In this document: piece after piece, positions 1 to 48,697 of the stretch
How the letters are laid out: each line of letters begins with the position of its first letter
Numbering within the stretch: the stretch's first letter is position 1
DNA from: a virus
Reading direction: 5' to 3' (one strand)
DNA length: 48,697 nt
Virus record (IMG/VR): IMGVR_UViG_3300045988_103716
Position numbers and translations under genes: made by a program
Notes under the pieces: model-generated
Database searches by the model: none
Told to the model about the DNA's origin: nothing
Seen by the model: only the letters and a program-made list of their open reading frames with translations

Positions 1-55
1 CCTGTAGGATAGCAGGCTTGAATGCATAGTCGATACCGTCCTTAGTTTCCATAAA
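1..55. repeat. Terminal direct repeat (assembly overlap), identical to 48643-48697
   Basis: cctgtaggatagcaggcttgaatgcatagtcgataccgtccttagtttccataaa occurs at both window ends. The minus-strand reading frame is continuous across the junction. Confidence 0.95.
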
Positions 56-910
56 AGCTCCTGAAAGACTGTATATAGATGATTTAACCTTATCCAGGAT
101 ATCTACAAAGCTTCCAAATCCCTGACTGTCTAGAATGTTATTAAAGGCACTGATGATACGCATTTCAGTGTTCTCTACGGCAGATTTTATATTGGTAAAG
201 CCTGTACGAATTGTTTTAGATGCGCTTAAGGCAGTCTCGGCAAAACCACCTGCTTCTGTATCACACTCAATCAAAGCTGCATTGAACTGATCAAATGTAA
301 TCTGACCGTTCTTCATGGCATTGTAAAGCTCAGTTGTATTACCTGAAACAATACCTAGCTTTTTAGCTGTTTTAGTCAAAGCAGGTGCCATAGTCTCCTG
401 AAGAGTTCTCCAGGACTGCATATCAGGCTTGCCAACGGCCAGCATCTGAGAATACTGCTGCTGTGCTCGACTGACATCTTCTGTGGAAGCACTGGATGCC
501 AGCAAGGCATGGTTCAATGCGATAGCCGTATCTGTAGCCTTGCCCATGTTTCCTGTGACAGATGTTAAAGACTGTGCACTCTTAACGATATCCGCTAAGG
601 AAGTAGGCAATCCCTGTACAGAGGCATTTAATTTTGATACAGAAGCTTTAGCAGCATCTGTTGAAAAGCCTAAAGAGTTCATTACTTTTGGATAACTGTG
701 TAATGTATCAAATCTTGTAATAGCTCCATCTAGTGATGTGGTCACTGTGTTCATAGCGACGCCTAAGGCTTTCGTTACACCTACACCGGCTACAATAGAC
801 TTGACTTGAGATCCAAAGGAATTACATACTCCCAGGGCCTTTTTGAACGTGGACGACATGTTTTTATCGGTAGCCGATAGTATGGCTTCAACGCTATAGC
901 TTTCTGCCAT
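1..910 (-). CDS. Tail tape measure protein, 5' part of the gene (about 303 codons); continues into 46403-48642 across the circular junction
   Basis: ATG at 908-910 lies 6 nt after GGAGGT (917-922). Hand translation MAESYSVEAILSATDKNMSSTFKKALGV...ALNHALLASSAST...FMETKDG runs without a stop into the METKDG ORF at the other end. The ORF track missed it because no stop lies inside the window. Confidence 0.85.
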   Translation of the reverse strand, partial: MAESYSVEAILSATDKNMSSTFKKALGVCNSFGSQVKSIVAGVGVTKALGVAMNTVTTSLDGAITRFDTLHSYPKVMNSLGFSTDAAKASVSKLNASVQGLPTSLADIVKSAQSLTSVTGNMGKATDTAIALNHALLASSASTEDVSRAQQQYSQMLAVGKPDMQSWRTLQETMAPALTKTAKKLGIVSGNTTELYNAMKNGQITFDQFNAALIECDTEAGGFAETALSASKTIRTGFTNIKSAVENTEMRIISAFNNILDSQGFGSFVDILDKVKSSIYSLSGAFMETKDGIDYAFKPAILQ

Positions 911-932
911 ATGTGTACCTCCTTATGTTCGT

Positions 933-1397
933 CTAGTTCTCCTTTTCTTCTTTATTTTTCATAAATTCGCTTACGCGTTCCAGTATGGACTTTTTCTTTG
1001 TATTCTTTTCACTACATAACCTTTCAAGAGCCGCTTCATAATCAAAAAATTTCTGAAAGGTATCAAATACTTCTTTAATCTTATTGCCTGACTTTTTCTT
1101 GGCCTGGGCAGTCATATTTAAATAGGCTTGAAGGTGTAAATGATAAAGCTGATCTACTTCTGCATATTCGAGTGCTTTAATCTTCAATCGATATTCCTTA
1201 GGTGTAAGTGCATCAACTTCACTTAGGTCTTTAAAGTTAAAGTAACGAAAGCAGTTAATAGCTATCTGTTCATACTGTTCGTTGAAATCAATCTTTTCTA
1301 CGCTTCCTGAGGTGCTCTGTTTTTCATCGGAATGTACCCTGTCTCCAATAGCATTTTGCTTACGATTGTATGAGATACATTCGCAGTAGATAAAAAA
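933..1397 (-). CDS. Tail assembly chaperone, -1 frame extension (gpT-like part of a G/GT-type frameshift product)
   Basis: This frame is open from 1397 down to 933 and overlaps the last 100 nt of the upstream chaperone ORF in the -1 frame. Its position between the major tail and tape measure genes fits a GT-type product. Confidence 0.6.
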   Translation of the reverse strand, partial: FFIYCECISYNRKQNAIGDRVHSDEKQSTSGSVEKIDFNEQYEQIAINCFRYFNFKDLSEVDALTPKEYRLKIKALEYAEVDQLYHLHLQAYLNMTAQAKKKSGNKIKEVFDTFQKFFDYEAALERLCSEKNTKKKSILERVSEFMKNKEEKEN

Positions 1398-1687
1398 TCA
1401 AGCACGCTATCTACTAGACTCTCGATATCTTCTACATCAACGATATATTTTTCTAGATCCTCTTTCTTTACTCTTGGCTTTTGTCCGGCATTCATAGCCA
1501 TTAATACAGTTACAAGAGCTTCCATATCGCCGGCAAGCATAAAGGATACCTGATACGATAATCCGACATCTTTTTTCACGTTCTCATCAACACTGACTTT
1601 TACTCCCTTGTTGATTTCACGTAAAAAAGCAAAGTCCGCGGTAAATTCATATAGGGTTCCGTTAATTTCAAGTTGTAATGGTTTCAT
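1298..1687 (-). CDS. Tail assembly chaperone (gpG-like short product)
   Basis: 129-aa ORF immediately downstream of the major tail gene and upstream of the tape measure gene. RBS AAAGGAGA lies before the ATG. Confidence 0.65.
   Translation of the reverse strand: MKPLQLEINGTLYEFTADFAFLREINKGVKVSVDENVKKDVGLSYQVSFMLAGDMEALVTVLMAMNAGQKPRVKKEDLEKYIVDVEDIESLVDSVLDFLSTANVSHTIVSKMLLETGYIPMKNRAPQEA
1391..1397 (-). promoter_or_regulatory. Candidate -1 programmed ribosomal frameshift slippery heptamer T_TTT_TTA
   Basis: The zero-frame reading is gaT TTT TTA (LDFL). The -1 frame opens exactly here, because a TGA at 1398-1400 closes it upstream. Confidence 0.55.
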
Positions 1688-1713
1688 TTTTAAGTCTCCT
1701 TTTCTTTAATAAG

Positions 1714-1742
1714 TAAAAGGACGTGCTATATCAGTACGTCCT
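1714..1742 (-). terminator. Intrinsic terminator-like hairpin after the major tail gene
   Basis: Minus strand reads AGGACGT-loop-ACGTCCT followed by TTTT. Confidence 0.5.
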
Positions 1743-1757
1743 CTGTATTTGTGTTAA

Positions 1758-2303
1758 CTATTTTGCAGCTGCTTGAGTTGTATCCTGGAATGCATACTCA
1801 ATTAAAGCTTTCTGTTCGGCAGTAACTGTTGCATATCCATCCGCACCTTTTCCTTCTACCTGGAATGTCAATTCCAATTGTGCTAAATCATCTGAGGCAG
1901 AAGTTTCAGTCTTTTCAGTCAAATAGGCATGATAGTAAGTTGCTTTATACTTATTTCCAGCACCTGAAGTCTCTGGCTCTTTCATGTTGATTTTCCAAAG
2001 TTCCACTTTTTTACGATTTTTCAAGGCACTTGTTAAATCATCAATCAAAGTGTCTCCCTTTGATAGAATTGAAGACGCAGTAATTTCAATAGACACGCTT
2101 CCTGTTTTGGCTACAACACCATCTTTGGTTTCTGTAGTATCTGAATCTGCGGACATTGATTCTTCGTTTTCTGTTGTAAAGGCTAATCCCTTTGCAGCTT
2201 GACTAGATGCTTTTTCTAATAATCGATACATGTATACAATATCGCTGCCTTGTACTGTTTCTAATACGGCATCTGCGAAAAGCTGTAAATCAAATTTAAG
2301 CAT
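1758..2303 (-). CDS. Major tail (tube) protein
   Basis: 181-aa acidic, beta-rich protein at the canonical position. Its N-terminus MLKFDLQLFA mimics the ribosomal L27 propeptide. Confidence 0.7.
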   Translation of the reverse strand: MLKFDLQLFADAVLETVQGSDIVYMYRLLEKASSQAAKGLAFTTENEESMSADSDTTETKDGVVAKTGSVSIEITASSILSKGDTLIDDLTSALKNRKKVELWKINMKEPETSGAGNKYKATYYHAYLTEKTETSASDDLAQLELTFQVEGKGADGYATVTAEQKALIEYAFQDTTQAAAK

Positions 2304-2712
2304 TTCTTGTTCCTCCTGTTATTTCATATTCAAGTTCCAGGACACCATGCATTAGTGGCTCACTGGTTGTATTGTCAGACAATATACGTTGTTCTATATG
2401 TCTGATTCTCCAGCAGTAGTTCTTCGTTTTTTGAATTCTACGCGAAATATTCTTGATCTGTTGAAGCAGATCGGATACTGTACCACGTTCTCGACAATTG
2501 TTATGCCATAAATGAATAGTTTGGTATACTCTGCCTCGAATCATGGTTTTATTGTCGTAAGAGTCAACAAACTGACTGTCTGCTAGATAAACAAAGGGGT
2601 AGGCTGTTCCTTCTGGTGGCATAAATCCATCGTAAACACCTACTCCTTTTTCTTTAAATTTTTCTTTTAACTGTACCAGTAAAGTGCTGAACAGTTCCTG
2701 TTGTGCATCCAT
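2296..2712 (-). CDS. Tail completion / tail terminator protein (assigned by position)
   Basis: 138-aa ORF between the HK97 gp10-like gene and the major tail gene. Start and stop overlap the neighbouring genes. Confidence 0.4.
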   Translation of the reverse strand: MDAQQELFSTLLVQLKEKFKEKGVGVYDGFMPPEGTAYPFVYLADSQFVDSYDNKTMIRGRVYQTIHLWHNNCRERGTVSDLLQQIKNISRRIQKTKNYCWRIRHIEQRILSDNTTSEPLMHGVLELEYEITGGTRNA

Positions 2713-2722
2713 TTATATTCAC

Positions 2723-3070
2723 CTACTTTACTAGTTTCTTGAGATCTCTCTCGAAAATAACTTTCTGGTCGTTATAGGCAGGTCTGACAAAAGGCTGAGC
2801 ACTCATAAAACGTGTACCATACTCGACATATGGACTGTAATGTGTTCCAGGTCCTGCCTTGTAGGCAAAGCCTCCATCGATTGACTGGCCTCTGATACTT
2901 TGCTTAGTAGCTCCTGTAGAGTAGCCTCTGTCAAACACAGCATTACGTACCATTTTAGCCTGCATCTCGATGCCATTTTGTTTTACTACCGTCTTGACAT
3001 CTGAAAGAGTCGCATTCTCTTTAAGTGATTTCTGAAGTCGATCTAGACCTTTTATCTTCACTATGCCCAT
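2723..3070 (-). CDS. HK97 gp10-family head-tail joining protein
   Basis: The C-terminal SPYVEYGTRFMSAQPFVRPA motif is typical of the gp10 family. Confidence 0.6.
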   Translation of the reverse strand: MGIVKIKGLDRLQKSLKENATLSDVKTVVKQNGIEMQAKMVRNAVFDRGYSTGATKQSIRGQSIDGGFAYKAGPGTHYSPYVEYGTRFMSAQPFVRPAYNDQKVIFERDLKKLVK

Positions 3071-3372
3071 TACTGAACCTCAGAAAGAATAAAGGTTTCT
3101 TTTACTCTTAATTTTCTTCTGTAATCGACTTTGTATCTTTTAGATCCAATACGAATGAAATCAAAAGAATAGTTATATGAATTCTGAATATGGACTGTTA
3201 GAGAACCTTGTCTAAGTTTTCCGTAGATTTGCATGATCATCTCTGACTTTGTGTCCATTACAGAGGCATATACCTTATCTTCTGGGATGGCTTCATTATC
3301 ATAGTTACCAGTCTCGGCATTGTAGTCACCTCGAACAATATGCTGAAAAAAGATAGGAGTGTCATATCTCAT
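3070..3372 (-). CDS. Head closure / head-tail adaptor protein
   Basis: 100-aa ORF at the conserved position, translationally coupled to both neighbours. Confidence 0.5.
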   Translation of the reverse strand: MRYDTPIFFQHIVRGDYNAETGNYDNEAIPEDKVYASVMDTKSEMIMQIYGKLRQGSLTVHIQNSYNYSFDFIRIGSKRYKVDYRRKLRVKETFILSEVQ

Positions 3373-3692
3373 ATGAATCTGACCTTTCCTATCTTTTGTT
3401 CTTTGTTGGTACTTCTCCAGGCTTCAATATCGTCCTCAAAAGCCTTGAAGTCATTATCCCTAAAGTTCATTGTCTCGCCTTCAACCGCATGACCTGATAA
3501 TCCTTCTGAGCCAATACGATTGAATCGAGATACAGATACTTCAGTTACGATATACTCAAGTTCTTCAGGAATCGTTTTAGAACCTAAGAGAGTTTTAAGA
3601 CGACTCTGTGTCAGTTCAACAATAGCATCTAACTGCTTATCTTCCTGTCCTTCACGACCTAAAAGGATCTTTACGTTGTCGATTACTGACAT
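3369..3692 (-). CDS. gp6-like head-tail connector (DNA packaging) protein
   Basis: 107 aa, directly downstream of the capsid gene. The N-terminus MSVIDNVKILLG...LDAIVELTQSRLKTLLG is typical of this family. Confidence 0.55.
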   Translation of the reverse strand: MSVIDNVKILLGREGQEDKQLDAIVELTQSRLKTLLGSKTIPEELEYIVTEVSVSRFNRIGSEGLSGHAVEGETMNFRDNDFKAFEDDIEAWRSTNKEQKIGKVRFI

Positions 3693-3702
3693 GTTCTACT
3701 CC

Positions 3703-4905
3703 TTATTCTGCTTTAACAGTTACTGCAGTAGAACCTTTAGCAGTTGCACAGTATGCAGCATCTACATCAACTACAGTGATTGTCTGACCAGCAGTTGCTT
3801 TGATTTCAGACTTACCATCCCATGCAGACCATCCACGTACATTTTGACCTAATTCAACTGTTGTTTCTTTAGAATCTAATTTGTATTTATATGAGTGGCC
3901 CTGTGCTAATTTTCCTGAAACAGTAATCTTAGTCATACCAGCGGCAGTACCTCCTGCAGAGCTAACTGTTAAGCTTCCTAAAGTTGCATCTGAGTTAACG
4001 ACTGCGATGGCTTTCTTGTTCACTTCTGGAACGTATTCACCGGCTTTACCTGCACCTTGTAATGCTAAACCATCGAAATCTTCTGATTCGATAGTACGGG
4101 CAGTGTTGATACCTGTGAAACATTTACCAATACCTGCAATATATGCTTTGATATATTCATTTTCTGCGAAAAGTTGAGTAGGCACTTCTTCGATATCGAA
4201 TCCTTTAAAGCGTAATACATCACCATTATCGATATTTACTGATGATTTCTTGCTTGAAGTAGTTAAAGTACAGTCTTGGATGATTGCATATACATCTGGG
4301 CATACTTTAGCTTTACGTGTTCCACGAGCGCCGATATCAGTAAAGTATTTATTCAAATCATTGAAAGCTTTGATTACTGAAGCTTCATTCAATGTAGTAA
4401 TCTTAACTTGTTTTCCTGCATTCTCAGTAATGTAGTCGCCATGCCAAGCGTTAAACAACTCGATTTTTGCGATAGCCTGCAATTCTAATCTGTCATATAC
4501 TGCACTTTCAACATCGTTATTTACTTTGTGGTAATCAATTCCTTCATGGAATGCCCATTCGTGAGTATATGGAACATCTTCATCTACATATGTGATTTCT
4601 GTACGTTCTCCAAATCGTGACGAGTTACCTGTACCTTTTCCAAAGGCTACATCTTTATCTTTGCTGTATTTATTGACTACGACTGGAATATCTGAAGTTT
4701 TTACTGTAAATGCAGTATCTGACTCTCTAACTCCGTCTAAGGCTTCCAAGTCACCAACAAACATGTCTCTGAAGTATGCTTGCACACCGAATACGGCTTG
4801 AATCAATTCTTTAAATTCTAATTCATAACGACGTGCTGCTGTTGATCCATCTGCGAACATTTGTAAATTAAATGGGTTTGCTTTTGCAAATAAAGCTTTG
4901 TTCAT
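3703..4905 (-). CDS. Major capsid protein with C-terminal Ig-like domain
   Basis: 400 aa, following the scaffold gene. The N-terminal propeptide ends in NPFNLQMFA|DG. The last ~90 aa (LTVSSAGG...TITVVDVD...TAVTVKAE) look like an Ig/Big-type decoration domain. Confidence 0.8.
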   Translation of the reverse strand: MNKALFAKANPFNLQMFADGSTAARRYELEFKELIQAVFGVQAYFRDMFVGDLEALDGVRESDTAFTVKTSDIPVVVNKYSKDKDVAFGKGTGNSSRFGERTEITYVDEDVPYTHEWAFHEGIDYHKVNNDVESAVYDRLELQAIAKIELFNAWHGDYITENAGKQVKITTLNEASVIKAFNDLNKYFTDIGARGTRKAKVCPDVYAIIQDCTLTTSSKKSSVNIDNGDVLRFKGFDIEEVPTQLFAENEYIKAYIAGIGKCFTGINTARTIESEDFDGLALQGAGKAGEYVPEVNKKAIAVVNSDATLGSLTVSSAGGTAAGMTKITVSGKLAQGHSYKYKLDSKETTVELGQNVRGWSAWDGKSEIKATAGQTITVVDVDAAYCATAKGSTAVTVKAE

Positions 4906-4918
4906 ATTCTTAATCTCC

Positions 4919-5560
4919 TTATTTCTTGTATTTGTTCAATCGTTTTTGAAACTCTGATAGTTCATTTTTTCCGTTGTTAAAAGACCTTGGAGTTTTTCCA
5001 ATAGCTCTCTCGGCTTCAACGGCTTTTCTATCGGCTTTGATAATAGCTACAAATTTATCGATACGACTCTTTGTAGTATCTGCATCATCACCGACTACGA
5101 AGTCTAGAATGTCTTGTGTAGCAGTGATATTGTGATCAGACTGCAACATATCTGCAGCTTGTCTAGATAGATCGGCGTGTTCCTGAGCTTTTTTCAAACG
5201 TTCATTTTCTGCACGCAAATCATCCATTTCTTTAGCTTTCTTCTCTTCTTCGTACTGTCTTTTCTGCTCTTCATTCATTCGAGCTAGCTTTTCGGCTTCA
5301 GTTCTAGCATTCTCAATCTGTGTGGCTGCAGCTTCTTCTGCTTCCTTACGAGCTTTGTCCTCTGCACGTTTAACTCTTTTACGAATGATGTTATCCAATT
5401 CTTCCTGGGTATATGTTTTAGCAGTTTTTCCCTGTTCTTCTTTTGATCCAGTTTCTGCTGGATCTGTTTTTTGTGCACCCTCAGCTGCTGGGTCCGCTTC
5501 CGGTTCTGCAAACAATTGCAAGCTGAATGGATATTTTAAAGCAAAATTTAATGTTTTCAT
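4919..5560 (-). CDS. Capsid scaffolding protein
   Basis: 213 aa, highly charged coiled coil (EELDNIIRKRVKRAEDKARKEAEE...). The N-terminus contains YPFSLQLFA|EPE. It sits immediately upstream of the capsid gene. Confidence 0.8.
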   Translation of the reverse strand: MKTLNFALKYPFSLQLFAEPEADPAAEGAQKTDPAETGSKEEQGKTAKTYTQEELDNIIRKRVKRAEDKARKEAEEAAATQIENARTEAEKLARMNEEQKRQYEEEKKAKEMDDLRAENERLKKAQEHADLSRQAADMLQSDHNITATQDILDFVVGDDADTTKSRIDKFVAIIKADRKAVEAERAIGKTPRSFNNGKNELSEFQKRLNKYKK

Positions 5561-5693
5561 TTTCTTGATCTCCTTCTTTTTAATGAGGTTATGTCCCTCG
5601 CCATGAGCTTTTTAGGTCTTCAAAGTTTGGACCTTTAAAACTTTGGCAGTCTACGAGATGCGATATACACCTTGTACCGCCTTGATCGGCCAC

Positions 5694-5730
5694 AAAAAAT
5701 GCACCGTTGACTACGTACTTCAACGATGCA
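5694..5730 (-). terminator. Intrinsic terminator between Prp and scaffold genes
   Basis: Minus strand has an 11-bp stem TGCATCGTTGA/TCAACGGTGCA (one G-U pair), a 9-nt loop, then TTTTTT. Confidence 0.65.
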
Positions 5731-5782
5731 CTCTAATTTCCGATCATAATATCTTTTTTCAATACGCTCCTCATATCTGTGA

Positions 5783-6094
5783 TTACACATCTTTCAGTTC
5801 CACGTATTCCGGATACGCTTCTTCTGTGCCTTTGCAGCCTATTCTGAAGAAACTTAGCGCTAGTTCTCCAGCAAGGTCTAATTCCGAGATATACAACGTC
5901 TTGCTATCTTCATCAGGCTCATCGTAATATCTGCAAATAGCATCGGATGTTTCGTCGATTGAATTGGCCAATGTCAGGAAAAGGACTGAGATAGCACTGC
6001 AGACGATATCTCTTCCTCTTGGAGCGTAACCTGCATGGCCATGCATTTCAATCAAGCAATCACGTTCTGTCTGTTTAATTTTTATATTGATCAC
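5783..6094 (-). CDS. prp: Ribosomal-processing cysteine protease Prp homologue (phage prohead/propeptide protease)
   Basis: 103 aa. The MHGHAGYAPRGRDIVCSAISVL segment carries the Prp His/Cys signature (GHAxxxxxGxDIVCaaVS). GTG start with an AGGTGA RBS. Confidence 0.75.
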   Translation of the reverse strand: MINIKIKQTERDCLIEMHGHAGYAPRGRDIVCSAISVLFLTLANSIDETSDAICRYYDEPDEDSKTLYISELDLAGELALSFFRIGCKGTEEAYPEYVELKDV

Positions 6095-6155
6095 ATGGTA
6101 TCACCTGTTTCATTTTGGTATAAGAAAGGGCCACTCGTTTGAGTGACCCAATTTT

Positions 6156-6488
6156 TTAAAATCCTGGAATAATGTCTTTTACATCCTTCAGGGTTTTCTT
6201 TACTTTTTGAAGCATAGAATTTTCAAATAGGTATTCAATACCTTTTGGAGTAATTAAAGCCTTGGTTAAATCTCCCCAGCAAATACCATCTTTTGTATTT
6301 TCTGGATCAATTCCAACAATATAGCCATCTCTTAACAGAGCTGCAATAATGTACTCCCAGTATGGCTCTGGTAACGAATATTGAGATGCCGTCAAAAAGG
6401 AACGTTCTGGTTTTTCGCCTTTTTTCAAGCAATCATATAAGTACTTAAGCACCTGATATACAATTACAAAATAATCATCTCTTGCCAT
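6156..6488 (-). CDS. YjcQ-family protein (copy 2)
   Basis: Likely start is the ATG at 6486-6488, after AAGGAGA. YQVLKYLYDCLKKGE...IIAALLRDGYIVG is paralogous to the upstream ORF. Confidence 0.6.
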   Translation of the reverse strand: MARDDYFVIVYQVLKYLYDCLKKGEKPERSFLTASQYSLPEPYWEYIIAALLRDGYIVGIDPENTKDGICWGDLTKALITPKGIEYLFENSMLQKVKKTLKDVKDIIPGF

Positions 6489-6504
6489 GACATATCTCCT
6501 TTTT

Positions 6505-6882
6505 CTATAGAATAACGCCCAGCAAAGAGGATAACACAACGTTAAAAGAATCTTTTACAAATTCAGACGCTTTTTTCATACCACTGTTTTCTTCCAAAAA
6601 GATAACACCTTCATAGGTAATCTTGAAAGGCGGATTTGTTTCGACATAGAATTTAACGTCTTTATACTTGTTTTCATATATCTTAAACCCTTTGATGTAG
6701 CCGTGGGCTACTAATGTAGAAATAACTTCCAACCAATAGCTTTTAGGAACATCAAACAGTTCCGAGCTATAAGAAAAGTCTTCTAGCCTTGCTTCTTTAC
6801 CAAGTTTCATACATTCATATAAATACTTTAAAATCTTGTACATCAATACCTGCATATCGTTACTAGCCATTTTTATTACCAT
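6505..6882 (-). CDS. YjcQ-family protein (copy 1)
   Basis: MYKILKYLYECMKLGK...VISTLVAHGYIKG has the YjcQ-like winged-helix pattern. The start could be 6882 or 6870. Confidence 0.6.
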   Translation of the reverse strand: MVIKMASNDMQVLMYKILKYLYECMKLGKEARLEDFSYSSELFDVPKSYWLEVISTLVAHGYIKGFKIYENKYKDVKFYVETNPPFKITYEGVIFLEENSGMKKASEFVKDSFNVVLSSLLGVIL

Positions 6883-7025
6883 GTCTTTCTTTACCTAGTT
6901 TTCATTCTCTTCAAGATCTTCTGGAATATCAGGCAAATCCGCAAATGACTGATCCGGTGATAATCCCAGCCACAATTTCAATTGTCTTTCTTGTTCTTCT
7001 TCAGACCCATCTAACACGTTAGTAT

Positions 7026-8564
7026 TTAGCTTTTCATCCATTCTATCAGTCCTTTCTTAGATGCTTCTTTTAGAGTTTGACTAATTACTTTATCATAGTC
7101 AATTTCACCTTTATTAGAAGTATATTTTTTTATATTTCGTCGTACTAGGGTTTTAAATTTACCCTTATCAAAGTTTGCCTTATCTAGTAATTCTATATTA
7201 CCATTATTTTTTACAATAGTTAATAGCTGAACGTCCTCATTCTCATAGAAAAAAAGCAAGTCATTTATAGAATAACTGTTATTTCTTGGATGATTGTGCG
7301 CTACATAAGTCTTAGGTGAAATACTTACACTTGAAAAGATCAATTTATCATCAGAACCATATTTTGTTTCTTTTGGCTTAAAGTCAGGAGTCATTTTATA
7401 CCCTACTTCATTTGATTGGTTGTGAACTCTAGATTCTTCCAATAATCGCTTGTGAATCGCTTGTAATTTTTTAGCCTCTTTTTCAGTAAGTCTAGTAAGC
7501 TTCATAAGTGGGACCCTATTTATAGCAGATTCGGTTATTACTGTGATTGGTCCTTTTTTATTTTCATGCAAAGCCTGTTTTTCTTTCCACTTGTCAAACC
7601 TTAAACTGTGTTCTCCATTTGCTAGACCATCTAGCCACTTTTCATACTCCTTACGGTCTGAATGTGGTGCGAGCGCACAATGGCAATTTGGATGCCTAGG
7701 TGGAGCATTCTCGCCAATCTCCATGTCCTTTAGTTTGAAGATCTGCTTATCCAATTCTTTACAAAGTGGACATACATCTTTTAAGCCACATGCAACATAT
7801 TCATATTCATCAATTCCGTTTGCTTCATAAGACTCAGCCTGGGCCTGTATACGTACTCTGGTTAGCTCTGTACGCAGTAAACGCTCGGCCTGGTACCTTG
7901 TTACATCGAAGCTCTTTCGTACCTTAGGAATAAATTCTCTAGGGTTTCTGCCCTGAATCAAAGCTGTTGAAAGTATTCCGTAAAGGTCATTTTTCAAAAG
8001 ATCCTGCTGCGACCAGATTCGTTCTGAAAATGTAGCATTTTTAAAGCTTGAGTTTGCGATTGTCTTTGCAGTTTTAGCATTATCAACAATCGTATCACCT
8101 AGGATTCCTGCGTTTCGTTGAATCTGTTCAAGTGCAGCACCTTCTAGCTTTTCCTTTGTGAAGGAAACAAGTTCATCACTGCCGGCGGTAAGCTCTAATC
8201 CTATGTTTGCTTTTAAGAGTTCAAGTCGATTGACTTTCATGGCCAGATTGTAAAGTCTCATCTGTTCATTGGCTTCTTTTGAGAAGTCTTTTTCTTTTAC
8301 GTACTTCTTAGCTTTTTTCTCGTATTCCTTTATGTCGATATCAGAGGCCTTGCGTTTAGCTTCGGCCATCGACATACCCTCTTTGTTTGAATATCGAACG
8401 AAGAAGGACTCAATCTCTTTGTTGATTTGAGTAAGCATCGTACTGTAAATGTCCTGGATTTCCTGAATGTACTCGGCTTCATCTTTTAAATCTGCTTTCT
8501 TCCATTCACGCTCTCGCTTTCTCCAGTAGTTACTGCTTTTGCTCATCCTCTTCGTCCTCATCAA
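7026..8564 (-). CDS. Minor head protein, SPP1 gp7 / Mu F family, with ~180-aa C-terminal extension of unknown function
   Basis: The GENAPPRHPNCHCALAP motif is typical of MuF/gp7. The extra C-terminal domain contains AHNHPRNNSYSIND. The start is uncertain (8564, 8561 or 8546). Confidence 0.75.
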   Translation of the reverse strand: MMRTKRMSKSSNYWRKREREWKKADLKDEAEYIQEIQDIYSTMLTQINKEIESFFVRYSNKEGMSMAEAKRKASDIDIKEYEKKAKKYVKEKDFSKEANEQMRLYNLAMKVNRLELLKANIGLELTAGSDELVSFTKEKLEGAALEQIQRNAGILGDTIVDNAKTAKTIANSSFKNATFSERIWSQQDLLKNDLYGILSTALIQGRNPREFIPKVRKSFDVTRYQAERLLRTELTRVRIQAQAESYEANGIDEYEYVACGLKDVCPLCKELDKQIFKLKDMEIGENAPPRHPNCHCALAPHSDRKEYEKWLDGLANGEHSLRFDKWKEKQALHENKKGPITVITESAINRVPLMKLTRLTEKEAKKLQAIHKRLLEESRVHNQSNEVGYKMTPDFKPKETKYGSDDKLIFSSVSISPKTYVAHNHPRNNSYSINDLLFFYENEDVQLLTIVKNNGNIELLDKANFDKGKFKTLVRRNIKKYTSNKGEIDYDKVISQTLKEASKKGLIEWMKS

Positions 8565-9945
8565 TTAGCAAATCGTTTGGATCAAAGGAATCAGCACGGT
8601 TTTGCATCTGTTCTTCATTTTCTTTTTCAATTCGATCCAGTTCTTCCTTAGGATCCGGAACATAGGATAATAAAGACAACTGTGTTTCTTTTGATACGAT
8701 ACCTTCTGCATCTCGTGCGGTCTGTGTTTCTTCCTGTCTGTTTTTAGGAAGGTTTCTAGACATCTTGATATCCATGTCCATCCAGGCATCTTTATCTGAA
8801 ACGTTTGTGTTCAATGAACAGAAAATTTTATATCTCTTTCGCATTGATTTCTCAATCTTACGATCAAAACCAAGTGCCAGGTTACTCATAGCCTGTGTTT
8901 TGTAAGCTAAGGCTACACCAGATGTAGACTGGCCATAGTTCTCATCCGAAATATTCGCTACCATCGAGATCTGATAGATCAAACGTTCAAGACGCTGTAA
9001 TAAGTTCTCTTGGGTTGCATCTGCCGTCGGCTTGGTTAAAAACTGTACCAGGATATCCTTTGCATCATCTGTACCGTAAATATTAATCACTCGATCATCG
9101 CGAATTCTCTGTACCCCGTCTTCATCAACTTCGGCACCTAGAATAGCTAAATAGGCTTCTGCAAAGGCATCTACATCGTTGGCTTTCTCGCTGATCGTAT
9201 GATTGTATTCTTCAGTTAATCCTGTGATAGGCTCATACAGACCGATACGTTCTTCGTTCATCTTGTATTCGACAACTGGAATGTATCCGTATGGATTTTC
9301 ATAAACTTCACCAGGTACCTTCACACCCTTTTCGAATCGCTCGATACTGTTTCTAGTCAAGATTTCACCATACAGATTGCCCCATCTGTCTTTAGTCGAT
9401 AAATCACCATCGGTATCATGATATCCATATCGCACTGCAAACAAAGCTCTGTGCTTAACCGTATCATCGTAAACCACGAACATTTCATCAGGTTTTACAA
9501 CGGTCATCTTCGTTCGTCGTTCTTCATCCTGATAAAGGTACTCAAAGGCATGACCATAAATGCACACATTCTTGAAAAGCTCGAAGTCATGATCTGTGAT
9601 TTCATTATCACGATCAAAGTTTTTCAAAGCCTCATTAATAGTTTCATCCTCATGTGATTTCTTAATCGGGTTACCATAGGCATAGCCCATGAAGGTATCC
9701 GTAATGTATCGAGGAAAGTTGGCCACAAGTCGGTTATCCGGTTTCCAGGATTCCTTTTCAGGTTGCTGATAGATATTATGAAAACCTTTATACAGATTCT
9801 CTAAATAAGAATAGCGTCTAATTCGCTTTGCATGCTTTTCAATATAGGCCTTTACAATGTTCATAGACACACCATTGGCCACCATAGCTTCGTCGATTAC
9901 CAGTGGATCAGGTAATACAAAAGGCTTATTTTTAACTTGACTCAT
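8530..9945 (-). CDS. Portal protein (SPP1 gp6-like)
   Basis: 471 aa between TerL and MuF, with an acidic C-terminal tail. Confidence 0.8.
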   Translation of the reverse strand: MSQVKNKPFVLPDPLVIDEAMVANGVSMNIVKAYIEKHAKRIRRYSYLENLYKGFHNIYQQPEKESWKPDNRLVANFPRYITDTFMGYAYGNPIKKSHEDETINEALKNFDRDNEITDHDFELFKNVCIYGHAFEYLYQDEERRTKMTVVKPDEMFVVYDDTVKHRALFAVRYGYHDTDGDLSTKDRWGNLYGEILTRNSIERFEKGVKVPGEVYENPYGYIPVVEYKMNEERIGLYEPITGLTEEYNHTISEKANDVDAFAEAYLAILGAEVDEDGVQRIRDDRVINIYGTDDAKDILVQFLTKPTADATQENLLQRLERLIYQISMVANISDENYGQSTSGVALAYKTQAMSNLALGFDRKIEKSMRKRYKIFCSLNTNVSDKDAWMDMDIKMSRNLPKNRQEETQTARDAEGIVSKETQLSLLSYVPDPKEELDRIEKENEEQMQNRADSFDPNDLLIDEDEEDEQKQ

Positions 9946-9959
9946 AGGTACCTCGCTTT

Positions 9960-11231
9960 CTATTTAAAAGTCTTGATAGTAACTCTGCCCATTGCGTATT
10001 TTTCAAGCGCATAGCGCATAGCATCCATCAAGTGGTTAAAGTCGTCAATTGGCTGGTTGATTGAATTTCCGAACTTGTCCTTGTCAAAGGTGTAGTTCTG
10101 AATCTCGGTTGTAAAATTCACACATCTAGGGTGTATATAAATCGTTAAGCCCTGGATGTACTGAATACCGTGTGATATTGAGTCCTTACCTTTAACAGCA
10201 GCTTTTGCTCTCAGGCCATAGCCTCTCAATTCTGCAATTGACTTAGGTTCTGCCGAATCACAGACAATAGATTCTTTACCGTATCCCATTGACACGAGAC
10301 GGTCATATATCATCCGATTGGTCAGTCCCTTTTCATATAGTTCATCCCAGATGTACAAAGCCTTGTTTTTCTCATCCAGGAATCCAATAAAAAATGCAGT
10401 AGGATCATTCGTGTAACCAAAGTCCATACCGCATACTGTTTTATAGTTGACCATGTCGGTCAGTTCAAACAGGTAATCAATGTGAACATTGTCATAAACA
10501 AGTCCTTCAGTGATTCCCCAGTTTCCTAATCCTGCGACATTGTATCGTCGTGGATTGTTGATCTTCATATTTTCGAATAAGCGTTTATCCGCTTCATCAA
10601 GCCACTCATTACAAGTGTAGTTCGTGGTCTGTGCCAGGATATCCGGATTCGAGACATCGAAAAACTTCTTTTTTAACCAGTGTCTCTCGTTCCATGGGTT
10701 GAAGCTGATTACCCATTGCTTCCATAAGTTTGGTGGAAGCTCACCACGAATGGACTCATCCAGGGTATCAAAGTCTGCCTCTGAATTGACTTCAAAGGCT
10801 TCTTCCAGCCAAGCCCAGCACAAGTAGCCGTAGTCTACTGTAATAGATGTAACCTTCAATGGATCATCCAGTCCTCTGAAAAGGATCTTCTGTCCTGTTG
10901 GAAGGTAAGTAGCTTCTAAAGGTGACTCTTTAAAGGACCACAGATTCTCAACTTCAAGTCTTCGTGTAGCCCACTTCAAGTCCGTCCAGCATGAGTCCTT
11001 CAGTGTTCTGTAGGTCTTACGAATTACAAGCAAATTCGATTTATCATACTTCATCATCAAATAGATCCAGCGTAATGCTGTAGTCTTTGATTTCTTTGAA
11101 GCACGTGAGCCCTTGATCACGTTATAACGTCCTTTGAAGTTAAAGAATTTCTTATATCCTCGACCTACGACTTTGGCTATGTTGATTCGTTTCTCCTTGA
11201 ATCTACTCTTCAAGGTCATCCTCTCCTTCAA
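9960..11231 (-). CDS. terL: Terminase large subunit (PBSX-type)
   Basis: Walker A-like KGSRASKKSKTTA near the N-terminus. Size, and position after TerS, also fit. Confidence 0.85.
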   Translation of the reverse strand: MKERMTLKSRFKEKRINIAKVVGRGYKKFFNFKGRYNVIKGSRASKKSKTTALRWIYLMMKYDKSNLLVIRKTYRTLKDSCWTDLKWATRRLEVENLWSFKESPLEATYLPTGQKILFRGLDDPLKVTSITVDYGYLCWAWLEEAFEVNSEADFDTLDESIRGELPPNLWKQWVISFNPWNERHWLKKKFFDVSNPDILAQTTNYTCNEWLDEADKRLFENMKINNPRRYNVAGLGNWGITEGLVYDNVHIDYLFELTDMVNYKTVCGMDFGYTNDPTAFFIGFLDEKNKALYIWDELYEKGLTNRMIYDRLVSMGYGKESIVCDSAEPKSIAELRGYGLRAKAAVKGKDSISHGIQYIQGLTIYIHPRCVNFTTEIQNYTFDKDKFGNSINQPIDDFNHLMDAMRYALEKYAMGRVTIKTFK

Positions 11232-11682
11232 AGACTGGAAGGACTACATCGGCCTGCACTTTATCAGTAAACATGCTGTATCGTTTACCAATAAGCTCCG
11301 CGGCTCTTAACCGGTCCTTTTCAGATGGATTCTTTAAAGTATGCTCAATGTGTGACACACCCTCACCGTCACCAACTACAAGGACTTCTTCAGCCTCTGC
11401 CTGACCTCGCATGACCTTAGTAAGGTATCGCATGACCTCTGTCACATCGGCAATATCGTCAGCTTTGATCTGTTCCATGACCTGATCAATGTATTCCTTG
11501 ACCTTTGGCATGTTACGCAGTTCGTAGCCATACTTGCTAGCGGCATCACGACGACCCTTATAGCTTGGATATGCTTTCATGACGGCTTCTACACTGTTCA
11601 TATCTTTCAGGTATTCATGGACGAAGATCTTCTGTTTCTCAGTCAGTCGAACGGATCCACGCGGATGTTTTGCTTTTGGCAT
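11203..11682 (-). CDS. terS: Terminase small subunit
   Basis: LTEKQKIFVHEYLKDMNSVEAVMKAYP is an HTH N-terminus typical of the P27/Terminase_2 family. Confidence 0.8.
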   Translation of the reverse strand: MPKAKHPRGSVRLTEKQKIFVHEYLKDMNSVEAVMKAYPSYKGRRDAASKYGYELRNMPKVKEYIDQVMEQIKADDIADVTEVMRYLTKVMRGQAEAEEVLVVGDGEGVSHIEHTLKNPSEKDRLRAAELIGKRYSMFTDKVQADVVLPVFEGEDDLEE

Positions 11683-11866
11683 ACGTTACCTCACTTTCCA
11701 GCTTGCTTCGGATAGACAATCAAAATAGGCTCTCAAGGTGAAAGGAAAACGAAAAAGCCCTTGATTGCCTATCCCAGGCAAGCAAAACAAAAAAGCCGAG
11801 ATTTATCTCTCCCGACTTTTGTACGATACCATTATACTCTGTTGACACGCTTAGTTTCCTAAGTCT

Positions 11867-12292
11867 TTATTTTAAAATCCTTGAAATGAGCCGAATCATT
11901 TTGTCATAGACATTCGAGTAACCGTACTTATACTCAAGATGTCTGTAGGGCTCGCCGTTTACGAAATCCTCACTGAAGGCTCTTTCGTTATCATTGCAGA
12001 CTAACTGCAATCTTTTATAGTAGCCTTCAGCTCTAGCAAGGCACTTGATGTAGAATGCCTGTTCATCCATTAGAGCCTGTTCATCAGACAGTAGTCCATT
12101 CACAATCGTACTTTTTTCCTTATGGTTTTCAATCTTGACCCCTTCACCACCTAAAGGGCAGTGAGGTGTCTGAATATCATTGATCTGATCCGTTAGGTCC
12201 TGTAGAAGGATTCGAATCTCTTCCAACTTGTTTCGATAATATCGAATTGATTTTAATTCCTGCAGAATATAGACTGCATCTTCTCTTGTCAT
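11867..12292 (-). CDS. Hypothetical protein; positional analogue of late-gene activators (ArpU/RinA-type)
   Basis: 141 aa, the last gene before a 184-bp gap and the packaging genes. No motif was recognised with certainty. Confidence 0.3.
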   Translation of the reverse strand: MTREDAVYILQELKSIRYYRNKLEEIRILLQDLTDQINDIQTPHCPLGGEGVKIENHKEKSTIVNGLLSDEQALMDEQAFYIKCLARAEGYYKRLQLVCNDNERAFSEDFVNGEPYRHLEYKYGYSNVYDKMIRLISRILK

Positions 12293-12349
12293 CGCTTACC
12301 TCCATGATTCTAGTAAGCATCGCTTCTATCGAAGTTCGTCCATCGATAC

Positions 12350-12496
12350 TTAATACAGCTGTCCAGTCAGACTGAACGCAAACAGTTTAATGAGTAGTCC
12401 TGATATATTTGTTATCAGGATGTAGAAAAGGAATATCAGAAAGGCAAGTGTCAGACTGCAGACAAGTGCAAGTATTATAGCTTTGCGTTCTTTCAT
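12350..12496 (-). CDS. Small membrane protein (48 aa)
   Basis: ATG at 12494-12496 lies after GGAGG. The protein has one long hydrophobic helix. Confidence 0.45.
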   Translation of the reverse strand: MKERKAIILALVCSLTLAFLIFLFYILITNISGLLIKLFAFSLTGQLY

Positions 12497-12497
12497 A

Positions 12498-12719
12498 TTA
12501 TTCCTCCAGGATACGGACCTGTTCCGGTTCAACGCAGAACAGGGCTCCGTCTGGAAACTGGATGTCCATCAACACAAAATGTGAGCCCACGTCACTTTTG
12601 TAGCATCTTTTCCGTAGGATCTCACCGGTCAGTCCAATGTAATCCCTTTTCAGTCTTCCGGTTCCTGCAACAAGTCCATGCTCATATCCAGAAGTCAGTT
12701 TAATTAGCTTTGCTTTCAT
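12498..12719 (-). CDS. Hypothetical protein
   Basis: 73-aa ORF tightly packed in the operon. Confidence 0.45.
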   Translation of the reverse strand: MKAKLIKLTSGYEHGLVAGTGRLKRDYIGLTGEILRKRCYKSDVGSHFVLMDIQFPDGALFCVEPEQVRILEE

Positions 12720-12720
12720 G

Positions 12721-14133
12721 CTACCTCCTCAGGGCTTCAATGAGCCTCTTTTGTGTTACATCCTTTTCATCCAGTGCCTTCAGCATATCCTCATCAATGG
12801 TTCCAGGAACTATGATCTGATAGATAGACACATTCTCTTTCTGTCCCTGTCTGTAGATTCGGGCATTTGCCTGCTGATACAGTTCAAGGTTCCAGTTTGG
12901 TAATGTGTACCATACGGCTATATGACCACCCTGTTGAAGGTTAAGGCCATGGCCGGCACTGGCTGGGTGGATCAGAAGGACATCGATATCACCATCATTC
13001 CAGTCTCGGACATCTTTCTCATCGCTCAAGGCTCTTACGTTGAGGCCCTGAGCCTTTAAATGGGCCTTTATTCGTGAAAGCTCATGGCGGTAGTAATAGA
13101 ATACCATAACCGGATTTCCGTTAGCCGATTCAATCAGGTCATCTAAAGAATTCAGCTTTGCATCATGTATCACTTTCGTGCCTACATTGTCACCAAATTC
13201 GTCCTTGATATAGATCTCTCCTGAGGTCATCTGCAGCAGCTGGCCACAAAGGACTCCTGCATTCACAGCCATCAGTTCTTCATTGCTCTCAAATTCTAGC
13301 ACTTTTTCACGTTTAAATGTTGTATATGCTTTCATGGCTTTTTCTGTCATGCTGGCCTTGACCTTGATGTACTGAACAGGGGGAAGCTCAGCACAGTCTT
13401 TCTGATCAAGGCTCATACAGATATCACTGATTCTTTCGTAGATCAGTTCTTCACAGCCATCACGCACTTTCCAGTCGTACACGACATGGCCATTCTGCCT
13501 TCCAGGCTTAAGATACCTGGCTCTGAACTCAGACAATGTTCGGCCAAGTCTTTCACCCTGATCCATAAGATAGATCTGGGCCCACAGATCTGGCACTCCC
13601 TTAGGGGCAGGAGTACCTGTTAGACCTATGAAGCGCTCAGTCAGTGGCATCATCTTACGAAGTGCCTTGAATCTTTTGGAACCTGGATTCTTGAATGTGG
13701 AAAGTTCATCGATGACAACCATGTCGAAATCGAACAGGTTCTGTTCTACAAGCCATGTCACATTCTCTTTTCCGATAAGGTAGATCTGTGCATCCACCTG
13801 TAATGCCTTCTTACGCTGTGTAGCAGTGCCTGCAACAACTGAAAACCTTATGTCCTTAGTATGAGACCACTTCTGTATCTCATCGGGCCATGTGCTCTTT
13901 ATGACACGCACAGGACCTATGATCAGTATCCTCGCTACTTCGATACCTATTAATTCATTCAGTATCGTAAGTGTAGTTACTGTCTTTCCTGCACCCATGG
14001 GAAGAAGAAGACCACATCTTTCATGATCCAGGCCGAACTGGATAGCCTTCTTCTGATAGGCATGCGGCTTAAATTCGATCAAAGTGCTGCTCCGTTGGCT
14101 CGATACCGGATTCAAGCATTGCTGCAAGCTCAT
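12721..14133 (-). CDS. SNF2/DEAD-like helicase
   Basis: Motifs LLLPMGAGKT (Walker A), VVIDELS (DExx), LTGTP and QQANARIYRQGQ (motif VI). The true start may be the TTG at 14082, after GGAG. Confidence 0.85.
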   Translation of the reverse strand: MSLQQCLNPVSSQRSSTLIEFKPHAYQKKAIQFGLDHERCGLLLPMGAGKTVTTLTILNELIGIEVARILIIGPVRVIKSTWPDEIQKWSHTKDIRFSVVAGTATQRKKALQVDAQIYLIGKENVTWLVEQNLFDFDMVVIDELSTFKNPGSKRFKALRKMMPLTERFIGLTGTPAPKGVPDLWAQIYLMDQGERLGRTLSEFRARYLKPGRQNGHVVYDWKVRDGCEELIYERISDICMSLDQKDCAELPPVQYIKVKASMTEKAMKAYTTFKREKVLEFESNEELMAVNAGVLCGQLLQMTSGEIYIKDEFGDNVGTKVIHDAKLNSLDDLIESANGNPVMVFYYYRHELSRIKAHLKAQGLNVRALSDEKDVRDWNDGDIDVLLIHPASAGHGLNLQQGGHIAVWYTLPNWNLELYQQANARIYRQGQKENVSIYQIIVPGTIDEDMLKALDEKDVTQKRLIEALRR

Positions 14134-14383
14134 TGACCTGTTCCTTGGTTGAGATACAGAATACCTTGATACCTCGGCTTCTTATGCGTTTGGCCATCTT
14201 CTTCTGAAGTTCTCGGGGTTTTCCATGTGGCTTTTTCAGTTCAACAAAGAAAGCAAAACCTCTGTAGAGTATGAGTCTGTCTGGTACACCGGAAAGCCCT
14301 GGACTTGTAAACTTCATCGCTAGACCGCCAATAGAGTTGATCTTATTCACAAGATAGAGTTCTACATTTGATTCTGTGATCAT
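14069..14383 (-). CDS. VRR-NUC domain nuclease
   Basis: GVPDRLILYRGFAFFVELKKPHGKPRELQ is a D...ExK nuclease motif. Confidence 0.7.
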   Translation of the reverse strand: MITESNVELYLVNKINSIGGLAMKFTSPGLSGVPDRLILYRGFAFFVELKKPHGKPRELQKKMAKRIRSRGIKVFCISTKEQVNELAAMLESGIEPTEQHFDRI

Positions 14384-14685
14384 TGAAGCCCCTCCCTGTA
14401 ATTCTTCATCATGCGTTCCTGTTTAGCCTGGATGATGTCGTTGATCTCATCATCACTTACGCCATAGTAGTATTTCATCTGATCCATGACGATCAGTACA
14501 TCAGCCATCTCTTCCACAAGGTTGGAACGTAAGCCTTTATACTCAAGTGGCTTGGTACTTTTTTCAGGATATCGGATCAGCTTTGTGATAGCCTTCTGCA
14601 GTTCAGACAGTTCTTCAACAGCCACAAGACTTTGCATCTCGATGCCATACTGTCCTATATAGACCTTGTTTATTTCTCGATTCAT
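14380..14685 (-). CDS. MazG-like nucleotide pyrophosphohydrolase
   Basis: EELSELQKAITK...EEMADVLIVMDQ is the EExxE...EExxD pattern. The ATG at 14683-14685 follows GGAAGG. Confidence 0.6.
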   Translation of the reverse strand: MNREINKVYIGQYGIEMQSLVAVEELSELQKAITKLIRYPEKSTKPLEYKGLRSNLVEEMADVLIVMDQMKYYYGVSDDEINDIIQAKQERMMKNYREGLQ

Positions 14686-14720
14686 TGTTTTTACCTTCCT
14701 TTCTATGTCAGGACACAGAA

Positions 14721-15049
14721 GCAACAGTGAAACGGTAGTCCCAACTTTTTCTCTATATATATCATATTTACTATATATTGTTACGCGCGCGTATACATGT
14801 GTGCACGCATTATATACATTTATATATATTTATTAAGTTAACAAAATTACTGTTGCCACTGTTGCACTACTGTGAAATAGCTTTTATTTAAAACAGATTT
14901 GTCGCAACGCTCTCGAAAATCACTGTTGCCGATTTTCACGTTCACTGTTGCTACCGTTGCTATGTGATTTTTTTGTATTTTTTCACAAGTTAACGTCACT
15001 GTTGCGCACTGTTGCCGCTGTTGCGTTTAAACCCTTTTTAAGCAACAGT
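14721..15049. repeat. Iteron array: ACTGTTGC (minus-strand GCAACAGT) repeated about 9 times directly plus 2 inverted flanking copies
   Basis: Exact copies at 14849, 14858, 14922, 14944, 14998 and 15008. Variants at 14869 (ACTGTG), 14953 (ACCGTTGC) and 15017 (GCTGTTGC). Inverted GCAACAGT at 14721 and 15042. Confidence 0.8.
14782..14810. repeat. 29-nt perfectly alternating pyrimidine-purine tract flanked by (TA)n-rich DNA
   Basis: tacgcgcgcgtatacatgtgtgcacgcat, made of chained palindromes (ACGCGCGCGT, GTATAC, ACATGT, GTGCAC). The flanks are tatatatat-rich. Confidence 0.8.
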
Positions 15050-15058
15050 ACTTTACTT

Positions 15059-15466
15059 CTATTCTTTACACTCGACCACAACGCAATTTGCCAGGATTTC
15101 CTTCAGTTCTTTACCTGGATCCACGTTCTTAAAGTAGCCTTTTTCCTTCATGCACATCAGATTACTAAACTGTTTGAACGTGCCTGGATAACTTTCCTGA
15201 ACATAGGCATCCAGGATATCCCATTCAACTTTTGTCAGACGACAGTGATTTCCAGTATAAGAACTTGCCATCCAGTCTATTCTAGCAACAGCACAACTAC
15301 CCGCGTCTCCAAATGTACATCTATTACAATCTACTTCTCCGCAAGCGCATAATGCCCGATCACCCTTTCTGATACAGAAGGAATCATATTCCTCAATTTT
15401 CTTAATCTGTTCGAGATAATGTTCTAAGTTTGTCTCCTTAGTCATAACAAATTTCTTCTTTTTCAT
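15059..15466 (-). CDS. Cys-rich hypothetical protein (paralogous C-terminal module with 15850-16122)
   Basis: ATG at 15464-15466 follows AGGAGA. Contains CIRKGDRALCACGEVDCNRCTFGDAGSC. The C-terminal KEKGYFKNV...KEILANCVVVE resembles KKKGYFENI...KDILANCEVIQ. Confidence 0.5.
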   Translation of the reverse strand: MKKKKFVMTKETNLEHYLEQIKKIEEYDSFCIRKGDRALCACGEVDCNRCTFGDAGSCAVARIDWMASSYTGNHCRLTKVEWDILDAYVQESYPGTFKQFSNLMCMKEKGYFKNVDPGKELKEILANCVVVECKE

Positions 15467-15656
15467 TTTCACTCTCCTGTATTCTTCTGTAAATTTCTGA
15501 CTCAATACTATGCACATTCAGCTCCTCATCTTCACGTGTCTGTTCTCTAGTTGTATGCCATAAAGACACCATCAGTTTTTCCAGCTTCCTAAGTGCATCC
15601 TTGCTTTCGACCGTCACATGCAGCTTGATACCTGCATCTATAAATTCTCTGTTCAT
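15438..15656 (-). CDS. Hypothetical protein
   Basis: 72-aa ORF, coupled to its neighbours. Confidence 0.4.
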   Translation of the reverse strand: MNREFIDAGIKLHVTVESKDALRKLEKLMVSLWHTTREQTREDEELNVHSIESEIYRRIQESENEKEEICYD

Positions 15657-15853
15657 TTAGTTTCCTCAAATCCATCATAGGCACTTGCATACATACATCT
15701 GTACGCTAATAGATCCTTATTTCTTTGTTCCAGTTCATACATCAACTGTTCGTTCTTGTATTCCAGACTGTTGATCCTTTCGGACACGATAACAGAATAC
15801 AGCATCATCGCACCTAGCCCTCCAGCAAAGAGCCCAACCATAAAGTAGATCAT
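15653..15853 (-). CDS. Small membrane protein with coiled-coil tail
   Basis: N-terminal hydrophobic helix MIYFMVGLFAGGLGAMMLYSVIV. Confidence 0.45.
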   Translation of the reverse strand: MIYFMVGLFAGGLGAMMLYSVIVSERINSLEYKNEQLMYELEQRNKDLLAYRCMYASAYDGFEETK

Positions 15854-16122
15854 TGGATCACCTCACAGTTTGCTAGAATGTCTTTAACCAGCACCTTACT
15901 ATCACATTTAATATTTTCGAAATAGCCCTTCTTCTTTAATTCACCAATCAAATACACTGTTGAAAACCTAGCTTCCTTTAAGCACACTGTGTTTACAGAT
16001 TCATATTCCTCTTTTGTTGCAACTGGAATATCGTTGACATCATATTGTTTGTTGCAGCACCATTTGCAATCTCTGTCGCATTTATCTGTAATCAATAAAT
16101 GCATAACTGGTTTTCTTGTCAT
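15850..16122 (-). CDS. Small protein with radical-SAM-like CX3CX2C N-terminus
   Basis: LLITDKCDRDCKWCCNKQ followed by the shared KGYF...ILANC module. At 90 aa it is too short for a full radical SAM fold. Confidence 0.45.
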   Translation of the reverse strand: MTRKPVMHLLITDKCDRDCKWCCNKQYDVNDIPVATKEEYESVNTVCLKEARFSTVYLIGELKKKGYFENIKCDSKVLVKDILANCEVIQ

Positions 16123-16487
16123 ACTTTGTCCTCATGCTCCTGTCTGTGCAGATCAAAGAAAACAGCTTCTTTCAGTTCCTGCAGTGACTTGTCTCCTTGC
16201 AATAGTCCCTTATTAATAAGATCCTTATACCTACGCATATAGAAGTCTGACTTCTTCAGATCTTCTTCCTGACCTTTGCTGGCGGCTCTGTAGCGATACT
16301 TCCACACATTGCATAGACAGAAGGCCGCTACGATATCATCACCAAACACAAGCCTCATCTCATCAAGGCATTCTATAGCATCCTCTCTGCAGTAATGCCT
16401 AGGATGATTGATCATATCCACTTTGTCTCCATATGCTACTTTGTTCATTTCAATTGCCTGCTTGCAGTATTCATTTGCTTTTGTCAT
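16119..16487 (-). CDS. DUF3310-family protein
   Basis: INHPRHYCREDAIECLDEM...CLCNVWKYRYRA is the typical DUF3310 signature. Confidence 0.65.
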   Translation of the reverse strand: MTKANEYCKQAIEMNKVAYGDKVDMINHPRHYCREDAIECLDEMRLVFGDDIVAAFCLCNVWKYRYRAASKGQEEDLKKSDFYMRRYKDLINKGLLQGDKSLQELKEAVFFDLHRQEHEDKV

Positions 16488-16488
16488 G

Positions 16489-16827
16489 TCAGCAACCTCC
16501 TAAGCCTTCCACAAAGTCCTTATTGATAACCTGTTTCTTCTTTACAGCACGATCCACTTTATGAAGGATTCGGTTTACTTTCTTTTCTGTTAGGTATCCA
16601 ATAGGATCACCGATCATTCCATTATCAGCACCTATAAGTGCTAACTCAAATGGAGAAAAGCCATCTCCGTAGGATATGATCCTTCTTTCATACATATGAC
16701 AGATCACACTTACCTTGATGTCACCAAATTTATAGAGCCACTGATTACGGTTATACTGTTTCGTAATTTCAGTATGATCTTCTGTAAAAGTTTCAAAATC
16801 TGTGTGCAATTCAATTTCTGGATTCAT
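16489..16827 (-). CDS. Hypothetical protein
   Basis: 112-aa ORF in the operon. Confidence 0.45.
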   Translation of the reverse strand: MNPEIELHTDFETFTEDHTEITKQYNRNQWLYKFGDIKVSVICHMYERRIISYGDGFSPFELALIGADNGMIGDPIGYLTEKKVNRILHKVDRAVKKKQVINKDFVEGLGGC

Positions 16828-17087
16828 TGTTTGTTCTCCTTTTCAAATAACTTCTTAATTTCCGGCCATCTCTTATCCAGCACAAGAGCTGTAGCCTCGC
16901 AAACGATAGACCATCTTAAAAGGTCGACTGTGGCAAATGGAAGGTCCTTCTTGTTGTCACTGCGGTTCTGCCCTGCAGTCTTCTGTGTCGTCATGTGAAT
17001 CAGTTCATCAACTAGACTTTCCAGGCCTTCCGGGTTTCCACAGCTGTTCTGCCCCTTTTCGAAAAAGTCCCACATCTTGTCTTTCAT
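16824..17087 (-). CDS. Hypothetical protein
   Basis: 87-aa ORF with overlapping start and stop. Confidence 0.4.
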   Translation of the reverse strand: MKDKMWDFFEKGQNSCGNPEGLESLVDELIHMTTQKTAGQNRSDNKKDLPFATVDLLRWSIVCEATALVLDKRWPEIKKLFEKENKQ

Positions 17088-17881
17088 TTGTTCTTCCCTT
17101 TCTTAGCGATTGTTGTACCAAGCCTAGCAAGCGCTACACCGGTACGCGTCAGTTCCTTATCATCTGTATACAGCCTTTTTCGAGCCATATAAGCACTTTC
17201 GGCCTTACTAACGAGAATAAGATTATCTAGGTCATAGTTTCTTCTATTACCGTCTAGAAAAGCACATTTATATCCTTCAGGGATAGGCCCGTGTGCTTTT
17301 TCATAAATAATTATGTGCTTGGCTTTCCAGTTATCCTTTTTCTTTCCTTTGTACTTGTCAGCTATCTTTACATACACATAGCCATCCTTGCTCTCAGTCT
17401 CAGTTCCAATAGGGCACCAGTTATCTGGTCTATGGCCTCTACTGAAGCTTCCAATATTACCACCAACATTGAACATGCCTGTAGTACCCTTGTTAACTGG
17501 AACATGACCTTTTTTAAACCGGGCGTCCCAACTTGAGACGATCTTGTAGTTCTTCTTGATGGACTGTATCTGCTGACGCGTATAGTTTGTACCCCATCGT
17601 TCATTGAACATCCTCGCGATTTCATCGGTTCCTCTTCCGGGAGCGATTTCTCTTAGATATTCAATCTGTTCCATAGTGTATTTTCTACAGCTTCCAAGAC
17701 ATCGTCCTGGGTTGATGCCACTTTTCAACTTATGATTATGCTTGTAGGCGTCTATCTGCTTTTCTGTAAAGGAAGTGCCGAAGTGCTCATTTAGCATTTT
17801 AGTCACTTCACTAACTCTTCTTCCCTCAATGATACTGACCAGGTAGTCACTCTGCTCTTTACTGAGTAAATACTTAGGCAT
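17084..17881 (-). CDS. HNH (HNH_3-type) homing-like endonuclease with duplicated N-terminal HTH modules
   Basis: C-terminal KAKHIIIYEKAHGPIPEGYKCAFLDGNRRNYDLDNLILVS. Two N-terminal repeats (EVTKMLNEHFGTSFTEKQI and DEIARMFNERWGTNYTRQQI). Confidence 0.7.
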   Translation of the reverse strand: MPKYLLSKEQSDYLVSIIEGRRVSEVTKMLNEHFGTSFTEKQIDAYKHNHKLKSGINPGRCLGSCRKYTMEQIEYLREIAPGRGTDEIARMFNERWGTNYTRQQIQSIKKNYKIVSSWDARFKKGHVPVNKGTTGMFNVGGNIGSFSRGHRPDNWCPIGTETESKDGYVYVKIADKYKGKKKDNWKAKHIIIYEKAHGPIPEGYKCAFLDGNRRNYDLDNLILVSKAESAYMARKRLYTDDKELTRTGVALARLGTTIAKKGKNK

Positions 17882-18141
17882 TATCCTATCTTCTTTCTGT
17901 CTTCGATTCTTAACATCTCAGGCACCTGACTAGGATCTCTGTCATCCATTGCATACTCCATTTTCAACTTCTCCGCTTTTAGCACAGTATTGGCATTGGC
18001 AATGATCATACCGGCAACACTTTCAATTACCCGGCTTCTCTTGATCTGCTGCTTTAATGCCTCACCATGCAGATCGTCATCATTTAGACGCTCGATCTGT
18101 TCGAAGAGGATATTGTTCAAATCTGTTAGTTTATTCTCCAT
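17881..18141 (-). CDS. Hypothetical protein
   Basis: 86-aa ORF. Confidence 0.4.
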   Translation of the reverse strand: MENKLTDLNNILFEQIERLNDDDLHGEALKQQIKRSRVIESVAGMIIANANTVLKAEKLKMEYAMDDRDPSQVPEMLRIEDRKKIG

Positions 18142-18165
18142 ATTTGTTTTCCTTTCAAATTGTTG

Positions 18166-20526
18166 TTACTTCTTCGGTCTTAAATAGACTCTCTGTCTTC
18201 CGTAGGATGCGCCACGTACTCTTATAGCTCCGGTACGCTTCCATCCAATGTGGTCCATGATGGCCTTCAGTTCTCTTTGATCTGAGTTTGAGAATCTTAC
18301 TTTTACATCGTTGAAGACCTCGCACCATATCTCTAATAGACTCACACAGTCACGTTCTTCAATGCCTTCATTCTTTGGATTCTCAAGCCACTGAACACGA
18401 GCACCCACTTCCATATCCAGCCAGTTAGCCGGAAGCTTTCTATCCAGGTACTCACGAACCATATCCTCACGCACGCTTCTGTACGTGTATTCTTCCTGAG
18501 CCTGCTGAGCTTCTTTCAATAGTTCTCCGTCCAGGAATAAAGGCTCATGCTCCTTGAACCTCTGTTTTGCTTCAGCAAAGATCTGATCACGTTCTTTAGG
18601 AAGCTGCGTGAATACAACCTTTGTTGCACGCTCTGGATCTGTTCCAATTGGCCAGAAACGACGGTTACCTGTGTAGTCCCTTAAGAACTCTGTGTCATTC
18701 GTGGTTCCAAAGAACACACACTGTCTTGGATTGTCTGTAACTCGTCTTGCATATGCCTTGCGGTATCTGTCGTCACGCTTTGAAATGAACTGCTTCATGG
18801 ATTCGATGTCTGCTTTTCTAGCTGCAGATAATTCAGACCATTCAACGATCCACGATCCATGCAGTGCCTCGTATCCTTCTTTTCCTGCAATCGTAGTGAT
18901 TGAATCTGAGAACCAGTCACCGCCAAGGATACTGAGCATATGTGATTTACCGATACCCTGCTGACCTACGAGCACAGGCATATAGTCCATCTTGCATCCA
19001 GGTACATAGATACGGTTCACTGCAGCCGTAATCGACTTACGGGCTACGGCTCTTGTATAGGCACTGTCATGCGTACCAAGATAGTCGATAAACAGAGTAT
19101 CCAGTCTAGGCACTCCATCCCACTCAAGACTGTCCAGGTAGTCACGTACTGGGTGAAAGCTGTTCTGTTCCTGTACGTAGGCTACAGCATCATCAATCTT
19201 GCCCTTGGCCACGATGTGATAGGTCTTTTCAAGATAGTATCGGAGTGAAGCATCATCTGTATCGTTCCAGGTCCTGTCAGTTGGGTTGAACTTCCACCAT
19301 GGGAGATCTCCAGTCTTGACCGGCTTTTGAGCAAACAGATCATTGCCACCGATAGAGTCCTTCAGTTTTGGATCACACATCAGGATCTTGACGATGTTGT
19401 CCGTGGTCATTCTGAAGTTTCCATGTTTGTCGACATCCAGGTTTTCAAGCCAGTTTACTTCGTCTTTACTCGGTTCTACTGTCTTGGTACTCTGTTCCTG
19501 CGTCTCATCGGCAAAGTCATTCTGTATTTCATTCTGCTTGTCCTTTGCCAGCTGCTTTCTTGTAAGATCATCCTTTTGCATCATTTCAACCATGAAACCA
19601 TTGGACTCACTGTCTGTGGCATCCGGCCACAGATGCAGTCTTACAAGATCGTAGGCGTTGCATAGCATCTGTCCGGTTGGATCGGTACTGTGGTTACTGT
19701 AGGCATACTTGTCTTCATAGATAACAAGTCCTCCGGCAGTAGAGCCTTTGGCATAGGTGTAGCGGTTCGCATCGTTATCCACAGGTACATAGTCCTCCGG
19801 AATAAACTTAGCGATTGCTTCATGTATGTTGTAAGCACGGCAGAAGGCACCGATCCATCCGGACTTCGTTAATGGGTCCTCCTGCTTGCCTGTAATCTTC
19901 TTATGTAATTCAGTTTCTCTTGACGAACGTGGCCAGAAGCTCATGTCTGTCCAATCGTCTACATTTTTCAACACGATATCCGCATTGAGCAGTATGCCGT
20001 CAATCTCTTTGAAGACATAGTCTCCATCGCTTGAAGTCGATGGCCAGAACATCATACGAGCCGGCTGATAGGTCGTATCGTCAAAGATATCCATATCGAT
20101 TCTTGAGGCGGCCCATCTGGCCAGAAACTCGTATTCATCCGGATTCACGTTCCTGGATAAAGGAAGGATCCATCTGAATTTAGGATGTTCAGATGTATGC
20201 TTATGTGTTGAATAAATACATCCTTTAAAGTTTGCTTTCTCATTGATCAGATCAATGAAGTTACCAGGTGCAAAGTCTGCATCCAGTGTGATACAGCTTC
20301 TGGAGATAACTGACTGATTGTTTCGTTTCCCTTCTCGTAGTTCCCCTGCAACAAATCCTCCTACATCCTTGATTTCTGACTGCTGGTCTCTTGTCATGGA
20401 TGCATACTGTGCTACGGTCTCACTTGTTCTTTTCGTAACGCTCAGTTTATCCATCAGAGCCTGCCACGACATTTCCTGGTTGTAGTACTGTCTCTGTCTT
20501 CGGTTCTTACATGTGGCAATCTTCAT
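18166..20526 (-). CDS. Primase-polymerase / VirE-type (P-loop) replicative helicase-primase
   Basis: 786 aa. P-loop VLVGQQGIGKSHM followed by a VirE-like C-terminus (FFGTTNDTEFLRDYTGNRRFWPI). Confidence 0.75.
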   Translation of the reverse strand: MKIATCKNRRQRQYYNQEMSWQALMDKLSVTKRTSETVAQYASMTRDQQSEIKDVGGFVAGELREGKRNNQSVISRSCITLDADFAPGNFIDLINEKANFKGCIYSTHKHTSEHPKFRWILPLSRNVNPDEYEFLARWAASRIDMDIFDDTTYQPARMMFWPSTSSDGDYVFKEIDGILLNADIVLKNVDDWTDMSFWPRSSRETELHKKITGKQEDPLTKSGWIGAFCRAYNIHEAIAKFIPEDYVPVDNDANRYTYAKGSTAGGLVIYEDKYAYSNHSTDPTGQMLCNAYDLVRLHLWPDATDSESNGFMVEMMQKDDLTRKQLAKDKQNEIQNDFADETQEQSTKTVEPSKDEVNWLENLDVDKHGNFRMTTDNIVKILMCDPKLKDSIGGNDLFAQKPVKTGDLPWWKFNPTDRTWNDTDDASLRYYLEKTYHIVAKGKIDDAVAYVQEQNSFHPVRDYLDSLEWDGVPRLDTLFIDYLGTHDSAYTRAVARKSITAAVNRIYVPGCKMDYMPVLVGQQGIGKSHMLSILGGDWFSDSITTIAGKEGYEALHGSWIVEWSELSAARKADIESMKQFISKRDDRYRKAYARRVTDNPRQCVFFGTTNDTEFLRDYTGNRRFWPIGTDPERATKVVFTQLPKERDQIFAEAKQRFKEHEPLFLDGELLKEAQQAQEEYTYRSVREDMVREYLDRKLPANWLDMEVGARVQWLENPKNEGIEERDCVSLLEIWCEVFNDVKVRFSNSDQRELKAIMDHIGWKRTGAIRVRGASYGRQRVYLRPKK

Positions 20527-20529
20527 GCG

Positions 20530-20994
20530 TTATCTCCTTTCTGTCTGCTTGTTCTTATCTTTCATTCGGTTCAGAATATTCTTCTGATCATTTCTAATTG
20601 TGTTCACAGAGTCCAGTGTCTCTGTACTGACTTTTTTGATATCCTGGAAGACCTGCATGGTCTCTCTTGATAAAACTGTATCCTGCGCAGGTTCTTCCAT
20701 GGTCCGGTTCAGATGAGCCAGTGACAGAGCGATACTGTCCAGACGATTGCAGATGCGGTCTCTGGCATTGTCTATTGCCTCGATCAGACGGTCTACATCA
20801 TCCATACTGGCCATATCGTCCTGTCTTCTCTGTTCTGCAGGTTTATTTAAATAGCAGAGCCTTTGTTCGATTGCTTTTACCGAGCGTCCCTGAAGCAGAG
20901 CACCGTACGTACTGTGTATCTGCTTTGCGTTCAGTCCGATAGAAGTAAGCTGTCTTAAAAGTTTGTCCTCTGCATCTATCCATTTAGCTGACAT
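20530..20994 (-). CDS. Myb/SANT-like DNA-binding protein with coiled-coil tail
   Basis: WIDAEDKLLRQLTSIGLNAKQIHSTYG...RSVKAIEQR. The preferred start is the ATG at 20992-20994, 6 nt after AGGAGA. Confidence 0.4.
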   Translation of the reverse strand: MSAKWIDAEDKLLRQLTSIGLNAKQIHSTYGALLQGRSVKAIEQRLCYLNKPAEQRRQDDMASMDDVDRLIEAIDNARDRICNRLDSIALSLAHLNRTMEEPAQDTVLSRETMQVFQDIKKVSTETLDSVNTIRNDQKNILNRMKDKNKQTERR

Positions 20995-21007
20995 CGTCAT
21001 TCTCCTG

Positions 21008-21133
21008 TCATGCACCAAGTCTAGGTGCTTCTGCGACATCCAGTCCAAACACTAACTTCAGCATCCATATCAGAAAGCTAAAGACAAGTACCCAAAGGAT
21101 GCCGACAATGATTTCTCTTTTATATTTCTTCAT
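21008..21133 (-). CDS. Possible 41-aa membrane peptide
   Basis: Hand-translated MKKYKREIIVGILWVLVFSFLIWMLKLVFGLDVAEAPRLGA. Weak RBS, and below the ORF-track cutoff. Confidence 0.25.
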   Translation of the reverse strand: MKKYKREIIVGILWVLVFSFLIWMLKLVFGLDVAEAPRLGA

Positions 21134-21137
21134 ACTA

Positions 21138-23159
21138 TTAATCTTTCTTGTAGTAGGTACTTGTAAATCCATCACCCACAAGGATCAGATCCGGTGCCCA
21201 CTCAATAGGTTTGGCCATCACTTCCAGCAGCTTTTCAAAAGCCTCCTGTTCAATGCAGGTATTAGCTTCACATATGACCTCATCATGTACATGCATGACA
21301 CAGTCAACACCTATAATGTCACAGCCTTTCATCGTCTCGCATAGACAGTCTCTCGCAATGGCCTGAACTACATTTTCCGTAAGCTTTCCACCCCAGGTGT
21401 TAATCCAGCACCACTGACGTGTAGTCTGATTCAAGCCCATGAACTTGACCTGGCCATCTTCGATACACGGCGAAACATAGGCTATCCTTCTGCCATTAGG
21501 AAGCTGGATGTACACATTACCGTGTGATTTGAAAACAGCCATGTTGCGATCAAGCTGTGTATAGCCTCCATTGATAGCCTTCTCAAACGCATGTCCTAAG
21601 GCATACCAGAAGTTAGGAATATTCGGACTGGCCTGTCTCCATTTCGTTACGATCTCCTGCTGCTGTTCCGGCTCGATTCCCATCTTGCTGGCACCAAAGG
21701 CTTCCAGTGCTGCCGTTCCGCCGCCATATCCAAGTGCCAGCTCGGCAATTTTTCCTTTCTGCCTTAAATGTCCGTTTACACCATGTTTCTCAACAGGAAC
21801 GCCAAACATCTGACTGGCAGACGCACAATAAATATCTCCACCGTTTTTGAAGACATCCTGTCTCCACGTTGTACGTGTAAGCCATGCAATCACACGTGCT
21901 TCGATGGCACTGTAGTCGGCAATAGCAAACACAGTTCCAGGACGAGGTATGATCATCGTTCTTATCAGTGTCGAGAAGACATCGTTCATTGAGCCGTAAA
22001 GAGCTTCCAGTGTTTGCCAGTCCTTCTGAGCTACCAGATTACGAGCCGTCTCCATATCATCGAAAGAATTTCTGGGGAAGTTCTGTGGCTGGATCAATCG
22101 ACCGGCCCATCTTCCTGTACGGCCTCCAAAGAACTGGAAGCAGCCTCTGACTCTTCCATCACTGCATGCAGAACGGATGAAGGCTTCATATTTCTTGACA
22201 CTTGTCTTTCCGAGTTCCTGACGTATCTCAAGAACTCTTCTTGCATCGTCGCTTATATCCTCTTTTAAAAGGTCCTTAACGACTTCTTTTGTAATACTGT
22301 TTACTGTGATACCCTGCGTGTCAAACAACCACTGTTTCAACTGCATGACACTCTGTGGGTTATCCAGCTTTGTGATTTCCTTAGCCTCTCTTGTAAGGCT
22401 TTCACTCAGTTCTTCATGGTATTTCCATATAGACTGGATCAGGTCAACGGCTACCTGGATACCTCTGTCGTTGATATGCTGGTCCATGTACCAGTTCCCC
22501 CACTCAAAGTCAGGAATCTCACCCATGGCATCCAGTGTATTGTAGATAGCCTGCTCAGACTCAACATCACGCTTGTTGTACTCGATGAAGGTCTCCCACT
22601 TATCAGGTGCATGCTTAGGAAGGTTGACCGTTCTTCCGCCATTGGCCTTAGTTGGCCTGCAAGGACAGCAGAAGTACTGGATCAGGCGCTTACCGATTGC
22701 TAGCTTGACTTTGTCCTCATCCAGTCCTAAAGCAGGACCTAAGGAAGCAAGAGCACCCGGATAGCCATGTTCTACGGCCATGATCATCGTATCCTTCCAC
22801 TGTTCAGGTGGAAGAAAACCTTCGTAGCTTAGCTTCTTGTCAAAATCCTTCGAGTACCAGTTATCCAGTATCTGCAGGTCTTTTAAATGCCTTGTCAGAC
22901 AGACTCTTTCAAAGTTGGCATTATGAGCTACCTTGATAATATTCTCGTCTGTAAGTGCATTTAAAATCGATATAGGAAGATGTCCTCCATTGGCCATGTC
23001 TATCACAGTTACTGGTTCATCGTTGAATGCATATCCAAATAAGAGAATCCTGAAGTCAGGACTCTCTGCATACTTGTATACTCCGCTTTTTCCAAGATCT
23101 ACACTTGAATAGGTTTCCAGGTCTATATGAAGAAGATTCTTATAACCAGCCATTGTCAT
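21138..23159 (-). CDS. Family A DNA polymerase with 3'-5' exonuclease domain
   Basis: Exo I HIDLETYS. Pol motif A IADYSAIEARV, motif B RQKGKIAELALGYGGG, motif C HVHDEV. Confidence 0.9.
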   Translation of the reverse strand: MTMAGYKNLLHIDLETYSSVDLGKSGVYKYAESPDFRILLFGYAFNDEPVTVIDMANGGHLPISILNALTDENIIKVAHNANFERVCLTRHLKDLQILDNWYSKDFDKKLSYEGFLPPEQWKDTMIMAVEHGYPGALASLGPALGLDEDKVKLAIGKRLIQYFCCPCRPTKANGGRTVNLPKHAPDKWETFIEYNKRDVESEQAIYNTLDAMGEIPDFEWGNWYMDQHINDRGIQVAVDLIQSIWKYHEELSESLTREAKEITKLDNPQSVMQLKQWLFDTQGITVNSITKEVVKDLLKEDISDDARRVLEIRQELGKTSVKKYEAFIRSACSDGRVRGCFQFFGGRTGRWAGRLIQPQNFPRNSFDDMETARNLVAQKDWQTLEALYGSMNDVFSTLIRTMIIPRPGTVFAIADYSAIEARVIAWLTRTTWRQDVFKNGGDIYCASASQMFGVPVEKHGVNGHLRQKGKIAELALGYGGGTAALEAFGASKMGIEPEQQQEIVTKWRQASPNIPNFWYALGHAFEKAINGGYTQLDRNMAVFKSHGNVYIQLPNGRRIAYVSPCIEDGQVKFMGLNQTTRQWCWINTWGGKLTENVVQAIARDCLCETMKGCDIIGVDCVMHVHDEVICEANTCIEQEAFEKLLEVMAKPIEWAPDLILVGDGFTSTYYKKD

Positions 23160-23739
23160 CAGTGCTTTCTACTTCATCTGCAAAATCAGATGTACCAGAA
23201 GCACGACCGCCAAGGTAGTCACCATCCATTGTCTTCAATACATTAGACAAGCCACAAGAGATTCCGCCTGTTCCCTTGATGTATGGGAAGAAGTTGAATG
23301 TGATCTTTCCATAGCATCCTGAATAGACTTCTGATGCAATCTGTTCCTTAGGAATAATCACCAACTGGCCGCCCTGGATCTTGCATACATCCGGTGCTGT
23401 AGTCGATTTAGCACTTAACTTGTACATTCCCTTGTAGTTTGCATCCGACATTAATCTTGGATCCTGATCACAGTCGACCAATAGTCCTTTATCAGAGCCT
23501 ACAGGACGGATGAAAGGTGTAGCCTTTGTTGCAAACGAATTACCATAGTCGTTGATACCTTTCTGTCTAGCTGCATCGTAATTAGCCTTGATCGTATTCA
23601 ATGTAGCCTTGTCTGACTTGTCGATCAGAATGTCCACACTGTATTTCTTGTTAGGCCCATCTGCATATGCATATGGTTCTGCCAAATGGCAGAATGTGAA
23701 TCTTACGACTCCTGTTTTTGCTTTTTGAATTGTTGACAT
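23140..23739 (-). CDS. DUF2815-family (ssDNA-binding-like) protein
   Basis: The N-terminus TGVVRFTFCHLAEPYAY is typical, and the gene shows synteny with DUF2800 and PolA. Confidence 0.65.
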   Translation of the reverse strand: MSTIQKAKTGVVRFTFCHLAEPYAYADGPNKKYSVDILIDKSDKATLNTIKANYDAARQKGINDYGNSFATKATPFIRPVGSDKGLLVDCDQDPRLMSDANYKGMYKLSAKSTTAPDVCKIQGGQLVIIPKEQIASEVYSGCYGKITFNFFPYIKGTGGISCGLSNVLKTMDGDYLGGRASGTSDFADEVESTDDNGWL

Positions 23740-23768
23740 TGTAATTACCTCTACTTTCTTTCTAATGT

Positions 23769-24908
23769 CTACTGGACTTCATCCTGGAAGTCCTCAACTC
23801 CGGTCTTAACGATCGAAGGACGCTTGTCTGACTCTTCTACTAAAGTCGGCTTTCCTTCCGGCTTGTTGATATATGGACTGGCCAGTTCTGTGAACTTCTT
23901 CTTGCCGACAAGCTTTTCCAAATTCGTGATGGATAACAGCTCCTTTGGCTTAAGGAATTCGTCTTCCTTAAATCCTTCGTCAATTAATAGCTTTTGCACG
24001 GAATCCGCGTCCACGATCTTTCGACTGCTTCTTCCTTCAACGACTTTGTAGCCTTTGTAATGAACACCTGACAGAGCCTGGTTCAAGGCAAACTCCTCGA
24101 TGTCGGCACACCATTTCTTCATCTCACTTAGTCTAGGAAGCAAGGATGCAACCTCATCATCTGTAAGAAGCATGGCATCATAGAGTTTGTTCTGTTCTGC
24201 AATCGCAACGTTCATCTTGGCTCTTTCCTTACAGTTGGCTTTCACCTTGCAGAACTGACACCACTTGCCCGCTTCCTGTTCTCCCTGGCCATCCCAGGCT
24301 TTCTTGGCCGCAGACTTGATGACATTCTCCATGTAGTCACACAAGTCTACAGTTGAGATCTCATAGGTACTGATATGATCCAGACGAGGCTGGAAGATAT
24401 GCATCTTTACCTTGTCGAAGGCATAGTAGGCTTCATACTCATGAAGAGCTCCTGCTGCATAGATCAGTAACTGAGAGTTATGAGGTGCATATACAGGCAC
24501 TCCTTTTCCATATTTAAGGTCGATAACGTGCAGTGTATTGTCGCTTACGATAACGGCATCACTTGTACCGAACCCCTCAGGAATCCATGGAGTCAGATCC
24601 AATTGAACCTCGATATCCAGTTTGGCATCCTCACATGTCTTCTTTTCTGTGTTCAGTACTTCGATAACATAGTCACGATAGGCGGTAGTACATTCATCCA
24701 TTTCACCGTCCTCACATTTCACTTTCCTGCGAGGATGGCCTTCTACATAGTTACGAAGCTTCTCTTCGGCTTTGGAGTGAGCCAGTGTTCCTTCGGCTGA
24801 ATAGATACTGGCTTTTTCTGTCACATGTTCTTCCAGTCTAGCCGATGGCGTACAGTGGATCCAACGGCTTGAACTGGATGCGGAAAGGACCGCATGGAAG
24901 CTAGGCAT
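23769..24908 (-). CDS. DUF2800-family PD-(D/E)XK (Cas4-like) nuclease
   Basis: SASSSSRWIHCTPS N-terminus, VIDLKYGKG (D...ExK-like) and a C-terminal Cys cluster CQFCKVKANC. Confidence 0.7.
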   Translation of the reverse strand: MPSFHAVLSASSSSRWIHCTPSARLEEHVTEKASIYSAEGTLAHSKAEEKLRNYVEGHPRRKVKCEDGEMDECTTAYRDYVIEVLNTEKKTCEDAKLDIEVQLDLTPWIPEGFGTSDAVIVSDNTLHVIDLKYGKGVPVYAPHNSQLLIYAAGALHEYEAYYAFDKVKMHIFQPRLDHISTYEISTVDLCDYMENVIKSAAKKAWDGQGEQEAGKWCQFCKVKANCKERAKMNVAIAEQNKLYDAMLLTDDEVASLLPRLSEMKKWCADIEEFALNQALSGVHYKGYKVVEGRSSRKIVDADSVQKLLIDEGFKEDEFLKPKELLSITNLEKLVGKKKFTELASPYINKPEGKPTLVEESDKRPSIVKTGVEDFQDEVQ

Positions 24909-25341
24909 GCAGTACCTCCCACAATTCCTGATGACGTTCTTTAGGGATATCTGTTAATTTCTTCTGTCCAAACTGAGCAAAGATAGCTAGAAGCTTTTCA
25001 AGTCCATGTGTCTGCTTGAACTCGGCACAGGCTCCACGTAACTCCTCAAAGCTGTGTTCCACTGTCTGAGGCTTTTCTGCTTCAGGTTTTACAGGTCCCA
25101 TACCTACTTCTTCTTGAGGCACCCGATCTTTGGCCATCGGAATTTCATTCTCAGTTGTCTTATTCTTTTGAGATGGAGCTTTTTTATTCTCTTCCCAGGC
25201 AAAATTTTCCGGTTCAGGTAATGGACCTAACGAATCCATTCTTTTCACATCTAACTCTTTAGCTAGATCCAGGATCTTCTTGGCATTGTCAATCTCTTCC
25301 AGATTGAACTGCATGATTAACTGATAGTACATTTTATTCAT
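24901..25341 (-). CDS. Hypothetical protein
   Basis: 146-aa ORF. Confidence 0.45.
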   Translation of the reverse strand: MNKMYYQLIMQFNLEEIDNAKKILDLAKELDVKRMDSLGPLPEPENFAWEENKKAPSQKNKTTENEIPMAKDRVPQEEVGMGPVKPEAEKPQTVEHSFEELRGACAEFKQTHGLEKLLAIFAQFGQKKLTDIPKERHQELWEVLHA

Positions 25342-25657
25342 CCTCCTCTACGATTGTGCTTTTGACATTCTCAGCGTGTTCAAGCATCATTTGTACAAAG
25401 TCATTTGAGAGTCCACTAACCAGTTTCTCAATACCCTTATGGGCTTCAGAAACTTTTATACCGGCTAGGTAACAAAGTAAAGCCATCTGTTCGTCGTTGT
25501 AGTCTGCACCGATTACAATGTGACTTCCCTTATCACTATGACTGGCTATCTTTGCCGTGATTGTGAACAAAGTCTTGTCCTCTGCATCTGTTGCTTTTTC
25601 AAGCAGTTCGAGTTCTTCTTTCAACTCTTTGATTCTTGTTTTTAAATCATCATTCAT
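25334..25657 (-). CDS. Hypothetical protein
   Basis: 107-aa ORF with RBS AAAGGAAAA. Confidence 0.45.
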   Translation of the reverse strand: MNDDLKTRIKELKEELELLEKATDAEDKTLFTITAKIASHSDKGSHIVIGADYNDEQMALLCYLAGIKVSEAHKGIEKLVSGLSNDFVQMMLEHAENVKSTIVEEDE

Positions 25658-25673
25658 TTTTCTGTTTTCCTTT

Positions 25674-25934
25674 CTAATGTGATATAATGTAGGAAGCTAA
25701 AGACATTTCGAATCTTAGCCATGAGTCAGCGTTTCGTCCCGGTGACTCATTTTTTTTTATGTCTTCTCGAGTCCTACAACCTGAACACCATGCGTTGTGA
25801 TATAAATTTTTAATAGGAAGATATTTACAACAAGAGCAACTTAGTCGATGTTTATTATGGATACTGGCTTGACCTGGCCAGTATGCACAGTGTTCAGGTT
25901 GTAAGATTCGAGACGCTTCCACGTTATTCATCAT
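25674..25934 (-). CDS. Questionable Cys-rich ORF (86 aa) overlapping a highly structured region
   Basis: For: the ATGATG start overlaps the TGA of an upstream mini-ORF, and the Cys pattern is CSCC...CSGC. Against: the DNA contains a 22-nt long-range inverted repeat and a plus-strand promoter and terminator. Confidence 0.3.
   Translation of the reverse strand: MMNNVEASRILQPEHCAYWPGQASIHNKHRLSCSCCKYLPIKNLYHNAWCSGCRTREDIKKNESPGRNADSWLRFEMSLASYIISH
25695..25757 (+). ncRNA. Candidate ~60-nt antisense small RNA (lambda oop-like arrangement)
   Basis: Extended -10 TGaTATAAT at 25680-25688. Terminator ATGAGTCAGC...GGTGACTCAT followed by T9 at 25721-25759. Antisense to the 3' end of ORF 25674-25934. 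Confidence 0.4.
25767..25911. repeat. Long-range inverted repeat (22-nt arms, 20/22 complementary) enclosing an inner 8-bp hairpin
   Basis: tcgagtcctacaacctgaacac (25767-25788) pairs with gtgttcaggttgtaagattcga (25890-25911). Inner hairpin atactggc/gccagtat. Confidence 0.7.
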
Positions 25935-26044
25935 TTTTTCTTTTCTAGTTTTTCCTTTTCCACATTACGGATAAAGTCGATGACTGACTTTCTTAGTACT
26001 TCTTCAAACTGCGGATCATTTGAAGCAACTACGGTTACACTCAA
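25931..26044 (-). CDS. Possible 37-aa protein (TTG start)
   Basis: AGGAGG at 26056-26061, TTG at 26042-26044. Translation SVTVVASNDPQFEEVLRKSVIDFIRNVEKEKLEKKK. Its stop overlaps the next ATG. Confidence 0.3.
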   Translation of the reverse strand: MSVTVVASNDPQFEEVLRKSVIDFIRNVEKEKLEKKK

Positions 26045-26063
26045 TCTGGATCAAGCCTCCTTT

Positions 26064-26342
26064 CTATAACTGAAGCGACTGGATCGTACTGCAGACAAAC
26101 CATGTGCCTACAAGGCAACTGATCACAAGCAGTACTCCAACAAAAAGCACTAAGTTAGCAACTGTCTGCTTTCTTGAGACTGCCCTCTCTTTTTTATCCA
26201 GTTCAGAGTATCTGTGCATCATTCTTGTATACTCTGTTTCATGTGAATTGTTTGCGAATGGAGCAAGCTCACACTGCTGTTCCATAATGGCATCGGCCTT
26301 CTTTACGGCCTTTGCTCTAGATGTTGATTTTGCGGTTGGCAT
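26064..26342 (-). CDS. Tail-anchored membrane protein (92 aa)
   Basis: ATG at 26340-26342 follows AAGGAAA. C-terminal TM VANLVLFVGVLLVISCLVGTWFV. Confidence 0.5.
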   Translation of the reverse strand: MPTAKSTSRAKAVKKADAIMEQQCELAPFANNSHETEYTRMMHRYSELDKKERAVSRKQTVANLVLFVGVLLVISCLVGTWFVCSTIQSLQL

Positions 26343-26394
26343 AATGTTATTTCCTTTCTTATCTCCTGATATAATTAAGTCAGGAGGAATACTT

Positions 26395-26745
26395 ATGAAT
26401 ACAAATTTCAAAGACATAAATCTTTATATTCACGAACGATATAAACTGTTCTGTTTACGCTGGATCAAGAAACAGGTAACGGAGGCCTACTTTGGTAAAG
26501 AAACTACCAGAAAGCTTACTGCCTTACATTTTCTTGAGGCTCGCTATGAATTCAGTGATACAACGAAGACTAAAGTCATGAAGTCCAATTTCTATGAACT
26601 GACGGATACTTACTTCAGATACTGTGTCTGGAGAAGAAACCGATTCTTCTATGGAACACTGTGGCCGCAGCTTGTTGCAGGTATCACATCTCTAATAGTC
26701 TCAGTACTAACAGTAGTAGTACTAATGAGCTTAGGACTGCGATGA
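26395..26745 (+). CDS. Plus-strand membrane protein (116 aa, C-terminal TM)
   Basis: Strong AGGAGG 8 nt before the ATG at 26395. Extended -10 TGATATAAT at 26367-26375. The long upstream part of ORF 26104-26745 is antisense to a real gene and was ignored. Confidence 0.55.
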   Translation: MNTNFKDINLYIHERYKLFCLRWIKKQVTEAYFGKETTRKLTALHFLEARYEFSDTTKTKVMKSNFYELTDTYFRYCVWRRNRFFYGTLWPQLVAGITSLIVSVLTVVVLMSLGLR

Positions 26746-26869
26746 TCAGATGATATTGCAGTCTTTTCTTATACAGAACCTGGAAGAACTCTTCTGTTGC
26801 TTCATCGATTCCGTATTCCTTAATAAACTGTTTTCTCAGTCTTTCATAATCTTCTTTTGTTTCGTACAT
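26684..26869 (-). CDS. Tail-anchored membrane protein (61 aa)
   Basis: Charged N-terminus and hydrophobic C-terminus. Converges on, and overlaps, the plus-strand gene by 62 nt. Confidence 0.4.
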   Translation of the reverse strand: MYETKEDYERLRKQFIKEYGIDEATEEFFQVLYKKRLQYHLIIAVLSSLVLLLLVLRLLEM

Positions 26870-26884
26870 ATGTTTCCTTTCTTA

Positions 26885-27163
26885 TCTCTGAGCGGCATTT
26901 GTGGTGCCACTTCACTAGGACGTTTTGTCTTTTGCGAAAAGTTGGTATCTTCATGTCCTTGCTAAAAGCTTCTGGATCTCTGCTAAAGGGGTTTATTATA
27001 TTTTTTGACTATTTTCTTTCAGGTGCTTTGAATGTGAGGTAGGTAGAGCGCAGACTGAAAGAGCGTCGTCATATGACTCGAACGAAATTACAGGACCCAG
27101 TATCTTGCGGCGACAGGTTTTCCTTTCTAACCTGGGAAATGGCACCGCAAATACCGTTCAGAG
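26885..27163. repeat. 25-nt inverted repeat (arms 26885-26909 and 27139-27163) upstream of two divergent genes
   Basis: Read toward each gene, the arms are TGGCACCACAAATGCCGCTCAGAGA and TGGCACCGCAAATACCGTTCAGAGA (22/25 identical). Confidence 0.75.
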
Positions 27164-27232
27164 AAATTTCATATTTATGTGTATCTTTTAAAAATTCGAT
27201 GATACTATCTATCCTGGAAGGAGGTGTCAGCA

Positions 27233-27472
27233 ATGCCTGAATTCAAAGAAGCTGAATTTAAGAGTCCTAATTTGCACTCTTACTCAGTTCCGGACATACC
27301 AGAAGATGCAGTATTCCCAGAAGACATAACTGCTGAATACATCCAGAGACTGTATGAACAAGCAATCGTAGATTCAAAAGAATCAAAAATAGAAGCAAGA
27401 AAAGCAACTATTCTTTCCGTAATTTCAATTCTGATTGCTCTTGCATCACTGATATATAGCATTCTCTTTTAA
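27233..27472 (+). CDS. Plus-strand tail-anchored membrane protein (79 aa)
   Basis: GGAGGTG lies 6 nt before the ATG at 27233. Extended -10 TGATACTAT at 27208-27216. C-terminal TM ILSVISILIALASLIYSILF. Confidence 0.55.
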   Translation: MPEFKEAEFKSPNLHSYSVPDIPEDAVFPEDITAEYIQRLYEQAIVDSKESKIEARKATILSVISILIALASLIYSILF

Positions 27473-27564
27473 TGCAGTGCCTTGTACGTTGTAACGATGA
27501 TACTGATAATAGAAATCAGTATTGCAATAATTGAGCAAATATTTGAAGCTTTGTACCAATTCAT
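27469..27564 (-). CDS. Possible 31-aa hydrophobic peptide
   Basis: Hand-translated MNWYKASNICSIIAILISIISIIVTTYKALH. The ATG overlaps the TAA of the upstream gene (TAATG). It is preceded by a copy of the palindrome+RBS repeat. Confidence 0.35.
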   Translation of the reverse strand: MNWYKASNICSIIAILISIISIIVTTYKALH

Positions 27565-27869
27565 TATCTTTTTCTCCTTTGTATGCTCGTAGCATACTTT
27601 TTCTGATTCTCTGTATGGATGGTTTCAGAAACAGCCCTAGCTATCTCGTTAACATCAATTCCATAAGTCTTTAATCTTGAAGTCAATTCATCTGCCAATG
27701 AGTTGGCTTTTTCTAATTTAATAAGCATTCTGTCAAGTTCCTCGTTTACCTGATCCAAACCCTCAAGCTTGACAGCAACGGCTATTGTGCTTATCTCTTT
27801 TTCAGAATCTAAAGTGTTAAGGAGCTCCTTTGCTTTATTTTTAAGATCTTTTACTTCATTTTCATCCAT
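27564..27869 (-). CDS. Hypothetical coiled-coil protein
   Basis: 101 aa. The ATG at 27867-27869 lies 7 nt after GGAGA. Confidence 0.5.
   Translation of the reverse strand: MDENEVKDLKNKAKELLNTLDSEKEISTIAVAVKLEGLDQVNEELDRMLIKLEKANSLADELTSRLKTYGIDVNEIARAVSETIHTENQKKYATSIQRRKR
27573..27599 (-). promoter_or_regulatory. Palindrome+RBS repeat, copy 1 (GTATGCTACGAGCATAC + AAAGGAGA)
   Basis: 27-nt identity with 27877-27903. The 7-3-7 palindrome lies directly 5' of the SD of the 31-aa ORF. Confidence 0.6.
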
Positions 27870-27876
27870 TTAAATT

Positions 27877-27903
27877 TCTCCTTTGTATGCTCGTAGCATA
27901 CTT
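27877..27903 (-). promoter_or_regulatory. Palindrome+RBS repeat, copy 2
   Basis: The same 27-mer lies directly 5' of the SD of gene 27564-27869. Confidence 0.6.
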
Positions 27904-28223
27904 CTTCCTTTCTGTTAATTTCCATATTGTGATAGTATTAATATGGAGGTGATTAAGTTGAAAAAACTTTTGACCTTCCCTATTCTTCTGGGATAGTTGA
28001 GAACTGCATTCTGCGTATCTCAAGCAGTAACCGACAAACAAAAGTCGTAAACTAGGAGAGACTGTGTCTTTATGGTCTTTACTGAGAAGTTCCAACGATC
28101 CATCCACCTTATAGGGGTTTTATAGCAGAGGCGAACTGCTTGAAGTTGATGGTATCAACGGGTTAAGGGTGTTGAAGAAGTAAACAAAGAGTGCACTGTC
28201 AGTTCCTTAACAACTGGCGGTTT

Positions 28224-28424
28224 TTATTTACTGAAAAACAACTCGTCAATGTTCGCCTCTGGAAATCTGTCCTTGAACTTAAGCAGGAATGCATAGCTCG
28301 GTTTTCGATATCCCGTTTCAACCTTGCAGTAGTATGAAGGTGAAACATGTATCTCCTTTGCCATTTCTTTCTGTTCCAGGCCTGTACGGTTTCTGAAGTC
28401 CTTCAGCTTAGTGTCCCCTTTCAC
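28224..28424 (-). CDS. Small XRE-family HTH protein
   Basis: LKDFRNRTGLEQKEMAKEIHVSPSYYCKVETG. Confidence 0.65.
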   Translation of the reverse strand: MKGDTKLKDFRNRTGLEQKEMAKEIHVSPSYYCKVETGYRKPSYAFLLKFKDRFPEANIDELFFSK

Positions 28425-29227
28425 ACCAGGCTCTCCTCATCCTCAATATCTTCATCCTGTCGGCCGCTGCAGAACTTGTTGATGAAGTACACCTGACCTT
28501 TGCCGGTCACCTTCGTTGTTCTTGTTTCAAGAGGGCTCTTGTCTCCACGCTGTACAGTACGTACTATGATCTCAAACAGACCAAGCTCCAAGGCTCTCTG
28601 TGTCGGCTCGCAGGATCCTTTGCAGATATATTCTCTTTCACGCATCCAGGCATACAGTCTCTTCTCACCGATCGCGAATCCGTTCTGCTTGATCAGATGG
28701 GCAAGCTCTCTGACCAGGATGGCCGAGTCACTGGCAACCACGCTCTCCGCAAAGATCACCTTCGGCTTCTGTTCTTCAAGCTTATTATTCTTTTCTTCCA
28801 GTTCCTTTGTCTTCTGTTCAATAAGCTCTTTCTGCTCCTTGATCATCGTATCGGCTTCCAGTACGGCCTTGGCCAGAAGCTCTTCTCTTGATAAAGGCTT
28901 TGGAGCATACTTTCCAGTTTTTCGAATCTGCGGTAGGACTTCACTTGTGATCCAGTGCTTAAACTCCTTGGCGCTTGGAAGTTTGCTGGATAATATCAGT
29001 GAGTACAGTCCGGATTCGTTGATGATAGTCATTTCTTGGGTTCCACCAGAGGTGTCACATTTCATTACAGTCTTATCATCTTCATCAACATGTCTGTTAA
29101 TATCTCTATTACCATTTTGGTATCCGAGAACATTTGCGACATCCTTACCAACAAACCAGGGTTCTCCGTCAATTTGTAGAGTCCTCACATTTTTGTTTTC
29201 AAATTTAAATAATTGCAGGTCATTCAT
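28421..29227 (-). CDS. Antirepressor (BRO-N domain + KilA-C-type domain)
   Basis: LQLFKFENKNVRTLQIDGEPWFVGKDVANVLGY is a classic BRO-N N-terminus. It is followed by a coiled-coil linker and a C-terminal DNA-binding-like domain. Confidence 0.75.
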   Translation of the reverse strand: MNDLQLFKFENKNVRTLQIDGEPWFVGKDVANVLGYQNGNRDINRHVDEDDKTVMKCDTSGGTQEMTIINESGLYSLILSSKLPSAKEFKHWITSEVLPQIRKTGKYAPKPLSREELLAKAVLEADTMIKEQKELIEQKTKELEEKNNKLEEQKPKVIFAESVVASDSAILVRELAHLIKQNGFAIGEKRLYAWMREREYICKGSCEPTQRALELGLFEIIVRTVQRGDKSPLETRTTKVTGKGQVYFINKFCSGRQDEDIEDEESLV

Positions 29228-29256
29228 TTTACTTAGTTTCCTTTCTTTATATCAGT

Positions 29257-29271
29257 CTCACATTTCGTGAG
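29257..29271. promoter_or_regulatory. Operator-like palindrome O1 CTCACATTTCGTGAG
   Basis: Same motif as the switch-region sites. Lies between the Cro-like gene and the antirepressor gene. Confidence 0.5.
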
Positions 29272-29479
29272 TGTCGACTCCAAAAAAAAGATAGTCCACA
29301 GTGACACCAAACAAATTCGCAATAGCTAGTTTAATTTGGTCTCTAGGAATTCGCTCACCGTTTTCATACATAGATACAGTTGAACAAGCCACATTTATGG
29401 CTTCTGCGAATTCTTGCTGGGACATCTTTTTTTCTTGTCTTAAATTTTTAATTCTTTCACCGACTAATTTAGCGTCCAT
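29258..29479 (-). CDS. Cro-like XRE-family HTH regulator (73 aa)
   Basis: ATG at 29477-29479 follows AAAGGAGA. LRQEKKMSQQEFAEAINVACSTVSMYENG. Divergent from the CI-like gene. Confidence 0.7.
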   Translation of the reverse strand: MDAKLVGERIKNLRQEKKMSQQEFAEAINVACSTVSMYENGERIPRDQIKLAIANLFGVTVDYLFFGVDTHEM

Positions 29480-29494
29480 GGCGGTCTCCTTTCT

Positions 29495-29590
29495 CTCACG
29501 TTTCGTGAGTACACACATACTATAATTCTGTAACAAATATTTGTCAACACATTTCGTGAATTTTTGATTTACAGATTCACATTACGTGAT
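29495..29590. promoter_or_regulatory. Genetic-switch operators O2 (29495-29509 CTCACGTTTCGTGAG), O3 (29546-29560 AACACATTTCGTGAA), O4 (29576-29590 TTCACATTACGTGAT)
   Basis: Three related CAC-N5-GTG palindromes lie between divergent HTH genes and overlap the predicted promoters. Confidence 0.6.
29519..29547 (-). promoter_or_regulatory. Early lytic promoter (TTGACA-17-TATAGT)
   Basis: On the minus strand, TTGACA (29542-29547), a 17-nt spacer, then TATAGT (29519-29524). Confidence 0.65.
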
Positions 29591-29595
29591 ACAAT
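29587..29595 (+). promoter_or_regulatory. Extended -10 promoter TGaTACAAT for the CI-like gene
   Basis: TGATACAAT lies 27 nt upstream of the ATG at 29622 and is overlapped by O4. Confidence 0.5.
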
Positions 29596-29621
29596 ATTGT
29601 CGAAAGGATATAGGTGACTAC

Positions 29622-29975
29622 ATGAAAGAAATGAAAGATGTTCTCAAGGATCTTAGAGAAGAAAAGCATCTGTCACAAACTCAATTAGCGGATATGCTCA
29701 AACTTAGTGCTAGCGCTATAGGCATGTATGAAAGTGGTAAAAGAATACCACGTCCTGAAATTCTTGAAACTTTTGCAGATTTCTATAATGTTGACATGGA
29801 TTATTTATACGGTCGAACGCTTATTCGAAATCAAATGAGAGATTTTAAGGGCCTCACACGCAAGCAAGAAGAAGCAATCACCGTATTATATAGATCAATT
29901 CCAAACATGACAGATGAAGAAATAGATAAAATGCTGAACATGTTCAATTTGATGTTCGACAACAAGTTGAAATAA
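29622..29975 (+). CDS. CI-like XRE-family repressor (117 aa)
   Basis: LREEKHLSQTQLADMLKLSASAIGMYESG HTH plus a C-terminal extension. Same strand as the integrase. Confidence 0.7.
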   Translation: MKEMKDVLKDLREEKHLSQTQLADMLKLSASAIGMYESGKRIPRPEILETFADFYNVDMDYLYGRTLIRNQMRDFKGLTRKQEEAITVLYRSIPNMTDEEIDKMLNMFNLMFDNKLK

Positions 29976-29988
29976 ATATATAAGACAT

Positions 29989-30121
29989 GACCTGGTGTCG
30001 CGTTTCACGACGGTAAAAGGGGGTACCGTTTTGGTACCCCCTTGGTAAAAAGACTATAAATAAAGCAAGACCTTGTGTCGTGTTTCACGACGTCAGATGG
30101 GTCCCCGTTTCAGGGATCCAT
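29989..30121 (+). repeat. Two tandem modules of a 24-nt box (GACCTnGTGTCGyGTTTCACGACG) followed by a GC-rich hairpin with a GTTT loop
   Basis: Boxes at 29989-30012 and 30069-30092 (22/24 identical; core palindrome GTCGTGTTTCACGAC). Hairpins at 30017-30043 (11 bp, perfect) and 30097-30121 (9 bp, one G-U pair). A third GTTTCACGAC sits at 30162-30171. Confidence 0.75.
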
Positions 30122-30347
30122 AGGTAATAAGAAGATAAACTCAATAACGAAACGTTACTTAGTTTCACGACCCCTTGATAAAAAAAAAGAACACTGGCTA
30201 GGCGTTCTTCACAATAGAAGGTGTATTCCTTTTCCTCTCGAGTACCAAAACGGTAGTCGAGATGTTAACCAATCTGTTAACACAGTGTTCTCTTTGGATG
30301 GGGGGGTCCAAAATGGTACCCCATATATAAATAATAAATTAAAACAA

Positions 30348-30452
30348 TTGATACCTCAACAATAAAATCTTATAATAGGAAAAGAAATGGTTGCTTTCGA
30401 GGCGACTAGTAGACCTCCTTTCCTGTTCTAGGATTGGAGGTTTTTACTTTAT
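30348..30452 (+). promoter_or_regulatory. Promoter-leader module A, copy 1 (TTGATA-17-TATAAT, leader, terminator-like hairpin ACCTCC/GGAGGT + T5); start codon position reads ATA
   Basis: Paralogous to 31020-31128, sharing AGAAATGGT, GACTAGTAGACCTCCTTTC and GGAGGTTTTTACTTTAT. No ORF follows. Confidence 0.6.
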
Positions 30453-30454
30453 AA

Positions 30455-30483
30455 TTGACAATAAAGAAGTGCTTAAGTAGAAT
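30455..30483 (+). promoter_or_regulatory. Near-consensus sigma-A promoter TTGACA-17-TAGAAT
   Basis: TTGACA at 30455-30460, a 17-nt spacer, TAGAAT at 30478-30483. Confidence 0.65.
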
Positions 30484-30489
30484 GAGACC

Positions 30490-30559
30490 TGGCTAGCGGT
30501 AGAGAATTCTAAGTGAACCTACCTGCGCAGGAAGGTCTCTCATTCGTGAGAGGCTTTTT
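30490..30559 (+). ncRNA. Candidate ~70-nt structured RNA / riboswitch-like attenuator ending in a UUCG-loop intrinsic terminator
   Basis: GAGACC (30484-30489) can pair with GGTCTC (30534-30539), which overlaps the 5' arm of the terminator stem 30535-30542/30547-30554 (UUCG loop, then T5). Confidence 0.45.
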
Positions 30560-30606
30560 CTGTTTAAGCATAAAAAAAGATCCTCACTGTGCCAATAGTG
30601 AAGGAT
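30555..30606. repeat. 3'-end module B, copy 1 (TTTTTCTGTTTAA...A7...hairpin ATCCTCACT/AGTGAAGGAT)
   Basis: Paralogous to 32098-32148, which contains the last four codons and the stop of the Abi gene. Confidence 0.65.
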
Positions 30607-30627
30607 TACTAGTGAAAGGATGATACT

Positions 30628-31023
30628 ATGAATAAAGAAAACGGAACAAGCTGTTTAGGAAAAGTAATTAGAATACTTAGTGAAAAGGCTATAATCATCG
30701 ACGTAGGGTCCGATTATCTCACCGAAGGGGACAAGGTTCAAATCTATACAGCTAGTGATGAAATACTAGATTTGGATGGGAATCAACTAGGTGTCTTTGA
30801 AAACATAAAGGACACTTTAGACGTTGTCCAAACGTCCGAAAACTACTCAATTTGCAAAAAGCTTGCTGAAAAGGCTACGAGTACGTCTATATTGCTTCAG
30901 GGACTATATAGCCAAAAAACAGTCGTTGCTGAGAATATAAATGTAGACGAGTCCCAAATAGATGCCCTAGATATAACAGATGATAAGACAATACGTTTAG
31001 GGGATTTAGTTAAAAAATATTGA
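30628..31023 (+). CDS. Hypothetical 131-aa protein (moron, upstream partner of Abi gene)
   Basis: RBS GAAAGGA lies 7 nt before the ATG. No motif recognised. Confidence 0.55.
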   Translation: MNKENGTSCLGKVIRILSEKAIIIDVGSDYLTEGDKVQIYTASDEILDLDGNQLGVFENIKDTLDVVQTSENYSICKKLAEKATSTSILLQGLYSQKTVVAENINVDESQIDALDITDDKTIRLGDLVKKY

Positions 31024-31128
31024 TACGGCTACTTAAAATGAGTATAATAGATGGGAACAGAAATGGTCACCTTTGACGGAGACTAGTAGACCTCCTTTCT
31101 ATTATTGGAAAGGAGGTTTTTACTTTAT
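31020..31128 (+). promoter_or_regulatory. Promoter-leader module A, copy 2: TTGATA-17-TATAAT promoter plus leader hairpin that sequesters the Abi SD
   Basis: TTGATA at 31020-31025 and TATAAT at 31043-31048. Perfect 10-bp stem ACCTCCTTTC (31090-31099) / GAAAGGAGGT (31108-31117), then T5, then ATG at 31127. Confidence 0.6.
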
Positions 31129-32110
31129 GCCACAGTACGATAAGCCCTTTAAGGATTACAACGAACTAATAGATTTGCTTGAAAAACGCAATGTTGAGAT
31201 ACTGGATAAGACTTTTGCTATAAATTGTCTACAACAGTTCTCCTACTACTCCCTCATCAATGGATACAAAGATTTATTCCCATCCGATGATACCGGTAAA
31301 TTTCTTATGCCTATTAGTTTCTATGATTTTTATATGCTTGCTACTTTTGATAGAGAACTAAATAATCTTTTCTTTAAATACATAATAATGATAGAGAGAA
31401 AATTAAAATCAGTTATTTCATACCGTATTTCTAGCCAATATGGTGTAGAAACGGACCTCAAAGATTTAACCTTCAACAATTCTGCGGATTATCTGTACGA
31501 AGGCTATTATCAAACAAGAAAAGAAACAAGAAATACACTTGAGGGCATCAAAAGAGATATAAGTAAAAGCAAGAATGAAAGTGTTAACCACTATTTAAAG
31601 AATCATAACCACCTTCCATGCTGGATACTTGTTAATGGCCTTTACTTTGGAAGAATTATTCAACTTTATAACATTCTATTAAAGAGAGATAAGGACTATG
31701 TTTGTGAAAAAATGCTTAGTAGTAATCTTTTAACGATGGATCAGAAAAAAGAATTTATTAAAAGCAGCTTAAATATCATACGAAAATATCGCAACAATAT
31801 AGCACATGGTAATAGAACTTTTACTAACAGAATTAAAGATGAACTGCCTAAAAAACAAGTTCTAATTCTTTCAAAAGGCGCCATAACAGATTCAGATTAT
31901 AAAAAAGGTTTTTGTAAAAATGATATTTTTGCAGTAATACTAATAATCTGCTCCTATGTAGACCCTATTCTTGCAAAATATTTCTTATCTGAAATAGAAA
32001 GGACCTTTAGACTTCTAGATGAGGCTGTATTCTCCACAGGCCAGGATATCTTTGACCTGTTATCTCTACCTAGGGATTTTTTAACGCGTTTAAGCAATTT
32101 TTCTGTTTAA
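31127..32110 (+). CDS. Abi_2 (AbiD/AbiF-like) abortive-infection protein with HEPN Rx4H motif
   Basis: N-terminus KPFKDYNELIDLLEKRNVEILDKTFAINCLQQFSYYSLINGY is typical of Abi-like proteins. IRKYRNNIAHGNR supplies R-x4-H. The ATG at 31127 is preferred over the track start at 31073. Confidence 0.75.
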   Translation: MPQYDKPFKDYNELIDLLEKRNVEILDKTFAINCLQQFSYYSLINGYKDLFPSDDTGKFLMPISFYDFYMLATFDRELNNLFFKYIIMIERKLKSVISYRISSQYGVETDLKDLTFNNSADYLYEGYYQTRKETRNTLEGIKRDISKSKNESVNHYLKNHNHLPCWILVNGLYFGRIIQLYNILLKRDKDYVCEKMLSSNLLTMDQKKEFIKSSLNIIRKYRNNIAHGNRTFTNRIKDELPKKQVLILSKGAITDSDYKKGFCKNDIFAVILIICSYVDPILAKYFLSEIERTFRLLDEAVFSTGQDIFDLLSLPRDFLTRLSNFSV

Positions 32111-32148
32111 ACAAAAAAAGATCCTTCACCGCGCCAACAGTGAAGGAT
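32098..32148. repeat. 3'-end module B, copy 2 (includes hairpin ATCCTTCAC/GTGAAGGAT)
   Basis: See copy 1. Read on the minus strand, the hairpin is followed by T7 (terminator-like for antisense transcription). Confidence 0.65.
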
Positions 32149-32267
32149 AGATCGATACAGTCTGCGCCAACAGAACTGCATCCGCATTGTAAAATTATGA
32201 CCTGCTAAAATCACCTTTTACAGTGCTCATTTTAACATATTTTAGAAAGGATGGAAACAGATTTATT

Positions 32268-33758
32268 ATGAGCGAATATATCATGTATCTTAGAAAAAGC
32301 AGACAGGATAATCCAGAAGAAACAGTGGAGGAGGTTCTTTTCCGGCATGAGATCCAGCTGCAGGAGTATGCCATGAAAAACTTCCATTACAGGATCAAGG
32401 AGGAAGACATCTATCGTGAGGTCGTCTCCGGCGAGACCATCGAAGACAGACCGGAAATGAAGAAGGTTCTGAAACTGATCGAGTCCAGCACAGTCAAAGG
32501 AGTTCTTGTGATCGAGCCACAGCGTCTTAGCCGTGGTGACATGCTCGACTGCGGTACGATTGTACATGTCTTCCGATACACCAACACTTTAGTTGTGACA
32601 CCACCCAAGACTTATGATCTGACTGAGAAGTATGACCGCAAGTTCTTTGAGATGGAGCTTTCACGTGGATCTGACTATCTGGAATATACCAAGGAGATCC
32701 TGAACCGTGGAAGAGTCTTGTCACGCAAGCAGGGAAACTATATCGGTTCTGTAGCGCCTTATGGCTACACCAAGATCAAGAACGGCAAGGAGCATTCTCT
32801 TGTGATCAACGAGGAGGAAGCTCAGTATGTGCGTATGGCCTATGATCTGTTCATCCAGGGCCATGGTTCTCATTATATTGCAGAACAGCTTGAGGCTATG
32901 GGTGCCAAGCCAAGAAAGGCAAAACACTTTACTCCGGCCAATATCCGTAAGATGTTACGCAATCCCGTGTATATCGGTCAGATCGTACTGAACCGAAGTC
33001 AGTCTGTGAAAGTGTATGAAGACGGATGTCTGAAGACTAAGCGTGTGTACAACCCTGATTATGAGACAGTACCAGGAAAACATGAGCCTATCATAAGCAA
33101 TGAAATCTTCGAACTGGCCAACAGTGAAGCCTGCAGAAAAGCTAGAGTTCCTTCTTCAAAGGAGATTCGTTTCATCTTTGCCGGACTCGCAAAATGTTCA
33201 GTCTGTGGTGGCTCGCTTGGTCTTAAGATCCATACTGGAAGAGAACATCCGTACCGTGTTGGGTGTCTGAAGAAGAAATACTGCACGAACACTTCAATTC
33301 TTTATGAAGACTTCATAGACCTTGTTGTAAATGCACTTAAAGAGCAGATACAAGACTTTGAAGTACAGATCGAGACAAATGTATACAAAGAGGCCTTTGA
33401 AACACAGAGCCTTTTAGAATCACTCACAAAACGTCTTGAAAAGACAGATGAGAAGATGGGGCAGTTGTGTCAGTATCTGGAAGAAGGAATGTATACTCCA
33501 GATATGTTCGTCAAACGCCGTGATACGCTCATCCAGGAGAAGGATGAACTTCAAAAAGCAGTCAAGGAAGCCAACAAGAAGATGTCTGGGATGAAGGATA
33601 TAAAAGAAAAGACTTCATCATTACATGAAGCCTTGAATTTGTTGCGTGATGACTCGATATCGCCACGCCTTAAAAACACGTTTCTCAAAAAGATTATCAA
33701 AGTGATATATTTTAGTAGAATCAATGATGAAATAGTCTTGAAAGTCGTCCTTAGATAG
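32268..33758 (+). CDS. int: Large serine recombinase (phage integrase)
   Basis: N-terminal resolvase-type domain (YLRKSRQD...VLVIEPQRLSRGD), recombinase domain, zinc-ribbon CSVCGGSLGLK...C and a C-terminal coiled coil. Confidence 0.85.
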   Translation: MSEYIMYLRKSRQDNPEETVEEVLFRHEIQLQEYAMKNFHYRIKEEDIYREVVSGETIEDRPEMKKVLKLIESSTVKGVLVIEPQRLSRGDMLDCGTIVHVFRYTNTLVVTPPKTYDLTEKYDRKFFEMELSRGSDYLEYTKEILNRGRVLSRKQGNYIGSVAPYGYTKIKNGKEHSLVINEEEAQYVRMAYDLFIQGHGSHYIAEQLEAMGAKPRKAKHFTPANIRKMLRNPVYIGQIVLNRSQSVKVYEDGCLKTKRVYNPDYETVPGKHEPIISNEIFELANSEACRKARVPSSKEIRFIFAGLAKCSVCGGSLGLKIHTGREHPYRVGCLKKKYCTNTSILYEDFIDLVVNALKEQIQDFEVQIETNVYKEAFETQSLLESLTKRLEKTDEKMGQLCQYLEEGMYTPDMFVKRRDTLIQEKDELQKAVKEANKKMSGMKDIKEKTSSLHEALNLLRDDSISPRLKNTFLKKIIKVIYFSRINDEIVLKVVLR

Positions 33759-33838
33759 ACGGGATAACATGATTATTCCAATTCAAATGTATATCATTGT
33801 ATTTCCGCTACTTAAGTATATCAGAACAAAAGAAAAAA

Positions 33839-33865
33839 GCCTACAGAAAATAGTATTCTGTAGGC
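33839..33865. terminator. Bidirectional intrinsic terminator between integrase and endolysin
   Basis: GCCTACAGA / TCTGTAGGC 9-bp stem, with an A6 run before it and a T6 run after it. Confidence 0.75.
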
Positions 33866-33911
33866 CTTTTTTAGTACATTTTGTATGTTTTTAAACTGTA
33901 TATGATACTTT

Positions 33912-34955
33912 TTATAAGAATCTTCCATAAGGTGAAGTGTTGATACCTTTGGCGTTTAATTTACCGGCTTTCATCCAACGGCGCTCACCAGATGAAGCTG
34001 AAAGCCATGAGATCCATACGAATCCTTCACGTCTTACATATCCATCATAATGTACGGACATACCAGAAGCGTAGATCAATCCAGTATCCACGCCCTTCTC
34101 AGTAGGCGCCTTGCGAATCTTAAGATTGCAGTTTGGATAGAAAGTAGCGTTTTCCTTTACAAAGTCAGAAGGTATACTGTTCAACACTGTAAGAGTGCTG
34201 GACGCAGTCCCTCCAGGAATATGCGGATCTGAGTCAATACCGGCATCGTTTGTCCATCCAGTACCATTATTCAACAAATAAGGATGTTCGGCTCCGGCAA
34301 TAACTCTTGTGATTGTTCCGCTCCAGTCACCTGTATATTTTTTACCGCCTTGCGACTGTGTCCAAAGTGTATTTGTGCATACCTTGGTACCGACTCCATA
34401 TTTACAAGTTGGTTTTGATGTAGCAGACGGAGTCTGTACATTCGCACTGGATCCATCCAGTTTAGCATTGACTTCTTTAGCCAACTGAGGCATGCGAGCT
34501 TCAAGCCATGCACCAGGGCAGGCAGTAGCGGCATACATCTTATGCATTGTAAGTGATCCAGAACTTGTGCCTGTGTAATTCAATCTAAAGCCATAGCGTT
34601 TGCAGATATCTACGCAAAGGTTTACTAATGCATTCCATGTAGCCTGAGTCATTTCTCCAGTCGCGTTATTAATATTTCCGCACTCGATCGTAATAGCCTG
34701 AGAGTCGTTCCACCATGACGAACTTGTCCATGCAGCATTCTCTTCGTCTACTGAGCAGGCAATGTCTCCATTGATACCAATACAGTAGTTTGAGGATGCC
34801 TGACGTTGATTTCTAGCAAAGTAGTCAGCGCATTGTCTTCCACTCCATGCAGCAGCCATATAATGTGGCGTGATTTTACAGATTTTATTTCCAAAACGAC
34901 CGGTATAGTGCTGCGTAGTTCGGTTGCAGTAAGTAGCTAATCTTGAATAGGACAT
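33912..34955 (-). CDS. Endolysin: N-acetylmuramoyl-L-alanine amidase (Amidase_2-like) with C-terminal SH3b-like repeats
   Basis: ITPHYMAAAWSGRQCADYF...SSNYCIGINGDI...AITIECGN catalytic region. The C-terminal wall-binding part contains two SH3-like segments. Confidence 0.75.
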   Translation of the reverse strand: MSYSRLATYCNRTTQHYTGRFGNKICKITPHYMAAAWSGRQCADYFARNQRQASSNYCIGINGDIACSVDEENAAWTSSSWWNDSQAITIECGNINNATGEMTQATWNALVNLCVDICKRYGFRLNYTGTSSGSLTMHKMYAATACPGAWLEARMPQLAKEVNAKLDGSSANVQTPSATSKPTCKYGVGTKVCTNTLWTQSQGGKKYTGDWSGTITRVIAGAEHPYLLNNGTGWTNDAGIDSDPHIPGGTASSTLTVLNSIPSDFVKENATFYPNCNLKIRKAPTEKGVDTGLIYASGMSVHYDGYVRREGFVWISWLSASSGERRWMKAGKLNAKGINTSPYGRFL

Positions 34956-35044
34956 ACTTGATCAGCTCCTTCTTCTAAGCCATTGGAAAGTTCTTCTTGA
35001 GTTTCTTTCGGTAAATCTTCAAATTTGATTTCATTTTCTTCCAT
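34937..35044 (-). CDS. Possible 35-aa acidic protein overlapping the endolysin start
   Basis: AGGAGG lies 7 nt before the ATG at 35042-35044. Translation MEENEIKFEDLPKETQEELSNGLEEGADQVCPIQD. Confidence 0.35.
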   Translation of the reverse strand: MEENEIKFEDLPKETQEELSNGLEEGADQVCPIQD

Positions 35045-35056
35045 GATTCTGTCCTC

Positions 35057-35467
35057 CTAATTCTTCTCGACTAAAAAGTCCTGGATTTCCTTTCGTGTAG
35101 CCTTTAGGCTTTCTTTATCATCTTCCGATAGCATTCCATCAAGGATGGCCATGTTCGCCTTTAACATCAGATCGCCTCGCTTCTTGTCCTCTTCCAACCG
35201 ACCATCATGATCTGATAGAATGCGAGTATGCTCTTCTAATTTGCGATTGATACCTTCCTGATTCAGTGTTATCTTCTCAAGCGAATTCAATCGCTCGTTA
35301 TCACGGTGCAATAATTCTGTATGTCTCTTCACTGTTTCCTTAAGATCATCGCTTGGCTTTTTTAGTTCCTTGATAATCTTAACAGTTGCCCAGACAAGAC
35401 CAATAAAAGTAAGACACCAGACGATCTGTTCACTAGTAATCACAAAGTTCATTACCAGTGCCCTCAC
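35057..35467 (-). CDS. Membrane-anchored coiled-coil protein in lysis cassette
   Basis: N-terminal TM (IVWCLTFIGLVWATVKII) followed by a charged coiled coil. Stop/start overlap with the holin gene. Confidence 0.45.
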   Translation of the reverse strand: MRALVMNFVITSEQIVWCLTFIGLVWATVKIIKELKKPSDDLKETVKRHTELLHRDNERLNSLEKITLNQEGINRKLEEHTRILSDHDGRLEEDKKRGDLMLKANMAILDGMLSEDDKESLKATRKEIQDFLVEKN

Positions 35468-35703
35468 TAATTTTCTTTCGCTTCTTCATCTTCAGTATAA
35501 GGTGAATCTACTTCTGGCAATCCAGCTAAGGATGTAAGAATAGATAAGATACCGGCTAAGATTGTACTAGACACAGCCACTTTGATATCTACCTGTTCCA
35601 ACAACTGAGATGTTCCAATCATAGCAATCAATGTTTGACACATAGTTTTCAAGCAACGTGTCAAAGCGGCATTCCACCAGTCTGCAGATTTTAAATATTT
35701 CAT
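35467..35703 (-). CDS. Putative holin
   Basis: 78 aa with two hydrophobic segments and an acidic C-terminus, just upstream of the endolysin. RBS GAGGAGG. Confidence 0.6.
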   Translation of the reverse strand: MKYLKSADWWNAALTRCLKTMCQTLIAMIGTSQLLEQVDIKVAVSSTILAGILSILTSLAGLPEVDSPYTEDEEAKEN

Positions 35704-35726
35704 GTTTCTTTCCTCCTCTTCACAAG

Positions 35727-35752
35727 AAAAAAGAGCCTAACAGTGTAGGCTC
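35727..35752 (-). terminator. Intrinsic terminator immediately upstream of the holin gene
   Basis: Minus strand reads GAGCCTA-cactgt-TAGGCTC followed by TTTTTT. Confidence 0.65.
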
Positions 35753-35757
35753 CTGAC

Positions 35758-35889
35758 TTATTCAGTCACTAAATCTTCACAGCCACTATCGATCAACAAT
35801 TCTTTAACTTTGTCTTTCAATAGTCTAGGTACTTCTTTGTATTTCTTTTTACCTAGCATGATCTGTTGTGCCCATAACATAGCCATCAT
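35758..35889 (-). CDS. Small 43-aa protein (XkdX-position analogue)
   Basis: AAAGGAGG lies 7 nt before the ATG at 35887-35889. Translation MMAMLWAQQIMLGKKKYKEVPRLLKDKVKELLIDSGCEDLVTE. Confidence 0.45.
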   Translation of the reverse strand: MMAMLWAQQIMLGKKKYKEVPRLLKDKVKELLIDSGCEDLVTE

Positions 35890-35933
35890 GTCCCTGCCTC
35901 CTTTCCCTGAGAATAAATAAATGAGACTCGCTA

Positions 35934-36302
35934 TCATTGATATACCAGCTCACTCATTTCCAGAACACACTGTGTCAGCATGTCATTCTGGTCCTTTAGA
36001 TCCTGGATCTGTTCTTCCAGTGTCTTTGGTTTTGGATCTTCAGTAACTTTCGGCACATAGTCTAAATATTTTTCTGGATGAGCCTTTAGATTTTCTAGAT
36101 CCAGGTTTTCTTTCTTTTCACAGAACTCCGCATAATCATAGTAATAAACCGTATGCTTTACATTCTCTTCGTTGACGGACTCAGGATAGCTGATTTCTAC
36201 TTCTTCCTTTACTACTTCATTTAAATAAATGTAAACATAGATATTGTCATCAAATTCCTTGAGTTCTAAGTTCGGTTTCTGCTCGTAAAATCTTATATTC
36301 AT
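35934..36302 (-). CDS. Acidic hypothetical protein downstream of the RT
   Basis: Preferred start is the ATG at 36300-36302 (MNIRFYEQK...). Overlaps the RT 3' end by 53 nt. Not Avd-like, being acidic and not a basic helical bundle. Confidence 0.45.
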   Translation of the reverse strand: MNIRFYEQKPNLELKEFDDNIYVYIYLNEVVKEEVEISYPESVNEENVKHTVYYYDYAEFCEKKENLDLENLKAHPEKYLDYVPKVTEDPKPKTLEEQIQDLKDQNDMLTQCVLEMSELVYQ

Positions 36303-37380
36303 TTGAAACAACCTTTCTAGCTTTTCTGAACAAAGCATATAAACTGTTACCCTGCATAAATGATAAAGAATCTGAATGTTCCAGAATCCCTTTGAAGCTT
36401 AGAAGTCGTTTTGCCAACTTAAAACTCTTTGGTTTTCTCTTAAATCGAAAGCAGGCTCTTTTTATCTTTTTGAAAGTACCTCTTCTCACTGTGATATGGT
36501 CTCGATAGATACGATATCCCATCATATCGATAAAAGAGTCCTCTGTGATCTTAAAGCATCTCCAAGAGTCCTTTACGGCAAGTCCCATTTCTTTTAAGGC
36601 CTGAATAATCACCTGAGCCGCTAACATCAGATTTCTTGAATTGGATCCAAGAATAAGAATGTCATCCATGTAAAAAAGGGCATGCAACACTAGCATTACC
36701 CTTTTAATGGTTCCATCTTTTTTATGTCTTTCTCTGTATAGACGTTCCTTGATCATGTGATATAGATCAGATAGATACAGATTGCCTAGATACTGTGATA
36801 AATAGCTTCCTATGCTTAGTCCTTTCTTGAATGTATTTACCAGGGTCTCAACAAGCCATAATAAAGGCTCATTTTTAACATGTTTTCTAAGCCAGGCCAT
36901 CAGTTTTTCACGTGGTATAGACTCATAGTATTTACGGATATCAAATTTACAGGCGTACTGAACTTCATATTTTCCGTTTACTTTCTTTCTGAGCCATCTT
37001 TGAATAGCATAGGCACCGTACAATTGTCCTCGTTTAGGTATACTTGCACATTGATAGGTTCCAATTCTTTTGATCAATTCTTTCAGACCTTCTACTGCAA
37101 TGTAGTCGTACATTTGTTGCTTGATATCCTGTATTCCTATGGTTCTCATCTTCTGTGATCCTGAGTCATACTTATTCTTGTACCATATTGGTAACAGTTC
37201 TAAATTTCTATTTAGCAATTCATTTTGTAAAGCAAGACTGATATTCTCAATATTTCCATACTGTTCAAAAATACGTTTTATATCGTATCTGTCTTTACTT
37301 TTGCCTTTAAGGCATTTACATACTGATTTTTGAATTAAATCAATATTTGTAATATCAACGTCCTTACACAATCGTTTCAT
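36250..37380 (-). CDS. DGR-type reverse transcriptase
   Basis: Motifs KFDIRKYYESI (A), GLSIGSYLSQYLGNLYLSDL (DGR-specific IGxxxSQ) and LFYMDDILILG (YMDD). GGAGGTG RBS. Confidence 0.9.
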   Translation of the reverse strand: MKRLCKDVDITNIDLIQKSVCKCLKGKSKDRYDIKRIFEQYGNIENISLALQNELLNRNLELLPIWYKNKYDSGSQKMRTIGIQDIKQQMYDYIAVEGLKELIKRIGTYQCASIPKRGQLYGAYAIQRWLRKKVNGKYEVQYACKFDIRKYYESIPREKLMAWLRKHVKNEPLLWLVETLVNTFKKGLSIGSYLSQYLGNLYLSDLYHMIKERLYRERHKKDGTIKRVMLVLHALFYMDDILILGSNSRNLMLAAQVIIQALKEMGLAVKDSWRCFKITEDSFIDMMGYRIYRDHITVRRGTFKKIKRACFRFKRKPKSFKLAKRLLSFKGILEHSDSLSFMQGNSLYALFRKARKVVSNEYKILRAETELRTQGI

Positions 37381-37488
37381 AATACACCTCCGATTGCTGT
37401 ATAAATAGGTTTTCTGCTTTATGCCTACTAGCCTATGTTTCTTTAATACAAATTTTACGTCACGAAATCCTCGTCAACGTTAGCCTTT

Positions 37489-37512
37489 AAAAAGGGCTCC
37501 TTCTAGAGGAGC
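37489..37512 (-). other. Terminator-like hairpin in the TR-RT spacer
   Basis: Minus strand reads GCTCCT-ctaga-AGGAGC, then CC, then TTTTT. Confidence 0.5.
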
Positions 37513-37553
37513 GAAACATGGTTTAGTGTTTAAATATTTGTTTTATGCAATAT

Positions 37554-37648
37554 GCCGCGAGATAGTTCCACCTGGTATTCGAAAGGCCGTTCCTGCAATT
37601 CAGGTAAGAAAGACCAGCATTACCGGCATTCCTGAGATTACCGCCCAT
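37554..37648 (-). repeat. DGR template repeat (TR)
   Basis: The core 37558-37648 aligns with 37762-37852 at 77/91 positions. All 14 mismatches are at plus-strand T (coding-strand A) of this copy. In the VR frame it encodes eight AAY Asn codons. Confidence 0.9.
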
Positions 37649-37706
37649 GGGAACCACCTACCATGAGTCCTGTATAATTATTTACTATGAGATTACAATT
37701 CTTTGG

Positions 37707-37729
37707 CTAAGGGGGCGAGCCCCCCTTAG
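37707..37729 (-). promoter_or_regulatory. GC-rich hairpin/cruciform downstream of VR
   Basis: ctaaggggg-cgagc-cccccttag: 9-bp perfect stem and 5-nt loop, 22 nt past the target stop codon. No U-tract follows. Confidence 0.6.
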
Positions 37730-37750
37730 AATCCCCCGATTGAAACAAAA

Positions 37751-39307
37751 TCAATCGGCCACGAGAAAGTCCCACCAGGCAATCGAAAGGCCGCCCCTGC
37801 AATCCAGGCAAGAAAGACCAGCACCACCGGCATCCCCGAGATAACCGCCCATAAGGTATTCTCTGAATCCACTTGTTTGAGATCCTCCAGCCCAGCACAT
37901 ATCACCAATTCCCTGTGCTTCTCCTGATCCCTTTGCAGAAGGGTACCATACACCTTCTGGGTGAGCTACATCGCCAATCCAGAAGTCAGATCCGTTCTTG
38001 CCAGGATTTGGAATTATTCCTACTTTCTTATAAGTATTCTTTATTGTTGTTTCATCTGTAGTATGATCCGTTCCTCTTGGTGCATAGTAAACATCTTTAG
38101 AGCTGTCTGCATTGAAGAACATTACTGTATCACTGGCTACCTGATAGCCACCTACGTGATATTCAATTCCTTGGATACGATATGGATGGGCAGAGTCTGT
38201 ATTTGATACAGGTGAGCCATCGTGATGACCTATTACAGCATCTGTAGCCCCTGCTCTGTAGTGCATACTCGTTAAGTACACAGAATTTCCACTTACGGGA
38301 GCTGTTGCGAAGGCCTCACAGTCTAAGTAAACACCGTAAGTTGTGTCGTTTATTTTTTCTACCTTTGTTACAAGTACGTCATCTGCGTATGCATGCAATG
38401 TGCTTACACTTCTATCTAGATTCGATGCTGCTGCATAACCAACAGATGCATAAGATCCAACTTTCACTTTATCTTTGTCTGCTACACTAACAGGGAAGTA
38501 TTTATGTTTATCTGCAGATTCCACGGTTGCCTTTAACTGAACACTGTAGTTCGTACACCCACCAAACACTTTCTGCACATTCTTTTGTGCATGCTTGATA
38601 GCCAAGAAGATCTGTGCAAAGGTCATACGGTTTGATCCAGCGCCCCAGTATCCTTTTCCCTTTTTCTGATAATTCGTAATCATATTTGAATAAGACTGGT
38701 CTCTTGCCGGCTTCAGGCCTGGCTGAGATCTCAACAGTCCATCAGAGGCAATTCCGCTAAAGAAACGCGACTGTACAAAGTAAGGCATCACCGTTCCATC
38801 TGCACGCTTTGCCATGCACCATGGTTGTAATCCTAAAGCATGGTTTGGCGAGTCTGAAATCAATAACTCTGTATAAGCTTCCGTTTCAATCTCTTTATAA
38901 TAGAAAGTCATCTGTAGGGATCCACAGTCAACGGATCCAGTCTCCTGATAAGCTCCATCACCTAGCATTGCTGTAGGATAGGCAAAACCGTCATCATATC
39001 TTTTATAGTTGCATTCATACCATTGGAATAGTGGAATATCTGCATAGTCATCTTTACCTTCAACTGTATCTGTACTAGGCTGACAGACAAGTCCAGTGTT
39101 ATCTCTAGTCTTTTCACAAGCACTGGTTGGGTTTGAAGCAAACTTCCAGATTTTCGTTCCATAGACCTTTCCATTTCTTATAGACGAGAAAAGTTTGTCA
39201 AAGTACTCTGCAGAATATTTTTCATAGCCTGGAACCACTGCTTCTAGAGCACTGGCTACACGTTGAAGCGTAGCCTCTGTGGCAATTCTTTTATTCATTT
39301 CTGACAT
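37751..39307 (-). CDS. DGR target protein: tail fibre / receptor-binding protein with C-terminal variable (C-type-lectin-like) region
   Basis: 518 aa, the last gene of the tail module. The VR covers the last ~33 codons (...MGGYLGDAGGAGLSCLDCRGGLSIAWWDFLVAD). Confidence 0.8.
   Translation of the reverse strand: MSEMNKRIATEATLQRVASALEAVVPGYEKYSAEYFDKLFSSIRNGKVYGTKIWKFASNPTSACEKTRDNTGLVCQPSTDTVEGKDDYADIPLFQWYECNYKRYDDGFAYPTAMLGDGAYQETGSVDCGSLQMTFYYKEIETEAYTELLISDSPNHALGLQPWCMAKRADGTVMPYFVQSRFFSGIASDGLLRSQPGLKPARDQSYSNMITNYQKKGKGYWGAGSNRMTFAQIFLAIKHAQKNVQKVFGGCTNYSVQLKATVESADKHKYFPVSVADKDKVKVGSYASVGYAAASNLDRSVSTLHAYADDVLVTKVEKINDTTYGVYLDCEAFATAPVSGNSVYLTSMHYRAGATDAVIGHHDGSPVSNTDSAHPYRIQGIEYHVGGYQVASDTVMFFNADSSKDVYYAPRGTDHTTDETTIKNTYKKVGIIPNPGKNGSDFWIGDVAHPEGVWYPSAKGSGEAQGIGDMCWAGGSQTSGFREYLMGGYLGDAGGAGLSCLDCRGGLSIAWWDFLVAD
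37758..37852 (-). repeat. DGR variable repeat (VR)
   Basis: See TR. The 3' end (CTCGTGGCCGAT) differs from the TR (CTCGCGGCATAT) at non-A positions, as expected for IMH versus IMH*. Confidence 0.9.
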
Positions 39308-40203
39308 AGATATCCTCCTTCATCAACATAAAGACCTAAGCTGTCAAAGGCCTCTAATTTCTGATATATATCTTCCTTGTTTTTAAAATCTGCAAGCGAC
39401 TTTGCAGCTGCAGTCTCACTAGCCTTGGCCTTGGTAGCGGATGCCGCTGAAGCATCTGCACTATTCTTAGAACTAGTTGCGCTAGTAGCCGAAGCTCCGG
39501 CAGAGTTGCTTGCATTCTTAGCTGAGTTAGAAGCAGAAGTTGCCGAGTTCGCTGCGTTAGTGGCTGAAGTACTTGCTCCTTTTGCAGAACTACTAGCAGA
39601 AGAAGCAGAAGCAGAAGCCGCACTTGCGCTAGATTTAGCTTGATCAGCAGACGTCTTAGCAGCTTTCTCACTGTTAGCCGATGCCGTTACTGCTTCATTT
39701 ATCTTTAACAAAAGATTTGTGATAGTCTCATCTGTTTGTTCGTCTACGTGAGTTTCATCAGGTTCAATTCCTTTTGGAACTGTATGTGTTGATCGTACTG
39801 TATTCCAGTCTGTCTTTTTAAAGCCACTTACTTCATTCTTTGAACGTACACAGACTAGGAGATTGACATCACCTGCATACAGGAACACTTTTGAGGACGG
39901 CTTCCAGTCGAAGTAACAATAACCATCCTGTACCTTTTTATTAAGTGCTACATCGTATCCTTTTTCCTGATTTGCGTTTAAATAGTTGATTTGGATTTCC
40001 TGTTCGCTTAGCTTAATAGCATCCGTGACATTGTCAACAAATTTAAAATGAATCAATCTAGAATCCTGATCGCCGCTGACACCTAGAAAAAAGTTTTCAT
40101 TTGGAAATATCAACTTACGTGTATCTGGATCTATAGTTACATAGCCTTCATCTTCATTCTCAAGAGCCTGTGTACTTAGATTTTCATTTAGAGTTAACTC
40201 CAT
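39295..40203 (-). CDS. Tail/baseplate-associated structural protein with Ser/Ala-rich low-complexity linker
   Basis: 302 aa. The N-terminal beta-rich domain is faintly BppU-like. The central ~90 aa are SAASASASSASSSAKGASTSATNAANSATSASNSAKNASNS... Confidence 0.4.
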   Translation of the reverse strand: MELTLNENLSTQALENEDEGYVTIDPDTRKLIFPNENFFLGVSGDQDSRLIHFKFVDNVTDAIKLSEQEIQINYLNANQEKGYDVALNKKVQDGYCYFDWKPSSKVFLYAGDVNLLVCVRSKNEVSGFKKTDWNTVRSTHTVPKGIEPDETHVDEQTDETITNLLLKINEAVTASANSEKAAKTSADQAKSSASAASASASSASSSAKGASTSATNAANSATSASNSAKNASNSAGASATSATSSKNSADASAASATKAKASETAAAKSLADFKNKEDIYQKLEAFDSLGLYVDEGGYLCQK

Positions 40204-40205
40204 AG

Positions 40206-40487
40206 CTAGCTCCTTTCTTTAATTTTTAAAGCATTACGAGAAGAAAAGATGATATCACCACTTCTTTCAATCTGGATCTTGTAGTCATAGATTCCAGGTA
40301 ACAGATAATCTGTATTGAATTGAATGCACATGTCTACCAGTGCAAAAGATAATATTTTCTTCTCATTTCGTTCTAACGTAAAAAGAACTCTTTCATCCTT
40401 GGAAGGAATAAACAGAGTTCCATCGTTATTTTTTATGATAAGAGCCTCATTAAAGGCTTCTCCCTGTACAATTTCTTTGATTTGCAT
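40206..40487 (-). CDS. Hypothetical small structural-module protein
   Basis: 93-aa ORF in the tail module. Confidence 0.4.
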   Translation of the reverse strand: MQIKEIVQGEAFNEALIIKNNDGTLFIPSKDERVLFTLERNEKKILSFALVDMCIQFNTDYLLPGIYDYKIQIERSGDIIFSSRNALKIKERS

Positions 40488-40495
40488 AAAGCCTC

Positions 40496-42178
40496 CTAAT
40501 CAATACGCTTATAGGCATATACAGTTTCACTAAACATATTTGTTGATCCTATTAATTGCCAAGAACCAGCTAAAGAATACGGAGGAAACCATACAGCTAT
40601 ATCATTTGTATTCGTTGTTAATATCACTGTACCGATAGGATATATCTCATCCCATATTCCTTTATCATAGAACTGTCCGTTGGAATAAATGTTATTGGTG
40701 AAATTTACAATACCACTAAATTCAACGTCCATGTGTACATCTATCTGTTCATCTTTATTTGTGCATGGACCACCAAAAGATAAGGAGTGCCCATTTGCCC
40801 CAAACTCAATCAAGGCGTATGAAACAGGAACTTCGATTTCCCGTGTATACGTAGTAAAATAATCCGAAATAATCAGCCTGAATTTAAAGCTTTTGTTCTT
40901 GTCATACACTACAGCAGGAATATATTTGGCACAATTTGCGTATGGATCTGACGCGGTTACATCATATGAACCTTTTTCGTAATCTGAATAATCAATCAAT
41001 CTTTTCCATGATTTACTTGAGTCCTCATATTGCTGGATTTCAAAAGAGGCTGTGTTTTTATTGTTTACAGGCGAAACCTTGTAAGCAAATTTAAATAGCA
41101 CGTTTTCTCCATCATCTGTCAGTTCCAGCGCTTCGTTCACTCGATAGGCTTTACAACCAGGTAGATCCGGACTCGAATATGGATATATCTGAACGGCTTT
41201 AGTTGCTGTAGCACTACGCCCTCTTGAATCTTGAACAGTAATATCTACTGTCAATTTGCCTGAAACGTCAATTATTCCAGTGCTTACACTCGTTCCTTGA
41301 TAGGTGTTTCCATTAAACAATATAGAACAGGAACTAATGGAAGATCCTGACACTCCTGAGCAATCCGTCTTGATTTTTAACGCAGATTTATGCTGCACAA
41401 AACATTTAAATTTGTCAGCTAACCCCGCCGTAATTTCAGTTATTGAAACGTCCGATATACTAGGCACATAGCTATCTGGTATAACCGCGGTTAAGCTAAC
41501 ACTCTTATCACCACCGACTTGGGTATTGCCATTGTATGTCTTACAGACAATATAAACGGCTCCTTCAGTACTAGTGGTAATGGATTCTGCTAAACTAGTA
41601 GGTAAAGTCCATATGGCTGTAGACTTTCCCTTTACAAAATCATCTATATGTACTAGATCCTTATTGTTTAGACTGTAATACAGCTTATGTGAAAAATCAG
41701 AGCTATATGGCTCCATAGTGATTGAAACATTTTCGCCTATGTTTACTCTAGGTTTAGAAAGTGTAGGTATAGTTTCTCCACGTGTACCATATGCAAAGCT
41801 TGCCGATTGCACAGATGACTGTCGGCCCGAATTTCCATCGTTGAAATACATGTATACACTTATATTCAGATTACCAGCACCATCATCAACGTTAACCTTA
41901 AACGAGCTACCTGAAACGTAATACCAGGTTCCAGCGTTGTGTGTGCTAGCGCCAAAGGTAGCCGAGTATCTTGATGATCCATCAACAGTTATATAGCAAT
42001 CAACGGCAGCATAGGCACCACCAGGAGAGCGGTAACCCCAATAAGGAGTAACTGTAGCGTAGGTATCACCATAATTACGAGTTACAGTAATCTTACACCA
42101 ACCTTGATTGGAAACAGTCCAGCCACTTCCATATGTATTCCATACAGGTATATTTATTTCTTTAGCTGTACTTGACAT
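40496..42178 (-). CDS. Tail/baseplate protein (possibly DUF859-like)
   Basis: 560-aa beta-rich protein following Tal. Confidence 0.4.
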   Translation of the reverse strand: MSSTAKEINIPVWNTYGSGWTVSNQGWCKITVTRNYGDTYATVTPYWGYRSPGGAYAAVDCYITVDGSSRYSATFGASTHNAGTWYYVSGSSFKVNVDDGAGNLNISVYMYFNDGNSGRQSSVQSASFAYGTRGETIPTLSKPRVNIGENVSITMEPYSSDFSHKLYYSLNNKDLVHIDDFVKGKSTAIWTLPTSLAESITTSTEGAVYIVCKTYNGNTQVGGDKSVSLTAVIPDSYVPSISDVSITEITAGLADKFKCFVQHKSALKIKTDCSGVSGSSISSCSILFNGNTYQGTSVSTGIIDVSGKLTVDITVQDSRGRSATATKAVQIYPYSSPDLPGCKAYRVNEALELTDDGENVLFKFAYKVSPVNNKNTASFEIQQYEDSSKSWKRLIDYSDYEKGSYDVTASDPYANCAKYIPAVVYDKNKSFKFRLIISDYFTTYTREIEVPVSYALIEFGANGHSLSFGGPCTNKDEQIDVHMDVEFSGIVNFTNNIYSNGQFYDKGIWDEIYPIGTVILTTNTNDIAVWFPPYSLAGSWQLIGSTNMFSETVYAYKRID

Positions 42179-44874
42179 TAGTTACCACCCACTTTCTTAA
42201 AATCAAGAGAACCGTTAGGCCTTGGACTGAATTCAAAATTGCCAATACGCAAAGTGCTATTAAATTGGCCATCATTTACATACAACTTATTATTTGAGAA
42301 ATAAGCTACCTCGGCACCTCCCTGAACAAATGATAGTCTGTCATTCTTTTCAATCAATTGAATAGGGTTACCTTCGACTCCAATGTAAATATTTCCATCG
42401 ATAAATCGAATATATTTATGAATCTCATTAAAAGATGCAATATTCTGCTTTTTTGATGCCTCAAAGTCCGTTTTAAAATTCGCAAACTCAATGTTGACCG
42501 AATTTTTTGTCTGTTCTAGCTTAGTTGAGATTTCGCCAAACTGTGAGTCTAGGTTTTCTTTATCATAGTATTTTTCCCATATCTCAGTTCGAAGAGCATC
42601 ATTTTCTTTGCTGATCCGTGAATCTGTAATCCTTACTGCGTTATCAATACATGCAAGTGCCTCTGCATACACTTTTTTAGATGCATCATAGTCACTGGAT
42701 AACTGTACAAGACCATAGCTAAAAGAAAGATTGACAAAAAGTGTACAGTCTACATAGTAAAGGTTGTCCGTGTTTCCTAAAGTGTACTCGGGCTCAGTAC
42801 GACTCCATACAGTATCTGATGGAGGATATGAAGTTGGTACTTCTGGTCTATCCGGGCCTAAATGATAAAAGCGATAGATTCCTTGGATATCCGTAACGGA
42901 AGCTAAAGATATCGTATCACTGCCAAGTATTTCATTTTTAGCGTTAATAACCTGTACTGAGTAATTTGTATTCAATACTGAATCTGATTCTGAAACGCTT
43001 AAAATTAAATCTGATCCAGTCTGCCGAGTGTCATTTTTAAACCACTGAACAGTTCCCAGATTCTTTACTTCAGAGCTTGTCAGCTTTTTAGAGCCTCTTC
43101 TGACTTCAAGAGTCAAAATTGTTTTTATGGATTTGTTCTTGAAAATCTGACCCTGCGAAGATAGCAGCTTAAAACTTAAAGCAGCTTCTCCTGCAACCCC
43201 ATCTTTTCCGTCCTTACCGTTCGTTCCATTGGCGCCATTATGCGAAACAGAATAGGTCTCTGTACTAGAGCCATCACTATAGAAAACCTTGGTACAGACC
43301 CATAGATATTTTCCTAAAGGCACAACTGGAAATTCAGTCTGCCATCCTGTTATAGGCTTATCCTGTGCTGAATCTGTGACTGCATATGTGACGATCGTTT
43401 TCTTGATATAGACGCTAGTACCATTCTGTACTTTGGTTACTGTCAGCTCATGGCTAGCTTTCACTACACCTTTGTCGTTAACAGCTTCAACATGGTATAT
43501 CAAACTTGGATTCAAGCTTGATTTCTCAACGTTGATTGAGTTAGCCGTTGATACAAGTTCTCCATCTAGGTACCAGTTTATTTTGAACTGATCCGTGATA
43601 TCTTTGCCGTTGTCTTTTACAAGAGCTACAAGAACTGTACGTTCTGTATCTTCATTTAAAACAGTGCCATTTGAACTACTGACAACTAACTGATATGTTT
43701 TGTTCTGTTCAATCAGTCGATTCATTTTGTCAATCAATTCATTTGAAATTCCTGAAGCCATTTCTGTGAAATTATCAAAAGTTGTCTTGCATCTGTCTCT
43801 ATCAGTAAAGCTGATCTCCTGTTCTACGACTCGAGCCTGCAGATACATAGTCGGCGTATATTCAGTATCCTCAATCGTAAATGTATCTCCTATATTTGCA
43901 TCAATGTAGGCATCTACATCATATGTGACAATAGGGTTAACGTGCTTCTTTAGCTCAGCTAGTGCCTGGCCATATAAAGTATTCACATTCTTTGTTTCGT
44001 AGGACCATATCTCTACGGCATACATATCATTACTGTGATCCGTTAAAAGAGTCGATGGAAACCGGTCCCTAGCCTGAGGTGCTAGAAGATTATTACCGCT
44101 GACCATGTACTCAACATTGCCATTTGCATCGTATTCTTTTTTTCCATTTAATGATGTTAACTGCAATCCATCTGTGCCAGTTGGCCGAATACCTGTATAA
44201 AGTTCAGTAATATCACTGGTTTTTACAATTGAATGGATGTCATTAGGATATCTTAAAATAGTTCCTGTACGATTTGATCCAAGGCCTTGATTCGAACCGG
44301 AATGTTTACGATAAACGTTCAGAGTTACGCCCTTTAATGAATAGTCATCGTTCAATTCTGTAATGAACTCAAGTTCTGCATCAAAAACATTGGCCAATGA
44401 ATAGAGGCGGCTCAAAACGGTGGCCGTACCCTCCCAATCATGACGAATTGACTTGTTAGATACCTCATTGATTCGAACTGTAAAGGAGCGTTCAAAGCCC
44501 CAGGCCTTAATATACTCAACAAAGCTCATGGCCCTTGGCGACTTATAAGCATCGATCTGTTCGTTTGTTAGTTCTAAACTTAACCCATAAGCTTCGACCA
44601 TTACAGTCTTTCTTGATTTTTCAACGTTCATAATCGTCAAGTGATACCCTTTATCCTTGTACTTGAAAGACAACTTATTTCCTTCAACAAGATATTTAGC
44701 ATCTTCGTGCGCTGTGAGTGTTTTAAAACCAAAAGTATATGCAGATCCACTTAAATATGTATGTAACGTATCACTCCAGTATGGCATCGCCTTATCAACA
44801 TCATTATCAAGATGTGCAAGAACTGTACCATATGGATCCAATACTGCGATTCTGACTTTTTGTAATACCGTCAT
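42178..44874 (-). CDS. Tail-associated (Tal-type, prophage tail endopeptidase family) protein
   Basis: 898 aa directly after Dit. Contains a short collagen-like run GANGTNGKDGKDGVAGEA. Confidence 0.65.
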   Translation of the reverse strand: MTVLQKVRIAVLDPYGTVLAHLDNDVDKAMPYWSDTLHTYLSGSAYTFGFKTLTAHEDAKYLVEGNKLSFKYKDKGYHLTIMNVEKSRKTVMVEAYGLSLELTNEQIDAYKSPRAMSFVEYIKAWGFERSFTVRINEVSNKSIRHDWEGTATVLSRLYSLANVFDAELEFITELNDDYSLKGVTLNVYRKHSGSNQGLGSNRTGTILRYPNDIHSIVKTSDITELYTGIRPTGTDGLQLTSLNGKKEYDANGNVEYMVSGNNLLAPQARDRFPSTLLTDHSNDMYAVEIWSYETKNVNTLYGQALAELKKHVNPIVTYDVDAYIDANIGDTFTIEDTEYTPTMYLQARVVEQEISFTDRDRCKTTFDNFTEMASGISNELIDKMNRLIEQNKTYQLVVSSSNGTVLNEDTERTVLVALVKDNGKDITDQFKINWYLDGELVSTANSINVEKSSLNPSLIYHVEAVNDKGVVKASHELTVTKVQNGTSVYIKKTIVTYAVTDSAQDKPITGWQTEFPVVPLGKYLWVCTKVFYSDGSSTETYSVSHNGANGTNGKDGKDGVAGEAALSFKLLSSQGQIFKNKSIKTILTLEVRRGSKKLTSSEVKNLGTVQWFKNDTRQTGSDLILSVSESDSVLNTNYSVQVINAKNEILGSDTISLASVTDIQGIYRFYHLGPDRPEVPTSYPPSDTVWSRTEPEYTLGNTDNLYYVDCTLFVNLSFSYGLVQLSSDYDASKKVYAEALACIDNAVRITDSRISKENDALRTEIWEKYYDKENLDSQFGEISTKLEQTKNSVNIEFANFKTDFEASKKQNIASFNEIHKYIRFIDGNIYIGVEGNPIQLIEKNDRLSFVQGGAEVAYFSNNKLYVNDGQFNSTLRIGNFEFSPRPNGSLDFKKVGGN

Positions 44875-46403
44875 AGCCAGGCCTCCCGAATACGAACAGT
44901 CACATCAGGTTGTTTCCTGCAGAAATCAGAAACATGAAATTTGATATCTGTTTCTCCTGGAGGAACTTTAAAATACTGAGTTCCTACAACTTCATCACCC
45001 GGTCTGTCCATTCCGTTTACATATACATGCGATGTTTCCCCATCAATATTGATTACTGTGCCTGCTGGATATCTGTTAGGAACATCTCTCCATTTGCTGA
45101 CATGCTGTTTATAGAAGTTGATCACATTAAAGCCAGCGAAAGTCATAAACTGATTTCCTGCTCGGTTTCCCCACTGCTTAACAGCAACCTGTATCTTCAC
45201 ACATTTCATATCTGCAATTTCTGGGATCGTGTAGTTATAATAACCACCCCAGTAGAAGAAACGTATATTTGCGCCTTCCTTTAAGATGTCACAGTGGCCC
45301 CAGTCCCAGTACCAAGGATTTTGGGTATGCAGATGAGACGTTGTATAGCTCCAGTTTCTCAACACCTTGCCATTAGCCCATATTTCATAATGACCTGTAT
45401 TTCCAACCGCATCTGTCTTATACCAGTTACATCCGCAGATAAGTTTGTTGTCTGCTGTTAAGAAGTTGATACACATCTCTCCTGTTTGGCCCATCAGACC
45501 TGCATAGAATAATAGGTGAAAATAGCAGTAGAAGTTTTTAGATCCACTAGTGTCTCCGTTTGAGTCTGCTGGCAATACAAGAGTTCTTAGGCCACCATTA
45601 GCAGAGCCTTTTTTATTTCCTGTACTACCAAAGCCTAAGAATCTATTGTTAAACCATGTATGCGCAAATAAGGCGCCATTTGCGCCATATTGTGGATGCA
45701 TAACGTCCGTACCGTTTGTATCATCCTTACAGTTAAAAAAGCTGTCTAAGGAAGCAAGTTGCTCATTCTGTTCATATGTTTCTGTATCCAATTCTTCGAT
45801 TTTACCGTATTGCATGACACCTTCAGACGATACTATTCCAACGTACCCTGTTTCTGCAGTGCAGTTAATCTGATAGTCAACAGTTGCAGGTAAAGTTCCT
45901 TCATTCTTTACAGTCACTGAGCCTGAGGACGTTGTAAACTCCTTCAGGGCTGTACTGTACTTTCTTGGATCAGAACAATAAATTTCAATTTCTCCAATAA
46001 CACAATTAGAGCCGGCATCAACTTCTGTGTTTGATAGCTTGGTACCAATAAAGTACTTATCTAATTCGTCATTGAAAATGATCTGAACCTGTTCTTTATT
46101 GAGTAAAGAGTTCAGTTTGTTATAAGCCTGTCTATAGTCATAATTGCTATCTGCTTGTAGCAGGTACTTTACTGTTATGGTTCTAGGCTTAAGTCTTTTA
46201 GAGTTATAAATAGTTCCATCCATTCCATCAACCTCGGTCTCAAGAACTTCAGATCCTAACAGCTCTCTACCACTCACTGAGAGTGTTCGATAGCCTTTTA
46301 TTTCGTTTTCAATAAAAACACCATCATAGCACATTGCCTCGGCCGGCAAATCTGCACCGGCCTGAGGTTTTGTGTCTATTGTGTCCACAAAGTTATAGAG
46401 CAT
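44871..46403 (-). CDS. Distal tail protein (Dit), extended form
   Basis: 510 aa directly after the tape measure gene. The N-terminal region resembles siphovirus tail-component proteins. Confidence 0.65.
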   Translation of the reverse strand: MLYNFVDTIDTKPQAGADLPAEAMCYDGVFIENEIKGYRTLSVSGRELLGSEVLETEVDGMDGTIYNSKRLKPRTITVKYLLQADSNYDYRQAYNKLNSLLNKEQVQIIFNDELDKYFIGTKLSNTEVDAGSNCVIGEIEIYCSDPRKYSTALKEFTTSSGSVTVKNEGTLPATVDYQINCTAETGYVGIVSSEGVMQYGKIEELDTETYEQNEQLASLDSFFNCKDDTNGTDVMHPQYGANGALFAHTWFNNRFLGFGSTGNKKGSANGGLRTLVLPADSNGDTSGSKNFYCYFHLLFYAGLMGQTGEMCINFLTADNKLICGCNWYKTDAVGNTGHYEIWANGKVLRNWSYTTSHLHTQNPWYWDWGHCDILKEGANIRFFYWGGYYNYTIPEIADMKCVKIQVAVKQWGNRAGNQFMTFAGFNVINFYKQHVSKWRDVPNRYPAGTVINIDGETSHVYVNGMDRPGDEVVGTQYFKVPPGETDIKFHVSDFCRKQPDVTVRIREAWL

Positions 46404-48697
46404 TATTTAACACCTCTCAATGTTTTATTAAATTTCTGTGATCTAGCAAGTTCTGCCTGGTCATACTTAGCAGTTGCTCTCGCCATTTCACGACCATCTA
46501 TTTCTAAAGGCACCTCAATGATGTATTCACCGCTCATTGAGTACGTATAGTCACTATTCAAGGATGTCGTCATTCCTGAATAAGATAAGTTCGGTTGTAG
46601 CATATTTGGCATATACAAGATGTCTGAAGCAACTTCTTTGACCTTTGTCTTCATAGCCTTCATACCATTGACTAATCCTTGTGCCCACCATAGACCATTC
46701 TTATACTGAACTTTAGAAGGTGAGCCAATCTTAGCTTTGGCCTGGATTGCCGCATCGGCTGCAGCAGCCAAACTAGCGGCCGCCGCTCTGACTGAACCTT
46801 CGCTTGCTCTTAAGCCGTTCGCAAGCCCCATACCAATCATCTGACCACAATACTGTGCTCTAGACTGACAGGCATTGAATGCACTGATAATGCTATTGCA
46901 TGACGATCTTGCAACAGACACGCCCTTTGATAAGCTTCCTTTAAGTCCTGATGTAAACTTAGTACCCATTGCAGTTCCTGAAGTCGAAGCCCTAGCTTCA
47001 GCTGCAGACATTGCACTGATAATGCTATTCAATGAGCTCGTCACCGTAGCCGACGTACTGGCAAATGTAGTACCTACCATACTGATAGCCGTTACAAGGG
47101 CCATCATCTGAGTACCCGCACTACCAATTCCAACAGAAGCTGCAGATATAGCTCCTATACCAGCTGCAACTGCCGCTAAGCTAGCTCCCATATCCAATAG
47201 ATTTAATCCTGTAATAATCTGAATGCCTTTAGCTAATTCCTTGAACCCTTTACCTGCATTCAAAGCAGCCGTACCAATAGAATCAATAACACCTGATACA
47301 GACTGTAGTACTCCTGAGACTGCTTCTCCAAATGCAGTAATAATTCCTGATATTCCGTTGAATACCGTTGCAATAATGCTTCCAAATGACTCTATTGTGC
47401 TACAGATACCTTCAAAGACTGTCTGAATCACTGGTCCTAACGCAGTCACAACAGTAGCTACACCGTTCAGAATCATCTGCAATCCTTCACCCTGCGAACC
47501 TGCTAAGGCAAACGCAGCACCAACTGCAAGAGCGGCCGCGGCAATACCTAACCATGTTGTTGGTGGAATCATAGCCAAGGCCTCACCAAGTCCTCTGAAG
47601 ATAGTCGCAATACCGGTACCAATACCTTGTGCTGCTGTTGAAATAGCACTACCTAAGGATGTCACAATACCTGAAATAGCGGTTCCTAGAGTTTCAATTA
47701 CTAAGGAAATTCCTTGAGTGATACTGTCAAGAATGCCTGAAACAGCCGTACCAATACCTTCAATACTTGTCTTGATCGTATTGCCAACAGATTCAACCAC
47801 TTTAGCGATGCCCTCATACTTGGCCTTGATCTTGTCAATTCCGCCTGTATTTGGAACACTGCCCCCAGATTCATCTGAATCGTCTTTCTTCTTTTTGAAA
47901 AGATTCTTTAATGGATCCAGGCTCTTTGTGCTTGCAGAGTCCTTGATAGCACTTATAAGATTTTTTACATTGCTAACAGCATCTTTAGCATTAGCGCCGG
48001 CATTCTTAGCTGCACTTCCAAAGTTCTTCAGATGTGATATTCCGCTTTGTATTGCCTTGTAGCCTTTAAAGGCTAGGAATAATCCAGTAACGGCCTTAAA
48101 GGCAGTCTGAATAGTTCCTGGATCCAGTGCACTTACAAACTCGGCAATCTTTTTAACAACATCGGCAATATTCTTTACAACTTTACCGAAAGCATCTGCC
48201 AAGCTTTCAATCACACCACTTTGAGCGCAGGCATCCATTACGTGAAGTACTGCATCCTTAACAGCACTTAAGGCAGACGCACAAGCCTGTATAGCTCCAG
48301 TATCTCTGAATTTCTCCCAGACACCTTTCAAGGCTTTTGCCATGTCAGAGAAAACCTGTTTTACCTGATTACAAGTATTGGTAATTCCATTGATATCAAT
48401 TAGACTTGAAAACTGACTTGCGATTTCTCCAGCAAAATAAGAAGCTGTACCAACAATTTGACCAAAGATATTTGCAATAGTTTCTAAAAGCATAGAGTTT
48501 GCCAAGGCATCCCCTATTTTATTAAAGGCCTGACCAAACTTGTCTAATGCTTTCTTCGCTTCTTGAATAGCGCCGGTATCCTTAAATGCATTCATTGCAC
48601 TTCTTACTTTTGTCTTCATAGTGTTGATTGCACTCATAAAGTCCTGTAGGATAGCAGGCTTGAATGCATAGTCGATACCGTCCTTAGTTTCCATAAA
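46403..48697 (-). CDS. Tail tape measure protein, 3' part (joins 1-910; the whole gene is 3,150 nt, ~1,049 aa)
   Basis: Long helical, Gly/Ala-rich protein. The frame is open to the window edge. The M at 48694 is internal, not the true start. Confidence 0.85.
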   Translation of the reverse strand, partial: FMETKDGIDYAFKPAILQDFMSAINTMKTKVRSAMNAFKDTGAIQEAKKALDKFGQAFNKIGDALANSMLLETIANIFGQIVGTASYFAGEIASQFSSLIDINGITNTCNQVKQVFSDMAKALKGVWEKFRDTGAIQACASALSAVKDAVLHVMDACAQSGVIESLADAFGKVVKNIADVVKKIAEFVSALDPGTIQTAFKAVTGLFLAFKGYKAIQSGISHLKNFGSAAKNAGANAKDAVSNVKNLISAIKDSASTKSLDPLKNLFKKKKDDSDESGGSVPNTGGIDKIKAKYEGIAKVVESVGNTIKTSIEGIGTAVSGILDSITQGISLVIETLGTAISGIVTSLGSAISTAAQGIGTGIATIFRGLGEALAMIPPTTWLGIAAAALAVGAAFALAGSQGEGLQMILNGVATVVTALGPVIQTVFEGICSTIESFGSIIATVFNGISGIITAFGEAVSGVLQSVSGVIDSIGTAALNAGKGFKELAKGIQIITGLNLLDMGASLAAVAAGIGAISAASVGIGSAGTQMMALVTAISMVGTTFASTSATVTSSLNSIISAMSAAEARASTSGTAMGTKFTSGLKGSLSKGVSVARSSCNSIISAFNACQSRAQYCGQMIGMGLANGLRASEGSVRAAAASLAAAADAAIQAKAKIGSPSKVQYKNGLWWAQGLVNGMKAMKTKVKEVASDILYMPNMLQPNLSYSGMTTSLNSDYTYSMSGEYIIEVPLEIDGREMARATAKYDQAELARSQKFNKTLRGVK
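48643..48697. repeat. Terminal direct repeat (identical to 1-55)
   Basis: Exact 55-nt identity. Confidence 0.95.

Follow-up and report, generated by a model that had tools for sequence, protein, structure and literature searches.

Two stacked frames of a putatively leader-attenuated AbiD/F-type cassette with the upstream protein ORF131, between repressor and integrase of a temperate gut phage

Why do the repressor and integrase of a temperate gut phage flank an AbiD/F-type abortive-infection cassette together with a second, gutted copy of it? The source is the 48,697-nt viral record IMGVR_UViG_3300045988_103716, here called the window, of which the segment 30348-32148 was studied. An earlier note had described in this segment two modules, A and B, each present twice, one pair bracketing the Abi gene and the other only a promoter and a terminated RNA. 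Inspection of the sequence located both modules where the note had placed them, and the similarity within each pair is above chance: a repeat search retrieved both pairs, and with the whole window as search space A1/A2 gave E = 1e-6 (49 nt, 88% identity) and B1/B2 E = 3e-5 (87% identity). Alignments of the A copies with related phages reached E = 1e-14 to 1e-20. The upstream copy, A1-sRNA1-B1, spans 30348-30606. The intact copy spans 30628-32148 and would consist of ORF131, module A2 and an AbiD/F-group HEPN protein (Abi_2). We consider it probable that the locus represents two stacked frames of a widespread prophage Abi system upstream of the integrase, equipped with an attenuated leader and with ORF131.

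The Abi gene (31127-32110, plus strand; 327 aa) was identified by its matches to Pfam Abi_2 (PF07751; 1.9e-35, 123 bits, cut-off 25.6), PADLOC AbiD (4e-42), phrog_2158 (5e-65) and PDB 8VZ6, the PbAbiF-ncRNA complex (E = 4e-8). The HEPN R-phi-xxx-H motif is present as RNNIAH (residues 222-227), which lines up with the RN.IAHG block conserved among the homologues, and the C-terminus is full length relative to these. By its sequence this basic protein (pI 8.8) is a member of the AbiD/F group (Pfam Abi_2, HEPN), and toxicity and abortive infection are predicted for it.

Both A modules open with the promoter TTGATA-17-TATAAT on the plus strand (A1, 30348-30376; A2, 31020-31048), an 11/12 match to consensus. 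Sites matching the sigma-70 consensus in at least 11 of 12 positions are found four times in 48.7 kb, and three of them are the promoters of A1, sRNA1 and A2. In module A1 (30348-30452) the promoter is followed by AGAAATGG, a hairpin, GACTAGTAGACCTCC and a second hairpin with the end GGAGGTTTTTACTTTATA. Module A2 (31020-31128) has the same layout with the end ACTTTATG, and its ATG (31127) is the Abi start. A2 gives Abi its Shine-Dalgarno sequence and ATG, and the start-codon position of A1 reads ATA, both as the earlier note had it. The predicted leader RNA of A2 (31055-31126, plus strand; terminator scan, fold, covariation and covariance model R1) has the P1 hairpin at 31065-31084, then CUAG, then a terminator hairpin of 14 bp at 31088-31119; the 3′ arm of the latter is at the same time the Shine-Dalgarno sequence of Abi (GAAAGGAGG). 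The leader folds with z about -4.8 to -4.9. The predicted orphan leader RNA of A1 (30383-30447, plus strand; fold and model R1), with no Abi downstream, has its P1 hairpin at 30389-30407 and a Shine-Dalgarno-type terminator hairpin at 30413-30441 followed by a U-run (-26.5 kcal/mol, z = -4.9). The TGA stop of ORF131 falls within the -35 box of the A2 promoter. This overlap has the same position in L015, L019, L038 and L039, and in L034 the ORF131 stop lies within the spacer, so that it is the last sense codon with which the -35 box overlaps. Judged from these features, module A is a conserved leader-RNA gene, with a sigma-A-type promoter, P1 and a putative intrinsic terminator that would bury the Shine-Dalgarno sequence, and no neutral boundary. 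That the module is itself the Abi-associated leader RNA had been overlooked.

The leader precedes this Abi_2 (AbiD/F, HEPN) subfamily in Streptococcus, Listeria and uncultured gut phages. It lies between an ORF131 homologue and Abi_2 in L015, L019, L031, L034, L038, L039, L055, L058, Javan374 and Javan321, and the Listeria phage HB17054 has the layout AAATGG-P1-CTAGG upstream of an Abi_2 gene without ORF131. The leader of JNU_P5 is more divergent, at 15.6 bits and E = 0.72 with model R1, which is no convincing detection. Covariation was observed in a sample of about 11 lineages. P1 and the terminator together had 95% of cells paired versus 36-53% with slid partners, and six pairs changed on both sides; for P1 alone in 11 lineages the values were 94.8% and 30-42%, with compensatory changes in 4/7 pairs. 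Model R1 was built from 10 training sequences including A1 (92 bits) and A2 (81 bits), and the score of A1 is high by construction because it is a training sequence. Held-out homologues immediately before Abi_2 starts received 43 bits (E ~1e-7), and in the window only the two A copies were matched at full length. R1 is unspecific in its terminator half, since an unrelated Shine-Dalgarno/terminator hairpin (L027) reached 37 bits.

For the known abiF motif, RF03085, a search over 96 nt of A2 found no match at E <= 10, and 14 related loci scanned over their whole length had none at E <= 1 to 5; in the positive control, phiC2, it was detected at 37.6 bits. An antitoxin role of the leader is therefore argued from architecture alone and not from RNA homology. 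When the locus, and A2 by itself, were scanned against Rfam, nothing came up but terminator look-alikes below threshold (PyrG and PyrR leaders), which were rejected, and pattern scans of genome and metagenome contigs returned solely unrelated Shine-Dalgarno terminators or short fragments.

The architecture has described counterparts. RCd22/AbiF comprises a promoter, an ncRNA, a terminator and read-through, and its RNA is an antitoxin in cis and in trans (PMC12373285). The AbiD/F group as a whole is described as a protein with an RNA encoded ahead of it, the DNA upstream being better conserved than the genes themselves (PMC13064643). The abiD1 promoter yields a 50-nt RNA that terminates just upstream of the gene, which is expressed by read-through and has a sequestered ribosome-binding site (PMC2661086). 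Like RCd22-AbiF of the C. difficile phi027/phiC2 prophages and PbAbiF-AbiFr (PDB 8VZ6), the window has a prophage-borne Abi_2 HEPN protein and is predicted to combine a sigma-A-type promoter, a short structured RNA, a Rho-independent terminator and an abi gene reached by read-through; at A2 the promoter, the predicted short structured RNA and the terminator stand directly upstream of abi. The window differs from RCd22-AbiF in that its leader has one hairpin and another consensus (GARAUGG-P1-CUAG) with no RF03085 match, model R1 scoring only 11 bits on RCd22. In the window, moreover, the Shine-Dalgarno sequence would be masked by the terminator itself, a conserved protein, ORF131, is encoded upstream, and the system is located between repressor and int and not in the lysis module. 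With lactococcal AbiD1 of plasmid pIL105 it shares, by prediction, the terminated leader, read-through and the sequestered ribosome-binding site. The likeness of the two leaders is one of architecture, the AbiD1 terminator and ribosome-binding-site hairpin being separate; moreover, two downstream genes are co-transcribed in AbiD1, and an ORF131-type upstream gene is not described there. In contrast to the type III toxin-antitoxin systems ToxIN/AbiQ, the window has no tandem antitoxin RNA repeats, and the toxin is HEPN and not of ToxN/AbiQ type; Tandem Repeats Finder detected no tandem arrays in 29900-32300.

From these parallels we infer the following course of transcription and attenuation. 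The A2 promoter would drive a leader of about 65-70 nt, the GARAUGG-P1 hairpin-CUAG element followed by the intrinsic terminator, where the majority of transcripts would end so that a short RNA accumulates. Rare read-through would give abi mRNA with its ribosome-binding site still sequestered, and because read-through is rare and the site sequestered, the Abi RNase would stay very low. If RCd22/AbiF, PbAbiF/AbiFr and the abiD1 leader are a guide, the short RNA is probably a type III-like antitoxin as well, one that binds to Abi and neutralises it. Infection would relieve the block on Abi, and ORF131 would be a conserved third component. The type III toxin-antitoxin-like arrangement suggested in the earlier note is in this respect consistent with the published AbiD/F work (PMC12373285, PMC13064643).

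ORF131 (30628-31023, plus strand; 131 aa) lies between the two module pairs. It is acidic (pI 4.4) and has a predicted beta-barrel core (AlphaFold2, moderate confidence, pLDDT 69.5). The profile search proposed in the earlier note produced a match to phrog_27728 (6e-16), itself a family of unknown function, and none in Pfam, NCBIfam or PADLOC; the family comprises 737 unannotated cluster representatives. Foldseek returned generic beta-barrels only (FlgT and the F1-ATPase N-terminal domain), and these support no function. In 16/17 lineages checked an Abi_2 gene follows the ORF131 homologue about 100-160 nt downstream, and this synteny bears out the proposed partnership and supports ORF131 as a conserved upstream partner of Abi_2. 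A role as protein antitoxin, modulator or sensor is the most plausible, because ORF131 would be made upstream of the attenuator and hence in excess of Abi.

It is a point against the main reading that ORF131 could be the real antitoxin and the RNA simply an attenuator. ORF131 and Abi would then form a type II-like pair, with module A as promoter and attenuator setting the ORF131:Abi ratio and no neutralisation by RNA. The strictly conserved ORF131-Abi order with a terminator between both genes, an acidic ORF131 (pI 4.4) next to a basic Abi (pI 8.8), and the fact that module A drives non-Abi cargo too (L001, L003) agree with such a pair. We nevertheless regard it as rather doubtful: more distant Abi_2 genes occur without ORF131, and HB17054 among them keeps an A-type leader; P1 is conserved by covariation though dispensable for termination; and it is RNA that neutralises those AbiD/F members which have been characterised (PMC12373285, PMC13064643).

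At the other end of the cassette, B1 (30555-30606) and B2 (32098-32148) both consist of TTTTTCTGTTTAA, an A7 run and then ATCCT(T)CAC...GTGAAGGAT, with 87% identity between the copies. The first 13 nt of B2 are the last Abi codons and stop (N F S V *), as had been noticed before, and B1 comprises a remnant of this Abi 3′ end (TTTTTCTGTTTAA), the A7 run and a hairpin at 30580-30606. The hairpins fold with z of about -5 to -5.9. Their position was given correctly in the earlier note; the U-run, however, is on the minus strand only, and this makes the hairpin a candidate terminator of the minus and not of the plus strand. In B2 (hairpin 32121-32148) the minus-strand terminator scan and fold gave 12 pairs followed by CTTTTTTTGT (-17 kcal/mol, z = -5.1), and B1 has a minus-strand terminator-like site. 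A small RNA gene is predicted on the minus strand upstream of int (32112-32257) from a promoter scan and conservation, with the promoter TTTCCA-17-TGTTAAAAT (32257-32229) and a predicted start just upstream of the int ribosome-binding site. The predicted RNA of about 110 nt has a palindromic hairpin and a second hairpin with the same CGCCAA loop, and ends at the B2 terminator. The extended -10 box and the first hairpin are kept in L015, L019, L020, L034 and Javan374. We take module B to be, on this sequence anatomy, the Abi 3′ end plus the putative Rho-independent terminator of this conserved minus-strand RNA, an identity of the hairpin that had escaped the earlier note, and the B1 hairpin to be a copy of the predicted terminator of the int-proximal RNA. 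A small minus-strand RNA with a 5′ hairpin and a terminator hairpin between abi and int recalls RF02589 (Spy779816) and ctRNA-type antisense RNAs, from which the RNA in the window differs by an extra middle hairpin. The equivalent stretch of Javan565 matches RF02589 above threshold (70.8 bits), Javan374 scores 30 bits, below threshold, and the window gave no match at E <= 10. An imperfect inverted repeat at 32185-32225 upstream of int was considered as attP and discarded, because host genes directly follow the int stop codon at prophage junctions.

Between A1 and B1 there is only a promoter and a terminated RNA, as previously described. The sRNA1 module (30455-30567, plus strand; promoter scan, fold and comparison with relatives) has the promoter TTGACA-17-TAGAAT (30455-30483) and a predicted RNA of about 70 nt with a terminator hairpin at 30535-30554, the U-run of which is the start of TTTTTCTGTTTAA. 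L007-L014 carry the module at 98-100% identity, and it had no Rfam or tRNA match; a tRNA-like or tmRNA identity was rejected. The earlier note had raised the possibility that this RNA (30490-30559) partners Abi. A strong promoter and a predicted terminated small RNA about 560 nt upstream of abi, present in all 8 contigs with this exact Abi allele, are what an RNA antitoxin or partner might look like, and the predicted duplexes of sRNA1 with the A leaders were marginally better than shuffled (5/300 shuffles as good). Yet the module follows A1 or A2 without Abi in L002, L005 and L006, sRNA1 was unseen at the other ORF131-Abi_2 loci examined (flanks read by eye), it has no tandem repeats, and ORF131 and another promoter stand between it and abi. 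From its distribution the RNA is not Abi-specific, and we find a partnership with Abi very unlikely.

The comparison with relatives points to the origin of the upstream copy. Close DNA relatives of the locus were not found among annotated phages, and protein-seeded locus searches with ORF131 and Abi among viral contigs found nothing; six related viral contigs retain A and B with differing cargo, in accordance with the defence hotspot and cassette replacement that had been proposed. L001 and L006 carry a PemK/MazF-like toxin and a small RNA between A and B, L003 and L004 carry PDC-S19, and L002 and L005 small RNAs only. Module A is the sole promoter ahead of cargo unrelated to Abi in L001 and L003. 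In sister phages the frame would drive other toxic or defence cargo through read-through. Module A driving non-Abi cargo also fits a generic attenuated-promoter role. The upstream copy of the window retains about 10 nt of the ORF131 3′ end, which precede the A1 promoter (TTAAAACAA) and resemble the final ORF131 codons upstream of A2, and the last 13 nt of Abi. The A1 and A2 P1 sequences differ, and the A1 P1 hairpin is identical to that in the leader of the L039 ORF131-Abi allele. By these comparisons A1-sRNA1-B1 is a gutted cassette of a different allele. ORF131 would have been lost and the Abi ORF, from the start-codon position to its last 13 nt, swapped for the autonomous sRNA1 module, leaving an apparently intact promoter, leader and terminator. 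The locus is then best described, from the alignments, as two stacked cassette frames of different alleles and not as a local tandem duplication, a distinction for which the earlier note had looked to variant cargo between A and B in relatives.

Could A1, sRNA1 and B1 still be inert recombination scars, a duplication without function? The fragments of both lost ORFs kept in A1 would be expected of a scar, and a deletion in L005 that joins a B1-type hairpin loop to the last 30 bp of ORF131 testifies to ongoing deletions in the A1-B1 region. The A1 promoter, however, still matches 11/12 of the consensus and the hairpins are intact. In the comparison with 7 Abi-bearing contigs A1 is 96-99% conserved, six viral contigs align with the whole A1 region at ~87-92%, at least four repressor types are represented, and an A1-type module is the sole promoter before cargo in L001 and L003. 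We therefore hold inert scars to be unlikely.

Orphan A copies with intact promoters are found in six Abi-less relatives, and orphan copies of sRNA2 without a PemK-like neighbour in L002 and L005. Orphan leaders such as A1 might serve in counter-defence, as antitoxin RNAs acting in trans against the Abi_2 toxins of resident prophages; pseudo-ToxI reportedly has a comparable role for phage phiTE. RCd22 does act in trans (PMC12373285). Against this stand the obvious cis role of the same module as cargo promoter in L001 and L003 and the unlike P1 sequences of A1 and A2, and we judge counter-defence quite unlikely. More tentatively than the main reading, and as a possibility short of probable, ORF131, the A-type leader and Abi_2 may form an undescribed tripartite defence, and the orphan leaders and antitoxin-like RNAs a portable RNA toolkit. 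If so, the acidic beta-barrel ORF131 would be an obligatory third component, as sensor or second antitoxin, and A1, sRNA2 and perhaps sRNA1 would neutralise the toxins of competitors or tame newly acquired toxic cargo.

Phage morons and the exchange of modules at boundary sequences are established concepts in phage genomics. The units described here likewise have their own predicted promoter and terminator, an atypical composition (autonomous low-G+C promoter-gene-terminator units, 34% vs 40.5%) and a variable presence at a fixed site: they lie between conserved lysogeny genes, are variably present in close relatives and appear to be exchanged at short conserved flanks. Unlike in morons, the flanks would be functional parts of an ancestral Abi cassette (the leader RNA gene at one end, the Abi 3′ end and antisense-RNA terminator at the other) and not neutral linkers, and several cargo units contain nothing but small RNA genes.

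AbiD/F (Abi2) genes make up one of the most abundant families directed against phages, and Cas13 is regarded as descending from them. On the main reading, a large AbiD/F subfamily would have a second class of leader RNA that is not in Rfam, together with a conserved, unannotated partner protein that is missing from PADLOC, NCBIfam and Pfam. The regulatory RNA gene and the downstream terminator would be the recombination flanks at which related gut phages exchange defence cargo, and this exchange would leave behind promoter-proficient orphan RNA genes.

The sequence from 29400 to 33400 was re-read and matched throughout the description in the earlier note, which had placed duplicated boundary modules A and B at the same coordinates. 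The two copies of module A, A1 (30348-30452) and A2 (31020-31128), have the same layout, with a TTGATA-17-TATAAT promoter and then a leader containing AGAAATGG; two hairpins follow, the first small, the second strong and ending in GGAGGTTTTTACTTTAT, with GACTAGTAGACCTCC in between. The base following GGAGGTTTTTACTTTAT completes in A2 the ATG (31127) that starts the Abi_2/HEPN gene (Abi), and the equivalent position in A1 reads ATA. The copies of module B, B1 (30555-30606) and B2 (32098-32148), consist of TTTTTCTGTTTAA, an A7 run and ATCCT(T)CAC...GTGAAGGAT, the first 13 nt of B2 being the last Abi codons and stop. Only a TTGACA-17-TAGAAT promoter and a predicted terminated RNA of about 70 nt, together sRNA1, lie between A1 and B1. 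Both pairs were recovered by a repeat search and are significant with the window as search space (A, E = 1e-6; B, E = 3e-5), and the leaders and B hairpins folded far below shuffled sequences (z -4.8 to -5.9). The sigma-70 consensus was matched at 11/12 positions or more by four sites in the 48.7-kb window, three of which belong to A1, sRNA1 and A2. The remaining one, an early minus-strand promoter at 29547, lies beside three copies of a palindromic operator-like 12-mer, CACRTTWCGTGA (29497-29589), which are surrounded by divergent HTH genes at 29258-29479 (-) and 29622-29975 (+).

The Abi ORF (31127-32110, plus strand, 327 aa) matched Pfam Abi_2 (1.9e-35), PADLOC AbiD (4e-42) and phrog_2158 (5e-65), contains the motif RNNIAH and has as its sole PDB relative 8VZ6, the PbAbiF-ncRNA complex; by its profile matches it is classified as an AbiD/F-group HEPN protein. 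The 131-aa gene ORF131 (30628-31023, plus strand) matched only phrog_27728, a family of unknown function, and nothing in Pfam, PADLOC or NCBIfam. The pI is 4.4 for its acidic product and 8.8 for the basic Abi. The AlphaFold2 model of ORF131 (pLDDT 69.5) displayed a beta-barrel core, disordered residues 82-118 and a confident C-terminal strand. Foldseek returned generic barrel matches only. The locus is flanked by a divergent HTH repressor gene pair with three CACGTTTCGTGA operators in between and by a large serine recombinase. In prophage copies the host genes follow directly after the integrase gene (int), which places attP downstream of int and makes the window the unintegrated phage form. 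Elsewhere in the window, amid tail and lysis genes, a 376-aa reverse transcriptase is encoded at 36250-37380 (-), with Pfam RVT_1 called on the identical contig L045, and is probably part of a diversity-generating retroelement.

The exact Abi protein was present in at least 23 contigs. ORF131 was located 104 nt upstream of it in 8/8 placements shown, while the repressor module differed, and the order A1-sRNA1-B1-ORF131-A2-Abi-B2 was found in all seven of the exact-Abi contigs compared closely. ORF131 homologues that have diverged to 52-67% identity were again followed by Abi_2, some 102-105 nt downstream, in other uncultured phages, which have LexA-type repressors and either serine or tyrosine integrases. 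The annotated records of Streptococcus phage Javan374, Staphylococcus phage phi575 and Lactobacillus phage iA2 display the order repressor, ORF131 homologue, Abi_2 and int. A homologue is also positioned directly 5′ of Abi_2 in the satellite Javan321 and phage JNU_P5 (hhalign 98.7% and 95.7%), with neither int nor repressor seen adjacent, and the pair is present in two Lactobacillaceae plasmids. A profile search gave 737 cluster representatives for the ORF131 family, and in 3/3 low-ranked members (E = 6e-23, 1e-17 and 5e-14) Abi_2 was next at 108-140 nt. The sole exception was the homologue P0005, whose C-terminus is altered and which no Abi gene follows. More distantly related Abi_2 genes in SE-1, HB17054, IME197, MissC and Javan565, at 27-31% identity, were without an ORF131 homologue. 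ORF131 and Abi_2 are a conserved pair, and this synteny across lineages backs the earlier proposal of ORF131 as a partner of Abi. The homologues P0003 and P0004 in L039-L041 are recorded at 185 aa, an annotation artefact caused by the gene caller reading through a TGA stop inside the −35 box of the A promoter. A tRNA gene (L052, 1267-1340) was observed in Enterococcus phage IME197 in the 320-nt spacer directly 5′ of the ORF131-less Abi_2.

The ORF131-Abi_2 intergenic region, approximately 100-110 nt long, had a common layout in most loci read: the promoter overlaps the stop codon of ORF131 with its −35 box and is followed by GARAUGG, P1 (a hairpin of 6-7 bp), CUAG, a terminator hairpin with GGAGG as its 3′ arm and a U-run, from which the start codon is about 10 nt away. 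For P1 and the terminator in 10 leaders, 95% of cells were paired versus 36-53% in slid controls, with both-sided change at 6 pairs; P1 alone was 94.8% paired in 11 lineages (30-42% when slid), with compensatory change at 4/7 pairs. A covariance model built from 10 leaders found the held-out L055, L058/L059 and Javan321 at about 43 bits, directly 5′ of the Abi_2 starts. Its only full-length matches in the window were A1 and A2, the others being weaker, partial and on the reverse strand of the A2 terminator hairpin. The model also matched Listeria phage HB17054, where AAATGG-P1-CTAGG precedes an ORF131-less Abi_2 gene. The more divergent JNU_P5 leader reached only 15.6 bits. The terminator half of the model is non-specific, as seen from a 37-bit match to an unrelated Shine-Dalgarno (SD) terminator in L027. 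Module A is read as a leader RNA gene conserved among these loci.

Six IMG/VR contigs were found with a 19-nt core of A; their layouts were established by BLAST and reading, and their cargo was named by Pfam and PADLOC. L001 contained A, a 28-nt linker with SD, a 196-aa PemK/MazF-like gene, an RNA with its own promoter and two direct repeats (sRNA2), B and int, and L006 the same with sRNA1 inserted 3′ of A. In L003 and L004, A and the linker were followed by a 320-aa DUF3644/EC042_2821 protein (PADLOC PDC-S19, 1e-144), a minus-strand RNA, the B hairpin and a different int. L002 had no protein cargo, with A, sRNA1, sRNA2′, sRNA3, a minus-strand RNA, B and int in succession. L005 consisted of A1, sRNA2, a truncated B1 joined to the final 30 bp of ORF131, A2, sRNA1, B and int. 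The A-B site is a defence hotspot. Cassette replacement, as the earlier note had it, is borne out by the differing cargo bracketed in these six relatives, and none of the six was of the kind without variant cargo that would have pointed to a mere duplication scar. The RNA at 30490-30559 (sRNA1), which had been put forward as a partner of Abi, occurs in three Abi-less relatives and is thus not Abi-specific.

The PemK/MazF-like gene of 196 aa is followed by a consensus promoter of its own and a terminated RNA that contains two direct repeats, ATTATGGCCTTAGCGCCG (L001, 9781-10500; L006, reverse strand, 1782-2372 and about 130 nt downstream of the gene). Toxin-less copies are found at L005 7833-7960, which keeps the repeat RNA, and at L002 265-400 (reverse complement), a diverged one-repeat version. 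The gene and its downstream RNA may be a type III-like pair with orphan RNA copies. Phages with the second integrase type have, between cargo and B hairpin, another small RNA candidate on the minus strand (L002, reverse complement, 530-650; L003, 3790-3885). Its promoter reads TTGACT-N16/17-TATAAT, and the RNA has a U-run and is closed by a long stem, AGATCAAC...GTTGATCT.

The origin of the duplication may be traced from remnants. Upstream of its −35 box, A1 still has some 10 nt from the 3′ end of ORF131; the sRNA1 and sRNA2 terminators take their U-tail from TTTTTCTGTTTAA, a remnant Abi 3′ end; and in its P1 hairpin A1 matches the L039-type allele exactly, and not A2. A1 to B1 is accordingly read as a gutted cassette of another allele, its Abi ORF replaced by sRNA1. 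That TTTTTCTGTTTAA is the native Abi 3′ end follows from the alignment of NFSV* with NLNSFQ* of homologues. The intact cassette ORF131-A2-Abi-B2 joins immediately right of the B1 hairpin. On this sequence evidence two frames were stacked, and the duplication did not arise locally in tandem. An array of ~80-nt repeat units was observed at 29976-30347, in the stretch separating A1 from the repressor stop, each with GACCTKGTGTCGYGTTTCACGAC and a GC-rich hairpin of variable stem and a GTTT(T/C)R loop, the complement TGAAAC appearing in relatives. The array had no Rfam match, varies in content among otherwise near-identical phages and contains a minus-strand terminator (30210-30186), which suggests a further minus-strand RNA.

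The B hairpin reported earlier is present but has the orientation of a minus-strand terminator, since on the plus strand an A-run precedes it and no U-run follows. In all lineages the minus strand of the Abi-int spacer has four elements. An extended −10 box (TGnTAAAAT) lies just 5′ of the int SD, and the others are a palindromic hairpin conserved as GUACAUAAAAAG...CUUUUUAUGUAC or its equivalent in the window, another hairpin, and the B hairpin with U-run. The Javan565 spacer matched Rfam RF02589, a Streptococcus pyogenes small RNA, above threshold; Javan374 remained below threshold for RF02589 and ctRNA_pT181. These elements and the Javan565 match indicate that the B hairpin terminates a predicted int-proximal antisense small RNA. 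Within a locus both hairpins of this RNA (window 32150-32260; spacers of L015, L019 and L020) have the same loop, but it varies from locus to locus: L015 has TTACCAGC, L020 has CTGGCAA, and the window and L019 share CGCCAA. This suggests loop-specific recognition of some target.

Known systems offer a frame for the locus. AbiF of C. difficile is toxic and is preceded by the ncRNA RCd22, which has a SigA promoter, contains two copies of the abiF motif (RF03085) and ends at a Rho-independent terminator; RCd22 attenuates abiF and also acts in trans to neutralise the protein (PMC12373285). PbAbiF is bound to the ncRNA AbiFr in structure 8VZ6 (PMC12737573), and abiD1 has a 50-nt terminated leader with a sequestered ribosome-binding site (PMC2661086). 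A 2026 review describes the AbiD/F group as protein-plus-RNA systems in which the upstream DNA is conserved more than the genes (PMC13064643). The architecture of module A is that of the RCd22 and abiD1 leaders, but the RNA is different: RF03085 was not detected in A2 and 14 related loci by a search in which phiC2 was positive, and the module-A covariance model gave only 11 bits on RCd22. A conserved upstream protein is described in none of PMC12373285, PMC12737573, PMC2661086 and PMC13064643.

The following mechanism may be envisaged. The A2 promoter would yield mostly the short terminated RNA, and abi mRNA would arise from rare read-through with its SD buried. By analogy with type III toxin-antitoxin systems, the short A2 RNA probably also inhibits Abi. 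ORF131, transcribed from upstream, would be in excess over Abi and likely serves as a modulator, antitoxin or sensor. A1 would be a second source of related leader RNA, and in sister phages it would supply other toxic cargo with attenuated transcription. The observations of the earlier note stand and its interpretation in part, with cassette replacement and the ORF131 pairing kept and sRNA1 given up as the RNA of Abi. The locus is a new variant within the AbiD/F protein-RNA systems. Among the new leads it offers, the ORF131 partner family and the A-type leader motif are the most useful.

Follow-up and report, generated by a model that had tools for sequence, protein, structure and literature searches.

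The 48,697-nt stretch of viral DNA analysed here (the window) carries on its minus strand a cassette that is very probably a diversity-generating retroelement (DGR) of a functional type, free of accessory genes and belonging to a temperate siphovirus of gut Lachnospiraceae. The cassette is arranged in the order target-VR-TR-RT, comprises two genes on 3.1 kb and would act by the mechanism outlined below. An earlier note on this DNA had proposed a DGR diversifying the C-terminus of the last protein of the tail module. This proposal is supported by A-restricted differences between the repeats, the signature of the reverse transcriptase (RT), variation at A sites in related phages and TR polymorphisms that are mirrored in the VRs. 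Altogether, the cassette is a well-supported but ordinary further example of a known DGR system. The following features were assigned, the last of which lies outside the DGR:

37751-39307, minus strand: target gene, encoding a tail-fibre-like variable protein of 518 aa, in which the VR encodes residues 486-516
37762-37852, minus strand: VR core, 91 nt, found as a pair with the TR by repeat search and alignment; the homology to the TR runs on to 37752
37752-37765, minus strand: IMH-like 3' end of the VR, CTCGTGGCCGATTG, overlapping the last codons and the stop codon of the target gene
37736-37758, minus strand: hairpin 1 at the 3' boundary of the VR, CCGATTGA-TTTTGTT-TCAATCGG, predicted in both MFE and centroid fold
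37707-37729, minus strand: hairpin 2, CTAAGGGGG-GCTCG-CCCCCTTAG, G+C-rich and without a T tract, from fold prediction
37558-37648, minus strand: TR core, 91 nt with 21 adenines, encoding MGGNLRNAGNAGLSYLNCRNGLSNTRWNYL in the frame of the VR
37548-37561, minus strand: IMH*-like 3' end of the TR, CTCGCGGCATATTG
37381-37547, minus strand: spacer RNA between TR and RT, 167 nt, with a covariation-supported structure
36250-37380, minus strand: DGR reverse transcriptase, 376 aa, pI 9.9, with matches to RVT_1 and phrog_1423 and the motifs IGSYLSQ and FYMDD
35934-36338, minus strand: acidic phage protein outside the DGR, 134 aa, overlapping the 3' end of the RT gene by 89 nt

TR and VR, which are offset by 204 nt, differ at 14 positions over 91 nt in the recomputed alignment. 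All 14 mismatches are a plus-strand T in the TR, i.e. an A on the coding strand, and lead to ten A>G and four A>T changes from TR to VR, while the 70 non-adenine positions of the core are identical (70/70). These values reproduce the alignment described earlier. If 14 mismatches were placed randomly on the 91 sites, all of them would hit the 21 A sites with a probability of 1.1e-11. An independent repeat search recovered the same pair as a repeat family (D1) of 101 nt with 83% identity. No additional VR was found on either strand of the 48,697-nt window in a scan with the TR that tolerated changes at A. The open reading frames of the target (518 aa) and the RT (376 aa) are present as previously described, and the VR lies inside the protein-coding gene of the former (codons 486-516). 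The number of AAY codons for Asn in the TR, given before as eight, is seven (residues 489, 492, 495, 502, 505, 509 and 513); seven other codons of the TR also contain A.

The restriction of the diversity to A sites extends to related genomes. Among eight phages of approximately 95% identity (the window and seven close relatives), 21 of the 22 A-templated VR positions vary, compared to six of the 69 others (Fisher P 2.7e-14). Three of these six follow TR polymorphisms at 37626, 37616 and 37610, i.e. three non-A polymorphisms of the TR are mirrored in the cognate VRs. The TR itself is near-invariant in six of the seven close relatives. In 21 near-identical target proteins (at least 90% identity), hypervariability is limited to codons containing A, and the AAY-templated residues are occupied by 6 to 10 different amino acids. 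A-only VR/TR pairs were found in about 40 of 56 related IMG/VR loci. Pooled over the related loci, mismatches were counted at 706 of 1067 A sites versus 254 of 3433 non-A sites.

A conventional duplication of the 3' end of the gene, located beside an unrelated RT of a group II intron, retron or defence system and with a merely coincidental A bias, is effectively refuted by the A-only related loci and by the variation in the eight genomes and 21 proteins, and we assign next to no probability to it. The A-only pattern, with its chance of ~1e-11, recurs in about 40 independent loci, the population variation is limited to A sites, and Rfam gave no match on the cassette region, including no intron or retron RNA. 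The RT does show weak matches to group II intron (TIGR04416), retron and Drt models, on which a duplication beside such an enzyme could draw, but these remain far under the curated cut-offs (51 and 33 bits, where 300 and 235 bits, respectively, are required). With the RT models of PADLOC, scores did not exceed 61 bits.

The RT matched RVT_1 (4.9e-15) and phrog_1423 (3.9e-62), and its best PDB chain was the bRT of Bordetella (8ub7, 1.3e-10). Apart from a weak match to 8bgj, an RNA-directed DNA polymerase (E 3.6e-4), no other PDB chain matched the RT at E <= 0.01. The signature of DGR RTs is [I/V/L]GxxxSQ and not QGxxxSP, and R74 and I181 of bRT are two residues promoting adenine mutagenesis (PMC7826257). 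In the window RT, the motifs IGSYLSQ and YMDD, both noted earlier, are present and align with IGSLTSQ and YMDD of bRT, and R74 and I181 align to identical residues. More than 1100 homologues of the RT were found. Its relatives in the phage database were those of BPP-1, Hankyphage p00, crAssphage LMMB, ANMV-1 and FP_Epona, which are known DGR carriers. Judged by its sequence, the RT is nearer to known DGR RTs than to those of group II introns, retrons or defence systems; with bRT as the best PDB match and all non-DGR models far below their cut-offs, its earlier assignment is borne out by profile and similarity searches.

No avd gene was found in the 48.7-kb genome: no ORF fits into the gap between VR and TR, and 33 small ORFs gave no Avd-like match in Pfam. 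Avd, one of four recognised classes of DGR accessory genes (avd, HRDC, MSL and CH1), occurs with about 74% of DGRs rather than universally, but it is essential in the only well-studied DGR system. Since about 29% of DGRs carry no accessory gene (Wu et al., PMC5758913), the missing avd is compatible with membership in the DGRs. The earlier description of the DGR as complete has to be qualified, since an avd gene is not part of it; this matches the known accessory-free target-TR-RT architecture (PMC5758913 and PMC7290462) and is not a defect. The 134-aa ORF overlapping the RT gene was rejected as an accessory gene, because its homologues are located directly after the target homologue in six relatives without DGR. 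This protein has no significant family match (a weak match to mSLOG, E 0.004, is under the cut-off) and no similarity to the ORF following the RT in Lactobacillus phage LBR48. In sister lineages, a free-standing RNase H gene is inserted between VR and TR.

The 3' ends of VR and TR (CTCGTGGCCGATTG and CTCGCGGCATATTG, respectively) differ at non-A positions, which confirms the IMH/IMH*-like ends described before. By analogy with BPP-1, the VR end may function as an IMH. Hairpin 1 is missing at the TR. It is retained in close relatives, while distant relatives have structured elements at the same place. The stem of hairpin 2 is conserved among the relatives and its loop is variable or inverted. 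Within the VR 3' end, the T at 37761 is private to the window; all seven close relatives have a C at this position, as does the TR. This private C>T change inside the IMH-like GC stretch could weaken target recognition, and it would fit a recently inactivated DGR, the VR of which was diversified in ancestors of the phage while the copy in the window is no longer able to home. Loss or decay does occur in the family, with six relatives devoid of TR and RT and one locus (L006) with a corrupted, A-mutagenised TR that may be an assembly chimera, and the TR of the window is short of one adenine compared to most relatives (AGC to GCC). Still, such an inactivation appears quite improbable, given the intact RT ORF, which shares 98% identity with a cluster of 629 members, and the 21 adenines retained by the TR. 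Moreover, the VR equals the TR at the 70 non-A positions, including a window-specific TR change at 37626 that is also found in the VR at 37830, and homing therefore happened after the TR of the window had diverged.

Between TR and RT, the RNA structure is conserved. The 3' end of the TR (37562-37568) pairs with positions 37513-37519 of the spacer, followed by a hairpin (37496-37512) and a stem (ATAGG/CCTAT, 37405-37436); a conserved CAATCG and a ribosome binding site precede the start of the RT gene. With RNAalifold, 37 pairs were obtained for the spacer structure from 10 family members, 17 of which show compensatory changes. In this structure, 95% of the cells are paired, compared to 35-46% in slid controls, and the observed pairing values were reached by none of 500 shuffles. 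A promoter scan of the minus strand upstream of the TR gave no site above threshold. A candidate spotted by eye (TTGTAA-16-TATACA) agreed at 8 of 12 positions only and was not relied upon.

The target is encoded by the final gene of the structural module, flanked by the tail module and the lysis cassette. Genes for a Tal-like 'host specificity' protein of 898 aa, a DUF859 tail protein and a fibre-like protein of 302 aa are located upstream. The target matched phrog_17147 (5.9e-80), whereas neither the whole protein nor its C-terminus had a match in Pfam or NCBIfam, and no match in the PDB was obtained by phmmer or profile search. AF2 models were made for the full-length protein (pTM 0.75) and for residues 372-518. 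The target model matches BFVD proteins designated 'tail collar fiber' and 'receptor binding complex', including those of crAss-like phages, while Foldseek against the PDB returned nothing at E < 0.1 with either model. A C-type lectin fold was undetected in the target by Pfam, PDB sequence and profile searches and Foldseek-PDB, the VR residues being modelled at very low confidence (pLDDT about 27-34). A comparison by hhalign with the tail-collar fibre protein (T-CFP) of crAss phages, which is classed in the literature as CLec3, was marginal (E 0.09). Homologues of the target are abundant in metagenomes (>2500), some of which carry BppU_N or collagen at the N-terminus. At the nucleotide level, GenBank phages yielded just two short matches, and the closest deposited phages are unannotated faecal contigs, to which the target is 50% and the RT 43% identical.

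Gene position and the modelled structural likeness to tail-collar fibre proteins suggest a receptor-binding role of the target, and on the same grounds its diversification may switch the tropism of the phage. Alternatively, the DGR might be active on an accessory virion adhesin that binds mucus, glycans or other ligands not belonging to the host; diversification would therefore not switch host tropism. We consider this unlikely, although separate Tal-like, DUF859 and fibre-like proteins are encoded upstream and no family of receptor-binding domains is recognisable in the target. For a different DGR-target family, the tentaclin paper (PMC10743442) considers that intestinal or immune cells might be bound, an idea that is carried over here as a possibility only. 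The gene position, the matches of the model to tail-collar fibre and receptor-binding-complex proteins and the homologues fused to segments of the BppU_N baseplate or collagen-like fibre type argue for a host receptor-binding protein instead. In addition, a receptor-binding fibre is the target in BPP-1, the only phage DGR that has been studied experimentally.

With an active DGR targeting a tail fibre-like protein as the preferred reading, the TR would be transcribed together with the 167-nt structured spacer and reverse-transcribed by the RT, which would copy C, G and U faithfully and misincorporate opposite A. [quoted passage not shown] As many as 14 codons would be randomised, including the seven AAY codons, with a diversity ceiling for the last 33 residues of about 4e12 DNA or 9e11 peptide variants. 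Most likely, the virion would thereby acquire a different specificity for ligands or receptors. As to cDNA synthesis, the priming site, homing and independence from Avd, this scheme is an inference. Tentatively, the cassette might even represent a minimal DGR in the strict sense, working without Avd, with RT and TR-spacer RNA being enough for adenine-mutagenic homing; the RNase H of the sister lineages would then be an accessory protein of a fifth type, and the VR scaffold might not be a recognisable CLec or Ig fold. This more far-reaching proposal is possible rather than probable.

Phage tail-fibre DGRs are a standard example of programmed hypervariation and are common in gut viromes. One further case leaves the field unchanged, and its value is practical. 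The compact two-gene cassette without Avd is located in a complete temperate phage of Lachnospiraceae, and the large surrounding family holds natural DGR-plus, DGR-minus and RNase-H-containing variants, which therefore form a good comparative set. Two questions could be addressed with it, namely the priming and homing of DGRs lacking Avd and the ligand of the diversified fibre on Gram-positive gut hosts. On 'Avd-independent' DGRs, the literature search retrieved only the 2017 survey (PMC5758913).

The cassette of BPP-1 has the order mtd-avd-TR-brt. It shares with the window adenine-specific differences between TR and VR at the C-terminus of a tail-fibre protein and an RT with [I/V/L]GxxxSQ and YMDD in which the equivalents of R74 and I181 are conserved. 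In both, the IMH-like ends are GC-rich, a hairpin lies downstream of the VR, and the TR is followed by a structured spacer RNA. In contrast to BPP-1, the window genome is without avd, the gap between VR and TR is only about 100 nt long, the target shows no recognisable likeness to Mtd or CLec, and the spacer RNA sequences are unrelated. Hankyphage p00 of Bacteroides and other DGRs of gut phages (Benler 2018/2021, PMC8008677) are likewise found in temperate phages, act on a tail-associated protein and were likewise proven by A-restricted variation among near-identical genomes. Hankyphage p00 differs in its host phylum and target family, and its RT is ~31% identical to that of the window (E 1e-14). 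The target-TR-RT order without accessory genes is shared with lineage 3 and architecture A1 of Wu et al. (2017); by pairwise values only, the RT is 30% identical (E 5e-20) to that of crAssphage LMMB, a member of lineage 3, and 25% identical (E 9e-9) to that of BPP-1. The DGR of crAssphage LMMB (Morozova et al. 2020, PMC7290462) has the same layout, target-VR(IMH)-TR(IMH*)-RT, and no avd. Its target is also a protein of the tail-collar-fibre type of ~500 aa that ends the structural module and carries a C-terminal VR of ~35 aa. By BLASTP, the two targets are not significantly similar (E 5.2), while tail fibre proteins of crAss-like phages are among the Foldseek matches of the window target model. 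The phages themselves differ, crAssphage LMMB being a Crassvirales phage of Bacteroides and the window a temperate siphovirus of Lachnospiraceae.

The reading of the cassette as a diversity-generating retroelement (DGR), proposed in the earlier note, is upheld by the anatomy of its template repeat (TR) and variable repeat (VR), by its reverse transcriptase (RT) and by variation among related genomes; the support is close to the maximum that sequence data allow. When the alignment was recomputed, the TR (37558-37648) and the VR (37762-37852) matched over 91 nt without gaps at an offset of 204. All of the 14 mismatches (14/14) are located at coding-strand adenines of the TR (10 A>G and 4 A>T), of which there are 21, while the non-adenine positions are identical in both copies (70/70), all as described before. 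With random placement, the probability of all 14 mismatches landing on the 21 adenine sites is 1.1e-11. Family D1 of an independent repeat search is the identical pair, and no further VR-like copy was found in the window with a TR scan that tolerated changes at A. The AAY codons of the TR, previously counted as eight, number seven. The theoretical repertoire comprises 4.4e12 DNA sequences or 8.9e11 peptide sequences. At the VR 3' end, the T at 37761 is private to the window, C being present in 7/7 close relatives and in the TR; this C>T change (A516V) lies inside the IMH-like GC stretch and could alter homing efficiency.

Every gene of the DGR region is encoded on the minus strand. In transcription order, the features are:

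46403-48694, minus strand: tape measure, tail module
44871-46403, minus strand: Dit, tail module, after the tape measure
42178-44874, minus strand: Tal-like protein, tail module, after Dit
40496-42178, minus strand: DUF859 tail protein, tail module, after the Tal-like protein
minus strand, between the DUF859 tail protein and the 302-aa fibre-like protein: 93-aa ORF
minus strand, before the target: 302-aa fibre-like protein
37751-39307, minus strand: target, 518 aa, the last 33 codons being the VR
37736-37758 and 37707-37729, minus strand: two hairpins between VR and TR
minus strand, between the hairpins and the RT: TR, then a 167-nt spacer
36250-37380, minus strand: RT, 376 aa, after the spacer
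minus strand, in order after the RT: acidic 134-aa ORF, CD1375-like ORF, r1t-type holin, endolysin

The remaining genes of the window encode the small and large terminase, an SPP1-type portal and a family A DNA polymerase, as well as VapE-like and SNF2 proteins, CI-type repressors, a serine recombinase and Abi_2/AbiD. Taken as a whole, the window represents a temperate siphovirus in its entirety. The tail assembly chaperone (1298-1687) is located at one window end and the tape measure, which has its start codon within 3 nt of the window end, at the other; this indicates a circularly permuted complete genome. Only two GTDB genomes matched, both Lachnospiraceae MAGs (Lachnoclostridium and Cottocaccamicrobium, 48-54% identity); deposited phage genomes include no representative of this temperate phage of Lachnospiraceae. 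In the 302-aa protein, only a long low-complexity stretch rich in Ala and Ser (39354-39671) matches PHROG tail-fibre families, and this stretch gives rise to spurious ORFs on both strands. At 31073-33758 (plus strand), the Abi_2/AbiD-like abortive-infection gene (Pfam 1.8e-35, PADLOC AbiD 5.3e-42) adjoins the large serine recombinase and is probably a prophage-encoded defence moron. A 400-aa protein (3703-4905) occupies the position expected for the major capsid protein and is a candidate for it; its C-terminal S-layer SbsC-type domain (PF18316, 1.6e-11) may serve for capsid-surface display.

The RT matches RVT_1 and PHROG 1423 (3.9e-62). Two PDB chains matched at E <= 0.01, the Bordetella DGR RT (bRT, 8ub7; E 1.3e-10) being clearly the best and the other, 8bgj (E 3.6e-4), being named merely 'RNA-directed DNA polymerase'. 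In the 8ub7 alignment, both motifs reported earlier were recovered, IGSYLSQ pairing with IGSLTSQ of bRT and YMDD with YMDD. Residues R74 and I181 of bRT, which were shown to promote adenine mutagenesis (PMC7826257), are identical in the window RT. Against the curated RT models of group II introns, retrons and Drt systems, the scores remained far below the cut-offs; the PADLOC RT models gave generic domain hits only. The GenBank phage relatives of the RT carry DGRs (Lactobacillus LBR48, Butyrivibrio Arawn and Idris, crAssphage LMMB, Hankyphage p00, FP_Epona, ANMV-1 and BPP-1), and assignment to the DGR-type RTs is supported by these comparisons.

Variation was followed in 56 related IMG/VR loci retrieved with the target protein. 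A strict scan (60 nt or more without gaps, every difference between the two copies being at an A of the downstream one) revealed a VR-then-TR pair with 9-23 A-only mismatches in about 40 of the 56; the loci without a pair are mostly contigs ending near the gene end. In a looser 100-nt window including the diverged ends, pooled mismatches amounted to 706/1067 at A sites compared to 254/3433 at non-A sites. Among the window and seven loci that share about 95% identity with it across 3.4 kb, VR variation was A-restricted as predicted, with 21/22 A-templated positions polymorphic versus 6/69 others (Fisher P 2.7e-14). Three of the six non-A exceptions (37830, 37820 and 37814) match non-adenine polymorphisms of the cognate TR (37626, 37616 and 37610), which argues that TR changes were copied into the VRs after phage divergence; these mirrored polymorphisms, the window's own TR variant included, are direct evidence for TR-to-VR information flow. 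For 21 distinct proteins of at least 90% identity from a 734-member cluster, 6-10 residue types were found at each of the seven AAY positions, 2-4 at AGG, TAC, ACC and TAT codons and one at A-free codons, with a mean of 1.2 per column in the other 485 residues outside the VR. The TR of L006, a locus about 94% identical to the window, lies at 5660-5755 (equivalent to 37558-37648) and departs from the TR consensus at 16 positions. Adenine is the consensus base at 15 of these, which all fall within the 5' two-thirds of the TR; seven adenines are left, and this TR mismatches its own VR at nine non-A sites. It looks as if this template was itself A-mutagenised, via self-homing or VR-to-TR conversion, the alternative being an assembly chimera.

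An RNA alignment of ten family members, spanning the region from the 3' end of the TR to the start of the RT, yielded a consensus structure with 37 pairs; compensatory changes occur in 17 of these. In an independent count, 95% of cells were paired, falling to 35-46% with slid partners, and the observed covariation was reached by 0/500 shuffles. In the window, the structure consists of:

37562-37568 with 37513-37519, minus strand: TR 3'-end helix
37496-37512, minus strand: 6-bp hairpin immediately after this helix
37405-37436, minus strand: ATAGG/CCTAT stem, then conserved CAATCG, then the RBS

Deletions have removed from the window two helices that distant relatives possess. The probable role of this RNA, by comparison with the Bordetella spacer, is to position the priming site. 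Hairpins 1 and 2 follow the VR and have no counterpart after the TR, and distant relatives have equivalent structured elements after the VR. Hairpin 1 begins within the IMH-like CTCGTGGCCGATTG. Hairpin 2 (37707-37729) is G+C-rich; its stem is conserved throughout close relatives, with a loop of GCTCG in the window, CGAGC (the reverse complement) in L007, CTCGC in L003 and CTTG in L002, L004 and L005, which suggests structural selection or cruciform loop flipping. Rfam gave no match for the region.

The accessory gene avd is absent, the VR-TR gap being about 100 nt and none of the 33 small ORFs of the genome matching an Avd-like family. This layout is a known accessory-free architecture, accounting for about 29% of DGRs in Wu et al. 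(PMC5758913), who separately remark on the absence of avd in lineage 3 (PMC5758913). The 134-aa ORF was rejected as an accessory gene, since its homologue directly follows the target homologue in six relatives lacking TR and RT. In these (L026, L031, L048, L050, L052 and L053), neither was found within 4 kb downstream of the target homologue, and the homologue of this window ORF (35934-36338) lies directly 3' of it; the TR-RT unit thus has the character of an indel flanked by two conserved phage genes. The ORF and the 3' end of the RT share 89 nt (36250-36338), or 53 nt if translation starts at an internal ATG (36302), which has a better RBS; the RT overlap is similar in relatives, e.g. L028. 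Sister lineages harbor a free-standing RNase H gene (150-169 aa; PF00075, E 5.9e-12) between VR and TR, widening the spacing to about 740 nt (L028 at 5687-6196, L013, L017, L018, L020-L024, L027-L030, L049, L054 and L056); the window has no such gene, and the four accessory classes of Wu et al. 2017 (PMC5758913) do not include RNase H. In L023, a GIY-YIG endonuclease gene (6121-7188, PF01541) separates the RNase H gene from the TR, and with this insertion the spacing is about 1830 nt (L017, L018, L023, L024, L029, L030 and L056).

A C-type lectin fold of the target had been proposed for structure prediction; the prediction was run, placed the VR at pLDDT ~27 and did not confirm the fold, nor was it supported by family, PDB sequence/profile or structure-model searches. 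The full target model matches BFVD tail collar fibre and receptor-binding complex annotations, including those of crAss-like phages; the distant matches reach E values as low as 1e-9. In a marginal profile alignment with the LMMB fibre, REYLxGGxLxxGSxAG is paired with RMLLLGGRAHSGSRAG. A receptor-binding role is a reasonable inference, and tropism switching would follow from it with the same reservation.

This type of DGR is already known, and the example is unsurprising to a specialist. It is of modest interest because the design is minimal, lacking Avd and having a spacer RNA that covaries, and, further, for the natural variants within the family (DGR-plus, DGR-minus and with RNase H) and an unclassified target scaffold. 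In design, the element is closest to Avd-less crAss-like and lineage-3 DGRs; crAssphage LMMB has a TG-VR-TR-RT layout on its tail-collar fibre protein (PMC7290462), and the order in the window is identical.
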